IMG/VR virus record: IMGVR_UViG_3300021467_000082 | Origin: a virus | Lineage: Duplodnaviria; Heunggongvirae; Uroviricota; Caudoviricetes | Direction: 5' to 3' (one strand) | Length of the DNA: 64,000 nt | Shown: positions 1 through 64,000 of the stretch, piece by piece | Layout of the letters: the number at the start of each line of letters is the position of its first letter | How positions within the stretch are numbered: position 1 is the stretch's first letter | The notes under the pieces: model-generated | What the model was told of the DNA's origin: nothing | What the model saw: the letters and a program-made list of their open reading frames with translations, nothing else | Database searches by the model: none | Translations under genes and position numbers: made by a program

Positions 1-106
1 TTTTATAAGTCTCTACATACGTGTATTCCATTAAGCCTTTACAATTATCCTTCGAATAATAAATGCCTCTCCAATTAGGCGTAGTCTTCTTTATGCCAGA
101 CATAAT

Positions 107-295
107 TCACCCCTTTTTTGCTAGATACCAATAATCATAATCAGACAATTCCTCAATTCGGGCCATAATACAACTTCCACACAATAAACCACTTCCTTCT
201 GGTTTCCCATCCGGTTTTATTTTATTCCATAATTCATCTGGAACAACCAGATCTACCTTGTAATATTTTCCACAGTTCTGGCACTTACAACTCAT
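107..295 (-). CDS. small Cys-rich (CxxC...CxxC) zinc-ribbon protein
   Basis: ORF track, 62 aa; CQNCGKYY...CGSC motif pair. Confidence 0.4.
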   Translation of the reverse strand: MSCKCQNCGKYYKVDLVVPDELWNKIKPDGKPEGSGLLCGSCIMARIEELSDYDYWYLAKKG

Positions 296-305
296 AATTA
301 TCTCT

Positions 306-381
306 TGGAGCCCTTGAGAGGATTCGAACCTCCAACCAGCTGATTACAAGTCAGCCACTCTGCCAGTTGAGTTACAAGGGC
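306..381 (-). tRNA. tRNA-Thr (anticodon UGU), CCA encoded
   Basis: Reverse complement folds as a cloverleaf: 7-bp acceptor GCCCTTG/CAAGGGC, D-arm ACTC/GAGT with GG loop, anticodon stem GCTGA/TCAGC with loop CTTGTAA, T-arm GGAGG-TTCGAAT-CCTCT, 3' CCA. Confidence 0.8.
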
Positions 382-557
382 TCAAGTTCTGTTATGGGTT
401 TTCTGTTTTTAAATATTTCATTCCAATACCTTAATTCGTTATCCCCACATTCAATATAATTATGACTATAGTTTACTTGGATTAAATAATCACAATCAAA
501 ACAATCAATCAGATCGATAGTTTTATCGAACCTCTTGCAGTAAACTTTATCACTCAT
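372..557 (-). CDS. hypothetical small protein
   Basis: ORF track, 61 aa; 3' end abuts/overlaps the tRNA-Thr 5' end by about 10 nt. Confidence 0.3.
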   Translation of the reverse strand: MSDKVYCKRFDKTIDLIDCFDCDYLIQVNYSHNYIECGDNELRYWNEIFKNRKPITELEPL

Positions 558-970
558 TTGAGCTCCTCTTCTTCGACAGGTTTAAGTTCTGTCAAATTAC
601 CATCGGTAAATTTTGCTTCGAATTCGTACCATTTCCTATTATCACTTCCTAATTCATATAGAGTGTAAAATCTAAACATACCATGATAATTTAAATCTTT
701 CCATCCAAAAGTTTTCCGCTTCAAAGATCCTATAAGTTGAAATAAGGGGTTTTTGTCCCATTCTTCCTTACCATAATAAGGGCGTTCTTCTTCTGGTACG
801 AATTCATATTCGGCATCTTCTATTAATAATCTGCCGTCTTGCGTTATTTTATACATATCCATTAAATTGTCAAAATCTTTTGTTTGAAACATTTTATCCT
901 GTAAAAATTCGTACCCCTCCAGTGGATATTCTACTATTATTTCGTCATACATTCCCATAATTAACTCCAT
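554..970 (-). CDS. hypothetical protein
   Basis: ORF track, 138 aa; tightly packed between tRNAs. Confidence 0.5.
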   Translation of the reverse strand: MELIMGMYDEIIVEYPLEGYEFLQDKMFQTKDFDNLMDMYKITQDGRLLIEDAEYEFVPEEERPYYGKEEWDKNPLFQLIGSLKRKTFGWKDLNYHGMFRFYTLYELGSDNRKWYEFEAKFTDGNLTELKPVEEEELK

Positions 971-986
971 TTTATAATAAATTAAT

Positions 987-1060
987 TCGGGACCGAGGGA
1001 TTCGAACCCCCGACCTCACGGTCCCAAGCCGTGAGCTCTACCAGACTGAGCTAGGCCCCG
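987..1060 (-). tRNA. tRNA-Pro (anticodon UGG)
   Basis: Reverse complement CGGGGCC-TA-GCTC-AGTCTGGTA-GAGC-T-CACGG-CTTGGGA-CCGTG-AGGTC-GGGGG-TTCGAAT-CCCTC-GGTCCCG-A; canonical cloverleaf, discriminator A, no encoded CCA. Confidence 0.85.
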
Positions 1061-1067
1061 TTTTATA

Positions 1068-1277
1068 TTAATTCCATGTTGATCCGCTATCAATATTCAC
1101 CTTTATCTTATAAATTGTATAATGCTTCAGGATTTCTTCATTATGAACAGGCGTTAGAAATTCTGCCGCTTCTTCTTTACTATTGAAAATTTTCGCTTGA
1201 TCCTTATCTTTGGTTTTGCCTCCATCATCAGCTATGAAATGTTTGCTCATGTTTTCTTGAACAATATATTTTGACAT
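1068..1277 (-). CDS. hypothetical small protein
   Basis: ORF track, 69 aa. Confidence 0.4.
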   Translation of the reverse strand: MSKYIVQENMSKHFIADDGGKTKDKDQAKIFNSKEEAAEFLTPVHNEEILKHYTIYKIKVNIDSGSTWN

Positions 1278-1291
1278 TGGCGTTCTCCTTT

Positions 1292-1365
1292 GGCAGGCCG
1301 GGGAGGATTTGAACCCCCAGTCCCGGATTTGGAGTCCGGTGGTTTACCATTAACCGATCGGCCCT
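1292..1365 (-). tRNA. tRNA-Trp (anticodon CCA), CCA encoded
   Basis: Reverse complement GGGCCGA-TC-GGTT-AATGGTA-AACC-A-CCGGA-CTCCAAA-TCCGG-GACT-GGGGG-TTCAAAT-CCTCC-CCGGCCT-G-CCA; one A:C mismatch at the base of the acceptor stem. Confidence 0.75.
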
Positions 1366-1366
1366 C

Positions 1367-1825
1367 TTAATGTACTTCTATTTCCACTACTTTCATATCA
1401 GGATCTGGCCCGACTACCAACCAATTAAATACGATGTTATCTTTTAGTGCCCTTTTACCTATAAGTATATTATTATATGTGGTAACTATTCTCTTATAAT
1501 CTTGTACTAGCGTGCCTAACGCGTCTTGATATTTATTGTATTTTAAGTCTGTTATTATATTACGATCACTAGTTGAAAGTTTTGCTTTAGTAGTATATAA
1601 ATCGATGGCGTTCCGATATTGTTCTATTCCAACTCTATATTGCTTTAGATTCAAATAAGTCTTATATGATGTACCACTTACTATGCCTATTACTATACCA
1701 AGCATAATACTTACTACAAAAGCGCAGATAAACGTATCTTTCAATCTATTTGGCATGTCTGAGTTCATATAATTGATTATAGATGCGGCCACTACAATTG
1801 CTATACAAACTAATATAAATATCAT
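1367..1825 (-). CDS. membrane protein (N-terminal TM helix), function unknown
   Basis: ORF track, 152 aa; hydrophobic N-terminus; strong SD (GGAGG) about 8 nt upstream at 1830-1838. Confidence 0.55.
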   Translation of the reverse strand: MIFILVCIAIVVAASIINYMNSDMPNRLKDTFICAFVVSIMLGIVIGIVSGTSYKTYLNLKQYRVGIEQYRNAIDLYTTKAKLSTSDRNIITDLKYNKYQDALGTLVQDYKRIVTTYNNILIGKRALKDNIVFNWLVVGPDPDMKVVEIEVH

Positions 1826-1860
1826 AATTCAACCTCCGTAATTCATTTAATGCAGTATAA

Positions 1861-1895
1861 ATAAAAAAGGGATTCAGGTTTAACCCGAATCCCTT
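1861..1895 (-). terminator. rho-independent terminator (minus strand)
   Basis: 9-bp stem AAGGGATTC/GAATCCCTT with an 11-nt loop; on the minus strand it is followed by TTTTTTAT. Confidence 0.6.
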
Positions 1896-2029
1896 GACCA
1901 ATCTTTCTTTTACATCATACAATCAAGGGATAAACGGGTGACTTTGGATTTTCATCCCAATCCACGTATAACTGTGTATGCAGTTTTTGACAGAATTTAC
2001 TTTTGCCCATTTTACCCTCGATTTATTTA

Positions 2030-2180
2030 CAGGCTAGAATTATATCCTAAAAGTAGATATTTATAAAGTTTGCTGAACCTAGCCTTTTATCTTACTTGTA
2101 CAGTTATAGTTACAGGCTGAGTTTATTTATATCCCTTAATGGATGTTTATATGATTTGCTAAACTCAACCTTATCACTTA
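2030..2180. repeat. two imperfect ~55-bp direct repeats (TTACAGGCT...TTTGCTRAAC...AGCC / ...TCAACC) between a gene stop and the terminator
   Basis: Seen in sequence at about 2030-2088 and 2110-2178. Confidence 0.5.
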
Positions 2181-2197
2181 TATTATAAAATATTTTT

Positions 2198-2446
2198 TTA
2201 ATTTTGTAAACCATTTTTTTCATCTGTGTTTAAAATCTCATCATCCTCCGTTTTTTCTTTTCTGACTGCCTTTATATCATATCCTGCTGATATTAAAACT
2301 TTCAACAATTCAAAATCGGCCTTTAATACATTTATAAATAATTCAGCCAATTCGTTATTGTTTACTCTAATAGCGTCCCGCGCATACTCCAAGCCATCTT
2401 CTATGTCTGACGTTCTCGATATTATGAACGTTGTCAACTTTTCCAT
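2198..2446 (-). CDS. hypothetical protein
   Basis: ORF track, 82 aa, helical/acidic. Confidence 0.4.
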   Translation of the reverse strand: MEKLTTFIISRTSDIEDGLEYARDAIRVNNNELAELFINVLKADFELLKVLISAGYDIKAVRKEKTEDDEILNTDEKNGLQN

Positions 2447-2456
2447 TATAACCCCC

Positions 2457-2999
2457 TCATTTCAACTTAATCCAATTATTATCTACTATTTCGCCTAGCT
2501 GCGATGTTTTATAAATTCCATCCTTACGTTTAATTACTATTCCTTCATGTCCGCGTTCCTGCGCTTCCTTTAGGATTTTGAATATTTCATTTGCATTTTT
2601 AAACGGGATTTCTTCAACTTCAATATTGAAAAAGCGTTTTAAAATTTCTAATCGTTCAATTAATGATAAGTATGGTCGAGCAGGCAGAAATATATCGAAC
2701 ATTTTTATCTCCCAAGTACCAGTTTTAATTGCCCTCTTTACTTTATGTTCAGTTTGCATTTTACTAGAAATAATCTCTCCGTCCAATTGATAGTCAAAAC
2801 CTAATACTGGATAATTGACTTTAATGTTTATTGGTTTCCCTTTTCGCGTAAAGCATTCATTATCATTTATAACTATTCGCCATCCTCTATATTTGGGTTG
2901 AATTATCCAATTTTCTGGATCAATGTTCGGCTGTAAAATAGTTGTTGGCCTTGGCGGGTACCATATTATTGCCTTCTCTCTTCTCAGACTCCACACCAT
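2457..2999 (-). CDS. ATP-dependent DNA ligase, C-terminal part of the nucleotidyltransferase domain (motifs III, IV EGIVIK, V WIKLK); ends directly after motif V with no OB domain
   Basis: Motifs FDYQLDGEII, EGIVIKRKDGIYK, NNWIKLK typical of T7/Chlorella-virus-like ligases. Confidence 0.75.
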   Translation of the reverse strand: MVWSLRREKAIIWYPPRPTTILQPNIDPENWIIQPKYRGWRIVINDNECFTRKGKPINIKVNYPVLGFDYQLDGEIISSKMQTEHKVKRAIKTGTWEIKMFDIFLPARPYLSLIERLEILKRFFNIEVEEIPFKNANEIFKILKEAQERGHEGIVIKRKDGIYKTSQLGEIVDNNWIKLK

Positions 3000-3531
3000 C
3001 GTTCTTCTCCTCTATCAATAAAAATTCACTTGCTCTGACTGTGTCTCTTATTTTCTCATATACTTTATAAACAACTCCAGAATTTAATTCTGCCCTGGTC
3101 AATTTTGATAATAGTGTTCTTATGAATAGCCTTAATTTTCTATAACCGTCTTCACCACCATTTATAATACACCTATCAATAACTTGGCTATCATATTGTT
3201 CTGGAGTTATTACCTGGCCACCAATAAACCCCCTAACTGCTCCATCCTCAGTATGAATCACATAGGTACCGATACCACAAAAATTTAATGATTCCACTGA
3301 ATCGGTGTCATAACCTTTCAATTTAAGTTGTTGTTTCTCAAATTCACTTTCAAATTTCCTATATTTCTTTCCGCCTGCTCCTTTGAAACCACGTTTGGCC
3401 GCTGCGAAAAATATGGCCCTAGATAATCCCAACGATTTCGCTTCTTCAGGATCATATCCTATTAATTCTGCTGCTTCTTTGTAGACAATAGCGCACACGG
3501 GAAATCTATTTATCCAATACTTCCTCGCCAT
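2920..3531 (-). CDS. DNA ligase N-terminal part (unknown N-domain plus motif I KNDG near the C-terminus); 80-nt overlap in another frame with 2457-2999
   Basis: LLIEEKNDGVE contains KxDG (adenylation lysine codon at 3004-3006); the ORF stops 25 codons later while motifs III-V continue in the other frame. Confidence 0.65.
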   Translation of the reverse strand: MARKYWINRFPVCAIVYKEAAELIGYDPEEAKSLGLSRAIFFAAAKRGFKGAGGKKYRKFESEFEKQQLKLKGYDTDSVESLNFCGIGTYVIHTEDGAVRGFIGGQVITPEQYDSQVIDRCIINGGEDGYRKLRLFIRTLLSKLTRAELNSGVVYKVYEKIRDTVRASEFLLIEEKNDGVESEKREGNNMVPAKANNYFTAEH

Positions 3532-3654
3532 CTTGGTCCTCCTTTTCTTCTTCTGCTATACGTTTACTTTCTTCATAAAATATTCTTCTCATATTAAAAT
3601 CTGCGTCATGAATTAATATTTGTTCAATTCCTGTATTTGACATAGACATCTCCT

Positions 3655-4182
3655 TCACATTATTTCTTCTTCTGCTGCTAATTTAACTAGCTCGGTGAGA
3701 CTACATGCAGTAATATCGTAAACGGTAAAATAAGCAATAGTCGCATCTATACCTACACTATCATCAACCAAATATTCTACCGCAAATATAAAGAAATCAC
3801 TATGATCCATAAGCCCTGTCTGTTTTAGAATAAGTTCTAATTCATTTCGTTTATCTCCTTCTTCAATAAATATAATATGTTTCAGTTTCGAAGCGTGCAT
3901 CCGTTTTATTCTATTGAATATAGTAGATGCTAATACAGCGATGTCTTCAGAAATATTTGTAAAATTGTATACACAGTAAGCAGCTGTAAATTGTAAATCC
4001 TCGTGTAATTCCCATTCTTTAAGCTTTTCTGAGTGTATCCGCATATCTACATCGATCCAGCCCGTAAATTTTAAAATATTTGCTATAGTATTGGGCACAT
4101 CGTGAAACGTATAAAATCCTTTTTTTACATTGTTCCTTTTAAAGAACTGTTGAAGCGTATCTATAGTAGACCTATAAGTCAT
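3655..4182 (-). CDS. paralog 1 of a tandem triplicated family (YCVYNF...IFxRIKxM...IEEGDKRxELELILKQ), function unknown
   Basis: Clear pairwise similarity among the three adjacent ORFs. Confidence 0.6.
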   Translation of the reverse strand: MTYRSTIDTLQQFFKRNNVKKGFYTFHDVPNTIANILKFTGWIDVDMRIHSEKLKEWELHEDLQFTAAYCVYNFTNISEDIAVLASTIFNRIKRMHASKLKHIIFIEEGDKRNELELILKQTGLMDHSDFFIFAVEYLVDDSVGIDATIAYFTVYDITACSLTELVKLAAEEEIM

Positions 4183-4237
4183 TGTCTGTCCACCTCTCTA
4201 ATTACACTACTTCTCCCACTACATCTTCTCCCCCATA

Positions 4238-4777
4238 CTAATCTAGTTTTATATTTTTCTTTGCTGCTCTTGGTAGGCCAATTAACTTAACAATATTAGA
4301 CACATCGTGGTAAACTGTGAGATAAGCAATTGTTAAGTCTTTCTCATCGTCAGTTATATGATCTGCTACAAAAGTATAGTCCATAAACTCCATTTGTTTT
4401 AATATAAGCTCTAATTTATCTCGTTCGTCGCCTTCTTCAATAAATACAATATATTTACCACGCTCATTCCTTGAAGAATACATATTCTTTATTCTACTGA
4501 ACAAAATAGTTGCTAATGTGTTAACATCATCAACAGTCTTTGTAAAATTGTATACACAATAAGTACATGCGACCCGTAATCGTCCATGTAAGTACAATTC
4601 TGTAGTCTTCCCTGGGTTTATTGACACAGACGGTCCCATATAGCCTGTTGACATTAAAATATTTGTTACTATACTGGGTACACCATGAAATATATAAGGC
4701 CCCTTTCTCACATTATACGTCGCAAAAAATTCTCTAAATTTGTCTATGATAGTTTTATAAGCCATTTTATTCACCAT
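4238..4777 (-). CDS. paralog 2 of the triplicated family
   Basis: Shared motifs CTYCVYNF, LFSRIKNMY, VFIEEGDERDKLELILKQ. Confidence 0.6.
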   Translation of the reverse strand: MVNKMAYKTIIDKFREFFATYNVRKGPYIFHGVPSIVTNILMSTGYMGPSVSINPGKTTELYLHGRLRVACTYCVYNFTKTVDDVNTLATILFSRIKNMYSSRNERGKYIVFIEEGDERDKLELILKQMEFMDYTFVADHITDDEKDLTIAYLTVYHDVSNIVKLIGLPRAAKKNIKLD

Positions 4778-4867
4778 TATCTACATAAACAATATTCCCA
4801 CCCTTATTTAACCGTAATGTGACTTTGCTTTTGTCACCCACCCTATTTTAGATTTACATGTCATAAT

Positions 4868-5602
4868 TTATTCATACAGCCTATGTACTAACTCTTTAAT
4901 GTTGGCTACATCATAACGTAAGTAAAGACATGCTATAGTTATAGCGTATTCAGAATCTTTTTCTGTAAAAAGTTTTACCTCAAAATGAGTTTTTTCATCA
5001 TCAAGTAAACCTGTTCGATTTACCAAGGCGGTCAATTCATCGCGTTTATCTCCCTCTTCAATTAATAGAATAGTCTTTACATCTTCTCCGTCATACATAT
5101 TTTTTATTCGGCCAAATAAAATGGCAGCTAATCTGTCAATATCAGTGTTATCGCCTATAAAATTATATACACAATAATTAATTGTATCGTGTAATGCCGA
5201 TTGTAAATCCCATTCTGCTATTTTATCTGGATCTATTTTATGACTATCCGCGTCTCTAACAACGAAATCTGCTGAATGTAAAGTCATATCTACATTGATG
5301 CAGCCTGTTGCTTTCAAGATCTCAATAATTTTCTGTGGTGCATCTTGAATAACATAATATCCACCAACACCATTTTTATACAAAAAATCGCCTATTTTTT
5401 TTATTAGTGTCTCTTTATTCATATCTGGTTGTTCCTTTTCATTTTTCAACATATCACCAAGATCGGAAACTACTAATCTACCATCTCCATCAATACGTAC
5501 ATTTGTGGTACAATTTACTAAAGTATAATCGTAATTCAAAGTATAATTGCAATTCGTAGTATAATGGTATTTAGTATTGTTATCAAAATAACACATACTC
5601 AT
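4868..5602 (-). CDS. paralog 3 of the triplicated family, with an N-terminal extension
   Basis: Shared motifs NYCVYNF, LFGRIKNMY, LLIEEGDKRDEL. Confidence 0.6.
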   Translation of the reverse strand: MSMCYFDNNTKYHYTTNCNYTLNYDYTLVNCTTNVRIDGDGRLVVSDLGDMLKNEKEQPDMNKETLIKKIGDFLYKNGVGGYYVIQDAPQKIIEILKATGCINVDMTLHSADFVVRDADSHKIDPDKIAEWDLQSALHDTINYCVYNFIGDNTDIDRLAAILFGRIKNMYDGEDVKTILLIEEGDKRDELTALVNRTGLLDDEKTHFEVKLFTEKDSEYAITIACLYLRYDVANIKELVHRLYE

Positions 5603-5606
5603 ATTA

Positions 5607-5933
5607 TCACCCCTTCATGGATTTCTCCATATCTTCTAATTCATAATAAAATTCGTTTTCCATGATTTCATCGCGTATTTGTTTTATCTTTTTTCTATGT
5701 TTGTGATATTCCAGCACATGTTTAATTACATATTTAAACTGTTCGGGGTACTGTGCCTTAAATGCTCGCATGTCAAAAGGGAGATCGTCGTCGCTTAGTT
5801 CTAATTCATTATCGTCGTTACCATTTTCTTTGAAAATAGAATCTTCCAGTTCTAGAGATTCTTCTGCAAATCCTATCACCCCTCCGATTTCTGCAGCCTC
5901 TAAATCTGGATTATTTCCATCAAATATACTCAT
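5607..5933 (-). CDS. acidic hypothetical protein
   Basis: ORF track, 108 aa, D/E-rich. Confidence 0.4.
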   Translation of the reverse strand: MSIFDGNNPDLEAAEIGGVIGFAEESLELEDSIFKENGNDDNELELSDDDLPFDMRAFKAQYPEQFKYVIKHVLEYHKHRKKIKQIRDEIMENEFYYELEDMEKSMKG

Positions 5934-6140
5934 AATTAACTCCTTAATAAAAAGGTTGTCTTGCTATCCGTTCGCCAATCCCGGCATCGCCCGGATTCTC
6001 AGGGTACTTAGATAGCAAGACAAAAAAGCCCTACCCGCCATAACCCACTCGATCTCGCTGCAATTTCGCATTTAGCGAGCAGCACTTCGTGCTTATTTTA
6101 CCATAAGCACGATGCATAACTACTTTAACTTTCATACAAA
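5934..6140. other. structured intergenic region with higher GC than its surroundings and multiple hairpins (possible ncRNA or 3' UTR)
   Basis: Long-range inverted repeat GTCTTGCTATC (5956-5966) / GATAGCAAGAC (6011-6021); hairpin GTGCTTAT-TTTACC-ATAAGCAC; hairpin CTCGCT...AGCGAG. Confidence 0.4.
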
Positions 6141-7511
6141 TTATTTTAGCACATTAGATAAATAATTTTTAGCTTCATCCAGTAATTTATTCTTTCTGTT
6201 TAAATTCTGATCTTCTATTACCAATCCCAAAAGATAATTCAACACGTGTCCAACAGTTGGACCAGGCTTTAAATTAAAATATTCAATTAAATCATCTCCG
6301 CTAATATCTAAGTCCTTAACACTTAGGGCCTTAGATTTCTCATAAACTTCTATAATATGCTCTTCAAACAGTTCCTGTCTATGCGATACTTCACTTAAAT
6401 TTCCACCATTTGCTAATCTATCAGCTCGACGCACTAGAAACAGTGGAAAATTTTCTAGATCTTTCAAATCTTTTTCTTTAATACCTACTTTTTTAATAAA
6501 GCGCCTTATCGCAGAATCTTTCCATTTCTTTGGATCATAATTATACATATGATTATAAACTAAATCACCAACTTCCTTAACCAATTTTGGTTCATATTTA
6601 AGTTTCCTTAAGAACCTTTTAACTATAGTTTTACCCTTAACTTCGTGATTGTAGAAAGTAATTCTACGTTCACCATTTTTCACTATCTCGGCTTGTGTGT
6701 AAGCTTTGCCGATATCATGAAATAAGGCAGCTAATTTTACTTTCAAATCAGGTACGGCATATTCACATGCTAAAACGCAATGCGTAAATACATCATACTT
6801 ATGATATTTCGGATTCTGTTTAACTCCTCTGCACATAGCCAATTCTGGCAATATAGTATATATTAATCCAGAATTCAACAATAATGTGAAATACTTGGAG
6901 GATTTCTTACTCATAACTATTTTATTAAATGCTTCCCTTATTCTATTAACAGTAGTATTATTAATATCCAAATTTTTTGAATTTGCAATTATAGCATGTA
7001 ATAATCTATTATTTAAATCATAACTTAATTCAGCGGCTAGTCCTACCGCTTCAATCATTACTACAGGATCTTTAACTATTACGTAGACAGGGTCATTAAT
7101 AATATCAATAACTTTATTTTTGATTGCTTCAGCCGCACCTGTCAAATCAATAATATTATGATTAGTTACTAATGGAATATACAATCCATGTATGGTGTAA
7201 ATTCTAGTTTGTGCATCCTCTTGCAAACTTATATAAGGATTAATATTACCGTTTAAATCCCTTGGTAATTCAAAAATTGCAATTGTATCTTCGTCTACGA
7301 CTTCTACTATACCTTGTTTCTTCCTAGATGTGACATTATTAAAATGCCTATTTAAATATTTACTAATAGACATCAAAGACAAATTTCTAACTAGGAATCT
7401 ATATTCCGTAGGCCGCTTTCGTCTAACTATATCTCTAGCACAACTACCAGAATAATAGACTTCAGCCTTAGTATCACGTATTAGTTTTCTTGCTATTTGT
7501 TTTATCTTCAT
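6141..7511 (-). CDS. HD-domain protein related to CCA-adding/poly(A) polymerase family enzymes, with a degenerate head motif (SGSCARD, no DxD)
   Basis: N-terminal YYSGSCARDIV resembles the GGxVRD head motif but lacks the catalytic DxD; central HD motif FTHC...LFHDIGKAYTQ. Confidence 0.6.
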   Translation of the reverse strand: MKIKQIARKLIRDTKAEVYYSGSCARDIVRRKRPTEYRFLVRNLSLMSISKYLNRHFNNVTSRKKQGIVEVVDEDTIAIFELPRDLNGNINPYISLQEDAQTRIYTIHGLYIPLVTNHNIIDLTGAAEAIKNKVIDIINDPVYVIVKDPVVMIEAVGLAAELSYDLNNRLLHAIIANSKNLDINNTTVNRIREAFNKIVMSKKSSKYFTLLLNSGLIYTILPELAMCRGVKQNPKYHKYDVFTHCVLACEYAVPDLKVKLAALFHDIGKAYTQAEIVKNGERRITFYNHEVKGKTIVKRFLRKLKYEPKLVKEVGDLVYNHMYNYDPKKWKDSAIRRFIKKVGIKEKDLKDLENFPLFLVRRADRLANGGNLSEVSHRQELFEEHIIEVYEKSKALSVKDLDISGDDLIEYFNLKPGPTVGHVLNYLLGLVIEDQNLNRKNKLLDEAKNYLSNVLK

Positions 7512-8334
7512 AGATTCTACGCCTCATTGCTTTATTTAATCTCTTCTTAAGTTTTCTAACTTTATTACCGACACTAACAGCAGATACACCCATCTCTTTA
7601 GATAATTCTCTTAATGAGGTCTGGTTAACGTAATATTGCCATAATAATTCAAATTCTTCGTCTGTTAATAGATCCATTAACCATTCAATATTCTTACTGG
7701 TATCTAATGAATTGACGACATAATCTTCATAGTCCTCAAATTCAATTAGATTAGCGTTTACATCTGACAATTGTAATGGTAATGGTTCAATCCGCTTTAA
7801 TAAATTATACACAGATACAGATGATCTATTAGCCAACGCCGAGAACTTCTTTGTTGTTTCTTTGATTTTCTTATCTAGTTCAGTACGAACTGTGCGTTTC
7901 TCAGCCAATTCCCATATATCGAAAATATTCAATAGATCAAGCTGTTCCCCAGCTTGACCCAGTAACTCTCTTAACATTATCAGTAATCTAATACCATCCC
8001 TAAGATATTGCGGAATTTTAAGAGAAACTTCTTGCTTAGTTAAAAATTCCCTCATAGCATTCTTTATGTAATAAATAGCAAAGATCTTAAATGATTTATC
8101 TCCAGAACTCCTAGTTTTGTCAAAAGCTCTAACCGCTCTGGCTAAACCTATTAAACCTTCTTGAAATAAATCATCTGGATCTGCACCAAATACAGTATAA
8201 TTCCGAGCTAAAAGGCTTATAATCTGACTAAATTTGTTGTAATTCTCTAAGGCTTCTTCTTCTGTATCACCTAAAAAGAACGGACAAAAATCTTCATCTT
8301 GGCGTATTGGCATCGGTAAACCTCTATACATCAA
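7474..8334 (-). CDS. sigma-70 family RNA polymerase sigma factor
   Basis: Region 2 DDLFQEGLIGLARAVRAFD...YYIKNAMREF; C-terminal region 4 HTH TSLRELSKEMGVSAVSVGNKVRKLKKRL. Confidence 0.8.
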   Translation of the reverse strand: MMYRGLPMPIRQDEDFCPFFLGDTEEEALENYNKFSQIISLLARNYTVFGADPDDLFQEGLIGLARAVRAFDKTRSSGDKSFKIFAIYYIKNAMREFLTKQEVSLKIPQYLRDGIRLLIMLRELLGQAGEQLDLLNIFDIWELAEKRTVRTELDKKIKETTKKFSALANRSSVSVYNLLKRIEPLPLQLSDVNANLIEFEDYEDYVVNSLDTSKNIEWLMDLLTDEEFELLWQYYVNQTSLRELSKEMGVSAVSVGNKVRKLKKRLNKAMRRRIYEDKTNSKKTNT

Positions 8335-9349
8335 TATAAAAATTACTGTTTTGTAATTTAATTAGCCCTCTACCAGCTAAATATTCAATTCCTTTCTCTG
8401 TTATCTCTCTGCCACGCTTTCCACGCACTATTAATCCTCTTTGGATTAAGTACGGCTCCGCAGTCTCGGCTAGAACTTTAGGAGATTCATGCAACATAGT
8501 GGCTAAATTCTCCAGTCCGACAGGGGCGTTTATTTCATATAATGCCTTAAGTAGATTAATATCAGTCTGTGTAAGCCCCGTGTCATCTATACCGGCCAGT
8601 TCAAAAACTAAATTAGCCGCTTCTAATGTAATAGTCTCCTGCTGGGACGCTATTACAAAATCTCTACAACGTTCTAATAAAGATACTAAAATTCTAGGTA
8701 CCCCCCGTCCACGAGACGCTATAACTTCTACTGCGTCTTTTTCAATAGGAATTTCTAGCCGTCTTGCGTGCAATTCTACTATTTTTTTAGACTCTTCCAA
8801 TGTATAAGTACTGAACAGAAACCTTAATTTAAACCGGTCTCTAAACGGCTTTGTCAATTTGCCATCATTTGTAGTTGCTCCAATCAAGGTGAATTCAGGG
8901 CATTTAAAGACCATCTCCTCTTTTACTTTTTTACCAACCGCTTTGATCAATTTTAAATCTTCTCTTGTCAATGGAATATAAAATTCTTCCATTAATATAC
9001 CGAGCATTTCCTGCGCTTGTACGGACAGTCCATGAATCTCATCGATGAATACTATTGTAGGACGAATATATGAAATTTTGTTTCCGTCTTTATCATAACC
9101 CTCTCTATTTAACCGTGCAGCTAACTTTAGTACATCTTTACGTTGCTTAAGAGAATCGCACGCCACGGTTCTAAATTCTGTCCTCAATATTCGTGCTATT
9201 TGTTTTGCAGTGCTCGTCTTCCCGCATCCTGCCGCACCAGCTAACAATATGTGTGGCAGAGCTCTATTTTGTTTTACTGCAGAATGCATAGCTATCGATA
9301 GTTGCTGCCATATTTCGACATTTCCAATTAAATCCATGACACCCTCCAA
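8324..9349 (-). CDS. RuvB-like AAA+ ATPase
   Basis: Walker A GAAGCGKTS, Walker B/sensor VFIDEIHGL, FTLIGATT...PFRDRF, RGVPRILVSLLERCRDFV resembling RuvB sensor-2/winged-helix region. Confidence 0.7.
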   Translation of the reverse strand: MEGVMDLIGNVEIWQQLSIAMHSAVKQNRALPHILLAGAAGCGKTSTAKQIARILRTEFRTVACDSLKQRKDVLKLAARLNREGYDKDGNKISYIRPTIVFIDEIHGLSVQAQEMLGILMEEFYIPLTREDLKLIKAVGKKVKEEMVFKCPEFTLIGATTNDGKLTKPFRDRFKLRFLFSTYTLEESKKIVELHARRLEIPIEKDAVEVIASRGRGVPRILVSLLERCRDFVIASQQETITLEAANLVFELAGIDDTGLTQTDINLLKALYEINAPVGLENLATMLHESPKVLAETAEPYLIQRGLIVRGKRGREITEKGIEYLAGRGLIKLQNSNFYIDV

Positions 9350-9394
9350 TTATAATTTAATCTACATATATTATAACACATAAATCGGAAAGTG

Positions 9395-10204
9395 TCAACA
9401 ACAAAAATATGCGGGGTTAAAATTTTCTTCATCATAGGCAGTAAGATCTGTCGACTGCTTTTTATCATCTTCTTTACTTTTCTCATCATCCTTATCTATT
9501 GGCAAAACAACGGTATATTTATTGGCCCTCAATTTCTCAATCTTTTCATTGAGTGCTTTAATAGCTTTATCCTTATCATATTTTGTTGTTCTCTCGAAAA
9601 CGGTCGTCGTAGTCCACGCGTTATTGATTTCTCCATTTTTAACTATAATTTTCTTACCAGTATTAGTATTAGTGGCAGCACCAGTTGTCGTCTTTTTCTC
9701 TCCTGATTTTGCTGGCCCATCAAGACTAAAATCCAGTGTATTATATTTTTTAAGCGCAATGTAAAGATAGTCATTTTTATGTACTTCAAATTTAGATGTA
9801 TCTATCAAATTGTTCTTTATCGTTTCCCTATTGTCTATAAAAAACTCATAAATTTTGTCCAGTAGCGCAAGAGATGCGTCTTGTTTTAAATTAAATGTGC
9901 GCTTAATAGTTGAATTAACTCCCCAACTATTTGTTCTACGTAATCCTATTGAAATTGTAGTAATATGGAAATATTCAGGATTTAACACAAATATAGCATT
10001 AGTAGCTTTCAATATCAAGTATTTATTAGCCATGCCCTTTAAATATATAGAATAGTTGGTGAAAGGTATAATACCTTTGAAGTATCCAACCAATATTTGT
10101 CTAGTTTTTGCATGGGCGACTTCGACCGCAACATAAACTATATTTTCAAATTCTTTTTCATCCAACATTGTAAGCCTCCACAGTTTTAGCCTTCGCAAAC
10201 ACAA
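9395..10204 (-). CDS. hypothetical protein with a K/D/E-rich C-terminal region
   Basis: ORF track, 269 aa. Confidence 0.5.
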   Translation of the reverse strand: MCLRRLKLWRLTMLDEKEFENIVYVAVEVAHAKTRQILVGYFKGIIPFTNYSIYLKGMANKYLILKATNAIFVLNPEYFHITTISIGLRRTNSWGVNSTIKRTFNLKQDASLALLDKIYEFFIDNRETIKNNLIDTSKFEVHKNDYLYIALKKYNTLDFSLDGPAKSGEKKTTTGAATNTNTGKKIIVKNGEINNAWTTTTVFERTTKYDKDKAIKALNEKIEKLRANKYTVVLPIDKDDEKSKEDDKKQSTDLTAYDEENFNPAYFCC

Positions 10205-10607
10205 TAAGCTTATAATTTCTATTGTAACCTCTACAATAAGCGATTGGTTCCATTCCTAATCTTAAATTATTCCTAATATTTATAGTATTAGTACTACGTA
10301 CCAAACCGTATACATACTTCGTAGGTGCAAAGTCTATACCTTTCTTTAATAATCGCTTTCCAATTCCCTGACTTCTATAATCTGGGTGAACTGCGAGATG
10401 TTTTAATTCCGTCACATACCCGTTCTTTTTTTGTACACCAATTGTACCAATCACTTTATTTCTATCCATTTCTATTATATATGTAATGTCGCTGCTTAAA
10501 ATATAGTGCGGCAATATAGTGTAATAGAATTGATCGCCGATATTTAATAAATGGGCGATCTGAGCAGCAACATCGTTTTTTGTTAAGGATAGAATGAATT
10601 TATTCAT
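10158..10607 (-). CDS. GNAT family N-acetyltransferase
   Basis: Motif A: LAVHPDYRSQGIGKRLLKKGIDFA. Confidence 0.75.
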   Translation of the reverse strand: MNKFILSLTKNDVAAQIAHLLNIGDQFYYTILPHYILSSDITYIIEMDRNKVIGTIGVQKKNGYVTELKHLAVHPDYRSQGIGKRLLKKGIDFAPTKYVYGLVRSTNTINIRNNLRLGMEPIAYCRGYNRNYKLIVFAKAKTVEAYNVG

Positions 10608-11736
10608 TTCTTCTCCTCATTAATAGATCTATTACCGCACGAGCCTCATCGTCGTTTCTCACATTACGTATTACTCTAATGAGACCTTCTTCGCCTTCGT
10701 CTACTGGCGGAAAATTTGCTGCTACTACCTGCGGTGCCTCACCATTGATATTTGCATCTAAGATATTTGCGTTTAAACCCTGATCATCTATCTGGCCACG
10801 CAAATCTACTGCTTGTGCTCCAACGGCTCTTTGTCGCCTATTCAATTCATTTAGTTTCGTATTGAACGCATTTACGTACTTATCAAAAGCCGTTCCTTGC
10901 AGGCCTGGACCGCTGTTTACTTCTATTATATATGGATTATCATTCGTATCTAATGCGCAATCTACAGCTCCAAAATCCAACCCTATTGCTGCAATCGCAT
11001 TAATAGCTGCCGTTTTCAAAGCACTCTTTACATTATTCAGGCTAACACTTCGGAATTTCCATCCTCTGCGATTACTTCTCACTATCCTGTCTGGAATTAT
11101 AACTTCCTTAGAAATTATTTCTAACACCTTATCAATTGTATAATTATCCACGTTCCATTCATTTTTATTGGCGTAATCCAAAACTTTTTCCTTACGCTGT
11201 TCGATCCAATGATTTATATCTGCATTCGGAACTTTCTTTACGGCATAAATAACCTTGCCAAAGGCTACGTGCAGTCTATATTCAGTTTTGACGTCTATAT
11301 ATTCTTGGAAATAATCCGCGCCATCTCCTATTGCATCCTTTACATGTGTCTTCGTCAAACAAACCCAGAGTCCTTTGCCACCTTGATGGAATTTTGTACG
11401 CCCAATTAACGGCAACGATATTACACCTCTGGTAATCTTACCTATAATATCATTTTCTGATCTCTCATATTTTGCAATAGTATTGACCAGATTATTATCT
11501 CGCACCATTATATCCAATGCGTTCAATTTATTTCTGTTTGCTCTAATAGCGTTTGGATGGTTGTATACTGTAATATCAGGATGTATATTAATGTCTCTAT
11601 TCGTTTTGGCACCCCATCCGATAAGCACATCCCCTGGCTGAAGCTCAGGCTTCTCACGCGTTCCATTTATGTTCAAGGTTGTTGCCAACGCTCTACCAGT
11701 TACATCAGTTGCTCCACTATACCATAAATAGATCAT
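10600..11736 (-). CDS. ATP-grasp enzyme (RimK/GshB-like)
   Basis: GRTKFHQGGKGLWVC, QEYIDVKTEYRLHVAFGKVIYAVKK, C-terminal PYIIEVNSGPGLQG. Confidence 0.8.
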   Translation of the reverse strand: MIYLWYSGATDVTGRALATTLNINGTREKPELQPGDVLIGWGAKTNRDINIHPDITVYNHPNAIRANRNKLNALDIMVRDNNLVNTIAKYERSENDIIGKITRGVISLPLIGRTKFHQGGKGLWVCLTKTHVKDAIGDGADYFQEYIDVKTEYRLHVAFGKVIYAVKKVPNADINHWIEQRKEKVLDYANKNEWNVDNYTIDKVLEIISKEVIIPDRIVRSNRRGWKFRSVSLNNVKSALKTAAINAIAAIGLDFGAVDCALDTNDNPYIIEVNSGPGLQGTAFDKYVNAFNTKLNELNRRQRAVGAQAVDLRGQIDDQGLNANILDANINGEAPQVVAANFPPVDEGEEGLIRVIRNVRNDDEARAVIDLLMRRRNE

Positions 11737-13049
11737 AATGTTTCCTCCGCAAATTTTAATTTTCTGTTATATTTCCATGCTGACTTGAAATATGGAGTTA
11801 CCCTCAATTCTTTCTCTTTTAGGCCTCTATTTACCAATTCTATGAATGTATCTATATATTTATTATATTTATTATATGTGGGCAATTCTTTAAGCTTTTG
11901 CAAAATATTTTTAACTAAACTATCATCTAATTCCCCGTGCACCTCTAATATTGGTTTAAGTCCGTCTCGGCCCAGATCTACACCAAATTCTTTACTTACA
12001 GCTAACTCTGGCAATAGATTCATATCATCGCCTAGAAAAGTGTGAGTATCCGTATATATAGGAGTAAATGCTTTAGCAATACCTTTCCTTTCGAGGTACT
12101 TATAATATGCCTCAGCTATTGCTTTAGCTGTGCCCAACACGGCTTTTGCTATTGTTGGATGCTTCAACCAGGCTCCACTAACTACTCTATATTCTAGCCT
12201 GTCTCTGTCGGTACGAAAATCACTTACTCTTCCATAATTAGATTTTCTCCGTCTATAAACTGACTTCTCTGCCCCTTCAATTATCATAAACGGAATAGCC
12301 AAAAGATAATTCAGAATATAATGCAAAACTGTAAACATCGAATATTTGGTATCGGGATCATTAATACCTTCTAATATCAATCTTGGCGTGCCTATGTGAA
12401 TATGACCGCCTATCCCATACACACAGGGCTCAATTGTATCAGGTTCAAAGAAAGGATCGGCATACCATGTGTATTTGTCAATTAACTCGACTTTTTCATC
12501 GTTGGTCAAAATAGTTTTAATATTCTCTATAAATTTGTCCACACTAATCTCTGGCTCTGGCCGTAGTTCGGCTAGTGGACCGTCATGTGCCAGTTTCCCC
12601 ATATGTCCAAGACCTTGAACATGAGAGGCATAAATAAATTGTTTAGAATTCAATAAAACGAATTCTGGATCAGCGCCAATTATTATATCGTCAATTGAAT
12701 CAGCAATCCAAATATTATCTACTTTGTTATCAGCTATATCTCCGCATAGATAATTAAACGTTTCTGAGGTTACAAAGCCAACTCTCAGGTAGTCTTCTTC
12801 TGACATTGTCTTTTTTATTTCTTTTAGGTCGGCGCTATAAGCGTGATATATATTAAGCACTAATCCTCTATTAACTCGTTTTGAAGTATCTCCATCTGGC
12901 CATAACTCAACCACTTTTTCTCTTTCCAGACCAAGATTTTCTCTAGCTTTTCTGCCAATCCTTATTAATTTGCGCTCGCTACGTTTCTCGTTTCTCCTCA
13001 CATTCCTATCCATTTTTTTAGAAACTACTAATATAATTCCGTTTTTCAT
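11733..13049 (-). CDS. amidoligase paralog A (GCS2/YbdK-like carboxylate-amine ligase family)
   Basis: ADPEFVLLN..., AELRPEP, GIGGHIHIGTP; the same motifs recur in 18222-19418 and 34397-35677. Confidence 0.6.
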   Translation of the reverse strand: MKNGIILVVSKKMDRNVRRNEKRSERKLIRIGRKARENLGLEREKVVELWPDGDTSKRVNRGLVLNIYHAYSADLKEIKKTMSEEDYLRVGFVTSETFNYLCGDIADNKVDNIWIADSIDDIIIGADPEFVLLNSKQFIYASHVQGLGHMGKLAHDGPLAELRPEPEISVDKFIENIKTILTNDEKVELIDKYTWYADPFFEPDTIEPCVYGIGGHIHIGTPRLILEGINDPDTKYSMFTVLHYILNYLLAIPFMIIEGAEKSVYRRRKSNYGRVSDFRTDRDRLEYRVVSGAWLKHPTIAKAVLGTAKAIAEAYYKYLERKGIAKAFTPIYTDTHTFLGDDMNLLPELAVSKEFGVDLGRDGLKPILEVHGELDDSLVKNILQKLKELPTYNKYNKYIDTFIELVNRGLKEKELRVTPYFKSAWKYNRKLKFAEETL

Positions 13050-14809
13050 TTTTCTACCTCGACAATTGATTTTATTTTTTCTAACTCCTCAGAATTAAAC
13101 ACCGATCGCAATTTATTAATCGTTTTATCTATATCTTCATGTTTATCATTTTTACCCTGATTAGCTATCAAATTTATTACTAGCTTCTTCAATTCATATA
13201 TATATTGACTACGTTTAGTTGACTTCTCTATCCATTTATAGTCCAGGTCTTCCATCGTTGCAGCCATAAAACCTTCTTTCCAGGCAACCTTATAGACTCT
13301 ATTCGCAATAATGGTAGGACCAAGCGAATCGAGCAAAGCCTCGCTAGTAATATCTATTCGATCCATTAATTCTTCATCACTCAAAAAACCTTTCTTATTT
13401 AATGGTAATTCCTGATACGCTAGTTCTGCTGTTTCTCTCACTTCAACAGGTATAGTATTTATATCGACTTCAACTGTTTCTACATTGTTATTGTCTGTGT
13501 CTTTAGCGTCATCCTTACCATTATTTGTTTCTTTAGCATCATCAACCGTATCTGCTTCTGCCACCGCATAGCTGGTTTTATCTTCTATAGTAACTGGTGG
13601 ACTAGCGACTTCTTCTTCAGAATCCATATCATATCCTAGATTCTCATTAGAATCGACATCAATAATCACCCCATTACTGGCAGTTAGCACCTTATCGCCG
13701 GCTTTTACAACATACTTTTTGGTGATATTATCAAATACTCTACGTGGCACTGCTTTATTTTCTTCCTTTTTAGGCTCTTCTTTGGCATTTTCTTTCTTGT
13801 CAGTTTCAGTTTTATTTTGGGCTGCTGTGTTTCTACTTGCATAACTACTTTGATATCCAGCACTACCGCCTTGATGCCTAGTGCCATAAGAATAGCCAGA
13901 CTTAGTAGTCGTTTGGGTATCAACCCATAATTTGGGATATCTAGCCATCTTCTTACTTTCACTGATATCATCTATTGTCGTATTTTCGTCTACATTAGCA
14001 TCCAAATTAAAGATAACGGCTGTATCGTCTGGCATAGTTTCTAACAACACATTATCTTTCTTGACTAGGCTGGGAAGTAATTCTTTGTCTTGATAATAAT
14101 TCGCTAGCCTTTCATATCGAGGCCATACAGCTGTCCAAAATTTACGTTCTGACATCATCAATAATATACCCAAACTTCTTATCAACACAAACTCTACAGG
14201 CCTTGCATCCCTAAACACCGGTACTTGCTTCAAGTTGTCTGCATTAAACAACACTACTGCAAACTGGCCTTGTAGCCTGGTTACAACTTCTTGAATCATA
14301 TCCAATGTAAATGGTTCAGTGCCTTTTTTCGTAAAATGGTCGAGCAATCTAAATATAGCTTCACTATCGACTTCACCATCTCTCTTGCATTTCAAGCGCT
14401 TAAAAATTTCCTCATGGTTTCTCAAAGTCCCATTATGAATGCCGACCAAATTACCTATTTTAATAGGATGATTATTTACATTTTTATAAGTATTTCCATA
14501 AGTTGCTGCTCTGCAGTGGCCTAAATATACTCTAGCGGGAGTTTCATGTTCTTTCCACACTTTGATAAGCCCGCCATAATATTCGCTTGAATTCCCAAAT
14601 TTATGTATGAAAGAACTTACTTTTTCGCCACGTTTCATACCATAGAAATTGCCATCATTGAATAAAACAGCAGCTCCTACTGCATCTTTGCCCCTTGTCT
14701 CTGTCTCCACTAGCAGCTCAGTAGTAAGAACTCTTAAAACTCTTTGTCTTGTTGCTTCTTCTTTTTTCGTTTTCTTTCCCAGTGTTAAACCAACAACTAT
14801 TCCGCACAT
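13046..14809 (-). CDS. class-II glutamine amidotransferase (Ntn, N-terminal Cys) domain protein with a low-complexity linker and C-terminal extension
   Basis: MCGIVVG..., RGKDAVG, GHCRAATYG...NNHP, GIHNGTLRNHEEI, DSEAIFRLL. Confidence 0.8.
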   Translation of the reverse strand: MCGIVVGLTLGKKTKKEEATRQRVLRVLTTELLVETETRGKDAVGAAVLFNDGNFYGMKRGEKVSSFIHKFGNSSEYYGGLIKVWKEHETPARVYLGHCRAATYGNTYKNVNNHPIKIGNLVGIHNGTLRNHEEIFKRLKCKRDGEVDSEAIFRLLDHFTKKGTEPFTLDMIQEVVTRLQGQFAVVLFNADNLKQVPVFRDARPVEFVLIRSLGILLMMSERKFWTAVWPRYERLANYYQDKELLPSLVKKDNVLLETMPDDTAVIFNLDANVDENTTIDDISESKKMARYPKLWVDTQTTTKSGYSYGTRHQGGSAGYQSSYASRNTAAQNKTETDKKENAKEEPKKEENKAVPRRVFDNITKKYVVKAGDKVLTASNGVIIDVDSNENLGYDMDSEEEVASPPVTIEDKTSYAVAEADTVDDAKETNNGKDDAKDTDNNNVETVEVDINTIPVEVRETAELAYQELPLNKKGFLSDEELMDRIDITSEALLDSLGPTIIANRVYKVAWKEGFMAATMEDLDYKWIEKSTKRSQYIYELKKLVINLIANQGKNDKHEDIDKTINKLRSVFNSEELEKIKSIVEVEK

Positions 14810-15846
14810 GATTGCATACTCCTTTCACCTTTCTTCAGAGTGAAATTCTTTAGAACTGCCCAAATAAATTTCGCTATGTCTATATGGTTCGCGACAAGCA
14901 CATTTTTCTCACCGTCTAACTCCATTAAATCGTCTTTATTGTCAGATCCTCCCAATATATAATTTAATACATAATAATTGCGAGTATAATACGATATATT
15001 ATCAAAAATACTCGATGTTAATTGAATCAAGAGACAATATATATCATCATTGATAAATGTAGGGAAAAAGTCTTCATATTTAAAATATGTTATATTAACT
15101 TTATCCACAGTTGCATAATAGGTATCATGTCCATCTGACAATAAATTTGTATATTTAAACGAACGATTAAATTCCTGAATATACTGTTCTATTATATTAA
15201 GAAGTTTCTCAATATTACTCTTGTTGACATTATTAAATGAGAAATTCACAAATCTATATTTATCCACCAATGCTCTAATATTATAAGGATTGGCTATGTT
15301 TATAGAATGTGCCAACTCCAATCTCTTATAAACATTGCCCGAGTATGTTGGTATTTGTGACAAATCTTCAACATTATTCGTTATGTCATTTTCTAATTTA
15401 ACCGGTTTAATTAAACCATCCACAAGCTCGTCCTTCTCCATGTCTATATTTACTTGTATGTGGTGATCCATAAACATAATGGGTTTATTTATTAGCTTTA
15501 AATCTTCAATCTCTCCTATCGAATGTTTACTACTAATTGTAAGTGGTATCTGTGTTAACTCAAACTTTGGAGTGTTAAATAAAAATACTGGTAAATATAG
15601 ATTGTCCCTATAATCATAATTATTTTTTACAATATTTAGTAAAATTTCTTTTGCTCGTTCAATATTAGCCAAACCTTCCCTATCGTCGGTTTTTACTTTA
15701 GCAAAAGATACGATAAACGGCACCCCTAGCATATCTAGATTCGTTTGATTAAACATCTTCATGCATAGCCGCTTTTTCGCATACGCTAAGAACGAATATT
15801 TAAATGTGATCTCGTCCTCCAATAATTTTATAAATTGTAAATCCAT
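14797..15846 (-). CDS. hypothetical protein
   Basis: ORF track, 349 aa; overlaps neighbours by a few nt (operonic). Confidence 0.5.
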   Translation of the reverse strand: MDLQFIKLLEDEITFKYSFLAYAKKRLCMKMFNQTNLDMLGVPFIVSFAKVKTDDREGLANIERAKEILLNIVKNNYDYRDNLYLPVFLFNTPKFELTQIPLTISSKHSIGEIEDLKLINKPIMFMDHHIQVNIDMEKDELVDGLIKPVKLENDITNNVEDLSQIPTYSGNVYKRLELAHSINIANPYNIRALVDKYRFVNFSFNNVNKSNIEKLLNIIEQYIQEFNRSFKYTNLLSDGHDTYYATVDKVNITYFKYEDFFPTFINDDIYCLLIQLTSSIFDNISYYTRNYYVLNYILGGSDNKDDLMELDGEKNVLVANHIDIAKFIWAVLKNFTLKKGERSMQSCAE

Positions 15847-15854
15847 AGTCTACC

Positions 15855-16628
15855 TCAACCGATAAGATTAGTTTTGAAAATTTTTCCTGTCAACACATCG
15901 ATTCTAACTATTTCGTTTTTTAATGTTATTTCACTACTTCTATTATTAGCAAATCTTCCGTAATTTTCTATTACGCCTAATATTTGAGCAGTCGATGCGA
16001 AAGTTATAACGTTTTCTTTTTTATAAATTCGCATGACTAATGGCGTATAGCTATTATCCCTAAATAGAACAACATATCTAGGATTCTTTCTATAGATAAA
16101 CGCACAGGCCATAGAACCTATGAGACGCGGTACTGTAAATTTAACGCTCTCTATCAGTGATTTACCCATTTTAAGATATTCATCTATCAATCTAAATATA
16201 ATTTCACTGTCCACCTGCCCATTGCGCTTTAACTGTGTATTAGTCTCAAATAAAACATCATCATTAGAAATTACACCATTATGAATACCTATTACATCAG
16301 ATGCTATTATAGGGTGATTGTTAAAATTATTAATAAATGGGCCTTTAGTCTGCGCTCTGGTATGCCCTAATATAGCTTTAGTCCTCGTGCCTATTTGTAT
16401 AGTATCAAATATCTTCTTTACTTCTTCATCTTCCACCAGCTTATTCGAGCGAACATAATTTTTATAAGTATATATTTTATCCTCATTCAAAACTACAATA
16501 CCACTGGCGTCAGATCCTCTAATTGCACATGCTTTAAACATATCTATAAATGAATTCTTCAATTGGTATTCTATAATTCTATTTGGAATTCTCTCTCCAC
16601 AATAGATAATTCCACATAACCCGCACAT
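15855..16628 (-). CDS. class-II glutamine amidotransferase domain protein (short)
   Basis: MCGLCGI..., RGSDASG, GHTRAQTKG...NNHP, GIHNGVISNDD, DSEIIFRLI. Confidence 0.8.
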   Translation of the reverse strand: MCGLCGIIYCGERIPNRIIEYQLKNSFIDMFKACAIRGSDASGIVVLNEDKIYTYKNYVRSNKLVEDEEVKKIFDTIQIGTRTKAILGHTRAQTKGPFINNFNNHPIIASDVIGIHNGVISNDDVLFETNTQLKRNGQVDSEIIFRLIDEYLKMGKSLIESVKFTVPRLIGSMACAFIYRKNPRYVVLFRDNSYTPLVMRIYKKENVITFASTAQILGVIENYGRFANNRSSEITLKNEIVRIDVLTGKIFKTNLIG

Positions 16629-16639
16629 ACTTTGCCTCC

Positions 16640-18259
16640 TTAAATCGAAATAATGGTTCCTAATTTAGAGGACCAGATTAAATTGCCTTCTCTAATTCCA
16701 TCTTCAATATAATTCTTGACGTCATCACTTGTTATCTTTACATCGCTAGTTTCGTTTACAATTTCAGTAACATTTCTTATCCATTCTTCTACATCTGTAC
16801 AATCATCTACTAATCTTAAATCTATAGCCTCATCTATTTTAATTTCCACTTGACTCTCTTTATTTAGTCTCACTTCTAAAGACTTTTCGATATCATCCCA
16901 CTTATCTCCTTCTATACGCCTCAACGCTACTGGCTTGTAAGCCAATTTTTCTAATACATCGTATGCAGGCCCAAGTTTAATTAAGATATTCTTCATTTGA
17001 GCCAACATATCCATAGCCTCTTCTCTAAAATATTCGGCGTGATCTAGCAATTCACTGGTATTACTGAATCTTGGTTCACTATAACTTTTGTGAGCTCCAT
17101 TCAAAATAACGTTTTTCATCTCTTTAGCTTTTGGATCATCCAATACTAATAGGCCATATCTGCTAATTTCTACTGCCTTTATTACAAAGGCGAAATGCAA
17201 ACAGGCCAGTGCCGCGTATATAGATGGACACAGCGTAGCATCTGCTTCCCTAAACTCTATATGAAATATTTCTACATCGCCATCAGGAGAAAAACGGCAA
17301 TTTTTATAATTTACAAAACCGTATTTATTACCGCCAGAATTATTTATAATCTTCTCAGATACTCTATACATCTGGCTTTTAACTGGAGATATATCTAGAA
17401 TGCTAACTCTAAACTTTTCCCATCTTGTCATGTGATTTGGATCTCCTAACGCCATTGTTATCCATGTTAATGCGTTTTGGTACTTCCTAATCAATTGATG
17501 CAAATTTGCCAGTATAATCTCTGGCATAGGCCTTTCCAATTCATTGGTGTTTTCATAGTATGATGCCAAAACATGCATGTGGGCGCCACATCGTTCATTC
17601 ACATATGCACCATGTTTCTTGGCCATATCCAGAATTTTCTTTGACATAGTATAAAATTCCCAATAGTTTACTCTCCTACCTACAGTTATAATCTCTACTC
17701 CACCGTCGTCAACCAAAGACCCATCTTTAGTAATCCGTACAACACCGCTTCCTACTTTACCATATGAACCGCTGGGTTTGAACGCATTTTTAAACTTTTT
17801 CCTCACTTCAGCAGGGGGCAAACTTTTGCGTTGATATTTTTCACATGTTTTACATGCCTTAACAAAATCTTGGCAATTCCAACACCGTGGCGCAAATTCA
17901 TTACAGCCGATTCCTATACATACAAAGCTATAATTTTCACAGTGCTGACAATTCTCAGGCTTACAATCCTCAGATCTGTTACCACACGTTTCTAGCGATG
18001 CAACGTTTCTACAATACGTCGTATTTGCACAGTCACTCCAACATTGCCTATTAGTCATATAATAGCATCCGCACTTTAAATTTCCACCAGCGCATCCATC
18101 TTTACCTTTTGGTAAATTCAACTCGAACTCAATGCCGACTTTCAAGATTCTATACAGTATATCTTTCCAATACCGTATCTCATGGGCATCAAGATGTTTG
18201 TCGATTCTAACATTTTTCTTGTCAGTTATGAATTTCCATTTGTTTCTGTTGTCTCTCAT
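16640..18259 (-). CDS. cysteine-rich protein (about 30 Cys in 110 aa), possibly a divergent amidoligase-like core (GAHMHV)
   Basis: Cys cluster CGCYYMTNRQCWSDC...CKTCEKY; later ERCGAHMHVLAS resembles the HIHIG motif of the paralogs. Confidence 0.4.
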   Translation of the reverse strand: MRDNRNKWKFITDKKNVRIDKHLDAHEIRYWKDILYRILKVGIEFELNLPKGKDGCAGGNLKCGCYYMTNRQCWSDCANTTYCRNVASLETCGNRSEDCKPENCQHCENYSFVCIGIGCNEFAPRCWNCQDFVKACKTCEKYQRKSLPPAEVRKKFKNAFKPSGSYGKVGSGVVRITKDGSLVDDGGVEIITVGRRVNYWEFYTMSKKILDMAKKHGAYVNERCGAHMHVLASYYENTNELERPMPEIILANLHQLIRKYQNALTWITMALGDPNHMTRWEKFRVSILDISPVKSQMYRVSEKIINNSGGNKYGFVNYKNCRFSPDGDVEIFHIEFREADATLCPSIYAALACLHFAFVIKAVEISRYGLLVLDDPKAKEMKNVILNGAHKSYSEPRFSNTSELLDHAEYFREEAMDMLAQMKNILIKLGPAYDVLEKLAYKPVALRRIEGDKWDDIEKSLEVRLNKESQVEIKIDEAIDLRLVDDCTDVEEWIRNVTEIVNETSDVKITSDDVKNYIEDGIREGNLIWSSKLGTIISI

Positions 18260-19418
18260 CGACTAGCCTCCAATTATACTTTAGATTAGCACTAAATTTT
18301 TTCTTACCGGTGACATTCAAAATTGCGTATTTATAATAATTCAAAATAGCTAATTTCTCCTCTTTATATTTCAACATTTTGGTCAAATCATTTACAATAT
18401 TGTTTATCATAGCAACAGCACCGTCTATCTTCTCAGATACTATTGCTTTTTTAACCTCTCCTTTATCTGGAATCGATGGATAAATCATTCTGATATCGTC
18501 ATAGTTGAACTTAAGCTCATTATTAAAATTATCACTGACATACGCTAAACGACTTAACAAATCATTCATCACTATTTTAGATATCGATAAAATTCCATGA
18601 GTATAAATAGGATGTCTTAGTAAATGTCCACCAGGTACTCTATATTCTAATGTCATTTGATCCCACCTATAATCTCCTGGTTTACCATATCTACTAAATC
18701 TTTCTGACCTTCGTACATAATCATCATTACCTTCCGGTAAAATAGCTGATACACCAACATAATAATCTAAAATATCAACTATAAAATCCAACCAATTCAA
18801 TTTTGAAGCACGTAATATTTTCTTTGGCAAACCAAAATGAATATGAAAACCAGCAGACATATTATTACAATGGGATGAACCCAACATAACAATGTCATGT
18901 TTTTTTAATATACCTCTACCAATAATATGGTTATAGACTTTCCTTAATAATACATTTATATGAGCTGTCACTTTTATAGGATTGCTAGACGGCATTGGCC
19001 TCAATTCTGCTAGTCCACAATCATTTCCTATTTCTCCATAATGAGGGAAGAAATGACTAGCTGGAATAGCAAATCCAGTTCTACCATCTACCAAATGAAA
19101 TTCTGGATCACATCCCAACATTACATCGCTAGCAGGAGCGACTGAAATAATTTTATTTCTTCTTAATAAATTATATGTATTACTGCTAACATATGCAACC
19201 TCGCTACCTCTTTCAACATCTTCCTTATACGCAATGCTAACCTGAAGTGCTATAGTATTAATCGCAGTTTTTATATCTAAAAAAAGCCCGGTCATAAGAC
19301 CGAGCTTTTCTCTATATACTTGAGGTATTCTAATTAACCTATCTTCAACTGAACCTAATGGAGATTGTTTTGTATCCATTAAACTCGACGGTCTTATTCT
19401 TAGTTTCATAAGCACCAA
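18222..19418 (-). CDS. amidoligase paralog B
   Basis: GCDPEFHLVD, CGLAELRPMP, GFHIHFGLP. Confidence 0.6.
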   Translation of the reverse strand: MVLMKLRIRPSSLMDTKQSPLGSVEDRLIRIPQVYREKLGLMTGLFLDIKTAINTIALQVSIAYKEDVERGSEVAYVSSNTYNLLRRNKIISVAPASDVMLGCDPEFHLVDGRTGFAIPASHFFPHYGEIGNDCGLAELRPMPSSNPIKVTAHINVLLRKVYNHIIGRGILKKHDIVMLGSSHCNNMSAGFHIHFGLPKKILRASKLNWLDFIVDILDYYVGVSAILPEGNDDYVRRSERFSRYGKPGDYRWDQMTLEYRVPGGHLLRHPIYTHGILSISKIVMNDLLSRLAYVSDNFNNELKFNYDDIRMIYPSIPDKGEVKKAIVSEKIDGAVAMINNIVNDLTKMLKYKEEKLAILNYYKYAILNVTGKKKFSANLKYNWRLVDERQQKQMEIHN

Positions 19419-19435
19419 CTCCTTTAATAAACATT

Positions 19436-21238
19436 TTACGCCTCCTCTATCATTGCTCCCATTTTATTATAAACTTCAACTCTATGCCAAAACTGAGCTC
19501 TCAAAATACCTATGTTCTCATCTACATAATCATATAGGATGGCTTCATCCTTACCCTCAGCCTTTCTTTGTATACGACCAAGAGCTTGTTCTGTAAATGT
19601 CTTATTTTTAAATGGCAACACCAAAAAGCCTCGGTTTAGCTTTGGGACATCAAAACCTTCGCCCAACAAATGAAACGTTGTAACTAGTACTGTTATCTCG
19701 TCATTTTCCAATCTAAGTACTTGTTCTTCATTATAGGTTTTAGAATAATCGCCAGTAGCCAATCCAGTTTTTGGCCATTTATCTTTTATTTTTCTATACA
19801 ACTCTTCACAATAATTCTTTCTTACTGATATTACTAGACAATAATTTCCTTTTCTCGCTTCAGCAATAATATCATCTATAATTCGATTGGTCCTTGCTTC
19901 ACTTTCTGTTATTGCTTGTATAGCGCGGCTATAATTATTGCCTATGTATGTTGCGTAATCCAAAGGGACTTTCTTAATGACTGTCTTATCAACAAGATTC
20001 ACGCCTGCCACTTCCCTTGGGATATGCGCAGTAATATCTCCAATAGAAGCATACATTAGATCTTCTAACCCATCTCTTCTATTTGGAGTTGCGGTCAATC
20101 CATATAAATAATAACTTGAAAAATTAGAAATCACCTCCGTAAATGTTTTACTAGGCGTATGATGACAGTTCGAACTTAATATACCATTAGCAATGAATAA
20201 ATGTTCAGTAGTGGTAAAGTCATATACTGTAGTTGGTTTATTATTTACTATTTTTCCTAAAACTGGCATGCATTTGTAATATCTACCATTATAGTTTATA
20301 TCTATACCATCATTAGTAAATTGTACGTCTACTAATAGTAAATCTCCCTCCTTTATATTACTCATAGTTCCAAATGTAACCGTTTTTATATTGATGTTTT
20401 CCATTGGAACATATGGCAATTTATGAGTTGGAGTGCCCTCTAATATACCAAAGCCACCTTGTAAAATAACCGTTTTATCTGTTTTTCTAGCAAACTTGTT
20501 TGTTACTCGACCGAATGGTGTTATATCACCGTCTTTTATATCTTCTATATTTTTTACTGAACCATCAAGCATCAAAATCTTAGTTCCAGCAACTAAACAT
20601 TCATCAACTATCACTAACCCAAATTTACGGCCTAATTCGGGTAGATATTCTCTGCGCCTAATCAGAGTTTGAACTAACGCAATCGTTATCTTGTCGCCCA
20701 GTTCAACCTCTCCACCGCCAATAAAACCTATCTTGCCGATATTTTCTAAGAACATGTTGATACGATCCATAACCTGATTAGCAAGCCTGTTGGTATGAGT
20801 TATCCACAGCATGGGCTGGAATAAAGAAGCAAATAGGTAAAGAGCCATTACTGTCTTGCCACTTCCTGGCGGCGCTAACAGTATACCATTAGGATGTTTC
20901 AATAAATTCCTTTTTGCTGCCTTTTGGTACAGAAACGGTTTAATTTTACTTTCTACTGTTATCGGCGGTAATAATATTCTGTTGTCTATTATTTCTAAAG
21001 GCACTTGTTTATATATAAGACCCTTTTCGATGACCTGTAAATACCCTCTTGGAATAATTATGCCCCCTGGCGTAGTTTGAGCCATGTAAATAAATTCGGG
21101 TATGTTGCCAACATATCGTCCATATTTAATGGCTTCATCAAATACTGGATTCCTAAATGTTAAAGCAGTAAGAAGCCAGTCTCTGAGCTCTTTGGGAACA
21201 TCTAATAATGTAATATGGTGATCAATTATTAATTTCAT
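19436..21238 (-). CDS. SF2 DNA/RNA helicase (motif I APPGSGKT, II DE-CHH, III GLTATPNRRDG) carrying a mini-intein in motif II
   Basis: Helicase motifs present; VIVDE|C...SSN|CHHTP architecture. Confidence 0.85.
   Translation of the reverse strand: MKLIIDHHITLLDVPKELRDWLLTALTFRNPVFDEAIKYGRYVGNIPEFIYMAQTTPGGIIIPRGYLQVIEKGLIYKQVPLEIIDNRILLPPITVESKIKPFLYQKAAKRNLLKHPNGILLAPPGSGKTVMALYLFASLFQPMLWITHTNRLANQVMDRINMFLENIGKIGFIGGGEVELGDKITIALVQTLIRRREYLPELGRKFGLVIVDECLVAGTKILMLDGSVKNIEDIKDGDITPFGRVTNKFARKTDKTVILQGGFGILEGTPTHKLPYVPMENINIKTVTFGTMSNIKEGDLLLVDVQFTNDGIDINYNGRYYKCMPVLGKIVNNKPTTVYDFTTTEHLFIANGILSSNCHHTPSKTFTEVISNFSSYYLYGLTATPNRRDGLEDLMYASIGDITAHIPREVAGVNLVDKTVIKKVPLDYATYIGNNYSRAIQAITESEARTNRIIDDIIAEARKGNYCLVISVRKNYCEELYRKIKDKWPKTGLATGDYSKTYNEEQVLRLENDEITVLVTTFHLLGEGFDVPKLNRGFLVLPFKNKTFTEQALGRIQRKAEGKDEAILYDYVDENIGILRAQFWHRVEVYNKMGAMIEEA
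20168..20599 (-). mobile_element. mini-intein (144 aa, residues C214-N357) inserted in helicase motif II DECHH; no homing-endonuclease domain seen
   Basis: N-terminal CLVAGTKILMLDG (Cys1 block A), C-terminal FIANGILSSN followed by the +1 Cys; the host motif reconstitutes as VIVDECHH. Confidence 0.8.
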
Positions 21239-21253
21239 AGGTACACCCTGCCA

Positions 21254-21946
21254 TCACAGGTCTAAAATCATTTCTAACTCTTTCTTCCACTCCTCATTAT
21301 CGTTGAAGAAACATGTAGTCGTAATTTTTTTATCTTTTTCATCTACTTTCTTACTTGAACTATATACAATGATTTCTCTTTTCACAGCCGTATCCGTAGC
21401 TTTTTCTTCATCCTTGCTGAACGGCATGCCTTTTTTAACTTTCTTAATTGCGCTCTTTATTCTTCTCCTAATACTTTTACGATCTTTTGGTCTTAATCTT
21501 CGTTGTAATTCTGGTAAATCAGATAAATCATAATCTATACCAATTAATCCAGGATTAATTCCAGAGTATGTTTCATAAATATGAGCTCTCGATTCTGCAT
21601 CAAGCTTTTCATTATTTTGGTTAAGAAAAGCCTCATAGCACACTATTTGATTCTTAGTAGGCAAACAGGATTCAGTGCGATGTTTACATATATCTCGACA
21701 TACAATAGCAGAAAAAGCTGAAAATGACCTCAACATAAATAACCTGTCATCAGCCAATTTCTCTAACACTAATATATAAAATAAAAACTCAGTAAATTTT
21801 TTCTCGTTACTCGTAAATAATAACCTACAGAATTCATTCTGAACCACAGTATTACATAATTTACATACATTGCGGCATATATGCTCTTTGAATAATTTTG
21901 ATTGCCCGCTTTCACTCATTTTTATTTCTTGCTGTTGTGATTGCAT
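21254..21946 (-). CDS. hypothetical protein
   Basis: ORF track, 230 aa. Confidence 0.5.
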   Translation of the reverse strand: MQSQQQEIKMSESGQSKLFKEHICRNVCKLCNTVVQNEFCRLLFTSNEKKFTEFLFYILVLEKLADDRLFMLRSFSAFSAIVCRDICKHRTESCLPTKNQIVCYEAFLNQNNEKLDAESRAHIYETYSGINPGLIGIDYDLSDLPELQRRLRPKDRKSIRRRIKSAIKKVKKGMPFSKDEEKATDTAVKREIIVYSSSKKVDEKDKKITTTCFFNDNEEWKKELEMILDL

Positions 21947-22400
21947 CTTTAAAAACCTCTTTCACAGTTTTGCCATCAGGCAATTTCCAAAAAGTCCACC
22001 CGCTTCTACGAACACCACTTACAGCTTCAGCGGCAGCAGATAGACTCTCATATCTTTTGTCTCCTATCCAGAATGCTCCATCTTTAACTTGGAGAAAATA
22101 ATTCAATCCCTTGGTAGTTCCATACAAAACTGTGCCTTCAGGAATTTCGGCCTTTCTTTCATTCTTTTTCTGCTCTATCAATTCTGCGATAATCCTATCA
22201 TGTTCTTTGTTCAAATCATCTCTCAATTCTTTTACCATTCTGAATAAATTATCCAAACCACTAGTCAAATGAAATATTCTTTGTTCAAGCTCCGATATTT
22301 TATCAGCTTTAGGCTCCTCTTCCACCTCAACTATTTCTTCTGGCTCAGCATCTAAAGCCACACATTTCAACTTATCTAATTTCATTTCTGGCATGTTCAA
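21912..22400 (-). CDS. hypothetical coiled-coil protein
   Basis: ORF track, 162 aa. Confidence 0.4.
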   Translation of the reverse strand: MNMPEMKLDKLKCVALDAEPEEIVEVEEEPKADKISELEQRIFHLTSGLDNLFRMVKELRDDLNKEHDRIIAELIEQKKNERKAEIPEGTVLYGTTKGLNYFLQVKDGAFWIGDKRYESLSAAAEAVSGVRRSGWTFWKLPDGKTVKEVFKDAITTARNKNE

Positions 22401-22965
22401 AACCCTCCATAATACTTTTTAATCTATCAAATGAAACCGGGTAAAAATCGTTATTATCTACTCCAACATCATATTGGAGTCCTTCTGGCCTCAATCTGCC
22501 ATGTGAGTGTCCATGTACTTGCCAACTTCCATAATGTGACATAGGCCATACCCTCATAGCCCAATGACATGCTATTATAAATTGATCTCTATACTTCCTC
22601 ACCTCCAAATACTCTAAATCTTTATAAATACGTTTAATAGGTGAGTCGTGATCCCCTTTTATAAAAACATGGGTCCCATTTAACTCATTAATTATTTCCT
22701 TGGTGACTCTTTTAGAGGCAAATGAGAAATCTCCAACATGAACCACTATATCTCCATTTGAGACTAGTTCATTATGCCTCCTAATCAATTCTTCAGTCAT
22801 TTCGTCTAAACTCTTAAATGGCCTATTAGAATACTTTATAATATTTTTATGATAATAATGCTCATCAGCAGTATAAAATAACATATCTGCCTCCTTACAA
22901 TTAAAAGTGGGCGCTAGGAAAATGGCTGAAAACCCGGCGCCCACATAGAGGAGGTACGTTCCCAT
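22372..22965 (-). CDS. calcineurin-like metallophosphoesterase
   Basis: VHVGDFSF, GDHD, GHSHG motifs. Confidence 0.75.
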   Translation of the reverse strand: MGTYLLYVGAGFSAIFLAPTFNCKEADMLFYTADEHYYHKNIIKYSNRPFKSLDEMTEELIRRHNELVSNGDIVVHVGDFSFASKRVTKEIINELNGTHVFIKGDHDSPIKRIYKDLEYLEVRKYRDQFIIACHWAMRVWPMSHYGSWQVHGHSHGRLRPEGLQYDVGVDNNDFYPVSFDRLKSIMEGFEHARNEIR

Positions 22966-23336
22966 TACATCGGGAAGCCTTGCTGGCTAGACTGAGGCTG
23001 CTGCGCTTCTTGCTTAGGAACGTATCCTAGTGATAATGAAATTAGCTTGAAAGCATGCTTCAAGTTTCCAGAAGCATCCTTCCAATTTTTATACTGACAT
23101 TCCAACAGCAATTCATGGCCTGGTCTAACATACTGTTCTACAACACCGGCCTGTTTACCTTGAGTATAGACAGTAATTTCCATGGGTCTGTTTGTCCACT
23201 GTCCATCAGATTGCTGTACTCTATCGTTAACGGTAAAATTTATGACGGCCTGTTTATTACCATTAGCATCAGTCGAAATTTGCGGTTGGCCATTAACTTT
23301 ACCTACAAAAATACATCTGTTATAATCCATAATCAA
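22965..23336 (-). CDS. single-stranded DNA-binding protein (OB fold), no canonical acidic tip
   Basis: Pattern IFVGKVNGQPQ...AVINFTV...MEITVYTQGKQAGVVEQYVRPGHELLLECQYKNW matches the bacterial SSB OB core. Confidence 0.65.
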   Translation of the reverse strand: MIMDYNRCIFVGKVNGQPQISTDANGNKQAVINFTVNDRVQQSDGQWTNRPMEITVYTQGKQAGVVEQYVRPGHELLLECQYKNWKDASGNLKHAFKLISLSLGYVPKQEAQQPQSSQQGFPM

Positions 23337-23368
23337 TCTCCTTTCATTCTATTTAAATCATTTCATTA

Positions 23369-24871
23369 TTAGATTTCTTCACCAGTTCTTGGATCTATAA
23401 TTATATATTTCTCCAATGTCCTATCCATCACCGCAATAGGAGATAAATCCTCTCCGGAGAAAATACTTGCTAGAATTGATGGGCTAAACCCAGACACCAA
23501 AGCTGTTTTCGTCTTATAAGCTAATGCTGGTGAACCAGCATAACCAGCTGTATTCCAATAGACTATCTTTGGAGGAATATAGCCAGCTTCTTCAAATTTC
23601 GCTAAACACCTCTCGACCGGTGTACGCCCTTTTTCAATTCTAACAGGGACGTATGCAGCAGCCGTGAATTGCATATCAGATATTATTAATAGTGTAGTAG
23701 GCATTTGTTCTTGTTTCAAATTGAAAAATTTGGCGACTTTCAATATGGACATTAATGCTTTATCAATTCTAGTAGCTCCAACCGCGCCATCAAAAATCGC
23801 TTCATTTCTCACCGCTTGTGCGAATGTCATGCCTGACCAATCTTTAAACTCACTTTCACTACAGAAAGCTATGAATTTTCTATAAAATGGATTATCTTTG
23901 CCGATTTTATCTGAACAATATAGTGCCATGCCAATGGAAACATGTACCGCTTCTACAGACCCACCAATTATAGATCCCATTGATGCCGACGTATCTGCTA
24001 TGACAATTATCTTTTCATTGGTGCCCTCTAAAAAATTTGGTAACGCTTCAAATTGGGCATTAGCTATTTCATCATCACCGTGCATAACAGTCCTTACACA
24101 ATCATGCGGAAATAGCGCATCAGAATGTACTTTTGCCTCACCCTTTACAAGCGCTTCTTTGTATTTCTCAAATCTTTCAGCATCATGTCTATTAAAAGCG
24201 TTGGTATAACGTGCCATTGCTACAGAAGGCACGGTTTCATAATTTATTTCTTTCCACATGTTATGGCACATTTTGTGCTCAACTATATGGTCCTTTCTTA
24301 TATCGGCCAAGAACCGTCTAAAATTCGCTATTGTCATTCCCAAGGCCTTTCTAAGTGGAGCATACTCTCGTTTTGCCCATTTCGCAGCTAATACCGTTTT
24401 AGATTTCAAAGCGTTGGCCCATAATTCTACCGCAGCCCTTTCTGCTTTTGTATTAAATAATGCTTTAAGATCGTCCCATCTACCAACAACAGGCAACCAT
24501 CCGATATTCGCAGTAATCCATTCTGGTGCATTATCTCCTAACCAGTTATAAATGGACCTGGCTCCGCTGCGATTGCCAGCCCCTCCTCTACAATCGCGTA
24601 GCCACAACAATAGTTTCATTGATGTCACAGGATCTACTACCCATACTTTTTGGAATAATCCCAAAGCAGATTCTTCTTGGCCATAAAAACTTCGTCTGTT
24701 TTCGAATAAAGACCCAGCTTTACTGAAAAATTCTATTGCGTGATCCATACTAAATTCATACTGCAAAGCACCTTCGTTTGTCCTTTTCATATTAAATCCT
24801 CCTTTCAGGCTGATATTTTGGAGGCCAGCTGTTGGTTTGCTGTAATCAGCCTTTCCATAATTATAGCACAA
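23369..24871 (-). CDS. vWA-domain protein with a long N-terminal helical domain; possibly TROVE/Ro60-like
   Basis: C-terminal MIDAS IIVIADTSASMGS with a classic vWA fold; size and architecture (about 300-aa N-domain plus vWA) fit Ro60/Rsr; RNA-repair genes nearby. Confidence 0.55.
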   Translation of the reverse strand: MCYNYGKADYSKPTAGLQNISLKGGFNMKRTNEGALQYEFSMDHAIEFFSKAGSLFENRRSFYGQEESALGLFQKVWVVDPVTSMKLLLWLRDCRGGAGNRSGARSIYNWLGDNAPEWITANIGWLPVVGRWDDLKALFNTKAERAAVELWANALKSKTVLAAKWAKREYAPLRKALGMTIANFRRFLADIRKDHIVEHKMCHNMWKEINYETVPSVAMARYTNAFNRHDAERFEKYKEALVKGEAKVHSDALFPHDCVRTVMHGDDEIANAQFEALPNFLEGTNEKIIVIADTSASMGSIIGGSVEAVHVSIGMALYCSDKIGKDNPFYRKFIAFCSESEFKDWSGMTFAQAVRNEAIFDGAVGATRIDKALMSILKVAKFFNLKQEQMPTTLLIISDMQFTAAAYVPVRIEKGRTPVERCLAKFEEAGYIPPKIVYWNTAGYAGSPALAYKTKTALVSGFSPSILASIFSGEDLSPIAVMDRTLEKYIIIDPRTGEEI

Positions 24872-24895
24872 AAATCAACTTTTGTTAACTTATTT

Positions 24896-27800
24896 TTAAC
24901 ATCCTATTGCATTTTGTTGATTTGGAACAACCAGTTTATCAATATAATCGGATAACAATCTATACACATCTCTCATTTTCGTCGTTGTTAGAATATCCTT
25001 AACCTTCATCTTCTCGGCTTTGAGCCGCTCTAGCTTGTCTTCTATACTCTCAGTTTGTGTTTGCAGCAATCTTTTCAACATAAAGCTTGGCAGATCAGCT
25101 GCGCTGTCTTGCAGATGATCCAACAATCCAAATGGGCCAAGGCTAGCTCTAGTTGCAAAATAAATTCTATTTCTTTTTCTCACTATGAAGTTAATTATTT
25201 TACTTCCTCCTCTGGCCTTTGCTCTAGCATGAAATTCTTTTAGATTCTGTATACCCAGCTTTGCCGCTTCAGATTTAATCAAATTACACAACAACTCGCT
25301 AGGACGCCTGTCAAATCCCAGACTGACCATGGCATCTACGTCAGCTACACATATTGCATCAGTAGCTTCTTCTTGCAGAGATTTGATTCCATGCTTCTGC
25401 TTAAAAACAGTATTGCCAAGAAAATCCAGCAACAGCTCTAGATGAGCATGTTCTTCAGTTTCAGAATATGGTACATTTCTTTCTACTATTCTCATTAGAT
25501 TATATGCCAACGCAATTACTGGTCCAGTATGACTTTTAACACCAGTTGCTTTTCGTACCAACTCTGCATGTTCTTCATTAGTCGGTTTTGGAAAATAGCA
25601 TATATTGAAATCATCAAACGTCATTTCCTGTATCCTTGGAACTTTCTTACTATTCATTTTATTTATAGCATCAATACATACTTTATTTGGATTATGAAAC
25701 TCCTTTCTCAAAGCTTCTCTTGCCTCTGCAGTATGAAACGATGCCAAGAACAAAGTATCTCCATCAAAATCTAAACTTAAACTTACCAGACTATTTCCAC
25801 TTACTCGAATAACATATCTACACAGTGGATCATCGGTTATTTGCACTTTCTGGGGCCTAATAGACATAAATCCCAAGCAGGGAAATCTTTCTACCAATAC
25901 AATATCCCCAGTCTTCACGTTCAATTGCTGCGCCATATCTCTATGAATCTCAATCGTATTTGGCGGTAGATTATCAGCCAGCGCAGCTACTCCATGCGCA
26001 GAATAAGGATACCTTATAGCCATTCCATATGTGCTCAATTCTCCTCTCTTTGTTCCCATGCTCCTGGCAACTACCCTAAAATACTGCGAAACAGCCCTCA
26101 TAAGTTCATTTTGATTGATTATACTTTTGTCCTCTACAAATTCATGGGTTAGTTGAACAATCCTATTTACCAAAATTCCTACTTGGCTTAGTCCCCACTT
26201 TCCAGATGGATGCCGCCAGCATCTGCGCAGTAGAGCATTTGGAATAAATATTTGATTATATCGATAGACATCATATGTATTTGTATCAACATCATCATCT
26301 GGCAATCCCATAGAAAAATCTTCTTTATCCTGTTTATTAACAACAGCTTGAAAATAACAAGGCAGCCGCATTATAAACCCATCAGCAAAAAATTCTTCAT
26401 CTACAATTGTTCCTTTTATTTCATCAATTGTATGAAGAAAACCTCGGCGCAAATCAACGAATCTAATATCTTCAGCATCAATAATTGGATAGTTAGTGTC
26501 TACTTCTCCTTTAGCAGAATGTAGAATCCTAATTTCGTCTTTAATAATTTCTACTCCTTGTGCATGAGACATTACTTCTTTTATTATAGGGTTGCCAGGA
26601 CCGAACCTAGTTACTAGCGCTTTAATTTCAACATGACTAAATTTCAACCCAGAAGTTCGCAGCTCTCTATTATTCGTAATCCATGCCTTCTTATCGTCCC
26701 ATATTTGATCTTCTGGATCTTTGGTTACGCCCCAAAACATCTTACCTACAACTGCCTGGAATTCTCCACAATATGTTCTAATCATCCAAGAACCATCTTC
26801 TGGAAATCCCTTGGCTTTTAACGCAGCCTTAATTTTACCTTTAGTAACTATATATTCATCGTCTATAACTATTGGATCATCGCCTTCATTCAGATTATTA
26901 GCGAGCATTTCCAATAGTTGGCCAAAATTCTTTCTTTTATTAATAGACGTTCCAGATATGATAACATCGATAGGCACTTCCTCACCGGTTTTTGGATTAA
27001 TGGCTACACCAAGATCCATAAACTTAACAATGCCTTTATTTGCGTGCAGATTGGAAAATTTACTACCGTCTTTCAAAAACCTCTTTCCTTCAACAGTGAT
27101 AATCGTTGCTTTAATTGGCATATTATCCAATTCAACCACAACTCCATTAATGGTCAAGATTTTACCCTCATCACAGCGAAGATCCATTATAACTGGCTTG
27201 CCATCCGGAGAGAAACCTAACTTATCTCCGAATCTTATATTGTCGCCTTCCTCAACTAGGATCTTATCGCCATATATTGTAAACTTCTTATTTACTGTAT
27301 GCGATAGACTCAATAGTCGTTTATCAACCAAAATCTGATCTTCAAAAGTCAAAGGCGTATCCAAAATTGCAGTCGTAAGATTCCAACCCCTTCTTTCAAA
27401 CCCCTTGTCTATAAGTTTCTGCATACTCTTGGTTCTTATCCTAGGCAGCTCATCGCCTTGCATACACAGAGTGGAATATAGATTTCTTTGTGGATTGTGG
27501 AACATTCCAAATGGGGTTATCCTCCGCATATCTAGATCCAGCAGATAATTCTTATCAGCTAATACACCGTCGCTTAAGCCTATTGCAGTCCAGCCAAACT
27601 TTTGATAATATTTTCTATTTTTTTCTACTTGATACTCCAGCCTTTTATTTGGATCTTGAAGTCTATTAAATTCAGGATCTATTATGATGATCCTATGATT
27701 CATGGCCCATGTATTCATGTCAGTTTCATGAATTGGCATTGTATTTACTATTTCATCTATCAATCTCTGAGTACTCATTACCATATAACTGACTTGATTA

Positions 27801-28174
27801 TTCTTGAAGGACCTTGCAATTTTCGCTACCATTGGGGTTCCACTTTCAATATGTGGAAAGATTACATTTACATCGTCCAATAGTAGTTTTTCAATAACTT
27901 GCAAATAAGACAATTCTTCTTGCTTCTCTTCTAGCCAATACCTAGATACTGCTCTCTTAATCCCATTTCTAATTATGAATACCAGGCCATTTTCTATTAC
28001 AGGGAGTGGTATTTCCAAAGCTTTGCTTATTTCTGCATTTTCAAATATAAACCATAAACTATGCTCTACAATTTTAGTTTTTATGTTAGCCGTTACTTTT
28101 GCAAAAGTTTTGTTTCTGTTAAACTCATTCTTCACCCTTTCGGCCAAGATTATGGCCTCATCCATCGGCTCCAT
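24896..28174 (-). CDS. multisubunit RNA polymerase subunit: beta C-terminal half fused to beta-prime N-terminal half
   Basis: Beta motifs SKFSNLHANKGIV (GNKGV), SINKRKNFGQLLE (PSRMNxGQ-like), HVEIKALVTRFG (GEMEVWAL-like), followed by the beta-prime catalytic SLDFDGDTLF (NADFDGD). Confidence 0.8.
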   Translation of the reverse strand: MEPMDEAIILAERVKNEFNRNKTFAKVTANIKTKIVEHSLWFIFENAEISKALEIPLPVIENGLVFIIRNGIKRAVSRYWLEEKQEELSYLQVIEKLLLDDVNVIFPHIESGTPMVAKIARSFKNNQVSYMVMSTQRLIDEIVNTMPIHETDMNTWAMNHRIIIIDPEFNRLQDPNKRLEYQVEKNRKYYQKFGWTAIGLSDGVLADKNYLLDLDMRRITPFGMFHNPQRNLYSTLCMQGDELPRIRTKSMQKLIDKGFERRGWNLTTAILDTPLTFEDQILVDKRLLSLSHTVNKKFTIYGDKILVEEGDNIRFGDKLGFSPDGKPVIMDLRCDEGKILTINGVVVELDNMPIKATIITVEGKRFLKDGSKFSNLHANKGIVKFMDLGVAINPKTGEEVPIDVIISGTSINKRKNFGQLLEMLANNLNEGDDPIVIDDEYIVTKGKIKAALKAKGFPEDGSWMIRTYCGEFQAVVGKMFWGVTKDPEDQIWDDKKAWITNNRELRTSGLKFSHVEIKALVTRFGPGNPIIKEVMSHAQGVEIIKDEIRILHSAKGEVDTNYPIIDAEDIRFVDLRRGFLHTIDEIKGTIVDEEFFADGFIMRLPCYFQAVVNKQDKEDFSMGLPDDDVDTNTYDVYRYNQIFIPNALLRRCWRHPSGKWGLSQVGILVNRIVQLTHEFVEDKSIINQNELMRAVSQYFRVVARSMGTKRGELSTYGMAIRYPYSAHGVAALADNLPPNTIEIHRDMAQQLNVKTGDIVLVERFPCLGFMSIRPQKVQITDDPLCRYVIRVSGNSLVSLSLDFDGDTLFLASFHTAEAREALRKEFHNPNKVCIDAINKMNSKKVPRIQEMTFDDFNICYFPKPTNEEHAELVRKATGVKSHTGPVIALAYNLMRIVERNVPYSETEEHAHLELLLDFLGNTVFKQKHGIKSLQEEATDAICVADVDAMVSLGFDRRPSELLCNLIKSEAAKLGIQNLKEFHARAKARGGSKIINFIVRKRNRIYFATRASLGPFGLLDHLQDSAADLPSFMLKRLLQTQTESIEDKLERLKAEKMKVKDILTTTKMRDVYRLLSDYIDKLVVPNQQNAIGC

Positions 28175-28217
28175 ACCTCCTCCTTTTATGAGTTATGAGT
28201 TACAAGATCAGTATTGT

Positions 28218-29417
28218 CTATATAACCTCATACAAACGGGAAAGAGCCGCTTTATCAAATTTTCTCATTGTCCTAAATTCCTCCATAAACTTCTTTAGTT
28301 CACTGTCATTTAAACTATTTTTGTACCCTAATGTACGCAATAACATTTTGCTCACCTCTATGGGTATAAGATTGCTACATACAGCGGCACTGATTACTGT
28401 AAACACTGAATAGGCTTGGTGGTAATATTTCTCGAATAATTGAATATTATTGTTATGTTCTGATAATGGCACACGACGTAAATGTTTTACATCATCTATT
28501 ATATTTTCTACATTGGAATTATTTATGCACCTTACTATATAAATATGTTCAATAAGCCTATCAATCATAATTTTGCTAAGCGTAGTGTAGAATTTTGCTT
28601 TAAATGTTTGTATATTTTCACATATCCTTAACCTATCTACTCTAGAGAAATTGTAAGCGTCTGCAACTAGTAATCTGGGAGATCGTAAACGTTGCATAAA
28701 GACATTTACATCATTTGCATCGTTATCAGCATCAACAACTGGTACAAAATCAGCATCAACAACTGGTACAAAGCCATCACAAAGCTGAATACCTGGATGA
28801 ATAAGATATGTCGTTAATAACGACGCAATAAAAGCGTTATACTGTGCTTTTGTTATCATTGCATAATAGCGCCCGTACGGATAGTTAAGATTGTCATCAG
28901 CAAATTGTCTAACATTCCCATCAGAAATTAGAGATAGATAAGCAAAGTTCTTAAACGTATTGTTTAAACCATAGATCATTGCTACAAGCCATGCTAAAAA
29001 TTCATCGCGGCTTTTCAGTACATTGCTAGGCTCTTTTCTAATGAATACAATTGGTAAAACATATTTCTCCCTCTTTAGTAATATGTCTAATTCATGGCCA
29101 CATAATACACACGGTGCAGATAAATTGATTAAAAGTGCATCAAGTGATTGTAAACCATGTCTGCTACCGTTAAAAACATTCACGCCACTTAGTATAGCAT
29201 GCTTAACATTTCGTGCTAAATTAATATTTAACAACATGAATTTACGTTCCGGCTTCGGAGCCACCATTATAACGTCTAATAATATACATTGCATAGTAGG
29301 TTGTAAGAAAGCACTTATCACATAACCTGCTCTACCAGCTACAACTGAGCCTCGCTTTCTAGAACTTTTGGTTATATATATTCTATCCCCTAAATTAAGC
29401 ATATTGCACCTCACCAA
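28218..29417 (-). CDS. hypothetical protein containing an in-frame duplicated octapeptide (DFVPVVDA x2)
   Basis: ORF track, 399 aa; 24-bp tandem duplication at 28725-28772. Confidence 0.5.
   Translation of the reverse strand: MVRCNMLNLGDRIYITKSSRKRGSVVAGRAGYVISAFLQPTMQCILLDVIMVAPKPERKFMLLNINLARNVKHAILSGVNVFNGSRHGLQSLDALLINLSAPCVLCGHELDILLKREKYVLPIVFIRKEPSNVLKSRDEFLAWLVAMIYGLNNTFKNFAYLSLISDGNVRQFADDNLNYPYGRYYAMITKAQYNAFIASLLTTYLIHPGIQLCDGFVPVVDADFVPVVDADNDANDVNVFMQRLRSPRLLVADAYNFSRVDRLRICENIQTFKAKFYTTLSKIMIDRLIEHIYIVRCINNSNVENIIDDVKHLRRVPLSEHNNNIQLFEKYYHQAYSVFTVISAAVCSNLIPIEVSKMLLRTLGYKNSLNDSELKKFMEEFRTMRKFDKAALSRLYEVI
28725..28772. repeat. 24-bp perfect tandem duplication (ATCAGCATCAACAACTGGTACAAA x2) inside a CDS
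   Basis: Seen directly in sequence. Confidence 0.85.
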
Positions 29418-30183
29418 ATGGAAATCTCTCGCCTATAACTTCGTCAAGAACCGAAAGTACAGATACAAAAAACTCATTGTTGCCAGAGTTTAGCCCGCCG
29501 CGTCCGAATTCATTGATAACCTCTCGTATATTTCTACGAACCATTTGTATATAGCTGCGTATAATATTCGCCTTCTCTGCAAACGCATAGTGTAACTCAA
29601 ACAATTCATTAGCTCTATATGCTTCATGGTCGGGGCCTTCGTAATGGGATCTGAGTAGTTCCCTTATATCTTTATCTGTCTCGCCAAAATTTATAAGTCT
29701 AACTATATTATCTAAATAAGCACTTACATGTATTTCGCCACGCAAATGGCGAGTTAACGGTCGTCCTTCTTTAACATCTTGTATGAGACGATCCAATCTA
29801 GCAGGCCTATGGCCATAATTATTGCCCGCCACTCGATAGGCATTAACCATAGCTACCAAATACGCCATGAACACTATATAATCGCATTCTAGCAAATTTG
29901 TTTTTGGCAGCTTTGTTACGGTATGAGAATGAGTTAAGAAGTCATTCTTTATACCTTCCGCTAAAGCTGTTTCTGGATCTATAATCGGAAGTCTTAATTT
30001 AGCACCCATTATCCTTGGTTTGCCAGTCTTACCGACTCTGTAAAAAATACAGTCATATAACCATCCGATACTTTGAGTAACGGAAGGGAAATATGCTATA
30101 AAACCAAGCGATCCTGGCAAAATTTTTGATCTTGTAAGTTTGTCTTCTACTTTAATAGCTTCGCCACAAAGATAAAAATGCAT
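29395..30183 (-). CDS. hypothetical protein
   Basis: ORF track, 262 aa. Confidence 0.5.
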   Translation of the reverse strand: MHFYLCGEAIKVEDKLTRSKILPGSLGFIAYFPSVTQSIGWLYDCIFYRVGKTGKPRIMGAKLRLPIIDPETALAEGIKNDFLTHSHTVTKLPKTNLLECDYIVFMAYLVAMVNAYRVAGNNYGHRPARLDRLIQDVKEGRPLTRHLRGEIHVSAYLDNIVRLINFGETDKDIRELLRSHYEGPDHEAYRANELFELHYAFAEKANIIRSYIQMVRRNIREVINEFGRGGLNSGNNEFFVSVLSVLDEVIGERFPFGEVQYA

Positions 30184-30199
30184 TGTATGTCTCCTCCAC

Positions 30200-30553
30200 T
30201 TATGTTACTATATGATATTCGTCACCACACACAGTTTTATAACAAAATACTGTCTCCTTTGCTTTATAATGAATGGTAGTAAATAATATCTCAGGAGTAA
30301 TAATTATTACTCGTTTGTTCTTCTTTAATTGAGTAGAAGCAAATATCAACCTTGTATTATTACACTGTACAGATACAGGTTCTATGCTAGCAGAAGTAAA
30401 CACTGCTTTAGCTGCACCTTTAGTATTCAAAACGGCCTCTGCTTCTCTGCGGGTTACCATTCCTACCAGTCTACCCTTAAACGAAATCTCCTCTTTCTTC
30501 TTGCGATTTATATATCTTATCTCCTTAATATCAGCCATCTTCCTCTTCCCCAT
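30200..30553 (-). CDS. hypothetical protein
   Basis: ORF track, 117 aa. Confidence 0.4.
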   Translation of the reverse strand: MGKRKMADIKEIRYINRKKKEEISFKGRLVGMVTRREAEAVLNTKGAAKAVFTSASIEPVSVQCNNTRLIFASTQLKKNKRVIIITPEILFTTIHYKAKETVFCYKTVCGDEYHIVT

Positions 30554-31019
30554 ACACCTTTTTGCAATCTATAGGAATTGTGGTAGCAGTAATTTGAATG
30601 CTAGGAGTTAGCGGCGCTCCTAATATAATCGCAAAATCATCTATCGCAAAATCGTCTCCAATCATATTTTCTATTTCCTCTGTTAACTCTTCTACAGTGT
30701 CATACGGTGTGCAATCTACCGTGTTTCCGAACCCTTCACTAAGTAAATATAGGCCCATTTTGCTGAACTTAAACGGTATCTCATATGGTAATTCCTTAGG
30801 ATCTAAAACTAGGCCATAAAAAATAGATGTTGGATCATCTAAAGAGAAAATAAGATTATCAAATTCACTTTGAGGCATTTTCCTAAGTTCGCCATTAATT
30901 TCCGCTTTTGTAGTGGATGCTATAAATAAGCCTGGCGTGCTAACTACATAGACATTAGTTCCAATATAATCTTTGAATTGACTTATAGATCTAATAAGAG
31001 CCATAACTCGCCTCCACAA
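30531..31019 (-). CDS. hypothetical protein
   Basis: ORF track, 162 aa. Confidence 0.45.
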   Translation of the reverse strand: MWRRVMALIRSISQFKDYIGTNVYVVSTPGLFIASTTKAEINGELRKMPQSEFDNLIFSLDDPTSIFYGLVLDPKELPYEIPFKFSKMGLYLLSEGFGNTVDCTPYDTVEELTEEIENMIGDDFAIDDFAIILGAPLTPSIQITATTIPIDCKKVYGEEEDG

Positions 31020-31539
31020 TATCTTTATTATATGTAAGGAATATATTTAATAAAAATTTGAACGCTGGCGAATATTTGTTTGGATTATCAGCGATATCTT
31101 CTATAAGTTCGCCTAACGGTAGAATTATAATACCATCAAGCTCTTCCTCATTGATTGTAATGACTTCCTTGGTCGGATCTAGCAAGTACGAATATAATTT
31201 TACAAACTCGTTATTAGTTACACCACAAGCACTGACATATGCTATTTCCTCAAGCTCCTCTGATTCAACATCCAGCCCAAGCTCTTCCTTTGTTTCCCTA
31301 ATAGCTGCTTCGAGATATGACTCGCCGTATCTTACGTGACCTGATACTGACGAGCTCAATAACCCACCATTCTCTGTGTGTTTGGCTTTTTGTTGAACAA
31401 TAAAATATCCGCCAAACACCTCTATGAAAACATGGACAGCCCTATGGAAAAATCCGTTCTCATGTAAATAATCTTTCCCATATACTATACGTAAGGGAAC
31501 ATCATGTTCATCAACTACCCAAAAAATTTCGTCATGCAT
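30991..31539 (-). CDS. Nudix hydrolase
   Basis: Nudix box GHVRYGESYLEAAIRETKEELGL. Confidence 0.8.
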   Translation of the reverse strand: MHDEIFWVVDEHDVPLRIVYGKDYLHENGFFHRAVHVFIEVFGGYFIVQQKAKHTENGGLLSSSVSGHVRYGESYLEAAIRETKEELGLDVESEELEEIAYVSACGVTNNEFVKLYSYLLDPTKEVITINEEELDGIIILPLGELIEDIADNPNKYSPAFKFLLNIFLTYNKDIVEASYGSY

Positions 31540-31990
31540 TTTGTGCCCCCAGAACCTTGCTGTTATATAATATTCTTTCTATAATCCTATGCTGCTGAGT
31601 TGTCGACAATTCACTACCTATCAATACTGCAAAATTCTCAATATCTTCGTTAAGACTTTGCATTTGCTCTTCTATATATCCTACACAACCATCCATTGTT
31701 TCAAAATCTGCAAAATCATAATCATCTGCGATTACGTAAGCCACTTCGTCCATATCTAAATCATATGGCAACTCTTCAGCTTTGTAGGCATATCCTCTTA
31801 ATAACATGGTTTTTGTAAGACTTAAGCGAGACTGAAGGTTATGACTCCGTACATATTTTATAATGTTTAAGATAGTAGTAGACGCTACATACTCGATTAT
31901 TGAGTCAGTTACGTCAAATAGCAAGAAATAGACTTCTTCGCCTTCAAACTCTCGCAAGGCGTGCACAGTGGTAGCAACCTTATCTTTCAT
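31532..31990 (-). CDS. hypothetical protein
   Basis: ORF track, 152 aa. Confidence 0.45.
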   Translation of the reverse strand: MKDKVATTVHALREFEGEEVYFLLFDVTDSIIEYVASTTILNIIKYVRSHNLQSRLSLTKTMLLRGYAYKAEELPYDLDMDEVAYVIADDYDFADFETMDGCVGYIEEQMQSLNEDIENFAVLIGSELSTTQQHRIIERILYNSKVLGAQNA

Positions 31991-32747
31991 CGTTTCCCCC
32001 TACTAATTCTACATCTTCAGCATAATCTACTCTTTCATGGTAATTACTAGCAACATCTGCTATAATTGCTTCTTGAATAGATTTTAAGTTACCCAATACC
32101 ACAGTTACATTGTCAAATTGACCATCTAAATGCAGTTTATTATAAATATTAGACACTATGGCTCGTGGATCATGCTTTGCTTTGGAATCTCTATATATAG
32201 CTCTAGAAGCAGCTTCTACTTGATCACAAAACATTAGAATTAAAGATTCCAAAGTATTCGGACGTTGAGTCTTATATCTAAACTCATCTATTCGATCAAT
32301 CTCCACTTTTTCAGCTATTGACTTCAACACACATGTACCATGATGCTGGCTGGCTATTTTAATTACCTCCATAGGAAAATCGTTTGCTACCAAAATTGCT
32401 ACCGTATCAGATACATGTCTTGTTATTAATTGGTAGCTAATTTCCGGTGTTAACTCATCATGTATGTTTTTGCCTTCTCTTTGATTTTCAGTAAATATTT
32501 CCGGGTTCCACATTTTACCTATGTCATGATACATCGCCGCTATCTTTAATGTCTCCGATTCCATTCCAACACTAGCACAAACATTCTCTATCATTCCTAC
32601 TAATGATTGTGCATGCTTATAGCTGCCTGGCGCTTTCTCTCTGAATTCTTTTAGCAGCGGAAAGTTAGAATCCAAATAACCTAATTCTTTTTCTTCTTTC
32701 TTCACTGCTTCTTTGGTTTCCTCAATCAACTCGACATTCTCCGACAT
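31980..32747 (-). CDS. HD/HDIG-domain phosphohydrolase
   Basis: H...AAMYHDIGK...D motif arrangement. Confidence 0.7.
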   Translation of the reverse strand: MSENVELIEETKEAVKKEEKELGYLDSNFPLLKEFREKAPGSYKHAQSLVGMIENVCASVGMESETLKIAAMYHDIGKMWNPEIFTENQREGKNIHDELTPEISYQLITRHVSDTVAILVANDFPMEVIKIASQHHGTCVLKSIAEKVEIDRIDEFRYKTQRPNTLESLILMFCDQVEAASRAIYRDSKAKHDPRAIVSNIYNKLHLDGQFDNVTVVLGNLKSIQEAIIADVASNYHERVDYAEDVELVGGNDER

Positions 32748-33457
32748 TTGCTGCCTCCAATTTTATCCTTATATAAGGTAACGAATTTTTCAAAATCATA
32801 TTTCAGAAAATCTCTCATTATGCATTGATAAGCAACTACACCAGGATCTGTTATTCTCATTATTTCGGGATGAAATTGTACGCCAAAACCATTAATATTG
32901 GTAAAGATAGCGCCTTCAACTTCTTGCACATCATCATCTACCTGTCTACAGTTCTCATCGAAATAAAGCCGGGCAATGCTTGGCTCAGTCCAAATTAATG
33001 GTATTGCTTTATTATTTACCTTTACCAACTGATGGTGTGTGCTAGATACCAAGTATTGACTCTTAAACGGTGCAAAGTACGCATTGTGATATGGAGGATG
33101 CCTCGCTATATGTTGATACATCTTACCACCAGCCATCACATTGATAAATTGGAATCCTCGGCAAATGCCACTTACTTTAACACTATGTTTTAGACATACA
33201 TCGAAGATTTCTTGTTCAAGGCGGTCTCGTTTATGGTTAACATAACTCATACCGTCAATCTTCCCGCCATAGAATCCTGGAGATACATCTTCTCCACCAG
33301 TAAACAATACCATATCTATATCTGTATAGTGCATTTCGATAATATCTGTTATCCGTTTAGCGTCATGTATGATATCCTCAGTAGAGTACAATATTCTAAC
33401 AAAACCTTGAATTGGAAATGAATAGACTGAAGGCCCTACCACTACGATGTTATGCAT
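32726..33457 (-). CDS. class-I glutamine amidotransferase-like protein (peptidase C26/gamma-glutamyl hydrolase-like)
   Basis: Nucleophile elbow GICRGFQ and VQFHPE (His-Glu of the triad). Confidence 0.7.
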   Translation of the reverse strand: MHNIVVVGPSVYSFPIQGFVRILYSTEDIIHDAKRITDIIEMHYTDIDMVLFTGGEDVSPGFYGGKIDGMSYVNHKRDRLEQEIFDVCLKHSVKVSGICRGFQFINVMAGGKMYQHIARHPPYHNAYFAPFKSQYLVSSTHHQLVKVNNKAIPLIWTEPSIARLYFDENCRQVDDDVQEVEGAIFTNINGFGVQFHPEIMRITDPGVVAYQCIMRDFLKYDFEKFVTLYKDKIGGSKCRRMSS

Positions 33458-34382
33458 TTGCAGCCCCCTTTTTCGCTTTTTTACTCTCCTTTTTCTTATC
33501 CCTTGGAATGATAAATTTGTATTTACCCTTATTCGTATTATACAGCTCTAAATAACAATCCATTTCCTTTTTTGTCTCTGCATTTACCAAGTTTTTTAAC
33601 TCACCTGTAAACAATTCTTTAAGTGTTACTTCAGTCTTTACAGAATCTATTTGACTACAAATTTCGTTTATAGCCGACATGCATGTGAATTTACCTTCAT
33701 AAACGTCGGTTTTATCATATTTATGGAAATCGCTTACAAATAATTTCAACGCTATAGGAACTGCTAATGGGAGCACACAATTATACAAGTCCTTATGTGT
33801 ACGAGTACGTTCTCCATAATATCTCGTAACATTTATTATGTGATGGACAGTATTGTCTACGGTCAATCTTGATGCCGCTACAAAAGCACTATAAAACGGT
33901 AGCCCTACGTCGTAAAATGTTAATATAGTCCGCACGAACGTAGGCCATTCGACCAAATATCTTATAGCTGATACATAGACATACAATTGATTTTTTGTAT
34001 AATTGTCAAACTTTATTATAACATATGGATGTTGAGCACCAAATTTAATTGATACGTCTTCTCCTATTAATTTAAATTTTTTACATAGCTTTAACCACTT
34101 CTTAATTTCTGCAGCCGTTAAATAATGTAATTGCTGCAAATTAATATCAGTTAAGCAATAAGCTAAAGCGTTATATGCTTTTGGTATACCATATCTAATC
34201 TTCGAAAAACAAACTTCTCCTGACAAAGATTGTTTCTTTTTAAGATTTTCAACATAGTTTAATGTGATATACTTTGTTGCTTTATTAGTGCGAAATAAGT
34301 GATATTTTACATCATAAGGCCGTACTCTTTCTGCTAAGTCCAATATGAATTGATTGTCAAATTGTGGTAATACTAAATTCAT
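33450..34382 (-). CDS. hypothetical protein
   Basis: ORF track, 310 aa. Confidence 0.5.
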   Translation of the reverse strand: MNLVLPQFDNQFILDLAERVRPYDVKYHLFRTNKATKYITLNYVENLKKKQSLSGEVCFSKIRYGIPKAYNALAYCLTDINLQQLHYLTAAEIKKWLKLCKKFKLIGEDVSIKFGAQHPYVIIKFDNYTKNQLYVYVSAIRYLVEWPTFVRTILTFYDVGLPFYSAFVAASRLTVDNTVHHIINVTRYYGERTRTHKDLYNCVLPLAVPIALKLFVSDFHKYDKTDVYEGKFTCMSAINEICSQIDSVKTEVTLKELFTGELKNLVNAETKKEMDCYLELYNTNKGKYKFIIPRDKKKESKKAKKGAANA

Positions 34383-34396
34383 TGTTCCCTCCTCAA

Positions 34397-35677
34397 TTAA
34401 CCTAGTGATCTAACAAGCGATTCCTCATAACGCAAAGCTTTCTTAACACCAAGCAATCGCGTCAAACGTCTCCTTGTACCAGATAGAAAACTATTGCTAT
34501 TTCCCCAATTGTAATAGTACGTAGATCTATTACCATGTAATGCCCATTCTTCATACATATTGCTGCTTATAAGTTCATCTGTTCCATTCATTATGAGATA
34601 ATCAAAAAGAGTTATTGGATTTAAACCGACATAATCATCTGAATACACATGAGGTTTTCTAGAATAGTTAGAATACAAAAAATTTGTCGATTTACTAAGA
34701 GAACCTATCAATGCTCTGACCGAACGCCAAACTTTCTTAGCATATACAACGTCTGATTCATTTATTGCGCCCCTTACATCTTCTTCACTTATATTAATAG
34801 TTTGCAATAATTTTTCATAACCGTACTTCCTATACGCAAAAGCCGTCCCTAAGCTGGCCAGGCCTAACACCATAGAGACAAAAATTGGAGATTTAAGCCA
34901 CCAACAGCTTAGACTACGATATTCAATTCCATATGGCGTAGGCCTAAAACACCCGGCTTTGCCATACTTGGATCTTCGCCTTTTAGCGGCTGGCGAATTA
35001 TCAAATGGTAACGTCAATAAATTAACGAAGAAATCCAGAGACTTAACCCATCTAATATGCTCTTTTTCACTTGTGATCATCTCACGTTGCCTAGAATAGT
35101 AGGGATCAGCGAGTCCGCCACCATATTCAATACCTACTAAACCTATATGAATGTGGCCTCCCGCGTATCTATATGGATGTTTTTCCGCGTTCATCTCTGG
35201 CGTATTCACAGTGAGCGTATAGGCATTGTAATCTGGCATACACCCAAAGATCTTTGCGTCGTCATGGGCTTGATCCAATATTCGCTTTTGTACTTTAACA
35301 GACGGCTTTAGCGTAATTCTATTTCCTTCTATCATATCAGCAGCTGTAGTTAAAATACGTTTTGTTCTCATGATAAAGTACACTCTACAATAAGTCGGCG
35401 TGATCCCAAATTCAGCTTGAATGCCATCAAAATATAATTTACCAATCGCCTCTCCTACACCTAACCACCTGTCATCAGGTTCTTGCTTTATAATAAGTGG
35501 TTTAGTTTTATGGGGAAAAAATTTATCTGAGTTTAGAATTGTGCCTTTCTTATTTGCTACGAAAAACTCAGGGTCCGCCCCAAAATAGAGAGTCGGTTTT
35601 AGCCCACAGCTTAATTTTCTTTTCATACCGGTTGTTATTTCAGACAACTTAATCCGCTTCATCACTGGACCTCCCAT
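34397..35677 (-). CDS. amidoligase paralog C
   Basis: GADPEFFVAN, GGHIHIGLVG. Confidence 0.6.
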   Translation of the reverse strand: MGGPVMKRIKLSEITTGMKRKLSCGLKPTLYFGADPEFFVANKKGTILNSDKFFPHKTKPLIIKQEPDDRWLGVGEAIGKLYFDGIQAEFGITPTYCRVYFIMRTKRILTTAADMIEGNRITLKPSVKVQKRILDQAHDDAKIFGCMPDYNAYTLTVNTPEMNAEKHPYRYAGGHIHIGLVGIEYGGGLADPYYSRQREMITSEKEHIRWVKSLDFFVNLLTLPFDNSPAAKRRRSKYGKAGCFRPTPYGIEYRSLSCWWLKSPIFVSMVLGLASLGTAFAYRKYGYEKLLQTINISEEDVRGAINESDVVYAKKVWRSVRALIGSLSKSTNFLYSNYSRKPHVYSDDYVGLNPITLFDYLIMNGTDELISSNMYEEWALHGNRSTYYYNWGNSNSFLSGTRRRLTRLLGVKKALRYEESLVRSLG

Positions 35678-36395
35678 TTATATATAAGTATTTTTCCACA
35701 ATCCCTCTGTACTTTTCTGTTGTAAAATCAGCTTCGTAATCAACGGCAAAATATGACACGTCATTAATGTTTAACTCTTTATATATGAATGTACCATTTT
35801 TATAAACAGCATCTAACTCATGCCAATCTATTCCTCTCTCTTGCAACATATTAAGCATATCAGAGACCTTTTTATTTTGGAGTTCTTTTTGAGAGAAAAC
35901 AGACCTGGCTAACATATGAACAGAATTTCTTATCCAGTCTTTTTGCCGCCATATAAAATAATTACAGACCTCCTCTTTTGGAATGTTAAACGCACGGCAA
36001 TCGAATACTGCATAATTAATTTCAAACATTTGTGATAGCCACCTAGAAAAGTTTACAGACATCATAGCAGCGGCAACAGATACGAGTTTTTGTAGGTTAT
36101 AATCGAACCAAGCTGAAGTGTTCAATTGATCGAAATCTGTCAGTAGAATTGACACTTCATCTGATTGAATATAGGCACATTTCGCACCTTGTATTTCCTC
36201 ACATACGTTTCCAGCAGCATAAACCATTCCCTTTATAAATGTTTCATCAAAAGGTTTCTGCATACACTTACATAATGTGTGGAAAGCTTTTCCATCTAAT
36301 CGTAAAATAACTGGAGTTCTACGAGTCAGTTTTACTCTGTATCTGCTCTCGTAGTTTTCTTTCATCCTATCTCCAATAGACGTTCTATTCTTCAT
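35649..36395 (-). CDS. Thg1-like protein (tRNA-His guanylyltransferase/3'-5' polymerase family)
   Basis: ILRLDGKAFH and IQSDEVSILL match Thg1 VVRLDGRNFH / GQSDEYSFVF; 29-nt overlap with the upstream amidoligase. Confidence 0.75.
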   Translation of the reverse strand: MKNRTSIGDRMKENYESRYRVKLTRRTPVILRLDGKAFHTLCKCMQKPFDETFIKGMVYAAGNVCEEIQGAKCAYIQSDEVSILLTDFDQLNTSAWFDYNLQKLVSVAAAMMSVNFSRWLSQMFEINYAVFDCRAFNIPKEEVCNYFIWRQKDWIRNSVHMLARSVFSQKELQNKKVSDMLNMLQERGIDWHELDAVYKNGTFIYKELNINDVSYFAVDYEADFTTEKYRGIVEKYLYINGRSSDEAD

Positions 36396-36480
36396 TTTTC
36401 TCTCCTATTTTTCAAGGACCGCTATGTTTACTATTAGATCTTAAGCCTTTATAAGATTTTTATTCTTCATAGCACCCTCC

Positions 36481-37200
36481 TCAATTAATATTTATATTTC
36501 TCTCTAATTGTTGTAGATTATAATATCTTATCAAGATATTAGTAACATATCTTAGTTCATAACTTTTACCTTTTGGCTTTGTCAATCCGGTGTGATACCT
36601 ATTAAGAGCCACAACTATATTTCCTTTTGCCTCTTTAATATACTTACTTAATATTTTCACACCGCATTTTATATTATTATCTATCCAAAACAATTTATTT
36701 TTCACGCTTACTCCATTATCTTTCAAAATAGGATGTTCTTTCCACGTAGAAAATCTTACCTGCATCAAACCTACAGCTCCAGCTTTGCTTTGTACCAACG
36801 GCCTAAAGTTCGATTCTTCATAAATTAGGGAGACCACTAATAGTGGATCAACATTTTGCTCTTCACATACTTCCAATATAGTCTTTGCTATCAGTTTACG
36901 TAGAGGTTCAGATAATTTGGGCTGTAAATGTTCAATTATACCACTTAATTGATCCACACTGATATCGCATTTATTATCATTAACCTCTATAACCTTAACA
37001 GGTTGCACAGATTGCTTCGAGCTCAAACATTCCTGCAATTTGTCATTTAACTCTTCGTTGATATTAGTAAGTTGTTGGACAGTTTTACTATATTTTGTAA
37101 TATTTGTTACAGCAGTATACCATGCAAAACCTTGTGCAATAATTAAAACTAAAACAAAAGCGACTAATATATACTTATACAATTTTGACATTTTTATCAC
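36481..37200 (-). CDS. lytic transglycosylase (SLT domain) with an N-terminal membrane anchor
   Basis: LLVVSLIYEESNFRPLVQSKAGAVGLMQV (ES...AxGLMQ) plus an N-terminal TM helix. Confidence 0.8.
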   Translation of the reverse strand: MIKMSKLYKYILVAFVLVLIIAQGFAWYTAVTNITKYSKTVQQLTNINEELNDKLQECLSSKQSVQPVKVIEVNDNKCDISVDQLSGIIEHLQPKLSEPLRKLIAKTILEVCEEQNVDPLLVVSLIYEESNFRPLVQSKAGAVGLMQVRFSTWKEHPILKDNGVSVKNKLFWIDNNIKCGVKILSKYIKEAKGNIVVALNRYHTGLTKPKGKSYELRYVTNILIRYYNLQQLERNININ

Positions 37201-37205
37201 CTTTA

Positions 37206-37451
37206 TTATGGATCTACTCTCTCCACTACCTTATCTATGAAATTTTGTAATGCTCGTGTAGCGTGAATAGAATCCACTACTATATTCTTTTTAGTGGAAA
37301 ATAGAGGTACTTTCGTTTTCTTGTTATATTTTACTGCAACCACTTTGTTTTCATCAGAGTCATGTTTAAATACTGCAACGATATCATTGTCAGATATTGA
37401 AAGAGCCTCAAAATCAAAACGTGATAGATCAACAGTGTTAATGGTTTCCAT
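37206..37451 (-). CDS. hypothetical small protein
   Basis: ORF track, 81 aa. Confidence 0.4.
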   Translation of the reverse strand: METINTVDLSRFDFEALSISDNDIVAVFKHDSDENKVVAVKYNKKTKVPLFSTKKNIVVDSIHATRALQNFIDKVVERVDP

Positions 37452-38829
37452 TTTGTTCCTCCTTTTCCAATTCGTTATAAGCTTGTAGTATTAAGTCATG
37501 GAGTTGACTTTTGTAATCAGAAATAGATTCATCCATTATTTTATCAGCAACCATTCTTTTTATTTTACCAACTAGAGGAGATGGTTTGATATTGCATAAT
37601 TTCATTATCAAATTACCATCTATTAAATCGACCAACGGTCTGTTATATGCTAATTGTTTCTGCCTTTCAATAATCTCATTTATTTTTTCTAATTTTCGAT
37701 CAAAGCTACCATAATGCATGAATTCTTCGCCTCGCGAAAACTCATCTGCCCACGCCACCTCTACTAATGTATCAAAGTATGGACTTTCTGCTATTCTTGC
37801 TATTTTAGATGGGCGCATATTTAATATATGATTGAACTTCATGTGATTTCTTACGGCGAATAATATACGATCTTTTTCCATATTTGAGAATTTTAATCGA
37901 GTTAATATATGCTCGGCTATATCTGTACCTGCCACCTCATGTCTATAATAGTGAACACCCTTCTCATCTTCGCTAAAGGTAACCCCTTTACCAATATCAT
38001 GAAGCAATATTGCCATCAGCGTAGTGAAATCATTTGTTCTAGCTATCTCCAAGCACTTTATAACATGATCAAATACCGTTGTTCCTTCTGGATGATGTCT
38101 CATATTATGTTTGTAGTATTTTAAAATAGACACTTCAGGAATGATTTTGGACAATAGACCAAAATAATCGCTCAATTTAATAAAATTAGTAAATTCTTTT
38201 ACTCCATATTTGCTGGCCTTATAAAACTCTCCCCTAATTCTTTCCGGGGCTATTTTAATTATCTTACTATTATATCTCCTTATGGCCATTCTAGTTTTAT
38301 TTTCGATGTTGAATCCAAGCGCTGCAAACCTTATTGCTCTAAGCATTCTTAAATAATCTTCTGAGAATCTCTCTGACGGATCTCCTACCGTTCTTAGTAT
38401 CTTATTTTCAAGATCTTCCTTACCACCGACCTTATCTATAATATTGCCATGTTTATCCATAGCCATGGCATTTATAGTGAAGTCCCGACGCATAATATCT
38501 TCATCTAACGATACGCCTATCTTAACAGACTCTGGCCTCCTCCCATCCAGATATTTTCCATCAGATCTAAACTGTGCGATTTCAAAATACATGTCTTTAT
38601 AACATATTAAGCATATGCCAAAATCTTTTGATTGGCCTATATTATAAGTATCGAAAATCTCTTCCAAAATTTTGAGCGGGCAATTTGTAGTGATATCAAC
38701 GTCTTCAGCTCTGCGCCCGCTCAAAATATCCCTTACAGTGCCGCCTACTATATACGCTTCATATCCTAATGCTTCTATTTCACTTAGCAGCTTCATAGCT
38801 ACAAGTACATTTTTAGACAACATTGCCAT
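37438..38829 (-). CDS. cca: CCA-adding enzyme (tRNA nucleotidyltransferase, class II with HD domain)
   Basis: Head IVGGTVRDILSG...EDVDITT, neck RLRAIRFAA, HD motif LLHDIGK. Confidence 0.85.
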   Translation of the reverse strand: MAMLSKNVLVAMKLLSEIEALGYEAYIVGGTVRDILSGRRAEDVDITTNCPLKILEEIFDTYNIGQSKDFGICLICYKDMYFEIAQFRSDGKYLDGRRPESVKIGVSLDEDIMRRDFTINAMAMDKHGNIIDKVGGKEDLENKILRTVGDPSERFSEDYLRMLRAIRFAALGFNIENKTRMAIRRYNSKIIKIAPERIRGEFYKASKYGVKEFTNFIKLSDYFGLLSKIIPEVSILKYYKHNMRHHPEGTTVFDHVIKCLEIARTNDFTTLMAILLHDIGKGVTFSEDEKGVHYYRHEVAGTDIAEHILTRLKFSNMEKDRILFAVRNHMKFNHILNMRPSKIARIAESPYFDTLVEVAWADEFSRGEEFMHYGSFDRKLEKINEIIERQKQLAYNRPLVDLIDGNLIMKLCNIKPSPLVGKIKRMVADKIMDESISDYKSQLHDLILQAYNELEKEEQNGNH

Positions 38830-38842
38830 ACCCCAATTATAC

Positions 38843-40177
38843 TTAGTCTTTCAAATTTATAATAGGCTTTATTACATCAACAATTTCAGCTGTAGGCGCA
38901 ATGGCTTCTTTAATGATGTTTGAATCTTTGTATGCGTTTTTAGTTTCATCAGCAGGTATTGAAGAAGCAAATATACCTGCCGCTCTCATTCTTTCAGCCG
39001 CCTTTTCTACATCCACTAATTCTTTTGCCTTGTTTCGAGATAACATACGCCCAGCACCATGAGGAGCCGAATAATTCCATTCTTGGTTAGCTAACCCCTT
39101 GCATATTAATGTTCCATCTTCCATGTTAAGTGGAATTAGGATGAATTTAGTATATGCTGATATTGCGCCTTTACGAATTATAAAATCGGAAAAATCGATG
39201 TAATTATGAACAGATTCTATTTCATAAGGTTGAGGATCATGTAGACCCATAACGTTTTCAGATACGATCTTACCAATCAACCTTCGATTTTCCTTGGCAT
39301 ATACAGTAGTGAAAATCATGTCATGCAAATAACCATATGCGTCTTCCCCTTCCAAATACTCAAGGCCTTTAGCAACTTTGTTATCCATCTCCAAATAAGC
39401 TCTCAACTGTTTTATGGCTTCTGGTATTAACTTACGCTGGGCTTTTGTAGTGTGTGTACGTTTAATTTCTTCTAGCCCCGCTTTAAATTTTTCTTGCTTC
39501 TTCTCATTCATCTTCCTAATTGGAGTACCCTGCCAATATTCACATATCTTTTTACCGAAATTTCTAGATCCACTATGGATTGTCAGCCAAAGAGATCCAG
39601 TGCTATCTCTTCCTACCTCAATGAAATGGTTTCCGCCTCCAACGGTGCCTAAACTATTAACTGCTCGCCCAGCGTCGATTCCAATGATCTCACATTTTGA
39701 TATGAACCAATCGTAATCATAGGAAATTGGTTCCACATTCGTAGAAAAAGTCTTATTAAATTTTGACCAAAAGGTTCTGGCAATCTTTCTAACTTCTTCC
39801 CAGGGGAAATCTTTCTCCATATTAATTATTGGATTTTCATGTATTTCGTATCCGAAGGGCACTTTTGCTCTGATAGAAATGTCCAACTGCTCTAAATTTT
39901 TTATATCTCTTATAGGAAGTTTTCTCGCATAGACACCGCACCCAATATCTACTCCAACAACATTCGGCACTAGTTTGGTCGTCAGAGGCATAGTAAATCC
40001 AATAACAGCCCCTTTTCCAGCATGACAGTCCGGCATAATTGCCACTGGGTTGGTAAAGGCAGGATTATTAAGAAAGGACACTATCTGTGATAATGTAGTT
40101 TCATCTACATTGTCTATCATAATTTTGGCCTTAGTATATTTACCTACCATTTCAAACACGGCACTGTCCTCCATCAA
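38843..40177 (-). CDS. rtcB: RtcB RNA ligase (3'-phosphate/5'-OH)
   Basis: MPDCHAGKGAVIGF, GGGNHFIEV, HSGSRNFG, SAPHGAGRM. Confidence 0.9.
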   Translation of the reverse strand: MMEDSAVFEMVGKYTKAKIMIDNVDETTLSQIVSFLNNPAFTNPVAIMPDCHAGKGAVIGFTMPLTTKLVPNVVGVDIGCGVYARKLPIRDIKNLEQLDISIRAKVPFGYEIHENPIINMEKDFPWEEVRKIARTFWSKFNKTFSTNVEPISYDYDWFISKCEIIGIDAGRAVNSLGTVGGGNHFIEVGRDSTGSLWLTIHSGSRNFGKKICEYWQGTPIRKMNEKKQEKFKAGLEEIKRTHTTKAQRKLIPEAIKQLRAYLEMDNKVAKGLEYLEGEDAYGYLHDMIFTTVYAKENRRLIGKIVSENVMGLHDPQPYEIESVHNYIDFSDFIIRKGAISAYTKFILIPLNMEDGTLICKGLANQEWNYSAPHGAGRMLSRNKAKELVDVEKAAERMRAAGIFASSIPADETKNAYKDSNIIKEAIAPTAEIVDVIKPIINLKD

Positions 40178-40196
40178 AGTTTAATTTTGTTTACCC

Positions 40197-40919
40197 TCAT
40201 AGCTTCCTCATTTTTTTCTTCTTTATTAATTCTACCAATACATCGCCATGGCAGGGCAAAGGTTTACAATAACAACCAAGCCTCTTTCCTTCTAATTCAT
40301 CTAATGCGGCCAACAAATCAGGTCTAGTTAACACGTAATTTCTGTATTTTTCTATTACCTCTTCACGTGTCCCATCTATACCAATTCTAAATGGGTTTCC
40401 CCATTTGCTTCCCCTTCCAATATAGACATCGTAGGGTTCATGTTTGAGGTTGACTACCCTTGTCTTTGGTTTGTATTCTGGTATTATAGTATTTACTTTG
40501 GTTATTTTATCATTTACGACAAGAATTATTATGATTGGAATATTATATTTTTTGATGGCAAGATCTATCATATGCTTTGTACCTGTGGATTTACCATCCC
40601 ATATGGCAACTACTACGTCTTTTTGTGTCAACATTTTAATCATTTCTTCGTTTCGTTTCATACCGGCTAAGGCGTTATATTCTTTGCCAAATCTATTGCA
40701 CTTTCTCACAACTGGAGGACTCACGTCCTCCCACCTTGCCTGCACCTCAAACAATTTAACCTCATTAGCCAATGCCCACTTTCGGGCCAGCGAATCAACT
40801 CCGCCGGCCCCACCTTCAATTACTGCTGTGGCTGTACTTGAAAACTTGTCAAGTATCTGCTTGACTATATCATAGTTAGTAATACTCCTACTTCCAGATA
40901 CTAATATCTTCATTTTCAT
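40197..40919 (-). CDS. two-domain protein: N-terminal SLOG/DUF2493-like (VSGSRS...EGGAGGVDSLA) plus C-terminal DUF4326-like (GSKWGNPF...CYCKP.PCHGDVL); paralog of 50951-51670
   Basis: Shared architecture and motifs between the two ORFs. Confidence 0.5.
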   Translation of the reverse strand: MKMKILVSGSRSITNYDIVKQILDKFSSTATAVIEGGAGGVDSLARKWALANEVKLFEVQARWEDVSPPVVRKCNRFGKEYNALAGMKRNEEMIKMLTQKDVVVAIWDGKSTGTKHMIDLAIKKYNIPIIIILVVNDKITKVNTIIPEYKPKTRVVNLKHEPYDVYIGRGSKWGNPFRIGIDGTREEVIEKYRNYVLTRPDLLAALDELEGKRLGCYCKPLPCHGDVLVELIKKKKMRKL

Positions 40920-41082
40920 ATACCTTTACATCTTCTGGTTCCATATTCCATTTAACGGACGCCCAGCATTTTGCACAAATGAACCCAGTCCCTTCGAATG
41001 GGTTCCCGCAAATTGCACAATTGTCTAGTGTATTTGGGTCTATAGTTTTTGGAACGAAATTTATTTTATCCCTCATGTCCAT
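40888..41082 (-). CDS. small zinc-ribbon protein
   Basis: CAICGNPFEGTGFICAKC. Confidence 0.4.
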   Translation of the reverse strand: MDMRDKINFVPKTIDPNTLDNCAICGNPFEGTGFICAKCWASVKWNMEPEDVKVYENEDISIWK

Positions 41083-41098
41083 TTTTGCACCTCTACTG

Positions 41099-41569
41099 CT
41101 AATTTATATCTAGAGGAGGGACATAATCTCTCCATGACACACCCTTTTCGACTTCCTGCTTCAATCTGTTTTGTGTTATTTCAAGTGAGGCTTCTTCTAT
41201 AATGCTCTTCAACCAATCGCTTGATATATCTACAATTTTAGAATCGTCACCGATCAATAACCCCATAATTTCTTTACCAGCTTTACTCTTAACAAATTTT
41301 AACGCTTCTTGAAGTTCTTCAACTTCAAATTTGTCTTCATAAAGTTTCGTTAGTCTATTTATCAATTCTTCACTATTAGCTTCCGCTTTATCGTACACAA
41401 GCTGTCTAAAATTGGAATCTAAACTGCCCATAATATATAGGTAATCTAGGCCCATAATAACCCTGTCCTTTACATTCAACTCGGCCAATAATTCTTTAAT
41501 TAGATCTTGTTTAACCATTGATTTCCACCTCTTCGAGTTTTTCGAGCTTTTCAGCTGCTTCTTCATCAA
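41099..41569 (-). CDS. hypothetical protein
   Basis: ORF track, 156 aa. Confidence 0.45.
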   Translation of the reverse strand: MMKKQLKSSKNSKRWKSMVKQDLIKELLAELNVKDRVIMGLDYLYIMGSLDSNFRQLVYDKAEANSEELINRLTKLYEDKFEVEELQEALKFVKSKAGKEIMGLLIGDDSKIVDISSDWLKSIIEEASLEITQNRLKQEVEKGVSWRDYVPPLDIN

Positions 41570-41693
41570 TAAAATTTCGCCAATCTTTTTCTTTTTTTCT
41601 GTTATACTCTTTTCTTACCTTCTTCGTTTTGTTAGGAGTGACAGCTTTACCAACCTGATATTTGTATTTCATATCTTTTAGAGTCTTTCCCAT
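41511..41693 (-). CDS. small basic protein
   Basis: ORF track, 60 aa. Confidence 0.3.
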   Translation of the reverse strand: MGKTLKDMKYKYQVGKAVTPNKTKKVRKEYNRKKEKDWRNFIDEEAAEKLEKLEEVEING

Positions 41694-41878
41694 TGTTTAC
41701 TCCTTACTAATCTTCTTCAATATACACAATCTTAAACTAAGGGATAACCACTGCTTTACTTGATGTATAAACGATAATTGGTCTTTAGCTATATGGTAAC
41801 TTATACTATTCAATTTTTCAACGCGTATAAATTCCATATTTTTAAACTTCCCGACCTGTGTTGCGGGCTTTAGCTATA

Positions 41879-42076
41879 TTAACCATTTGTATCTTCAACA
41901 CATTTTTTCAACTCTTCCAAAAGGATTTTAGCACCATAGGCAAATTCAATAGCCTTGTGACACCATGAATCACTGTTCTCTGGCCCAATTGTAATGTCTT
42001 CACAGTAATTATATTCGTCCATGTATGGGCAATTAACTACTGCAAAATCATCTACGAACAAACATTTTCTATTCAT
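41879..42076 (-). CDS. hypothetical small Cys-containing protein
   Basis: ORF track, 65 aa. Confidence 0.35.
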   Translation of the reverse strand: MNRKCLFVDDFAVVNCPYMDEYNYCEDITIGPENSDSWCHKAIEFAYGAKILLEELKKCVEDTNG

Positions 42077-42106
42077 GACACCTCCTATTGAAACGGGAAA
42101 AGCCGC

Positions 42107-42499
42107 CTATGTATTTGCTACGGCCTCACGCACCTTCCAATCTTTGATTACTGGGTATAGCCTTGATACTCGGTCGAAATAAACATCATTCATTACATAT
42201 ATCAAAACTTTTTTACCATCAATTTTTATGTATTTACGTTTGTAGTACCCATACTGCACGCCTTCCAATTGATCCAAGAGTTTTAACAGCTCTTTTTCAT
42301 TACCTTTAAAATCCAAGAGTTCAACGACAATTTCATCGTTTTCATCTCCCGTTTCAAAGGCTGCTGGATAGTCGCCCAGATCGAACATTTTGAAGCCTCT
42401 TAGAGTTTTTATTTTTCTACTCGTAATTTTTCCAAACTCTTTAAAAGCACCTGCTCTACTTTCTCCTTCTCTTAACGTACCATATACAGCAATACGCAT
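42107..42499 (-). CDS. gamma-glutamyl cyclotransferase-like (AIG2/GGCT fold) protein
   Basis: N-terminal IAVYGTLREGE (YGTL..G motif) and size about 130 aa. Confidence 0.6.
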   Translation of the reverse strand: MRIAVYGTLREGESRAGAFKEFGKITSRKIKTLRGFKMFDLGDYPAAFETGDENDEIVVELLDFKGNEKELLKLLDQLEGVQYGYYKRKYIKIDGKKVLIYVMNDVYFDRVSRLYPVIKDWKVREAVANT

Positions 42500-42527
42500 T
42501 ATAAATCTCCCTGTTATAAAATTTATA

Positions 42528-42551
42528 CGGGCGGCGAATTATCGCCGCCCG
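42528..42551. terminator. strong GC hairpin (10-bp perfect stem CGGGCGGCGA/TCGCCGCCCG, loop ATTA); likely minus-strand terminator
   Basis: Seen in sequence; on the minus strand it is followed by A/T-rich TATAAATTTTAT. Confidence 0.45.
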
Positions 42552-42811
42552 ATAGGCCTATAATAGCATGAATTTAATGGCAGTTACTTTCAGCAAGGTT
42601 TATCTTCGTAACCTGCATGGCCTTCAACAATACCAGTACCACCAGCATCAATGTCTCCACGATCTCCGTCCAACACAATTGATCGTTGAAATTTAACTCT
42701 CTCGTTGATTTTCCAATACCAACAATTGAGTTCTCTGGTAAGCAGCCAAACTGCAAATATTATAGCCTCAAATGCAATGGCTCTGGTGCGTTTGGTGCCA
42801 TAAGTTACCTC

Positions 42812-43321
42812 CTAAAGCGATTGCTTTCCTATCTTTCCCTCTATTTCCTGGCCAATATCTGCAATACCTTTTAACGTTCCGATGAGCACAGTTAGATCGT
42901 CTGGAGTGGCAATTATAACATTAGTGCCATTTTCCCATACAAATCTAATTTTGTTCTTTACCAACATAACCTGTGGCTTACCGTATCTCTTAAATTGATC
43001 CATCATTTCAGCGAAAATTTTTATGTTTTTACAATAAAAAGCCAAACATTTAAATTGGTTTTGATAGAACAATAGAAATACACCAATGGTACTATTGTAT
43101 GGCCAATTTTCTGCATACACCTCAACTTTGCCTAATTTCATAACGATGAATATTGAATCGCCGAATTCGTTAGGGCTAGCTCCCCAAGGTATGCCTTTCC
43201 ATCCTTCTGGCAGAGTGCTATTTCCATATGGAGTGTTGCTTTTATTTCCATTAGTGAGTCCAAAGGCTAAAGCCGGCAACACCAAAAGCATTATAAGGCT
43301 AATAAGAACGGCTTTCTTCAT
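42812..43321 (-). CDS. secreted protein with a signal peptide
   Basis: MKKAVLISLIMLLVLPALAFG N-terminus. Confidence 0.5.
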   Translation of the reverse strand: MKKAVLISLIMLLVLPALAFGLTNGNKSNTPYGNSTLPEGWKGIPWGASPNEFGDSIFIVMKLGKVEVYAENWPYNSTIGVFLLFYQNQFKCLAFYCKNIKIFAEMMDQFKRYGKPQVMLVKNKIRFVWENGTNVIIATPDDLTVLIGTLKGIADIGQEIEGKIGKQSL

Positions 43322-43563
43322 GATTGATTCTCCCTTCGTCTCATAAGCTCATGTTTATATCGGCCAAGTCGGTTTGCTACTATACCCAATATCATATGAT
43401 CGACTTCTAACCTATTGTTCCTTTGCTTTATAATCTCTAACGCTTCATTATGGACATCAATAGATTCTTGATCAATATTATCATTCATTATACCGTCAAT
43501 TATGGCCGTGACATGAAAAAGTACGGCTTTACGATCATTTGCGTCCATCGTTAACTCCATCAT
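43318..43563 (-). CDS. hypothetical small protein
   Basis: ORF track, 81 aa. Confidence 0.35.
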   Translation of the reverse strand: MMELTMDANDRKAVLFHVTAIIDGIMNDNIDQESIDVHNEALEIIKQRNNRLEVDHMILGIVANRLGRYKHELMRRRENQS

Positions 43564-43892
43564 TTAAACTCCGGTGGCAGATCGAAAGCTGATTTATCTA
43601 CTGGCGACTCAGTTTTTTCTTGCTTATTCTTCAATAATCCTTTTAATAACGTAACAAGCATATCCATCGCCGATACATCACTTCCTACAGCTTTTACTAC
43701 CGCCTCTCTGTTGACTGCATCTTCCATCAGTTCCTTAAACAACTGGTTATGGGCCTCCTCTCGATCGACCTCATCAGGGATATCTGCTTCCATACCAAGC
43801 TCGAACCTGAAAAATTCATAGTCTTTTCCAAATTTTATGGTCCGGCCTACAGAAGCAGATATCCTCCTATTTTTAAATTCAATAGTAGACAT
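43560..43892 (-). CDS. hypothetical protein
   Basis: ORF track, 110 aa. Confidence 0.4.
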   Translation of the reverse strand: MSTIEFKNRRISASVGRTIKFGKDYEFFRFELGMEADIPDEVDREEAHNQLFKELMEDAVNREAVVKAVGSDVSAMDMLVTLLKGLLKNKQEKTESPVDKSAFDLPPEFK

Positions 43893-43907
43893 TCATTATG
43901 CTCCTTA

Positions 43908-44180
43908 TTACAACACGATATTAACAAGAACACTCTTATCTTTGTAATATCTGGTAGCTCTGGCGATAAAGCCTTCTAAATCCTTTTTAATAGATTTTGG
44001 AGCAGTAATTGAACGATTACATAAGGCTCTTTCTATAGCTATCTTTTTACCAAAATCTTTATCAAATTTGTCCCTCCGATGGCACATAGACCATCCGAAT
44101 TTAACCTTATCCTCATTTACTGGCACTGCAACCACGACACCCTTCTTCTTTTTGCCCTTCCTAATGTACTTGATTAACAT
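43908..44180 (-). CDS. small basic protein
   Basis: ORF track, 90 aa. Confidence 0.35.
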   Translation of the reverse strand: MLIKYIRKGKKKKGVVVAVPVNEDKVKFGWSMCHRRDKFDKDFGKKIAIERALCNRSITAPKSIKKDLEGFIARATRYYKDKSVLVNIVL

Positions 44181-44201
44181 GATAATACCTCCTTTTTGTG
44201 A

Positions 44202-44516
44202 TTATGAATTAAAAGATTCAACGGGGATAAATTCCCCACGCTCTGATATTAATATATCAGATAACGGCTCCCTTAAAAACTTATTTTTCCTGTTTTTGCC
44301 ATCAAAAAATGATACAGCGGTAGGGTAATCTTCCATTATTACATGTATAAATTCCATGAGAGATTCATCATTTTCAAACTTTAGAGTACCACATTTTTTG
44401 TTGTCACTAAACAACACCAACACACTAAACCCATCCCTATCTCTTATCAGTTTGGCACCGTCTAGCGGGCTTTTTAGTTCATAATAATAGGTAGTCATGT
44501 TATTATTCCTCCTCAC
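44202..44516 (-). CDS. hypothetical protein
   Basis: ORF track, 104 aa. Confidence 0.4.
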   Translation of the reverse strand: MRRNNNMTTYYYELKSPLDGAKLIRDRDGFSVLVLFSDNKKCGTLKFENDESLMEFIHVIMEDYPTAVSFFDGKNRKNKFLREPLSDILISERGEFIPVESFNS

Positions 44517-44856
44517 TAGGCATGATTAAACCAAAAGGCCCTTTAATAGAAAAAGGCGCTATGATTGCCCATAACCTATCTTTCAATGTCAATTTTTTCA
44601 TAAAGAAAAACACTTCTCCATTAGTTACAAATGCTTCAATCATAAGATTCTTGACCTCATCATATAGTATTGGATTTCTTTCTTTTGTTTCCTCAATAAA
44701 CTTCCTCCTTTCTCTATACAAATAAGTCTCTTTGTATCTCTGGTAGGCTAAATTCAACAAAGCCATACTCCACGGGTTGTATGGCGACCATTTTATTTTG
44801 ACCCAAACAGTGTATATTTTGATTAACCAATTGGAAATAGTTGTTTTAATACTCAC
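44503..44856 (-). CDS. hypothetical protein
   Basis: ORF track, 117 aa. Confidence 0.4.
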   Translation of the reverse strand: MSIKTTISNWLIKIYTVWVKIKWSPYNPWSMALLNLAYQRYKETYLYRERRKFIEETKERNPILYDEVKNLMIEAFVTNGEVFFFMKKLTLKDRLWAIIAPFSIKGPFGLIMPSEEE

Positions 44857-44858
44857 AT

Positions 44859-45212
44859 TTATCCTCCTATCATTATCAAGCCAATAATGCTATAACACAC
44901 AACAATAAAATATACAGAGGCTATAGCATATAGACTGATTATTAAAGTTTTGTTAAAATAAATTAAACGAAACAATCTCTTTATACCCACAAAACATATC
45001 AGTAATAACGATACTGCCTGTTTTACGAAAAACAGTCCATCAATCCCATGCGTTTCTATTATAGCTCCTAGCAAAGGGTTCAACTCTATAATTACACCTT
45101 TATCCAGAAGCAAAGAAGTAATGAGAAAATCAAGTGAGTTTAGTGTTATTAATACTAACATTACAAAAAGACTCACTCGCTCTCTATCAAATTGTTCTAT
45201 ATTGATCTTCAT
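44859..45212 (-). CDS. multi-pass membrane protein (holin-like candidate)
   Basis: Three hydrophobic segments in 117 aa. Confidence 0.4.
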   Translation of the reverse strand: MKINIEQFDRERVSLFVMLVLITLNSLDFLITSLLLDKGVIIELNPLLGAIIETHGIDGLFFVKQAVSLLLICFVGIKRLFRLIYFNKTLIISLYAIASVYFIVVCYSIIGLIMIGG

Positions 45213-45498
45213 CTGCTACTCCATCATTCTCTAAAGAGCCATTAAAATAAGTTTATGGAATAACTAATTTGACCAGCCTTCCTTCACATTTATGACAAAT
45301 ATAGTTTTCTAGTTGATCATAAAGATACGATGCCCTATGCTTGGCCTTAACAGGACTTATGACTACATCTCCCTTACCATATTATTTCTCTCCCAATTCC
45401 TGAATTCTTCAAGTTCTAATTTCTTTCTGAAATGTCTTATACACCTCCTACCTGATATATGCGAACTATGAATGAGCACAAATAGGAGGCCTACCTTT

Positions 45499-46017
45499 TT
45501 ACATTACCTTCTCTTTTTGGCTTCGCGACACTTTTTCATTGTTTGTCACCGTTTTTTTCTCAGTTGTATTTGCACCTTCTGTTTCCATGTTTGCCGTCCG
45601 TATCCTTTCCATTACATCATCTAATAGCGACAAAAACTCTTCCCTACTGAACTTGTATACTTCACCTACCGCCTCTCCTGCGGCTTTAAGATTATTAGGA
45701 GTTATATATTTACTAGCCAACATAGCAATAAATAAATTACGATTAGGGAAGATAATAGCAACAAAAAGACATATTGTACCAATTATACACAATCTTTTTG
45801 TAAGCCTTGAAAGATTCTTTACCACCTTACGCGTATACAATCTCGCAGGCCTACGATGAATAGTTTCATCCAACAAGTCGCTGCGCATACAACCGACTAT
45901 AATTCTTATAACGATAGCAGCTATAATTGCAATAGCCCCACCAATTATACCTGTTGCAATAAAAGTATTTAACTTATATACTATATAAATTAGCCAAGGG
46001 CTTATTATCGGTTCCAT
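45499..46017 (-). CDS. membrane protein
   Basis: Two or three TM segments and a charged C-terminus. Confidence 0.45.
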   Translation of the reverse strand: MEPIISPWLIYIVYKLNTFIATGIIGGAIAIIAAIVIRIIVGCMRSDLLDETIHRRPARLYTRKVVKNLSRLTKRLCIIGTICLFVAIIFPNRNLFIAMLASKYITPNNLKAAGEAVGEVYKFSREEFLSLLDDVMERIRTANMETEGANTTEKKTVTNNEKVSRSQKEKVM

Positions 46018-46282
46018 TATTACTTACCCCCTGCTGTGAAATTATTCAATGTTTCCCTAAACCCCACAAATTGTTCATAAAGTAATGTTTACGCTAACAT
46101 CAGTCTATTGTTTTTGCTGAAAGCTTCTTTCATGACTTTATTCCATCTGGCTTGAAGTTTTGGAGCTGAAGTTGATATTCTTCAGGTGCATTATCAATGA
46201 AATCTTTTACTATTTTTCTTTGTTTTAACCTCGAAAAGAAATCGGTTCTTCTTGTATAGTTTACATAATTTATCATAAGACT

Positions 46283-46507
46283 TCATAACAGATTCCTATC
46301 AACTTTATCTTGGCCAAAGTCTTTTACAACTTTTCCATCAATAACTGCTACCTCCCTAATATGTAAGCGTTGTTCTTTCAATAGATCGCGTAGTCTATGT
46401 AATTTACAACGCTCAAAATAAACATCCGTCGCAGGATCTTCTGTATAGATGACGAGATAATCCTTATCTTTGTCCTTCGATTTTTTCATCAATGCCTCCT
46501 TTACCAA
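46283..46507 (-). CDS. small protein, tandem paralog 1
   Basis: Similar to 46501-46710 (YLVIYTEDP...ERCKLHRLRDLLKEQRLH..AVIDG.VVKDF). Confidence 0.45.
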   Translation of the reverse strand: MVKEALMKKSKDKDKDYLVIYTEDPATDVYFERCKLHRLRDLLKEQRLHIREVAVIDGKVVKDFGQDKVDRNLL

Positions 46508-46710
46508 TCCTTATCGAAACCTTTTACAAGTGTTCCTTCGATAATTGCAATGTCTCTGTAATGTAAACGATATTTTTCCAGTAAATTTCGTATTTCATTT
46601 GACTTGCAGTATTCGATACAGATATCACCATCAGCTTCTTTTTGGTAAACGACAATATATCGTTTACCATCATTTTTCGTTTTTTTCATTGGTGCTCTCC
46701 TAACAAACAT
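46501..46710 (-). CDS. small protein, tandem paralog 2
   Basis: YIVVYQKEADGDICIEYCKSNEIRNLLEKYRLHYRDIAIIEGTLVKGF. Confidence 0.45.
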   Translation of the reverse strand: MFVRRAPMKKTKNDGKRYIVVYQKEADGDICIEYCKSNEIRNLLEKYRLHYRDIAIIEGTLVKGFDKDW

Positions 46711-46731
46711 TATCGAACCTCTCTACTAGGC

Positions 46732-46962
46732 TTACATAATATTTTCCATCTGATCTATCCATAATTTTTTTAAACTCATAACTGAACATATGAAAGCACT
46801 GCACGTTAATCTTCTACCTTCATTTACAACACAAGCGCTTGGACTTGCTTCATAACATTCGAGACAGCACATCCCCATGCAAATGTGTGAACAGAAATCT
46901 CTCAAACCAGATTTCACCATAAAATTTTCTATAAGATTTAGCGCTTCTTCATAGTTTAACAT
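46732..46962 (-). CDS. small Cys-rich protein
   Basis: 10 Cys in 76 aa. Confidence 0.35.
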   Translation of the reverse strand: MLNYEEALNLIENFMVKSGLRDFCSHICMGMCCLECYEASPSACVVNEGRRLTCSAFICSVMSLKKLWIDQMENIM

Positions 46963-46997
46963 TGTTCGTATTTCCTATCAATTAATTCATGAAAAAT

Positions 46998-47237
46998 TTA
47001 CAGCTCGCTCCCCTTTTTCCTACCTAATACACAGCCAAATCCATCCTGTATGTACAATTTATCCAACCATATCAGTTTAGAATTATCAAGCTGTAGAACC
47101 TTCAATAATCTCTCACAATGGCCTCCCATCTGAGGGCCTTCATCAGGATCTACAGCCTTATGCCACTTCCCGCGTTCGAAATATTTACACTCTTTACACT
47201 TAATCATTGACCACCTCCTCCTTTTTGTAACCATCAT
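46998..47237 (-). CDS. small zinc-finger protein
   Basis: CKECKYF...GGHCERLL. Confidence 0.35.
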   Translation of the reverse strand: MMVTKRRRWSMIKCKECKYFERGKWHKAVDPDEGPQMGGHCERLLKVLQLDNSKLIWLDKLYIQDGFGCVLGRKKGSEL

Positions 47238-47446
47238 TTCTTTTTGCGCCTGTTTACACGCCTACTTTGACGCTGTGTTTTTCTTTTCCTTTTCTTCTTA
47301 GATCGTTTCTTACCCACGGCTTTTGTCATAGGGTTGACATTAGATGCTGGTTTCACTGTGGGATTGAGAAGGGGAGATCTATTCATGGCAAGTAATCCCT
47401 GCGCTGCCAAGGATAAGTAAAGATCTATTTTCGATTTGGAAGACAT
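47234..47446 (-). CDS. small protein with an extremely basic C-terminus (KKRSKKKRKRKTQRQSRRVNRRKKK)
   Basis: ORF track, 70 aa. Confidence 0.4.
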   Translation of the reverse strand: MSSKSKIDLYLSLAAQGLLAMNRSPLLNPTVKPASNVNPMTKAVGKKRSKKKRKRKTQRQSRRVNRRKKK

Positions 47447-47663
47447 TACTTACTCCTCTTATACATATTTTACGCGCCTTCTGTACTTACTACCAAGTAC
47501 TCATATGGGCATGAAGAAATCTCATTTATTATTCTCCAAAATGCACCATAATCAATTATTACCTTATCATTTTTGTAATCTACCGAAAATTCTATCTTTT
47601 TTATCTCATCACCATTTTTAAAAATCAAGAATCTTCTCAAACTCATTTTTATTCCTCCTTTTA

Positions 47664-48026
47664 TTACCTCGCAAAATAGTAATAGGCTATAAATAATACC
47701 GCATAATGAAGAGCTTGATCAATACATATTACATCCGCACATCTGCGTAACTTGCCTTTTCCGTAGAAATAGTGAGATATATTAGATGATAACAAGTCTA
47801 TAATGAAATGAGATGAGAACACAACAGCTATAAACGGCAAATTCCAAAAAACGACTGCAAACGGTACAGTGTAAAGCAAACAATGTAAGACCAGCACCGA
47901 CTTACGCTCGTGCTTTGCCGTTGAAATACTTTCTGGTTGCAAAACAAGATCGCTATACAAATGCAAACCCATCAATACCAATAATTCAACAATTAATTCC
48001 ATAATTCCCCTTTTTTTAAAAAACAA
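47664..48026 (-). CDS. membrane protein
   Basis: Multiple hydrophobic segments. Confidence 0.4.
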   Translation of the reverse strand: MFFKKRGIMELIVELLVLMGLHLYSDLVLQPESISTAKHERKSVLVLHCLLYTVPFAVVFWNLPFIAVVFSSHFIIDLLSSNISHYFYGKGKLRRCADVICIDQALHYAVLFIAYYYFAR

Positions 48027-48070
48027 ACGGGCACTACGGTATTAACCATAGCACCCGTAAAAAATTATAA

Positions 48071-48949
48071 TTACTTAGAATTTACAAACGGCGTTACATT
48101 CTGGCCTTCAGTTACAATAACCTTGTCTCCTTCGCCTGCTCGTTCATATAACTTCAGTCTAGCCTCAATCTCTCTCATCTTCAGGTATTTATCATTCAAG
48201 GCGTTACCCAAAATCTTGATATAAGCGGCCTCTGCTTCGGCTTCAGCTACGCGGACTATTTTCATTTTTTGTGCAATTTTTAACCTATTTTCAGCCTTTA
48301 ACAACTCCATTGCCTGTTTAGCTTTCTCTTCTTGGATTTCTATCTCTCTTCTTCGCTTCTTTTCAACCGCTTTTGTTATCACATCTGGGTAATCGAAGTT
48401 AGAAGTGGCCAACATCCGCAATTCCATAGGAGTATTTCCTAACGCCTTTTCTAACCGAATTTGAATGGCTTTTGTAATTGCTTCCCTATTATCCCTTATC
48501 TGAGTGGTTTCATATTTGGAAACTATTGTTCTCGCAATAGAACGTGCTACTGGTTTTACATAAGTGTTGTACAAAACGGTATAAGGAAGTTTACCAACTT
48601 TTCCATCGTATTTAATTCTAGCGCCCTGTAAGCTTAACAAGTCATATAGGTCTTTATCAGTCTTAATCCTAGGTCTTACGCGAACTTTCAAATCAAATTT
48701 GAAATTTAAATCGTCTTTACACAACACGCTCAATCTTTCAACACCCACATAGTCATTGATAGGGACGAGAATAAGCTTATCCCTACCCCAGCACGCATGT
48801 CTGCCCGGCTGTAACGCCTTACCATCGAGTCCACTTGGTTGTAGCCTCATCCCTACATAACCAGGTGGAACTTCGCCACTACAGCCAATCATGGAAAACG
48901 CAAACACTACCAGAATCAAACTGAGCAATTTTCCTTTTAAATTTTTCAT
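48071..48949 (-). CDS. SPFH/band-7 domain protein with a lipoprotein-like signal
   Basis: Signal with Cys (FSMIGCSG); band-7-like core and C-terminal coiled coil EKKRRREIEIQEEKAKQAMELLKAE. Confidence 0.65.
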   Translation of the reverse strand: MKNLKGKLLSLILVVFAFSMIGCSGEVPPGYVGMRLQPSGLDGKALQPGRHACWGRDKLILVPINDYVGVERLSVLCKDDLNFKFDLKVRVRPRIKTDKDLYDLLSLQGARIKYDGKVGKLPYTVLYNTYVKPVARSIARTIVSKYETTQIRDNREAITKAIQIRLEKALGNTPMELRMLATSNFDYPDVITKAVEKKRRREIEIQEEKAKQAMELLKAENRLKIAQKMKIVRVAEAEAEAAYIKILGNALNDKYLKMREIEARLKLYERAGEGDKVIVTEGQNVTPFVNSK

Positions 48950-48963
48950 AACAAATCCTCCTT

Positions 48964-49377
48964 TTAATTAGTCTTTGCTTTTTTTAATGCTTCCTCAATA
49001 TATTTATCGGCTTCTTCCTTATCCTTGACAAAAGATTCATTTTGACGTTTCAGTTCCATAGGTTTTTTCTCTTCTGCCTCCTTAGCTAATTCCTCTTCTG
49101 ATTTCTCATCCGGCATTTCACTTACTATTTTATACATGCCTTCTGTCTCAGATGGTGGTAACGATGTAGGTTTGCCAGGCCCAAATGAAACAAAGAATAA
49201 TAATGTTAGTACTATGATAATCCCAGCTACACTAACTGCTTGGAGAAACACAATTTTACTTTGTGTATTCATATACTTTATGATCCGTTCTATAAATATT
49301 ACGACAAAACCTGTCAATATTAACGCGATTCCAAAATATACCCAAATACTTAAATCTCCTCCAAAATTGAATTGCAT
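48964..49377 (-). CDS. membrane protein with an acidic tail (possible SPFH partner)
   Basis: Two TM segments plus an E/K-rich tail; adjacent to the SPFH gene. Confidence 0.4.
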   Translation of the reverse strand: MQFNFGGDLSIWVYFGIALILTGFVVIFIERIIKYMNTQSKIVFLQAVSVAGIIIVLTLLFFVSFGPGKPTSLPPSETEGMYKIVSEMPDEKSEEELAKEAEEKKPMELKRQNESFVKDKEEADKYIEEALKKAKTN

Positions 49378-49489
49378 TTTTGACCTCCGTTTATCTCTTT
49401 TCGTTTAGCAAACTGGCAATTTTTCCAATTCATAAACAACTTCACTAAGACCGCCACGATGTCCTCTTTCCCACGCCAAATCAAACGCT

Positions 49490-49780
49490 TTATCGGCGTC
49501 GGAGGTGGTCTGCTAACCCACAGTGTTCTAAAGCGTCTCTCTTAAATATCTGATTTACCTTAGATCGAGCCTTATAATATGTTTTTAATGCAGCAGCGTA
49601 CTCATCAAGCCTTTTTGCATGTTCTTCTTTAACTGGTACACCGTATTCAAGACAAAAATTTGGAACGTTATTAACGATAAAAAGGAAATAATGGCCGTTC
49701 TTACATCTATTAGCAGGCCTTTTTGGTTTTGTGAGGTATCTATAGTTACCTTTTTCTATTTTAGCATAAATAGAGCTCAT
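49490..49780 (-). CDS. hypothetical protein
   Basis: ORF track, 96 aa. Confidence 0.35.
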   Translation of the reverse strand: MSSIYAKIEKGNYRYLTKPKRPANRCKNGHYFLFIVNNVPNFCLEYGVPVKEEHAKRLDEYAAALKTYYKARSKVNQIFKRDALEHCGLADHLRRR

Positions 49781-49838
49781 TGAATAAGCAACCCCCTTTT
49801 ATGAAATTGCTACATTGAATTTTTTAGTAATTTTAAAA

Positions 49839-50567
49839 TCAAAGCTTAAGCTGTATCACGTCGTCTTCCGGCCAGCATAATTTAGACCATGTAAGAACGC
49901 CAAATTTGTTATAAATTGATGCATACCAATAGATTTTTCCATTAATAGTAAGTTGAAGCACTTGGTTAGGCTTTTGAGGTGTGTATTTATAAAGAAAATT
50001 ATTAATCGCTTCTTCTAAGACGACACGGAATTTATATACAAAAGACGCATATCGTGTTACCTGTCTTTCGACTTCATAATATCGTTGGCCAAGCTTAAGG
50101 TTTTTAGGGTGTTTAGGCTTAGGCACCCATTCAAACGAAACATATTTGCTTGATGATGTACATCCGTTGTCCTTCACTGTATAAAACCACCATAATCCTT
50201 CTGGGTTATTCTTTACGTGGACCGGCTGAACGTGACAGCCGCCAGTTCTTAATACTGCGTCATTAATAGGTTTCCATTTCTTATCTATAAATTTTAACCA
50301 GCGAGATCGCACGACCGAATACCTAGCTTCTAATTTATCAATATCATCTAAAACTGATTTCCGCACTCTAACATTATTAACGGTAATAAACCACTTCTTC
50401 ACTTTCTTGCTGTCTTTATATATCCATCCATCTTTTTTAAACTTATATTGATCGGATATCTCTTTATTGGCACCAACAATCGACAATACACTCCTGTCAG
50501 TTGGTATCTCAATATACATATTGCCAATGATAACTTTATTTTCGTGCCTTTCCATCAGAATAGCCAT
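49839..50567 (-). CDS. hypothetical protein
   Basis: ORF track, 242 aa. Confidence 0.5.
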   Translation of the reverse strand: MAILMERHENKVIIGNMYIEIPTDRSVLSIVGANKEISDQYKFKKDGWIYKDSKKVKKWFITVNNVRVRKSVLDDIDKLEARYSVVRSRWLKFIDKKWKPINDAVLRTGGCHVQPVHVKNNPEGLWWFYTVKDNGCTSSSKYVSFEWVPKPKHPKNLKLGQRYYEVERQVTRYASFVYKFRVVLEEAINNFLYKYTPQKPNQVLQLTINGKIYWYASIYNKFGVLTWSKLCWPEDDVIQLKL

Positions 50568-50950
50568 TATTTACCCCCATTCATGGTACAAGTGATAATA
50601 CCGTGTTATGTGTCTGAAAATCACTTTGGTTCTCCCCGTATATAATCACGCACTTCCATTAATATTTTACCTAGTTTGTTACAGCCTCCCATGTAAACTG
50701 CTTGATAGTATTCATGTTCTGACCCTTTCAATTGTGTAATATACAGTTAAGATGCTTTTAAGTTATTCAAAAGCTTGACAGCTTCAAATAAACTTTCTTA
50801 CCCTTTCTATTTTTTATAAGTATGCTATCATTAGTGCTATTGCTATAGCCATACACACAGATGCCGTAGTCTCTGTATTCCACCTTTTCATTCTCTTACC
50901 CCTTTTAGGATTGAATGGTTCTGGATCAATATTTAAACTGATTTAGTTTC

Positions 50951-51670
50951 TTATTTTAATCTATTTTCTAATAATTCTACTAACACATCACCATGACATG
51001 GCTCAGGCTTGCAATAACAACCTAAACGTTTGCCTCTTAACTCCTCCAAATCATTCAGCAAATCCGGCCTACTCATTATATATTGTTTATACTTCTCTAT
51101 CACCTCCTCGCGGGTACCATCTACTCCGATTTTAAACGGGTTTCCCCATTTACTACCTTGGCCAATATAAACATCATATTTTTCATGGCGTAAATTTACT
51201 ACTTTGGCTTCGCTGGCTGGTTTCATATTTATCACGTCTATCTTATCTCCGTTTACCAATATCAAAATTACATTTCGTCCATAACTTTTAGCTGTTTCAA
51301 TCATGTGGTTTGTACCTGGTGAATGCCCGTCCCAAAATGCTAAAAGAGTATCGCCTAATTTTACCATTTCTTCATTTCTTTTGAAGCCGGCCAAGGCGTT
51401 GTATTCCTTGCCGTATCTATTATATTTCTTCTTGACTGGCGGGCTCATATTATCCCACTTAGCAAGCACTTCGATACATTTTATATTATTTTCCAAAGCC
51501 CACTTTTTTGCCAATGAGTCTACTCCTCTAGCGCCTCCTTCTATTATACATTCTATATCTCTCATACTGTTTAATACTGCCGATACTAATTCATAATTTG
51601 TTATAGATCTACTACCGGACACTATTAATTTCATAATCACCTCATCTAATGGTGCCCAGCGGGCAGCCAA
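50951..51670 (-). CDS. SLOG/DUF2493-like plus DUF4326-like two-domain protein (paralog of 40197-40919)
   Basis: IVSGSRSITNY...IEGGARGVDSLAKKWA; GSKWGNPF...CYCKPEPCHGDVL. Confidence 0.5.
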   Translation of the reverse strand: MAARWAPLDEVIMKLIVSGSRSITNYELVSAVLNSMRDIECIIEGGARGVDSLAKKWALENNIKCIEVLAKWDNMSPPVKKKYNRYGKEYNALAGFKRNEEMVKLGDTLLAFWDGHSPGTNHMIETAKSYGRNVILILVNGDKIDVINMKPASEAKVVNLRHEKYDVYIGQGSKWGNPFKIGVDGTREEVIEKYKQYIMSRPDLLNDLEELRGKRLGCYCKPEPCHGDVLVELLENRLK

Positions 51671-51675
51671 TCCTT

Positions 51676-51867
51676 TTATAGAAAATTAATACCTCTATAA
51701 TATAATAATATTAAAAGTGTGATTCCTAAACTTATTGTTAATAGACAAGCACATAATGATATAACGAAATCTTTTGTCTTATACCCACATACAAACTTTG
51801 CTCTGTATATAAAAGCCACTACTACTAAACACAAAAGTATAAACGTAGCTATAATATAAAAACACAT
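51676..51867 (-). CDS. small membrane protein
   Basis: ORF track, 63 aa, hydrophobic. Confidence 0.35.
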   Translation of the reverse strand: MCFYIIATFILLCLVVVAFIYRAKFVCGYKTKDFVISLCACLLTISLGITLLILLYYRGINFL

Positions 51868-51914
51868 ACTTAATCCTCCATAGTCAAATTACATGTTATT
51901 CTAACGACTATCTC

Positions 51915-52259
51915 TTATGTATTCTCATTCAACATTTCCCCCCTGTTAGATATAGTCACTGCATATACACTAATAGTGGCATCTTTAAATTTACCTTTTC
52001 CTATATTATCATCGCCACAAGTGTTTTCGAAAACGTACTCCATGTATTCCTTATTATCAAATAGTAAAAATACATACGGACTTTGTAACCAGATATCCAA
52101 AACTTCAGACTTATCTTTAGTCCACGCGAGGCTTTTACCTAATTCATCAACTTCACAATTTTCTGGGACGTGTAAAAATATACCATATTTCTTTTTGTCG
52201 GCGCAAACGTGCCGCATAGCATCGATGATTGAAACCTTCTCATATGTTATAGGCTTCAT
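51915..52259 (-). CDS. hypothetical protein
   Basis: ORF track, 114 aa. Confidence 0.4.
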   Translation of the reverse strand: MKPITYEKVSIIDAMRHVCADKKKYGIFLHVPENCEVDELGKSLAWTKDKSEVLDIWLQSPYVFLLFDNKEYMEYVFENTCGDDNIGKGKFKDATISVYAVTISNRGEMLNENT

Positions 52260-52270
52260 ACTATCCTCCT

Positions 52271-52525
52271 TTATTCAATTATATCTAATTGAACAACTTC
52301 CATTTCTCCATTTACCAACTTTAATGGTGTTGCTAAGATATATGTTTCTAATTTTATGATACCTCCTTTATAGGACAATTTATTATCTATATCAATATAT
52401 CCTCTTAACCTGATAGCTGTTCCATCAGTGAAGATTATAACAGAATTTGGCCAATCGTTGTTTATTTCTTTAATAGTTTTACCTACCATAAATTTCTTTA
52501 TTCTTTTTTGAGTAAGCCAGCCCAT
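52271..52525 (-). CDS. hypothetical protein
   Basis: ORF track, 84 aa. Confidence 0.35.
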   Translation of the reverse strand: MGWLTQKRIKKFMVGKTIKEINNDWPNSVIIFTDGTAIRLRGYIDIDNKLSYKGGIIKLETYILATPLKLVNGEMEVVQLDIIE

Positions 52526-52719
52526 TTTATCCCCTATTATTTCAGACCTACAATTTTATACTCAAATGGATACATCGAAATTTTATCCAATAGATCTTGT
52601 AGAGCACCGAAGTCAATTATAGCTTTATCATTTCTAAGATCCAAATCAAATTCCAATTCCTTCCTCCTATCATCAATATTAAATATTAGGAATCTTTTCA
52701 AAGCACCCATTTCTTCCTC

Positions 52720-53070
52720 CTATAAATTGCGCAATACTTTATCTTCATCCCACAGTGTCTCTTTAATCCAATTACCGTCTTCATCAACCAATGCCGTAAA
52801 AATATTCGGGCCGCTAGACCAGGGATCTAATTGCACTTTTTCATACACTTTGGAACCGTCCTTCAGAAAATACACATTAAGAGGGTACTTACCACCGAAC
52901 ATAGAATGCCAATGATAACGATCTCCTTTTTCGGATTTGTATGCCTCAATTTCTGAAATAGGTTTGTTATTCTCATCGTAAGTAATCTGTTTGAGTTTTA
53001 TACATTTCTCATCCAAAAACTTGCGAGCAGCCTCGCTTAGACCAATAAACCAATCTGTTCTACTCATCAC
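52720..53070 (-). CDS. hypothetical protein
   Basis: ORF track, 116 aa. Confidence 0.4.
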   Translation of the reverse strand: MMSRTDWFIGLSEAARKFLDEKCIKLKQITYDENNKPISEIEAYKSEKGDRYHWHSMFGGKYPLNVYFLKDGSKVYEKVQLDPWSSGPNIFTALVDEDGNWIKETLWDEDKVLRNL

Positions 53071-53268
53071 TACCTCCTTATATTAACTGATTCGCCCATT
53101 TTAGAGCTAGGGTAGAATTTTTGAAACACATAATCCCCAATGTCTATGATAGAGCTTCAACTACTTCATCCTCTGGATAATAAAGTTAATATGTAGGATT
53201 GTAAACTATTGCGCTTTCCCTATTTATCGTAACAACTTTATAAGCTATCATTTAAACTCTTCAAGCCA

Positions 53269-54096
53269 CTATGAATCTCCCAGTATTATATTGTTATACA
53301 AATCAAATACAATGTTTTCCCATAATTGTACAATTACATCCACATCAAGGCTTAAGTTTTTCGGGCATTTGTGTTTATATTCACAATCCTCACATGACAT
53401 AAATCTCACACTATGCAATAACACACAATAAGGATGAACTTCCTTCAATGCGACTTTATTCCAGTTAGCTACTAACAAATTGTCAAATGCTAACATTAAA
53501 TTGCGTTGTATTTTAGTGAATAATAAACTGACATCACCATCATCAAGAGTGACAATTTGTTTAATAGCTATATCAGATTCTCTCTCTAACATAGTATTTA
53601 ATACAATTGTAAATTGACGTAATGCTTTCCTAGCTAATTGTATACTAAATATTGGTTTATAAATTACTCCACCAGACAATTTATGTTTTGCTTTCAACAT
53701 ATGCCAGATGCTTTTTATCAAATTTTCGCCTACAATAGAAATTATAGATGTAAACTCTTCCGTTATTTTATCATAGGTGGAACCATCCTTGTGACATATA
53801 CCATGTTCTTTAGCATAGAGGCATTTTTCGCATCCTTTTTCACCGACATCGTAGCAATAAGGACATATACTGTAATCAAACATTTCGAGTGTAGAGCAGA
53901 TAGATAGATCAAGTTGATCAAACATTTTTTCAGCTCTATCAAGAGCTATGTTTGATAGTATTTCTTCGTCCTTTTTCGTAAAGAATTCTTTGCCTACCTC
54001 GCCCAAAAGAGAGGCTTTATATCGCATAAATTCAACTAGTACTTTGCGTTTTGCTATACGCTTGTCTTTCATTTGACCCCCCTTTCTCTGAATCAA
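53269..54096 (-). CDS. Cys-rich hypothetical protein
   Basis: CPYCYDVGEKGCEKC...HGICHKDG and CEDCEYKHKC clusters. Confidence 0.5.
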   Translation of the reverse strand: MIQRKGGQMKDKRIAKRKVLVEFMRYKASLLGEVGKEFFTKKDEEILSNIALDRAEKMFDQLDLSICSTLEMFDYSICPYCYDVGEKGCEKCLYAKEHGICHKDGSTYDKITEEFTSIISIVGENLIKSIWHMLKAKHKLSGGVIYKPIFSIQLARKALRQFTIVLNTMLERESDIAIKQIVTLDDGDVSLLFTKIQRNLMLAFDNLLVANWNKVALKEVHPYCVLLHSVRFMSCEDCEYKHKCPKNLSLDVDVIVQLWENIVFDLYNNIILGDS

Positions 54097-54310
54097 AAAG
54101 CTCTATAGCTTGGATGCATTTCTCTCTCCTTCCGTTCTCTATGGTACTGAGAGCGGCGGCGCAAAGCAATTCTGCATTAGGATTATTATTGACAAGCGTT
54201 TCATATAATTTTTTATACCTTTCCGGATTTGGAACCTTGCTTAGGAATCTACTCATATTTTTTCTATACATAATCATCTTCTTTGAAAAAGATTTTACAG
54301 TAAAAATCAA
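54032..54310 (-). CDS. hypothetical protein
   Basis: ORF track, 92 aa. Confidence 0.35.
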   Translation of the reverse strand: MIFTVKSFSKKMIMYRKNMSRFLSKVPNPERYKKLYETLVNNNPNAELLCAAALSTIENGRREKCIQAIELFDSEKGGSNERQAYSKTQSTS

Positions 54311-54383
54311 AAGAAGCGCAGCAGCATGTTTATGTATGATTTCCTCCTACTCATTTTGCGCCCCGTATTGGGCGCAGTTTTAA

Positions 54384-54551
54384 TTAGCCTTTTGATCTGA
54401 AAATAACCAGAAGTATGGCAATTCCAACCAAGGCTACCCAAAGAGGCCAAAGTTTAACCAACAGAATAAAATCATCCACCGTAGCAACAATAACAACTTT
54501 GTACCAAGGCAAATTCCAAATAGCTTCTAAAACTTCTCCTAATGTTGTCAT
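54384..54551 (-). CDS. small (~55 aa) hydrophobic peptide, not in the ORF track
   Basis: Manual read of the minus strand: SD AAGGAGGG 8 nt upstream of ATG (revcomp of 54549-54551); MTTLGEVLEAIWNLPWYKVVIVATV... Confidence 0.4.
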   Translation of the reverse strand: MTTLGEVLEAIWNLPWYKVVIVATVDDFILLVKLWPLWVALVGIAILLVIFRSKG

Positions 54552-55093
54552 AATAAACCCTCCTTATTTTTTATTGATTACAAATGTAATTCCTTTGTGA
54601 TAACACATACTTACACCACATAATCCCTAAGTTCATGAAATTCTTTTCAATTTTTGATTTGATATGTAGTACGCACTTCATCATTACAGATAGTATTAAT
54701 AATCTTCTATATTTATATGAATATTTAATCATTTCAATAATTTATATCACCACCTCTCTTATACTCATCAAAACGGGCCAGCGCCGCGCCGGGGCTAGAA
54801 CAAAAGTGTCAAAACCGCAATAAATATATATAACACAACCAACAAATCCTACTAATATATAAGTAATAAACATACCATCTGAATTAACCAGCAATTTTGA
54901 TTAGTTATTTCATCATGATCCAGTTATTATCCATGCGACGCTTCTATTAATCATCACTAGCTCAATTTACCATAGCGAATTGACTTCCTAATTGGTACTA
55001 CAAATTGATACAAATCACCCAATGAATTGACAATTAATTGATGATAAACTATTGATTTTATTAATTAATAGTTGAATCGTTGCAGTTCATTTT

Positions 55094-55117
55094 ATTGGTA
55101 TTTTATTGGTATTTACG
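55094..55117. repeat. 11-bp tandem repeat (ATTTTATTGGT x2)
   Basis: Seen in sequence. Confidence 0.6.
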
Positions 55118-55208
55118 TTATTATATTATGTTATGCTTAATTATATCATACTAACTGGTCATTGTTCAATAATTCATAATATTTTCAATAGTTTATTGCA
55201 TCAATCGT

Positions 55209-55357
55209 CGATGAATTGTCATTGATTATTAAGATGCATAGTTGATATAGTTATATATATTTGATGAATTGTACAATATTTCTATTAATTTTAATATGTT
55301 ATGGCACTATGACTCAACTAATTTCAATATATTATAGCATTATATCTTGATGAATTG
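55209..55357. repeat. three dispersed ~19-bp direct repeats (TGATGAATTGTnnnnnATT) at about 55209, 55262 and 55339
   Basis: Seen in sequence. Confidence 0.6.
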
Positions 55358-55384
55358 TATGATATTATATTGTGTCTTTATATT

Positions 55385-55420
55385 GTTTCAATATTTTCAA
55401 TATTTTCAATATTTTCAATA
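55385..55420. repeat. 9-bp tandem repeat (CAATATTTT x3.5); the TATTTTCAATAGTTTATTG element also occurs at 55182-55200
   Basis: Seen in sequence. Confidence 0.8.
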
Positions 55421-55486
55421 GTTTATTGATGATCTTATGTAATGTTTTATGTAATACTTTATTATATTTTTTTATTAAATTGTGTA

Positions 55487-55550
55487 GTCGATCGATCACA
55501 CTTTCGACGTCGAAAATTTTTGAAATCGATTTCACACTTCGCGTCGATCG
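55487..55550. repeat. palindromic ATCGATCGA-containing elements (TCGATCGATCACACTTTCGACGTCGAAA ... CGCGTCGATCGAT); similar TCGATCGATTGATCGATCGA at 56250-56280
   Basis: Seen in sequence. Confidence 0.6.
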
Positions 55551-55588
55551 ATAAAATAAATAGATAATTCAATAACTTATTATATCAA

Positions 55589-55702
55589 TCAAATAGGCAA
55601 AATACCACAAATAATCGCAAGAATATTAATAACTATTAATGCCAATAGCGTAATAAAATACCAATCACTGAATAATTCTCTAAATTTTGCTCCAAAGTCC
55701 AT
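55589..55702 (-). CDS. tiny (37 aa) hydrophobic peptide with a strong SD, not in the ORF track
   Basis: Minus strand GGAGGATTGACA-ATG; MDFGAKFRELFSDWYFITLLALIVINILAIICGILPI. Confidence 0.35.
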   Translation of the reverse strand: MDFGAKFRELFSDWYFITLLALIVINILAIICGILPI

Positions 55703-55714
55703 TGTCAATCCTCC

Positions 55715-55750
55715 AATTATATAATAATATCAAATTATATAATAATATCA
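55715..55750. repeat. 18-bp tandem repeat TTATATAATAATATCAA x2 (TATAAT-like -10 elements on the minus strand); a related copy lies at 55855-55875
   Basis: Seen in sequence; each copy sits immediately upstream of a tiny peptide gene. Confidence 0.6.
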
Positions 55751-55755
55751 ATTAA

Positions 55756-55842
55756 TTAAATTGACCTGAATAGGGTAAAGAGCGCCAGTCCTATTAAGAT
55801 CCATAATATAACGGCAATCCAATCGTCAAACATATCCTTCAT
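55756..55842 (-). CDS. tiny (28 aa) hydrophobic peptide with an SD, not in the ORF track
   Basis: Minus strand GGAGACCAAA-ATG; MKDMFDDWIAVILWILIGLALFTLFRSI. Confidence 0.3.
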   Translation of the reverse strand: MKDMFDDWIAVILWILIGLALFTLFRSI

Positions 55843-55919
55843 TTTGGTCTCCAATTGTATAATAATATTAATATGTTATAGCACATCCAATGAACACAAA
55901 GCATACAAAAATAATTGCA

Positions 55920-56189
55920 CTATTCTCTCTCCATCTCATTTTGTTCCATTAGCATTAATTGTTTAAATGCTGCTCTTTCAGAACAAGATTCTTTTGTAGC
56001 CGCCGACCATTCCTCTCGGCAAACTTTAAAGAATTTCAACCAGTTAGCTTTGAGCCGGTCAAACTTAAACGCCACAACTAATGCGAAATGCAGTGCTGCC
56101 CAATAGAAAATAGTTAATATGATTAATAGCTTTATTAACAATTCCACCATATAGGATCTACTAAATTCTTTAAACCATAACCAATTCAT
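55920..56189 (-). CDS. small membrane protein
   Basis: ORF track, 89 aa; SD GGAGGT 7 nt upstream; hydrophobic segment LIKLLIILTIFYWAALHFALVVAF. Confidence 0.5.
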   Translation of the reverse strand: MNWLWFKEFSRSYMVELLIKLLIILTIFYWAALHFALVVAFKFDRLKANWLKFFKVCREEWSAATKESCSERAAFKQLMLMEQNEMERE

Positions 56190-56369
56190 TTTTCTACCTC
56201 CAATATCAAATTGTTAATAAATTCAATACCTTATTATTAATTTGCCATCGATCAATACATCGATCGATTGATCGATCGACAATAGGCCAAAAAATTAAAT
56301 ATAATAATTTCAGTATGTTAGTTTACTTTTCCCTATATAGGGTATATAAAATTTAATACCACCAAATGT

Positions 56370-56490
56370 CTATAAACTCAATGTATAAACTTAATATATA
56401 AACTTAGTATATATACTGAGTTTATAAACTCAGTGTATAAATTTAGTATACAAATTCAGTTCATATACTCAGTTCACAAACTGAGTATAT
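56370..56490. repeat. iteron-like array: about 8 imperfect 13-bp direct repeats (CTCAGTGTATAAA / CTGAGTTTATAAA / TTAGTATATA...)
   Basis: Seen in sequence, immediately upstream of the only plus-strand gene and at the strand-switch point. Confidence 0.65.
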
Positions 56491-56591
56491 AAATTTACCA
56501 TTTTTTTCATGTTTATCACTTTTTAGTTTACAAACTCTATTTTTTGTGCTATAATATATAAAGGTACAAGTAAATCTGTGCCAAATTCAAT

Positions 56592-56597
56592 AGGAGG
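56592..56597 (+). promoter_or_regulatory. Shine-Dalgarno AGGAGG for the 56606 plus-strand gene
   Basis: AGGAGG 8 nt upstream of ATG. Confidence 0.7.
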
Positions 56598-56605
56598 TAT
56601 AGATT

Positions 56606-57076
56606 ATGATATTCGTATTTTACAATGAAGAATATGATGCGTACAAATTTATGTTTAATACTAATGGCGTATTAAATACGGTGGCTAATGAGAAATTAGT
56701 TAGTGTCATTGAAGGGGATAGGAATGATTTAAAAACTATTAAAAAGCTTCTCCAAACTCCTAGCGGCTGGGCGCCGGCTAGTGAACAGGTAAAAAAATTC
56801 ATATTTAATAGAGAAATGGATGTAACTGTTACAATTGCTATGTACAAAGATAGAATGTTCATTTCTTTATCTGATATTGCACAAACAAAACGTTACTTGC
56901 GTAGGGAATTGTATTATGATGTTAAGACGGATTATATTGAATATTGTCTTTCATCGCATAAATTTGCCGAAATGATTAATTCCTTGGAGAGATTTCATAT
57001 TAAGCACTCCGTTTATCAATTAAATGATGAATCAAGGCAAATTTTAGCCGGTTTTGAGGAGTACAAAAAACCTTAA
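56606..57076 (+). CDS. hypothetical protein; the only convincing plus-strand gene in the window
   Basis: ORF track, 156 aa; strong RBS; low-GC codon usage like the rest of the window. Confidence 0.65.
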   Translation: MIFVFYNEEYDAYKFMFNTNGVLNTVANEKLVSVIEGDRNDLKTIKKLLQTPSGWAPASEQVKKFIFNREMDVTVTIAMYKDRMFISLSDIAQTKRYLRRELYYDVKTDYIEYCLSSHKFAEMINSLERFHIKHSVYQLNDESRQILAGFEEYKKP

Positions 57077-57199
57077 TTTTGTTATAAAAATTAGCCAATT
57101 TCACATCAATTTTTTGAATTTTGTTTCCAAAGAATAGTGTATTCGACATGAAATCAGCCGTTTTGTTACGTAAATTTAAACGGGTTAAGCGTAAATTTT

Positions 57200-57439
57200 T
57201 CATTTTGTTTTTACCATATTTTCCAGGACAAATTCCAACGTTTTATCCGCCAAGACGGTCATTTCAGATAATGTCTTGGATAAATAGGATGTCCATTCAT
57301 CTATTTGTTCTTTTGGTATTTCTATATCATTTTGAACTATAGCCCCGGCCATGGCAATCTTATTCCCTATTTGACGCCATGTTTTAAACAGCCTTTCCCT
57401 CATTACAGTCTTCTCATCTAATTCCTTATGTATTTCCAT
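57200..57439 (-). CDS. hypothetical protein
   Basis: ORF track, 79 aa. Confidence 0.4.
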   Translation of the reverse strand: MEIHKELDEKTVMRERLFKTWRQIGNKIAMAGAIVQNDIEIPKEQIDEWTSYLSKTLSEMTVLADKTLEFVLENMVKTK

Positions 57440-57780
57440 TACTTCACCCCCTCTGTATCTAGTCTTTTCTTATATTTCTTTACTATTTTCTCTAACTTCT
57501 CCTTTTCTCTTTTCATTATATGTTTTATTCTGTATTCCGGTTTCAAAGAACTTTCTACTTCTTCTTCATAATACTTTTCTTGTGGTGTTTTATATTCATC
57601 TGGATCAATTTCCAATGGTTCTACTTTAGGCTTTTTCACTTGACTTGATTTACTTTCCTTTCCAAAGCGATAACCAATCCAGCCCGCCAAAAGAGATACT
57701 AGGGTTATGCAAAATAATTCGGGTGAATACAAAATACTAAACAATAATAAAAATAATACTATATAGCCCATATCCATCAC
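57439..57780 (-). CDS. membrane protein (N-terminal TM) with a K/E-rich tail
   Basis: ORF track, 113 aa; SD GAGGTG upstream. Confidence 0.5.
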   Translation of the reverse strand: MMDMGYIVLFLLLFSILYSPELFCITLVSLLAGWIGYRFGKESKSSQVKKPKVEPLEIDPDEYKTPQEKYYEEEVESSLKPEYRIKHIMKREKEKLEKIVKKYKKRLDTEGVK

Positions 57781-57850
57781 CTCATACTCTGCAATTGGAT
57801 TTGTGTGGATGATAAATTTAAACGGGTTTGATGTAAATTTTTTTGTTTAT

Positions 57851-57887
57851 GATTAAAAAATGGGGAATCCCCATATGGGGACTCCCC
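57851..57887 (-). terminator. 26-bp near-perfect palindrome GGGGAATCCCCATATGGGGACTCCCC, followed on the minus strand by ATTTTTTAAT; rho-independent terminator of the high-GC block
   Basis: Seen in sequence; lies exactly at the compositional boundary. Confidence 0.6.
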
Positions 57888-57926
57888 TGGTTTAGGCGTG
57901 CTACTTAGTAGTACGAAAGTTGAAAC

Positions 57927-58652
57927 TTACATAGCGAATGGATCGGGCGTTGCTACTGCTTGGCCCTGAGTGTTTACAGGCGCTGTTTGGCCTTGGTTGG
58001 CCTGGGCGAGCTGTTCCTGCAATGCCCTAATCTGCGCTTCCAGTGCATTCAGTGCTTCATTGCCTTGAGCTGTGGGCGCAGCGGGTGCTCCAGGCTGTGT
58101 CATGGTCTGTGGCCCTAGGAATCCCTGGCCTTTGATGAAGACCCTGGCATTTCCATACATGCCGGTCTGGGCAACCACAGCAGGATTATAATCCACGAAC
58201 GGCTGCGCATCGACATGCAGCAAGTATTCAGCTGTGACAGTGCAATTAGGCGGCAATAGGCCTTCCGCCTTGGCACGCTGAATATTGGCATTGATCCTGG
58301 CACTCAGCTCTTTCATCGAATCTCTACCGAATTCGAACTTATCGACATGAACGGTAGTAATTCGATATATTTCTCTTTTACCATTGGCCTTTACCCTGCC
58401 GGTGTCGATGGAGTGGGATTTCAGTCTACCCATTACATTGATGCAGCGGCCTTTCTTCAGATATAGTGCAGCCATTTGGGCATACTTACCCCAGAATACC
58501 AGGGTATATTCATCCCTTATATCCCGGCCATCTCTTGTCTTGCTATTGTGGATAGCAGTGAGAATGGTCCTATGCTTGCTGGGATCATTGTGAGGGAAGA
58601 AAGTAGGATTACCGGCCACATAAACGTTGGACAATTGTACGATATTACTCAT
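57927..58652 (-). CDS. ssb: single-stranded DNA-binding protein with Q/A/P-rich linker and a C-terminal ...TPDPFAM tip
   Basis: OB core EYTLVFWGKYAQMAALYLKKGRCINVMGRLKSH...YRITTVHVDKFEF closely parallels the bacterial SSB consensus. Confidence 0.8.
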   Translation of the reverse strand: MSNIVQLSNVYVAGNPTFFPHNDPSKHRTILTAIHNSKTRDGRDIRDEYTLVFWGKYAQMAALYLKKGRCINVMGRLKSHSIDTGRVKANGKREIYRITTVHVDKFEFGRDSMKELSARINANIQRAKAEGLLPPNCTVTAEYLLHVDAQPFVDYNPAVVAQTGMYGNARVFIKGQGFLGPQTMTQPGAPAAPTAQGNEALNALEAQIRALQEQLAQANQGQTAPVNTQGQAVATPDPFAM

Positions 58653-58742
58653 TTGGAACCTCCTTTTAATGTAATGTTTGTTTATGGTTGAAATGCTTTT
58701 CTTTTGGCTACAATGTTTGTTGTAGCACGCCTAAACTCCTCA

Positions 58743-59222
58743 TCAATCGGTCTGAGCCGCTATTAGCGGGTCTATCATTTGAACAACCCACTCTTCTTCA
58801 GACTCTTCGTTGCGACAGACCGAAAACTGTACTTCCTGACGCGTAATAGGTATGGACAGATCCTCTCCGGATTCATTTTGAATGCAGAAGTCAACGTCCC
58901 ACTTTGCTTTCTTTTTGTTTCTTGCGATAACTACGCTGAGTCCATATACGCATCCTACCATTGGCAGTAAATATTCATGTTCCTGTAGCCATTCGCTGAA
59001 TTTGGCGTGATCGAACATGAATGTGAATTCGTATAAATATCTATTATTGTCGATGTCTATTACTTTTATTTTACTCTCAATCACCACTCCAATCGGTCTC
59101 TCCGAACGGAGGGTCGAGTCCGAGGAAATCGTACCATTCTTCAGCATCTTCTCTAAATTCGATGCCGCTTTGATCAATGTCTTCCTCAGGTACACATCCG
59201 ATATATTCTTCGTAATCATCAT
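58743..59222 (-). CDS. hypothetical protein (true start may be an internal Met; overlaps the next ORF)
   Basis: ORF track, 159 aa; high GC. Confidence 0.4.
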   Translation of the reverse strand: MMITKNISDVYLRKTLIKAASNLEKMLKNGTISSDSTLRSERPIGVVIESKIKVIDIDNNRYLYEFTFMFDHAKFSEWLQEHEYLLPMVGCVYGLSVVIARNKKKAKWDVDFCIQNESGEDLSIPITRQEVQFSVCRNEESEEEWVVQMIDPLIAAQTD

Positions 59223-59511
59223 TCACCTCCTTTATTTCTTCGATTGGTTCATATTCGTCCATCAGTGCCAATTGGTGCATTTGCTCTTCGATCATTGCTA
59301 TTTTCATCAGAGCTACATCTTTTGGCAATATTCTTAATGGTTTATTGGAACTTGGGTCGAGAATGAACATGACTTCATCCCCGACCCGGAATCCTTCATT
59401 GTCAAAGGTAGCGACTCCACCTGGGATCTTCGCTTTTATCTTGGTTTTATCTTTGCTTACCCATATCACGGTTCCGGAATAAGCTTTAGTCCAATCCATC
59501 TGTACCTCCAA
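59077..59511 (-). CDS. acidic hypothetical protein
   Basis: ORF track, 144 aa. Confidence 0.45.
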   Translation of the reverse strand: MEVQMDWTKAYSGTVIWVSKDKTKIKAKIPGGVATFDNEGFRVGDEVMFILDPSSNKPLRILPKDVALMKIAMIEEQMHQLALMDEYEPIEEIKEVNDDYEEYIGCVPEEDIDQSGIEFREDAEEWYDFLGLDPPFGETDWSGD

Positions 59512-60037
59512 AGTAATTCAATACGAAATCTGGAATTCCAGCTTGGTCAACTTCTGGAATTTCCATGTCATCAGTTTGAGACGCCGCCTGCGTTTGTGCA
59601 AACTGATTCATTTGAGGAGTAGGCTGATATTGCTGCGTAGCAGGCTGGGTAGGCTGGGCTGGACGATAAGCTGGCGTTCTGGCTGGATAAAATTGACCAT
59701 CTTGAATGCGGCCTGTGAACTGGTCCAGAGCGGTGTTTATGATCCATGCAATCTTGGAACCGGCTCTCGCCATTTTGGCATATTCACTGCCTTTATTTGG
59801 ATTTTGCTCAAGAATCCTGATGGTTATTGTCTGACCATTGATCATCAGGGGAATATCAAATCCTCTCAATGTAGCCTGGCCAGTTACAGAGTTCTTAAAC
59901 CAACGGCCACGACATCTACCATTGATAATTGCCGGATGGACCAATTCTACCGTAGTAATGTCGCTATTGACGGCCTTGCTCTCAAAAATCAGAGCCCACG
60001 CCTTCTTAACCAATGCCATTTTTTCTTGATTTGTCAT
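59486..60037 (-). CDS. hypothetical protein with a Q/P-rich linker and acidic ...DDMEIPEVDQAGIPDF segment
   Basis: ORF track, 183 aa. Confidence 0.5.
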   Translation of the reverse strand: MTNQEKMALVKKAWALIFESKAVNSDITTVELVHPAIINGRCRGRWFKNSVTGQATLRGFDIPLMINGQTITIRILEQNPNKGSEYAKMARAGSKIAWIINTALDQFTGRIQDGQFYPARTPAYRPAQPTQPATQQYQPTPQMNQFAQTQAASQTDDMEIPEVDQAGIPDFVLNYFGGTDGLD

Positions 60038-60055
60038 CTTGTACCTCCTCTGTTT

Positions 60056-60817
60056 TTATTTACAATCAAACGCTTCATAGGCCGTGAGATAATATTTATT
60101 ATCTACCTTTTGGCCTATTACGCCTTCGTCAATTCGGGCCATGAGCCGCTCTATCTCGTCTATCTCAATTTCTTTGGTCAGCGCTGCGATGGTTGATAAT
60201 TCTGCCGCGGCGTTGGTGCCATTCAGTTGTAGCTCTTCTTTCACTTTGTTTGGCATTTTAGGCATAATGTGTTGAAAGACGTTTAGTATTAATTGGCCCA
60301 GATAACCCATTTCTTCTATTCTTGGCAGATTGTGATGTGCTAGATAATCTGCCATTAGGGCTAGGCCGTTTTCAGTGGCTTGTACCTCATATTCTCTTGG
60401 CAGCTCGTCTAGTTGTGCCAATTGTGGTTCTTCTTTCAATTGCCATGCATGAATCAGTTCATGATAGAGTCCATAAACTAGGGACATCCAGACGGCAGCA
60501 CTTAGTCTGATGCCTCTTCTAATCCACGTCGCGTCAGTAATTACTGCGTCCATATTAATTAGTATTGTCTTGGACTTAGGGGCAAATCCAGCAAACCCTC
60601 CCATATCCTTCAATTGAATTTCTCTTCCTTCCTTCAATTTAAATTTGTCTGTAGCCTTGCCGATTAGAATTTCATCAACAAGGCTTTCGTCTATGGATTG
60701 GGTTAGTTCTGTAAACTGCTTGGGCAATTCTACTGTTGTCAATATTACCATTTCTACACCTCCTTTTTTATTATTATCGTTAATTCGGGATGAGCCGATA
60801 TTGGCGAGTTGATTCAT
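60056..60817 (-). CDS. putative zinc metallopeptidase (HExxH)
   Basis: YHELIHAW (HELIH motif). Confidence 0.5.
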   Translation of the reverse strand: MNQLANIGSSRINDNNKKGGVEMVILTTVELPKQFTELTQSIDESLVDEILIGKATDKFKLKEGREIQLKDMGGFAGFAPKSKTILINMDAVITDATWIRRGIRLSAAVWMSLVYGLYHELIHAWQLKEEPQLAQLDELPREYEVQATENGLALMADYLAHHNLPRIEEMGYLGQLILNVFQHIMPKMPNKVKEELQLNGTNAAAELSTIAALTKEIEIDEIERLMARIDEGVIGQKVDNKYYLTAYEAFDCK

Positions 60818-60888
60818 TTGTCTGTGGCGTACCTATTCATTTGGTAGGTAGCCACAGACGTAGATCTTCACCGGGACGCTGACCCTTC

Positions 60889-61398
60889 TTATTTATGGCA
60901 GACTATAAACCTGTCGTCCAGGATTGGTTCTAATATTGGCTTCACCTCCCTTCTCCAGTCTAATTCTCCGGCCCCGCAACCAGGTCGAGGCATATACACT
61001 TCTGTAATTCCGAATTTATCAATCATCATCCTCAATTCAATTGTACTTTTGCGGATTATGTCAATATCCGCTCTGGCGGCCCAACCAGGAACTGTATCAC
61101 CTAATCTAAACTTGGCCGCCATATGCCTCACTACATTATTACCATTGTTAATAACTTTATCTGGTTTAACGGGAAATGAAATTAAGTGTTTACCGTCTAA
61201 TTGTTTGCCTAAGTAAATGACTCTATTACCATAGCGCTTAATAGCTTGGCCTAATGTATAGGCTATTCGAGGATAACGCTGTGTGGCCTCTTTTGCGCAT
61301 CCCCGACCCATAACACATTGGCCATTTGTTTTAACGAATCCATTTGTGGTTATTACAACTGTTCTACCATCCCATATATCACCTTGTCGTTCTATCAC
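60889..61398 (-). CDS. macro-domain-like protein
   Basis: GDIWDGRTVVITTNGFVKTNGQCVMGRGCAKEA and VYMPRPGCGAGELDW resemble macro-domain ADP-ribose-binding loops. Confidence 0.5.
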   Translation of the reverse strand: MIERQGDIWDGRTVVITTNGFVKTNGQCVMGRGCAKEATQRYPRIAYTLGQAIKRYGNRVIYLGKQLDGKHLISFPVKPDKVINNGNNVVRHMAAKFRLGDTVPGWAARADIDIIRKSTIELRMMIDKFGITEVYMPRPGCGAGELDWRREVKPILEPILDDRFIVCHK

Positions 61399-61933
61399 TT
61401 TTACACCTCCTTTCTCTATTCAACCTATTCATATTTTTCAGTGTTATTATGCCTCCCAGTATGAACTGCTCTGGCTCTGTTACTTTTTTGTTAACAAATG
61501 TTATGAAGTCATTTACCGACATTAGATCGACGGTTAACAAATGTTTCTCGCCTTTCCTATCGGTTCCGACTTGATATATTTTACCTTCGTGCATTGTGAA
61601 TGTCACTCCATCTATTTTAACGTCAATGCCATTCCATAATGCTTTTAGGACTGTTACTATTGGCGGAATATTCATTTGACACCCCTTTTCATATAAATGA
61701 ATTAATGGTTTCAAGTAGCGAGCGGAGCGGGGTAGCAGAGCACTTCGGCGGGTGGGTCGCACTTGTGCGGATGAGCCGTACACCCATGGTTTTTTCACCA
61801 CCGATTTGCCCACCCTAAGTGCTCTGCTATTATTCATGTTCACCTCCTTTCGTTTAGAATGGTTAGAATGGGCAGTCATCATCATCCACAACAGCATTGG
61901 CAAATAGATCAAGCGGCACCGCCTCGCCATCAT
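61379..61933 (-). CDS. hypothetical protein
   Basis: ORF track, 184 aa. Confidence 0.45.
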   Translation of the reverse strand: MMARRCRLIYLPMLLWMMMTAHSNHSKRKEVNMNNSRALRVGKSVVKKPWVYGSSAQVRPTRRSALLPRSARYLKPLIHLYEKGCQMNIPPIVTVLKALWNGIDVKIDGVTFTMHEGKIYQVGTDRKGEKHLLTVDLMSVNDFITFVNKKVTEPEQFILGGIITLKNMNRLNRERRCKSDRTTR

Positions 61934-62621
61934 CTGACTTGACCGATGCTCCGGCGCCTGGTTGGGCCACAGGGCTAGATTGCGGAGGTCGCTGCATCAA
62001 CGAGTTTACCACTTGTTGCAGCTGGATAAGCTGCGCCTGCAAAGCCTGAATGTCCGCTGTGGGTTGCTGTGGCTCAGGCGCTGTGCCCACTTCAGCCACT
62101 TTGCGAGGATGGGAGATTATTTTGATGGAATCGCCGTATTCCGTGAATACAGATAGGGATATCTCTACGGCGGCCTCCCCTGCCCTGGTTTGGAAGGGAA
62201 TCAGTATTGGCTGATGATTCATAACAATTATCTCTACCAACGCGCCCTTCCTCATGTTCTCATGTTCGGTTGGGATTTCCGGAGGAGTGTGGATGCTAGC
62301 CCCAAAACCAAACACCTTAAATCGATAATACGGCCTGAGGCCGCCAGTGGAGGCCCTATGCTTCTCATACCTCTCCTTTTCCTTATCAGTTAGCATTGGA
62401 TAAATGGTTCCCTCAGAAATAGCCATTGTTTTCTGGCCATCCCTGGTAGTCAACCACTGAAGTGGGCTATGGCACTGTGGACATGTACTATGGGTGAAAT
62501 GCGAGTACATCTTTCCACATTGCGGACACTTCATATCCCATAGATAATTATCATGCCCCAAATACCCTCTAATCTTCATTGCGAAATTCACATGCATCTT
62601 CTGGTCCTGTCTTGTTGCCAT
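61863..62621 (-). CDS. zinc-ribbon protein with a Q-rich linker and canonical SSB-like acidic C-terminus (DDDDCPF)
   Basis: CPQCGKMY...CPQCH ribbon; QALQAQLIQLQQ linker; terminal DDDDCPF. Confidence 0.5.
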   Translation of the reverse strand: MATRQDQKMHVNFAMKIRGYLGHDNYLWDMKCPQCGKMYSHFTHSTCPQCHSPLQWLTTRDGQKTMAISEGTIYPMLTDKEKERYEKHRASTGGLRPYYRFKVFGFGASIHTPPEIPTEHENMRKGALVEIIVMNHQPILIPFQTRAGEAAVEISLSVFTEYGDSIKIISHPRKVAEVGTAPEPQQPTADIQALQAQLIQLQQVVNSLMQRPPQSSPVAQPGAGASVKSDDGEAVPLDLFANAVVDDDDCPF

Positions 62622-62986
62622 GATAACTCCCCCTTTCTCTTATCTATAGATTTGGTCAACCTCTTCAAATGACCCCGTCAATTCTGCCAATTCTAAACAA
62701 TACTCGTATTGGCAGTCCAAACACTCCTTACATTCAGTTGGTGTGTTATCACAATATTCACACCATGGGATTGCAGGGATTGGAGCGTTGTGGTACTCTA
62801 TTTCAGCCATTTTTCTCCTCCTTTCGAGATTTATAGGTATTATATGCCCTAAGTGCCTTATCCTCTATCTCCCCGTCTGAAAACACCTCCTCTCTATCGG
62901 GTTTGGCCGTTACGACACCCGTAAAACTCCTATTAACTATTTCTTGGATTTTTTCTAGTGGGAATAAGTTTTTCATGCTCCACCTC

Positions 62987-63370
62987 CTATTTTATTAGTT
63001 GGAATGTAAATACGGACAATCTGTTAGTTTTTCGCTTATCGACCTCTGACACCTTATAACCACGATTGATTAAAATGCGCCTCATCCTCCATAGTGCCAG
63101 AGCAATACCGTCCTTAGGAGTGCAGAAGCGCTCCGGTCTTTTCACCCTTTGCCAGGTTTTCCCATTGTCAAGGGATCTAGACGGAATAGACCAGCGTTTG
63201 AAAACACGATTGTAAGTCTGTCGATAAATAACTCTCATGATTATACCTCCTTTCCTAGGCCCGAAGATCAACTGGCCTGCCCTCCTTTGTGTGTGGCAGG
63301 TAGAGTACTGGCCGCTCCTCTGGTTTTTCGGTCTTGGAACAGTGCGCCAACCTAAAATACTTAGCCCCAA
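62987..63370 (-). CDS. basic hypothetical protein
   Basis: ORF track, 127 aa. Confidence 0.4.
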   Translation of the reverse strand: MGLSILGWRTVPRPKNQRSGQYSTCHTQRRAGQLIFGPRKGGIIMRVIYRQTYNRVFKRWSIPSRSLDNGKTWQRVKRPERFCTPKDGIALALWRMRRILINRGYKVSEVDKRKTNRLSVFTFQLIK

Positions 63371-63441
63371 TTAATATCTCCTTATGTCTATGCATGTGAC
63401 CACCTCCTCCTCGGTTGTCTCATTGGTTATAAATAAGTCGA

Positions 63442-63633
63442 TTATAAGTTTTTAACGTTAATCTTCACCTCCTTTCCGTCTACCACTTCAAAGTGGCCGT
63501 ATTGAACATCCTTGTAGCCGGCCCGGCGCAGGCTCAAGATATCACCAAGAATATCCTTACCCCTGCCGGATATACTCAAATAGTTCCATGGTGAATTAGC
63601 ATCTTCCCTATATCTTACATTATAAATTCTCAT
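63442..63633 (-). CDS. hypothetical small protein
   Basis: ORF track, 63 aa. Confidence 0.35.
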   Translation of the reverse strand: MRIYNVRYREDANSPWNYLSISGRGKDILGDILSLRRAGYKDVQYGHFEVVDGKEVKINVKNL

Positions 63634-63736
63634 AACAACCTCCTAACCAAGTAATCTATTAGATATCATTATATAAAACATGACAACCGCGAAATACTCC
63701 GTTAATGTCAAGCCTTGACAAACCTCAATTTGGGCA

Positions 63737-63949
63737 TTAATGAATTCTGTCATTACCTCCATAGAACCCTCCTTGCCCTCTGGCCTTGACTCCGACGTAT
63801 TCTCCACCATAGTTTATCTCCCCTTTGAAACTGAATTGTCCATCATGCAGAAATAACTTAGACAATGCCCAATTAGCGAATTTCCTCATTATTTGCCTCC
63901 TTTTCTTCTTCAGGGTGAAATACACCACATTGCGCACAATGGCCGACAT
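63737..63949 (-). CDS. hypothetical small protein
   Basis: ORF track, 70 aa. Confidence 0.35.
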   Translation of the reverse strand: MSAIVRNVVYFTLKKKRRQIMRKFANWALSKLFLHDGQFSFKGEINYGGEYVGVKARGQGGFYGGNDRIH

Positions 63950-63962
63950 CTCTTAGGTCATA

Positions 63963-63991
63963 AGGTAGGCGTACCCCCCCCCCGCCTACAT
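63963..63991. repeat. inverted repeat GTAGGCG ... CGCCTAC flanking a 10-C homopolymer
   Basis: Seen in sequence near the window end. Confidence 0.5.
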
Positions 63992-64000
63992 CACTTGCAA

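Follow-up and report, generated by a model that had tools for sequence, protein, structure and literature searches.

Comparative sequence analysis indicates that a ~2.2-kb stretch of AT-rich DNA, here called the hub, is real, conserved control DNA of an uncharacterised large phage-like genome. The hub belongs to the window, the whole stretch of 64,000 nt that we analysed, and accounts for 3.5% of its sequence. We propose, at a probability of roughly 0.45, that it contains an autoregulated switch, in which a lineage-specific DNA-binding protein would act on a tandem array of its own operators where promoters diverge. To our knowledge, hardly anything is known about how large uncultivated phages arrange their control regions.

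Anatomy and conservation of the hub

The hub has a GC content of 0.28 (0.20 at 55000-55486), compared with 0.35 and 0.43 in its flanks, and includes ~1.04 kb (54552-55588) and 0.42 kb (56190-56605) of genuine non-coding DNA (Table 1). It holds 13 of the window's 37 tandem-repeat rows, and all repeat families of the original prediction are present and non-random. The strand switch, which had been called the only one, is unique within the window; ~2 kb past the window's right end, however, there is another divergent junction, again with a repeat hub of its own.

For comparison, we used lineages among related metagenomic contigs (L012, L013, L014, L015, L018, L023, L024, L026, L028, L029, and L030). 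Related contigs share a layout that comprises tiny Shine-Dalgarno (SD)-led membrane-peptide genes, two TCGATCGA pairs, a near-invariant ~60-nt block, lineage-specific AT-rich repeats, and 11-12-bp palindromes arrayed immediately before the conserved sigma-70-type promoter for the only plus-strand gene. Conservation of the repeats in relatives had been proposed as a test; their position and architecture are conserved, but their sequence is not. The idea of a regulatory centre gains comparative support from the conserved promoter, the lineage-wide upstream arrays, and the other non-coding blocks of the hub, whose conservation exceeds that of the neighbouring proteins.

Table 1. Features of the hub and the adjoining plus-strand gene (window coordinates)
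Feature	Position	Strand	Remarks
55-aa single-pass membrane peptide gene	54384..54551	-	SD AAGGAGGG
Conserved non-coding leader or promoter region	54552..54775	-	5′ of next gene
GC-rich island GGGCCAGCGCCGCGCCGGGGCTAG, then conserved GAACAAAAGTGTCAAAACCGC	54775..54819	.	conserved in three lineages
AT-rich segment, lineage-specific repeats	55000..55486	.	GC 0.20
Further 11-bp tandem	55020-55041		in AT-rich segment
11-bp tandem ATTTTATTGGT	55089-55114		2.4 copies, 100% match
TGcCATAAC and TGcTATAAT, leftward promoter-like motifs of extended -10 type	55283..55341	-	each followed by ATATTrAAATTA
12-bp tandem	55435-55462		in AT-rich segment
Distal TCGA-palindrome element TCGATCGA...TTCGACGTCGAA...AAATCGATTT...TCGATCGA	55487..55585	.	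then conserved tail ATAAAATAAATAGATAATTCAATAACTTAT
37-aa membrane peptide gene	55589..55702	-	SD GGAGG
18-bp tandem AATTATATAATAATATCA	55715-55751	-	2.1 copies; directly 5′ of SD of 37-aa gene
28-aa membrane peptide gene	55756..55842	-	SD GGAG
Third TATAATAATAT motif copy with TGcTATAAC	55849..55885	-	conserved putative promoter/5′ UTR 5′ of tiny-peptide gene
89-aa membrane protein gene	55920..56189	-	first of long leftward array
Proximal TCGA cluster, three 12-bp units CATCGATCrAyw	56245..56281	.	includes TCGATCGA at 56260 and 56272
Near-invariant non-coding block	56290..56351	.	AAAAATTAAATnnAATAATTTCArTATGTTArTwTACTTTTC...TATAGG
Ten contiguous 12-bp near-palindromes AGTnTATAnACT	56367..56495	.	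13-bp period
Eleventh site AGTTTACAAACT	56525..56536	.	overlaps -35 hexamer
Sigma-70-type promoter TTTACA-17-TGcTATAAT of plus-strand gene	56527..56555	+	11/12 hexamer positions and TG extension
156-aa orphan protein gene	56606..57076	+	proposed array binder
67-aa basic ORF, pI 10.8	57000..57203	-	converges on 156-aa gene, 77-nt overlap at 3′ end

The AT-rich segment consists of repeats whose sequence is not conserved, although the same position is filled with repeats in L015, L018, L029, and L026. Copy number of these repeats differs among close strains. The 11-bp tandem is present, but at 55089-55114 rather than at 55094-55117, where it had been placed. As predicted, GATGAATTGT occurs in exactly three copies (55210, 55263, and 55349; no other exact copy in 64 kb) and the 9-bp tandem TTTCAATAT in 4.3 copies (55386-55424). 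The two extended -10 motifs within this segment, with a TGnTATAAT match at 55331, have a paralogue in the motif that precedes the 28-aa gene and are putative promoters. The wider notion of a battery of promoters is plausible for two or three such extended -10 motifs but does not extend to an overall enrichment, with 27 promoter-like matches versus 23.9 expected from shuffles.

The tiny SD-led hydrophobic genes look real. The predicted ORFs of 28, 37, and 55 aa combine a GGAG-type SD with one strongly hydrophobic segment. The ORF of 89 aa, which had been overlooked, likewise has one hydrophobic segment (Kyte-Doolittle maxima of the four ORFs, 2.3-3.0), and SD-led hydrophobic mini-ORFs occupy the equivalent place in all lineages. 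The 55-aa protein has a homologue in L029 (53% identity, E = 3e-17). The 37-aa peptide is similar to a 25-aa peptide of L018 and L028, with which it shares an FIT..LL..V motif, and to its 28-aa paralogue. The 89-aa protein shows 64% identity in L018 and 37.5-38.6% in L015 and L014. Searches of Pfam, PHROG, and PADLOC gave no match for the 55-aa protein, the 89-aa protein has no family match, and none of the small membrane peptides matches any described family in Pfam, PHROG, PADLOC, or Rfam. A holin/antiholin- or toxin-like nature, as suggested earlier, is compatible with short SD-led ORFs that have one hydrophobic helix, but not backed by membership of a described family.

The 18-bp repeat, said to precede each tiny gene, does so for the 37-aa and 28-aa genes but not for the 55-aa gene. 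The tandem at the 37-aa gene carries a sigma-70-like match (TTGATA-16-TATTAT) and is a putative promoter or 5′ UTR element of that gene. A third copy of the repeat (91% match) is located at 55849-55871, and ATTATAACATATTAATATTATTATATAATTTGGAG is conserved in L018, L015, L028, and L029.

Four of the five TCGATCGA palindromes of the window lie in the hub (55488, 55544, 56260, and 56272), at the two places named in the original prediction; 0.4-0.6 copies are expected per 64 kb. The distal element features seven TCGA within 68 bp and, when aligned, is largely invariant in the window, L018, L015, and L026, and the proximal cluster is conserved in L012, L018, L015, and L028. The junctions of L023 and L030 carry comparable TCGA boxes. 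The two TCGATCGA pairs are confined to this junction in all lineages, also where an array is lacking. The near-invariant ~60-nt block, which occurs once in the window and is duplicated in L015, was aligned in five copies from four lineages; inspection of the sequence and the alignment revealed neither conserved sigma-70 hexamers nor an ORF. Conservation of the TCGA boxes and of this block goes far past the neutral expectation, and both probably represent further cis-elements with putative factor-binding function.

At the left side of the hub, the leader or promoter region contains a near-palindrome, ATTACAAATGTAAT (54577-54590). Aligned with L018 and L015, it is ~70-75% identical at the nucleotide level, and this alignment keeps no ORF in frame. 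A role of the adjoining GC island (54775-54800) as an intrinsic terminator is not supported; the scan did not call one, and the RNA of the island folds no more stably than shuffled sequence (z = -0.3 to +1.3).

The palindrome array and the 156-aa protein

The array had been described as about eight iteron-like 13-bp repeats. Tandem Repeats Finder detects 9.5 copies at 56371-56493 (score 106-163), and each of the ten 12-mers fits AGTnTATAnACT at 8-10 of 10 specified positions. Matches to AGTnTATAnACT with at most one mismatch number 13 in the window (4.2 expected), nine of which lie within the 170 bp of the array and the eleventh site. Likewise, 10 of the 11 position-weight-matrix matches of at least 12 bits fall in the array. 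Among 11 near-identical strains, the array shows one SNP, located at its edge, and copy number is unchanged.

In all lineages with enough sequence, a tandem array of 11-12-bp (near-)palindromes is found directly 5′ of the orthologous gene. The period is 13 bp in L012 (7.5 copies, AGTTATATAACT), 14 bp in L013 (8.9 copies, AGwwTATAwwCT), 17 bp in L018, L028, and L029 (4-6 copies, AATAGTACTATT), and 13 bp in L026 (14.2 copies, TTACTAATAAT), in which nine more sites form another cluster at a distance of 1.3 kb. L015 has kept the gene, but its array is degenerate and comprises 2-3 sites. Proteins that are 59-64% identical to the 156-aa protein of the window use AGT.TATA.ACT-type sites, and those that are 24-27% identical use unrelated sites. 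Comparison of these sequences shows that the array motif co-varies with the protein across lineages, a relationship that comprises five protein lineages in all and is confounded by phylogeny. While the array motif turns over, the promoter 30 bp off and the flanking non-coding blocks stay conserved; this promoter, predicted from sequence, is found in 6 of 7 lineages. Within the DNA available, each lineage's motif is restricted to its own array, which points to a local function and not to a genome-wide regulator.

The 156-aa protein is an orphan. Its family comprises 4 clusters among 1.84 billion representatives, and searches of Pfam, PHROG, and the PDB yielded no match and no known fold. The AlphaFold2 model (pLDDT 90.8) consists of mixed beta-alpha repeats without a helix-turn-helix (HTH), ribbon-helix-helix (RHH), or winged-helix fold; comparison with GIY-YIG, T5orf172, and Bro-N, domains of viral DNA-binding proteins or nucleases, gave structural hints below significance. 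With 25% identity to its L018 and L015 orthologues, compared with 37-90% for neighbouring proteins, the gene is by this measure by far the fastest evolving in its neighbourhood. The pI is 6.8 in the window and 8.5-9.5 in most orthologues. The gene is monocistronic and followed by convergent genes without family matches. The 67-aa basic ORF that overlaps its 3′ end has tblastn matches in L015, L018, and L028 (41-57 of 67 residues, 44-61% identity) and no Pfam match, and could be an alternative candidate array binder.

Array and gene are missing together in L023 and L024, where both flanks are kept and all that remains between them is the AT-rich spacer with the TCGATCGA boxes. In L030, whose single-strand DNA-binding protein (SSB) is 51% identical, the junction carries a non-homologous 73-aa gene on the opposite strand, preceded by its own array (22 bp, 3.6 copies). 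Judging from this distribution, the array-plus-gene module is accessory.

A candidate autoregulated switch

We suggest that the hub is a control region where two co-oriented gene blocks meet and that it is built in two layers. The first, clade-wide layer would consist of the two TCGATCGA palindrome pairs, the AT-rich repeat spacer, and the tiny membrane-peptide genes, which probably have promoter motifs of the extended -10 type and 5′ UTR motifs to themselves. The second layer, restricted to one subclade, would be the accessory, self-contained gene-array module. Host RNA polymerase would transcribe the plus-strand gene from its canonical sigma-70-type promoter, and the 156-aa product, presumably as a dimer, would bind the ten 12-bp palindromes and the eleventh site on its own -35 hexamer. 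A cooperative protein-DNA filament on the array would then shut off the protein's own promoter. Lying between divergent promoters, this filament could also act as a gate or an insulator where the long leftward transcription unit begins. Protein and site specificity would co-evolve, giving a private protein-array pair in each lineage, as one would expect for a determinant of the immunity or incompatibility type.

Consistent with such a switch are the lineage-wide arrays, the motif that tracks the protein, the private motifs, the fast evolution of the gene, the site at -35, the positional analogue in L030, and the stability of the array. On the other side, ten to fourteen contiguous sites exceed the need of a simple operator and are commoner in centromeres and iteron origins. 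The 156-aa protein is not basic in the window and has no known DNA-binding fold, the L015 array is degenerate, and phylogeny confounds the co-variation. No leftward promoter was identified, the conserved block adjoining the array being devoid of conserved sigma-70 hexamers.

The proposed cooperative binding of dimers to adjacent short palindromes resembles that of MetJ/CopG-type repressors, for which the number of tandem boxes tunes repression. However, those repressors have an RHH fold and 2-5 boxes of 8 bp, in contrast to a non-RHH protein and 10-14 boxes of 12 bp here.

In a bolder form, which we regard as doubtful, the 156-aa orphan would be the founder of a new DNA-binding class with a new fold, maybe a remote GIY-YIG/T5orf172 derivative, that polymerises on tandem 12-bp palindromes. 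A co-evolving lock-and-key would then give each lineage its own immunity/incompatibility switch or origin selection, and the clade-wide paired TCGATCGA boxes would serve a separate conserved factor. Either way, the locus offers a concrete candidate protein-DNA pair, an orphan protein and an array, for which five or more lineages supply natural variants in specificity. If the binding is true, it would define a new DNA-binding fold, supply a ready set of orthogonal protein-operator pairs, and mark the start of a ~55-kb transcription unit.

Origin, partition, and slippage as alternatives

A replication origin, one of the functions first proposed for the hub, appears unlikely. It might take two forms. 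In the first, the array would serve as iterons for the 156-aa protein as initiator, and the pair would melt the AT-rich DNA next to it; in the second, more plausible one, a conserved initiator would recognise the clade-wide TCGATCGA boxes, and unwinding would take place in the neighbouring repeat-filled segment of lowest stability (55379-55478), where transcripts from the leftward promoters may provide primers, as at T4 and T7-type origins. Among all 100-bp duplexes of the 64 kb, those beginning at 55379 and 56343 are the two least stable, the former being the least stable of all and inside the AT-rich segment, and the hub contains two more of the ten least stable. It directly follows a gene block that includes the SSB gene, and the TCGATCGA pairs mark the junction in every lineage, also without the array. 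Regularly spaced repeats next to an easily melted AT-rich element near a strand switch are known from iteron origins (lambda O-ori and iteron plasmids) and T4 oriE. In lambda, the iterons are palindromes to which dimers bind. The hub, however, has no recognisable initiator; the protein adjoining the array matches no initiator family (Rep or O type, winged helix) or fold, and the hub contains no DnaA box. Moreover, L023 and L024 lack the module, and L030 has an unrelated one instead, with flanking genes kept, which argues against the module as an essential origin.

Strand composition was proposed as a check. In the window, which covers part of the complete genome, cumulative GC skew changes slope at the hub but shows no turning point. 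In all lineages, the SSB block has a lower sense-strand GC skew than both adjoining blocks, the direction expected for forks diverging here. However, the difference is not significant at four-fold degenerate sites (p = 0.12-0.53), indicating that the bulk skew step stems largely from protein composition, and the same step between blocks occurs in a relative lacking the array. An equally strong candidate is the junction just past the window's end, which is truly divergent and has a repeat hub to itself. In T4, active origins lie near strand switches and oriE has evenly spaced 12-nt repeats, but these have no established link to origin activity, so that their role is unproven even there (PMC3016281). 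An origin at the hub, if real, would be among the first mapped in such genomes.

A partition or positioning site, in which the 156-aa protein would coat the array as a centromere and segregate a plasmid-like or carrier-state genome, is very unlikely. The likeness would be to omega on heptads, ParR on parC, and TubR on tubC. In pSM19035, heptad arrays serve as promoter operators and parS centromeres, and omega (ParB) is a 71-aa RHH protein with a ParA partner. As in that system, the gene for a small, here presumably dimeric and autoregulated, protein adjoins contiguous direct or inverted site arrays in promoter regions; 4 to 14 contiguous short repeats lie upstream of the gene and reach its promoter, and L026 has two clusters of one site. 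Contiguous repeat number matters for omega, its parS heptads needing at least four (PMC9499535). In contrast, the protein found here has 156 aa and an unrelated alpha/beta model with no nearby partner ATPase, and 12-bp palindromes at a 13-17-bp period replace the 7-bp heptads. In TubR-tubC systems, including that of the Clostridium botulinum prophage c-st, tubC invariably precedes tubR, in some cases divided into blocks, and forms a complex that covers part of the promoter and represses it (PMC6009700), as would the filament of the proposed switch. TubR, however, has a winged-helix fold and shares its transcript with the TubZ GTPase, and neither feature was found here. The original suggestion of a partition site is weakened by the operon itself: the 156-aa gene stands alone, with no ParA, ParM, or TubZ-type motor gene, its product is modelled without an RHH or winged-helix fold, and the 64 kb examined show no sign of a plasmid or lysogenic lifestyle.

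Equally improbable is that the repeats have no dedicated function and arose by slippage in an AT-rich spacer after a 'moron' insertion, with an orphan gene unrelated to them: copy-number polymorphism and lineage-specific turnover of the AT-rich part, promoter-like matches not above shuffles, and a module dispensable in a relative would fit, but the palindromic 11-12-bp array recurs at one position in five protein lineages despite complete motif turnover and is stable among close strains, the unrelated L030 gene at the junction again has its own array, and conservation of both the TCGA boxes and the 60-nt block is far above neutral.

Even if none of these readings holds, the hub would still be a useful landmark, as a repeat-rich junction that breaks short-read assemblies. 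Many assemblies break in the AT-rich segment.

Conserved layout of the hub

The repeat families that the original prediction listed for the hub, the AT-rich region between the minus-strand gene array and the single plus-strand gene, are all present at or near their predicted positions and are non-random. The hub holds 13 of the window's 37 tandem-repeat rows within 3.5% of the sequence, has the lowest GC content of the window, and contains four of its ten least stable 100-bp duplexes, the two least stable of which start at 55379 and 56343. An 18-bp repeat was said to precede each of three tiny hydrophobic peptide genes; it does so for two of them and is missing before the third. The ORFs of 28, 37, and 55 amino acids and an overlooked 89-amino acid membrane-protein ORF each possess a GGAG-type Shine-Dalgarno (SD) sequence and one hydrophobic helix.

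Relatives of the window were recovered by exact-protein look-ups and family searches and fall into three groups. The first comprises eleven contigs that are ∼99.5–99.9% identical to the window. Contigs of the second group carry orthologues of the 156-amino acid protein encoded by the plus-strand gene, with identities to the window protein of 64% (L012), 59% (L013), 37% (L027), ∼25% (L018, L017, L028, and L029; L015 and L014), and 24% (L026 and L025). The third, more distant group was found via the single-strand DNA-binding protein (SSB), at 54% identity for L023 and L024 and 51% for L030. No close relatives were found among GenBank phages, IMG/VR, and GTDB genomes, and a scan of JGI contigs by protein pattern found nothing. 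The gene order about the hub is kept in the first two groups. The layout that the relatives share comprises seven parts (see table).

Features of the hub (parts 1–7 in left-to-right order along the window), of related contigs, and of the surrounding genome
Feature	Coordinates	Strand	Remarks
Part 1, conserved ∼230-nt non-coding leader before next gene			near-palindrome ATTACAAATGTAAT at its end
Part 2, GC-rich island	54775-54800		
Part 3, AT-rich spacer			sequence not conserved; filled by lineage-specific tandem repeats in every genome
Lowest GC content of window	55000-55486		GC 0.20
Part 4, distal element of TCGA-centred palindromes	55487-55585		largely invariant in four lineages
Part 5, tiny SD-led membrane-peptide genes, then 89-aa membrane-protein gene			behind conserved promoter/5' UTR motif
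Part 6, proximal TCGATCGA pair, then ∼60-nt block	56245-56281 (TCGA cluster)		
Part 7, tandem array, sigma-70-type promoter, single opposite-strand gene	56367-56495 (array); 56606-57076 (gene)	+ (gene)	
GC-rich hairpin	54356-54385		directly after stop codon of 55-aa gene
Overlap of 156-aa gene and 67-aa ORF	57000-57076		77 nt, convergent
tRNA genes (Thr, Pro, Trp) and tRNA-repair set	306-1364 and 35649-40177		
Fused beta/beta'-type two-barrel RNA polymerase	24896-28174	-	1092 aa; both Rpb2 domain 6 and Rpb1 domain 2
Perfect 24-bp tandem duplication	28725-28772		ATCAGCATCAACAACTGGTACAAA x2
Duplicated segment in L015	5660-5992 and 6810-7290 (L015)		∼140 bp, in tandem; AT-rich spacer with 82-bp repeats
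Opposite-strand gene and array in L030	7306-7623 (L030)		73 aa; 22 bp x 3.6
Second repeat hub in L003	10170-11187 (L003)		∼65.6-66.6 kb in window coordinates, past right end

The spacer repeats comprise nine copies of a 19-bp unit in L026 and 4.4 copies of an 82-bp unit (95% identity) in L015, and their copy number varies even among close strains. We also considered a physical genome end or terminal repeat at the hub. The contig ends of the 11 near-identical strains are scattered over 54551-56232 with no common point, three contigs read through, and in other lineages assembly breaks coincide with long tandem arrays. The breaks are an assembly effect, explained by the lineage-specific spacer repeats of varying copy number, and a genome end is not needed.

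In the available DNA of each lineage TCGATCGA is confined to the hub junction, where most lineages have two pairs and L026 has one; the chance expectation is ∼0.5 copies per 64 kb. This holds also for L023 and L024, which possess neither array nor gene, and L030, also without the orthologous gene, has CGATCGA-type boxes in their place. A structured RNA in the TCGA element was rejected: a strong hairpin is found in L026 only, and the CACACTT arms of the window and L018 are direct, not inverted, repeats, so the element acts at the DNA level. The ∼60-nt block is nearly invariant across five copies from four lineages and occurs once in the window. In L015 it forms a tandem duplicate, within a segment that also includes a TCGA pair. 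We found the block in two further JGI contigs only, and it is absent from IMG/VR and GTDB records. Hidden coding does not explain the conserved non-coding blocks, as their frames are broken or not common to the lineages. A terminator role of the GC-rich island is not supported, its RNA fold being no better than that of shuffled sequence. The hairpin behind the 55-amino acid gene has a T run on the plus strand only; it is predicted to be a canonical terminator of rightward (antisense) transcripts but would not terminate those of the leftward genes. The only Rfam families in the window are three tRNAs, with no credible match in the hub, and PADLOC gave no defence-system matches.

A candidate protein–operator pair

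The array of the window consists of ten contiguous 12-mers with a 13-bp period that fit AGTnTATAnACT at 8–10 of the 10 specified positions. Directly downstream lies a TTTACA-17-TGnTATAAT promoter, kept in six of seven lineages, and an eleventh array site overlies its -35 hexamer. Orthologous loci possess arrays in the same position with different motifs: AGTTATATAACT with a period of 13–14 bp in L012, AGwwTATAwwCT with 14 bp in L013, AATAGTACTATT with ∼17 bp in the L018 group, and TTACTAATAAT with 13 bp in L026 (14 copies and a distal cluster of nine). No second cluster like that of L026 is found in the window, and in each lineage the motif is restricted to its own array. The units are palindromic or nearly so in all lineages, which points to a dimeric binder. 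The variation of the period from 13 to 17 bp speaks for binders that sit side by side and cooperate, and against helical phasing or intrinsic curvature.

We tentatively read array and gene as a cognate, autoregulating protein–operator pair with a probable gating role at the divergent promoter region (probability about 0.45). In this reading the 156-amino acid protein would bind the adjacent array and repress its own promoter. Such a pair fits an array that is private, homogenised, and palindromic, with one site on the -35 hexamer of a host-type promoter, and an adjoining gene under that promoter that evolves unusually fast (25% identity between lineages, compared with 37–90% for neighbouring proteins). 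It also fits the turnover of the motif, which tracks the protein while nearby non-coding DNA stays fixed. The suggestion in the original prediction that the hub is a regulatory centre is supported, and the hub itself is genuine and has more to it than that prediction described.

Among 1.84 billion representatives, searched exhaustively by profile, the protein has only four clusters, and sequence searches of Pfam, PHROGs, PADLOC, and the PDB are empty. A confident AlphaFold2 model from six sequences reaches a pLDDT of 90.8 with agreement of all five models. Foldseek against viral models gives no match at E <= 0.001; weaker, sub-threshold structural matches coherently favour the GIY-YIG, T5orf172, and Bro-N classes, a possible kinship that we treat as a lead and not as evidence. 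With an orphan protein without recognisable fold at its base, the protein–array pair gives a new form to a design already known from autoregulated proteins that bind iterated sites.

This design recurs at the same junction of L030 with a non-homologous 73-amino acid gene, where four GTGAGCCCAC-containing repeats with a 22-bp period lie between the -10 element and the Shine-Dalgarno sequence. The resemblance of its N terminus to a ribbon-helix-helix is by eye only, and neither Pfam nor the PDB yielded a match in sequence searches. The array–gene module is accessory: it is missing from L023 and L024, although both retain the tiny peptide genes, the TCGATCGA boxes, and the flanking genes.

At its 3' end the 156-amino acid gene converges with a conserved basic 67-amino acid ORF (pI 10.8) on the opposite strand. 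The two overlap and no terminator-like site separates them, an arrangement suggestive of transcriptional interference or antisense control.

Replication origin and other readings

That the hub contains a replication origin, as originally proposed, is possible but less probable than the regulatory reading. Several features would suit an origin: the lowest duplex stability in the window, the nearby SSB gene block, boxes conserved throughout the clade, and a sense-strand skew that in all lineages drops in the SSB block relative to the blocks on either side of it. However, this skew difference is not significant at four-fold degenerate sites, the hub has no DnaA boxes and no recognisable initiator, and the array module is dispensable. 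Nor does cumulative GC skew, in which an inflection at the hub had been sought, have a turning point in the window. If an origin does lie in the hub, the TCGA boxes and the AT-rich spacer are a better candidate than the 13-bp array. Phage T4 oriE is a precedent in both directions: like the hub, it carries 12-nt repeats at even spacing close to a strand switch, but these have so far not been linked to origin activity (PMC3016281).

The hub was also described as the only strand switch, which is true within the window; a second switch with its own repeat hub follows ∼2 kb past the right end. This truly divergent junction, seen in contig L003, features ∼12 copies of a AATTGATCAATT-type 12-bp palindrome with periods of 18–32 bp, followed by a GC-richer structured stretch and a TTTACA-17-TATAAT-type promoter preceding plus-strand genes. 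It has the same design as the studied hub and is an equally good origin candidate. The AATTGATCAATT palindrome does not cluster in the studied hub.

The geometry of the array resembles omega-parS and TubR-tubC (PMC9499535, PMC6009700), but a partition centromere is improbable because no motor gene is present and the protein does not have the fold expected of a centromere binder. Repeats without function are equally improbable, as the positional recurrence of the arrays and the conserved blocks contradict this.

Genome setting of the hub

The window appears to belong to a large phage-like genome that is uncharacterised, with nearly all genes on the minus strand. It encodes a fused two-barrel RNA polymerase, a type of enzyme already described in some phages. 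The element probably uses promoters of a type of its own, and these could account for the conserved non-coding blocks without sigma-70 hexamers. Further genes encode a helicase, RuvB, phiEco32-type COOH-NH2 ligases with glutamine amidotransferases, and a transglycosylase. The tRNA-repair set comprises an RtcB ligase, two CCA-adding enzymes, a Thg1-like guanylyltransferase, and a Ro-like RNA-binding protein, and, together with the tRNAs, is suggestive of a means to counter host defences that cleave tRNAs.

The hub separates two co-oriented blocks with a GC content of 0.35 on the left and 0.43 on the right, the latter including the divergent SSB gene. The GC content of four-fold sites rises from ∼0.30 to 0.45 across the hub (∼54.4 kb versus ∼57.1 kb), and both blocks of L023 and L024 have ∼0.44–0.45 GC. 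It seems that the left block of the window lineage drifted AT-rich or that the two blocks have different histories. Elsewhere in the window, the coding region of a 399-amino acid gene contains a perfect 24-bp tandem duplication.

Follow-up and report, generated by a model that had tools for sequence, protein, structure and literature searches.

The window, a stretch of 64,000 nucleotides of a Caudoviricetes genome (IMG/VR record IMGVR_UViG_3300021467_000082), ends in a G+C-elevated block of genes that all lie on the minus strand. The last gene in the direction of transcription (57927..58652, minus strand) encodes an SSB-like protein of 241 aa, in which a further conserved domain and a coiled linker rich in Gln and Ala separate the N-terminal OB fold from a DPF motif at the C-terminus, and its GC3 of 0.51 is among the highest in the window. 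The protein scores 26.6 bits against the Pfam SSB family (PF00436, cut-off 26), and the profile of its own family matches SSBs in the PDB with E = 1.7e-6 to 1e-3; at the C-terminus (...TPDPFAM) the DPF is conserved and F239 invariant, and the tip is not acidic. Next to it lie three genes without a family match, all on the minus strand: p159 (58743..59222; orthologs in 17 of 18 lineages), which public gene calls give as 114 aa (58743-59087), the acidic-tailed p140 (59077..59499; ...WYDFLGLDPPFGETDWSGD; orthologs in 15 of 18 lineages) and p183 (59486..60037; orthologs in all 18), which has a Gln/Pro-rich linker and an acidic C-terminal motif, IPE..GIPD[FY]V, that is kept in its orthologs. The adjoining gene (60056..60751, minus strand; the longest ORF reaches 60817) encodes a predicted zincin-like HExxH metallohydrolase of 231 aa with HELIH at residues 97-101. 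The HExxH motif is present in 18/18 orthologs, down to 21% identity, and the protein classes as zincin-like in fold; at the sequence level no family match was found, neither to the nucleic-acid-linked zincins YbeY, Wss1/SprT and the ArdC protease domain nor to any other family, and Foldseek gave nothing significant; the substrate of the putative enzyme might be RNA, protein or a DNA-protein adduct. Beyond the accessory gene mac169 (60889..61398, minus strand) and a lineage-specific ORF of 152 aa (61379..61837, minus strand), which is called in public assemblies and has orthologs in 0/18 lineages, follows the gene for a second SSB-like OB-fold protein, Zn252 (61863..62621, minus strand), which has a zinc ribbon (CxxC...CxxC) and, beyond a coiled linker, the tail DDDDCPF. 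A run of small ORFs of 56, 57, 83, 46, 63, 55 and about 70 aa (62640..63949, minus strand) occupies the 5' portion of the tract with raised GC; its orthologs in the related locus L014 are AT-rich.

Bacterial homotetrameric SSBs (PF00436) carry an acidic C-terminal tip, which in E. coli reads ...DDDIPF. Similarity to their OB fold is detected through sequence for the 241-aa protein and through structure for Zn252, and both phage proteins seem to have a disordered linker that leads into a tail. The tail of Zn252 is acidic, ends in PF and is SSB-Ct-like; that of the 241-aa protein ends in DPF plus a few residues, and its tip is not acidic. Unlike in the bacterial case, one operon encodes two distinct OB-fold proteins, of which Zn252 carries a zinc-ribbon insert and the 241-aa protein the further conserved domain; a coiled-coil-like segment precedes the tail in each, and ssDNA binding is a prediction for both. 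The locus defines a conserved seven-gene operon, predicted to handle ssDNA, in a widespread family of uncultivated sediment phages that has no cultured relative, with two SSB-like proteins that may share a type of C-terminal tail and a slot for alternative DarG-like anti-defence candidates.

In the window that slot would be occupied by mac169, a predicted DarG-like macro-domain protein of 169 aa, whose orthologs occur only in L011 and L014, so that it is confined to the AT-rich clade. Its profile matches are to phrog_335 (1.6e-20), to the PADLOC DarG profile (5.8e-10, residues 105-161 only) and to macro-domain structures in the PDB (5m3i, 4e-6; OARD1, 0.013), with 13.3 bits against Pfam Macro, under the cut-off of 22. 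Orphan antitoxins resembling DarG, with which phages counter DarTG defence, are known (PMC11825919, PMC11481870, PMC13309987); mac169 likewise stands alone, without a DarT partner, in a DNA-metabolism context, although it is placed with these antitoxins by profile similarity only and falls under the Pfam Macro cut-off. A NADAR gene was seen in the same operon of one relative. An earlier note, made from the letters alone, had listed an SSB, a macro-domain protein and proteins with SSB-tail-like acidic ends in this block, and the profile matches and the DDDDCPF and DPF tails support an SSB-like protein, a macro domain that is probably of DarG type, and several SSB-tail-like ends.

The earlier note had also described a sharp compositional boundary with a preference for GCC-, CTG-, GGC- and CAG-type codons to its right, and the quantitative analysis of sliding-window GC and codon usage agrees. 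The GC content is 0.443 for 57851-64000 and 0.350 for 1-57850, and the likelihood of a single changepoint along the window is maximal at 57861, with a log-likelihood gain of 102. When GC was computed in 500-bp windows, none of the 115 on the left exceeded 0.412, while those of the island range from 0.40 to 0.53. Fitting with both boundaries free on L002 placed the edges of the island at 57849-57884 of the window (3') and at about 63984-64189 (5'), from which we take the island to be about 6.2 kb long; the DNA is AT-rich again past the end of the window, so the island stops at or just beyond that end. GC1/GC2/GC3 amount to 0.436/0.322/0.302 in the left-hand ORFs (n=81) and 0.509/0.387/0.457 in the island ORFs (n=9), the difference in GC3 being significant (Mann-Whitney p = 8e-6). 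All four codons named in the note gain share from the left-hand to the island ORFs (CTG 0.08 to 0.25, GCC 0.16 to 0.34, GGC 0.22 to 0.33, CAG 0.30 to 0.48), and GC skew is lower within the island.

The changepoint coincides with a strong predicted intrinsic terminator on the minus strand (57855..57887), consisting of a hairpin (57887..57862; GGGGAGTCCCC-ATAT-GGGGATTCCCC) and a T-run (57861..57855). The stem has 11 bp, eight of them G-C pairs, around a 4-nt ATAT loop, and is followed by ATTTTTT on the minus strand; the 26-bp palindrome (57862-57887) folds at -24 kcal/mol (z = -4.9), with 0 of 200 shuffles as stable. It lies 40 nt past the stop codon of the SSB gene, at the end of the co-directional gene run. 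Like the terminator, every gene of the island lies on the minus strand, so that the block is transcribed in the direction of the junction, with the hairpin at its end. The palindrome and T-tract that the earlier note had taken for a terminator at the junction are thus real, but they end the block and do not open it. A hairpin with a T-run is found 20-80 nt 3' of the SSB stop codon in 16 of 17 loci checked, and the stem sequences differ between them, so that the structure is kept and the sequence is not. Directly beyond the terminator lies a promoter-like element, TTTACA-17-TATCAT (57809..57855, minus strand), from which the AT-rich transcription unit that follows is probably started. It sits in a 43-nt repeat with a second copy at 57171-57213, and its core 16-mer occurs in the window only at these two sites.

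We compared the block with related loci. The relatives share the gene order Zn252...HExxH-p183-p140-p159-SSB, followed by f110-f79-rev156-f89, and a search for an empty site returned none, the core module and the junction being syntenic in all relatives examined. Proteins of the island are 50-82% identical in amino acids to those of relatives and proteins of the flank 25-90%, and identity at 4-fold sites is 0.39-0.40 and 0.44-0.46, respectively, against a random expectation of 0.26-0.28, so that synonymous sites are close to saturation in island and flank alike. Because the island matches or exceeds its flanks in amino-acid and 4-fold-site divergence, it is no younger than they are. The GC step after the SSB gene recurs in every one of the 32 loci whose flanks are long enough, drawn from 62 related and 20 earlier loci and spanning SSB identities from 100% to 39%: the 5 kb that run up to the SSB stop codon have a GC content 0.05-0.16 above that of the next 3 kb. 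In the related loci the GC3 of the SSB gene exceeds the GC of the locus nearly everywhere, and the module has a higher GC3 than the remaining ORFs in 11/11 loci, the GC-richest included. To judge from these comparisons, the operon is old and conserved, and its G+C content is above that of the neighbouring DNA in the whole of this uncultivated phage family.

The reading we favour, with moderate confidence, is that of a native replication-associated operon, heavily or early expressed and under its own codon selection, the GC step being its terminator-capped 3' end. Its conserved core comprises, in order of transcription, the Zn-ribbon SSB-like OB-fold protein, the zincin-like HExxH protein, the three proteins with acidic tails and the SSB, with accessory genes such as the DarG-like macro domain intercalated. 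Transcription would halt at the hairpin, the AT-rich unit would begin a few bases further on, and the higher G+C content would be a long-standing property of the operon and no scar of recent import. Its most likely cause is expression-linked codon selection: the operon proteins are probably abundant and/or early and would be translated with the tRNA pool of the host, whereas in the AT-rich remainder of the genome the mutational bias of the phage would prevail. Decomposition of the coding GC shows a rise from 0.354 to 0.398 through amino acids and on to 0.453 through codons (synonymous part +0.055), which means that about 45% of the shift reflects Ala/Gly/Pro/Gln-rich protein composition and about 55% G/C-ending codons. 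G/C-ending codons are preferred in two-fold families in 10/10 lineages (pooled odds ratio 1.16-1.96), the effect being present for Phe, Ile and Lys in all ten and weak for Tyr, Glu and Gln; heterogeneity among codon families is significant in four of the ten, the window included, and modest and not significant in six. The island spacers (GC 0.433) do not differ significantly from native spacers (0.39; P = 0.17). Several observations count against this reading: GC1 and GC2 rise too, which codon selection alone leaves without explanation, structural genes are absent from the window and with them a second highly expressed reference class, and the 5' edge of the island falls within a gene run, without a terminator. 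The finding is ordinary in kind. Differences in codon usage and GC content between the early and the late genes of a phage are frequent (Mioduser, Goz and Tuller 2017, PMC5683454). As in those phages, a contiguous class of native genes deviates in synonymous codons, nucleotide bias and GC; here, however, the shift is unusually sharp, bounded by a terminator, kept across a whole uncultivated family and partly due to amino-acid composition.

The 5' third of the island (61.9-64.0 kb) shows an additional rise in GC3 that is specific to the lineage of the window. Zn252 has a GC3 of 0.53 in the window and 0.28 in both close relatives, an excess that simple family-wide selection does not predict. This could be explained if an unsampled relative of higher GC had donated its allelic segment in place of a portion of the operon, 61.9-64.0 kb above all, so that the extra GC3 of Zn252 and the small ORFs came with the donor; we consider such a homologous exchange possible but unlikely. 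Compared with L014, Zn252 and the small ORFs are higher by 0.05-0.12 in GC and by up to 0.25 in GC3, whereas the genes from mac169 to the SSB differ by only 0.00-0.02 in GC; the former are also somewhat further from L014 (38-74%) than their neighbours, and the 5' edge is no operon boundary. Three-taxon topologies change gene by gene, which indicates that recombination among relatives is common in the region, but they switch as frequently outside the island. No donor was found, the nearest homologs of Zn252 and the SSB remaining those of AT-rich lineages, the tetranucleotide signature is native, and an exchange cannot account for a module that is GC-richer than the backbone in every lineage, the GC-richest included.

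Somewhat less likely than such an exchange is that the family-wide G+C excess is held by a non-translational cause, either GC-biased conversion at a recombination hot spot or selection at the level of DNA or mRNA, by which, for example, the replication genes needed first may be spared from AT-targeting silencing or RNases. If this were true, the locus would represent a new dual-SSB module for handling ssDNA, with two unrelated OB-fold proteins that bear one docking tail. To regional GC-biased gene conversion in particular, with the operon as a recombination hot spot of co-infecting relatives at which AT-to-GC changes are fixed irrespective of coding, we assign a low probability. The mosaic topology of the region and the rise of both C-ending and G-ending codons are compatible with it, as are population variants polarised by majority, with 16 AT-to-GC and 8 GC-to-AT polymorphisms in the island against 4 and 5 in the flank, but this sample is small and majority polarisation unreliable. 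Conversion is further at odds with island spacers that are not significantly GC-richer, with a shift that is unequal among codon families and with flank genes that are equally mosaic without a rise in GC.

That a foreign block was recently acquired by horizontal transfer from the host or a phage of higher GC, as the earlier note had proposed in speaking of a recently acquired mosaic module, is improbable. Horizontally acquired islands, reportedly described by Lawrence and Ochman in 1997 as having an atypical composition that ameliorates with time, and phage morons likewise show a sharp discontinuity in GC and GC3 with a terminator at one edge, and the abrupt step and reduced GC skew seen here would fit such an origin. 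Here, however, the block is present and syntenic across the junction in all relatives, island and flank are of equal age, step and terminator are seen family-wide, and the composition has not ameliorated although synonymous sites are nearly saturated. The block is native in its oligonucleotide signature as well: in the tetranucleotide comparison that the note had suggested, the island lies at a base-composition-normalised distance of 0.232, inside the range of native 6.1-kb chunks (0.20-0.26), and the ribosome-binding sites (AAAGGAGGTG) are identical in and out of the island. A search for an integrase, a transposase and bracketing repeats found none, the only repeats being the ribosome-binding sites, and bacterial homologs are limited to one binned contig of 2.5 kb. 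What looks like a textbook foreign island, with its GC and codon step and its terminator at the edge, thus appears native and ancient once relatives are compared; it is a cautionary case, and composition alone is therefore no basis for calling horizontal transfer in phage genomes. A chimeric assembly of two genomes joined at about 57.86 kb, to which the composition step alone would point, can be dismissed for practical purposes, since ten other contigs, which come from different samples and were assembled in three pipelines (Logan, ENA, JGI), contain the junction at 99.7-99.9% identity, and diverged relatives have the same junction.

The step in base composition at about 57.86 kb is sharp. G+C content rises from 0.350 (positions 1-57850) to 0.443 (57851-64000), and the maximum of a single-changepoint likelihood scan lies at 57861 (log-likelihood gain 102). 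In 500-bp windows, all values on the left side are at or below 0.412, and those in the GC-rich tract (referred to as the island) range from 0.40 to 0.53. Every codon position takes part in the shift (GC1/2/3 of 0.436/0.322/0.302 outside, 0.509/0.387/0.457 in the island), with p = 8e-6 for GC3 of the nine island ORFs against the 81 others, and these figures bear out the abrupt boundary described in the earlier note. Two contigs, L001 and L002, run past the end of the window and return to a G+C of 0.32-0.38 within about 200 bp; when both edges are left free, the island reaches from window position 57849-57884 to about 63984-64189, or roughly 6.2 kb. Its 5′ edge falls within a run of small co-directional genes, where a search for a terminator-like site found none, and an Rfam search of 54-64 kb gave no match. 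Plus-strand GC skew is about -0.25 in 1-55000 and -0.05 to -0.14 in 57900-63000 with the coding strand unchanged; the weaker skew is consistent with the island's surplus of C-ending codons.

The gene content read earlier from the sequence is largely supported. The 241-aa protein (57927..58652) is SSB-like, and the HExxH peptidase-like protein (60056..60751) is assigned a zincin-like fold (YbeY, ArdC, Wss1), its motif being invariant in 18 of 18 orthologs. The macro-domain protein (169 aa; 60889-61398, minus strand) is a probable stand-alone DarG-type domain (PADLOC DarG, 5.8e-10), and the SSB-tail-like acidic ends are found as conserved acidic tails on the island proteins p183 and p140 and as the terminal DDDDCPF of Zn252. 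Searches of the Zn252 and HExxH sequences against the PDB were uninformative. Two distinct SSB-like OB-fold proteins, Zn252 (61863-62621) and the 241-aa SSB (57927-58652), both on the minus strand, bracket the conserved operon core. Common to both families are a coiled(-coil-like) segment and a C-terminal tail of the (V)DPF type, features which suggest that both proteins may dock on the same partner. The macro gene is accessory and confined to the AT-rich clade, and no DarT partner for its product was found. In the distant relative L019, a gene for a NADAR domain, which is a DarG1-type antitoxin domain, lies in the same operon beside the Zn252 ortholog (5900-6361 of that locus). By analogy with the orphan anti-DarT genes described for other phages (PMC11825919, PMC11481870, PMC13309987), the macro/NADAR slot may hold alternative genes of this kind.

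Metagenomic homologs of the SSB number 67, and genomic contexts were compared for lineages at 79%, 70%, 54% and 51% SSB identity together with 62 further loci obtained with the family profile. The order Zn252 ... HExxH - p183 - p140 - p159 - SSB is kept throughout the relatives; among 18 diverse loci, orthologs were found for HExxH and p183 in all 18, for p159 and Zn252 in 17 and for p140 in 15. Beyond the junction, the AT-rich flank genes f110 (113 aa in the window ORF call, 110 aa from the start used in public calls), f79, a reverse 156-aa gene and f89 are also syntenic in two close AT-rich lineages. The compositional step recurs as well: wherever the flank was long enough (32 loci, without exception), the 5-kb stretch that leads up to the SSB stop codon is 0.05-0.16 higher in G+C than the next 3 kb. 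GC3 of the SSB gene exceeds the G+C of its locus nearly everywhere (e.g. 0.71-0.78 at loci of 0.46-0.50), and in each of the 11 loci compared the module has a higher GC3 than the remaining ORFs. The island is a native, ancient operon ending at a conserved terminator, and its difference in composition is family-wide and partly synonymous.

Re-encoding the island proteins with bulk codon usage gives a G+C of 0.398 against 0.354 for the bulk, so that amino-acid composition adds 0.044; since the observed coding value is 0.453, synonymous choice adds a further 0.055. The spacers of the island, a small sample of 326 nt, show no significant excess (0.433 versus 0.39 in native short spacers, P = 0.17). 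Two-fold codon families show a preference for G/C-ending codons in all 10 lineages, with pooled odds ratios of 1.16-1.96. We favor, as the inferred cause of the GC excess, expression-linked codon selection that would act on abundant and/or early ssDNA-handling proteins, to which the Ala/Gly/Pro/Gln-rich composition of these proteins would add. This reading is in line with the differences in codon use and GC reported between early and late phage genes (PMC5683454). Phenomena of this kind are known; here it is found in a new phage family. The tRNAs encoded by the phage (Thr-TGT, Pro-TGG, Trp-CCA) were given no weight, since they do not clearly separate codon use in the island from that in the bulk (shares of 0.36 against 0.37 for ACA and 0.46 against 0.36 for CCA).

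The island is itself composite. Over 57.9-61.4 kb, the stretch that runs from the macro gene through the SSB gene, the window differs in G+C from L014, a close AT-rich relative, by 0.00-0.02, whereas Zn252 and the genes upstream (61.9-64.0 kb) lie above their orthologs by 0.05-0.12 in G+C and by up to 0.25 in GC3 (for Zn252, 0.53 in the window versus 0.28 in the orthologs). An excess limited to this segment would fit an allelic replacement of the 5′ third from an unsampled GC-richer relative. However, three-taxon identities switch topology between genes within the island and outside it alike; recombination between relatives is thus frequent in this region and does not single out the 61.9-64.0 kb segment, and we hold such a replacement to be possible though unlikely.

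GC-biased gene conversion appears more doubtful still. Among population variants, 17 of the 23 genic SNPs in the island fall on codon position 3, and majority-polarized SNPs number 16 AT-to-GC versus 8 GC-to-AT in the island and 4 versus 5 in the flank, a pattern of polarity that is suggestive only. The preference for G/C-ending codons is uneven across codon families: all 10 lineages show it for Phe, Ile and Lys and 9 of 10 for Asp and Cys, while it is weak for Tyr, Glu and Gln. The heterogeneity reaches significance in four lineages including that of the window (p = 0.025). This inequality leans, only moderately, toward tRNA-linked selection over a uniform mutational or conversion bias.

The earlier note had proposed a recent acquisition from a higher-GC phage or the host, which, given the family-wide step and the conserved synteny, we consider highly improbable. 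Between the window and its close relatives, amino-acid identity spans 50-82% for the island and 25-90% for the flanks. Conserved residues match at 4-fold sites with an identity of 0.39-0.40 in the island and 0.44-0.46 in the flank, against a random expectation of 0.26-0.28; synonymous sites are near saturation, and the island is at least as old as the flanking DNA. A foreign block under neutrality would reportedly, as Lawrence and Ochman are said to have argued in 1997, ameliorate at saturated synonymous sites, and the island composition has not ameliorated. The tetranucleotide comparison suggested earlier likewise speaks against a foreign origin, as the base-composition-normalized distance of the island (0.232) lies within that of native chunks (0.20-0.26), and AAAGGAGGTG ribosome-binding sites are common to the island and the rest. 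Only ribosome-binding sites came up when att-like repeats were sought on either side of the island, and no integrase or transposase matches were found. Module swapping alone was rejected, since it predicts relatively GC-poor modules in GC-rich backbones, which were never seen in the 32-locus and 11-locus comparisons. The concern that a mis-assembly makes the junction can practically be set aside, because 10 further contigs encode the exact SSB protein; they come from different samples, were produced by three pipelines (Logan, ENA, JGI) and match the window at 99.7-99.9% identity, uninterrupted across the junction.

Concerning the terminator at the junction, the 26-bp palindrome (57862-57887) and its T-tract are present as claimed. 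Nearly all window genes, those of the block included, lie on the minus strand, and the palindrome therefore closes the block rather than opening it. Read on this strand, it folds into a hairpin with an 11-bp stem and a trailing ATTTTTT, 40 nt past the SSB stop codon, with a fold z of -4.9 (0 of 200 shuffles fold equally well). Of 17 loci checked, 16 have a strong hairpin (-20 to -36 kcal/mol) and T-run at 20-80 nt downstream of the SSB stop codon, with stem sequences unrelated between loci, so that it is the terminator structure that is conserved and not its sequence. In L014 and L015, which belong to the lineage with 79% SSB identity, an extra DUF4325 gene (GC3 0.15; L014 10938-11282, L015 6971-7315) separates the SSB terminator from the f110 ortholog, marking the junction as a place of gene gain and loss. 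Two copies of a promoter-like 43-nt direct repeat (57171-57213 and 57813-57855; 77% identical) each directly precede the start of a minus-strand gene and hold a sigma-70-like TTTACA-17-TATCAT; the latter copy starts 7 nt beyond the SSB terminator. The core 16-mer has no further site in the window, and with just two exact sites the repeat was rejected as a genome-wide motif.

The phage is uncultivated and its family new and uncharacterized. Against INPHARED, megablast with the island or with 40-57.85 kb and tblastn with the SSB gave no match, the helicase matched there at 31% identity or less, and a scan of IMG/VR with the SSB found nothing; these searches pointed to no cultured relative or host. 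The sole GTDB genome match, one 2.5-kb binned Sedimentisphaerales contig, was rejected as useless as a host reference. The left 57 kb resemble the non-structural region of a large phage, with RtcB, two CCA-adding enzymes, a helicase, a Ro-like RNA-binding protein (phrog_850; 23369-24871), paralogous GTPase-like genes and three tRNAs. The genes for tRNA-Thr-TGT, tRNA-Pro-TGG, tRNA-Trp-CCA, RtcB and the CCA-adding-enzyme homologs (306-1364, 6141-7511, 37438-40177) together make up a kit for the repair and supply of tRNAs. The paralogous GTP-binding-domain proteins (phrog_289, phrog_464) are encoded about 10 kb apart at 40197-40919 and 50951-51670. A 1092-aa protein (24896-28174) weakly matches an RNA polymerase beta subunit (phrog_3295, E = 1e-4) and had no tblastn match among the 50,697 phage records of INPHARED. 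GATC-rich palindromes occur at 55487-55510 and 56248-56283. Within a non-coding stretch of 22-25% GC (54.9-56.6 kb), immediately upstream of the sole plus-strand gene (56606-57076), a 13-bp unit (approximately GTATAAACTYAGT; 56355-56510) is repeated in tandem about 11-12 times, and the copies jointly form a long imperfect palindrome. This iteron-like array may be a replication origin or a set of operators.
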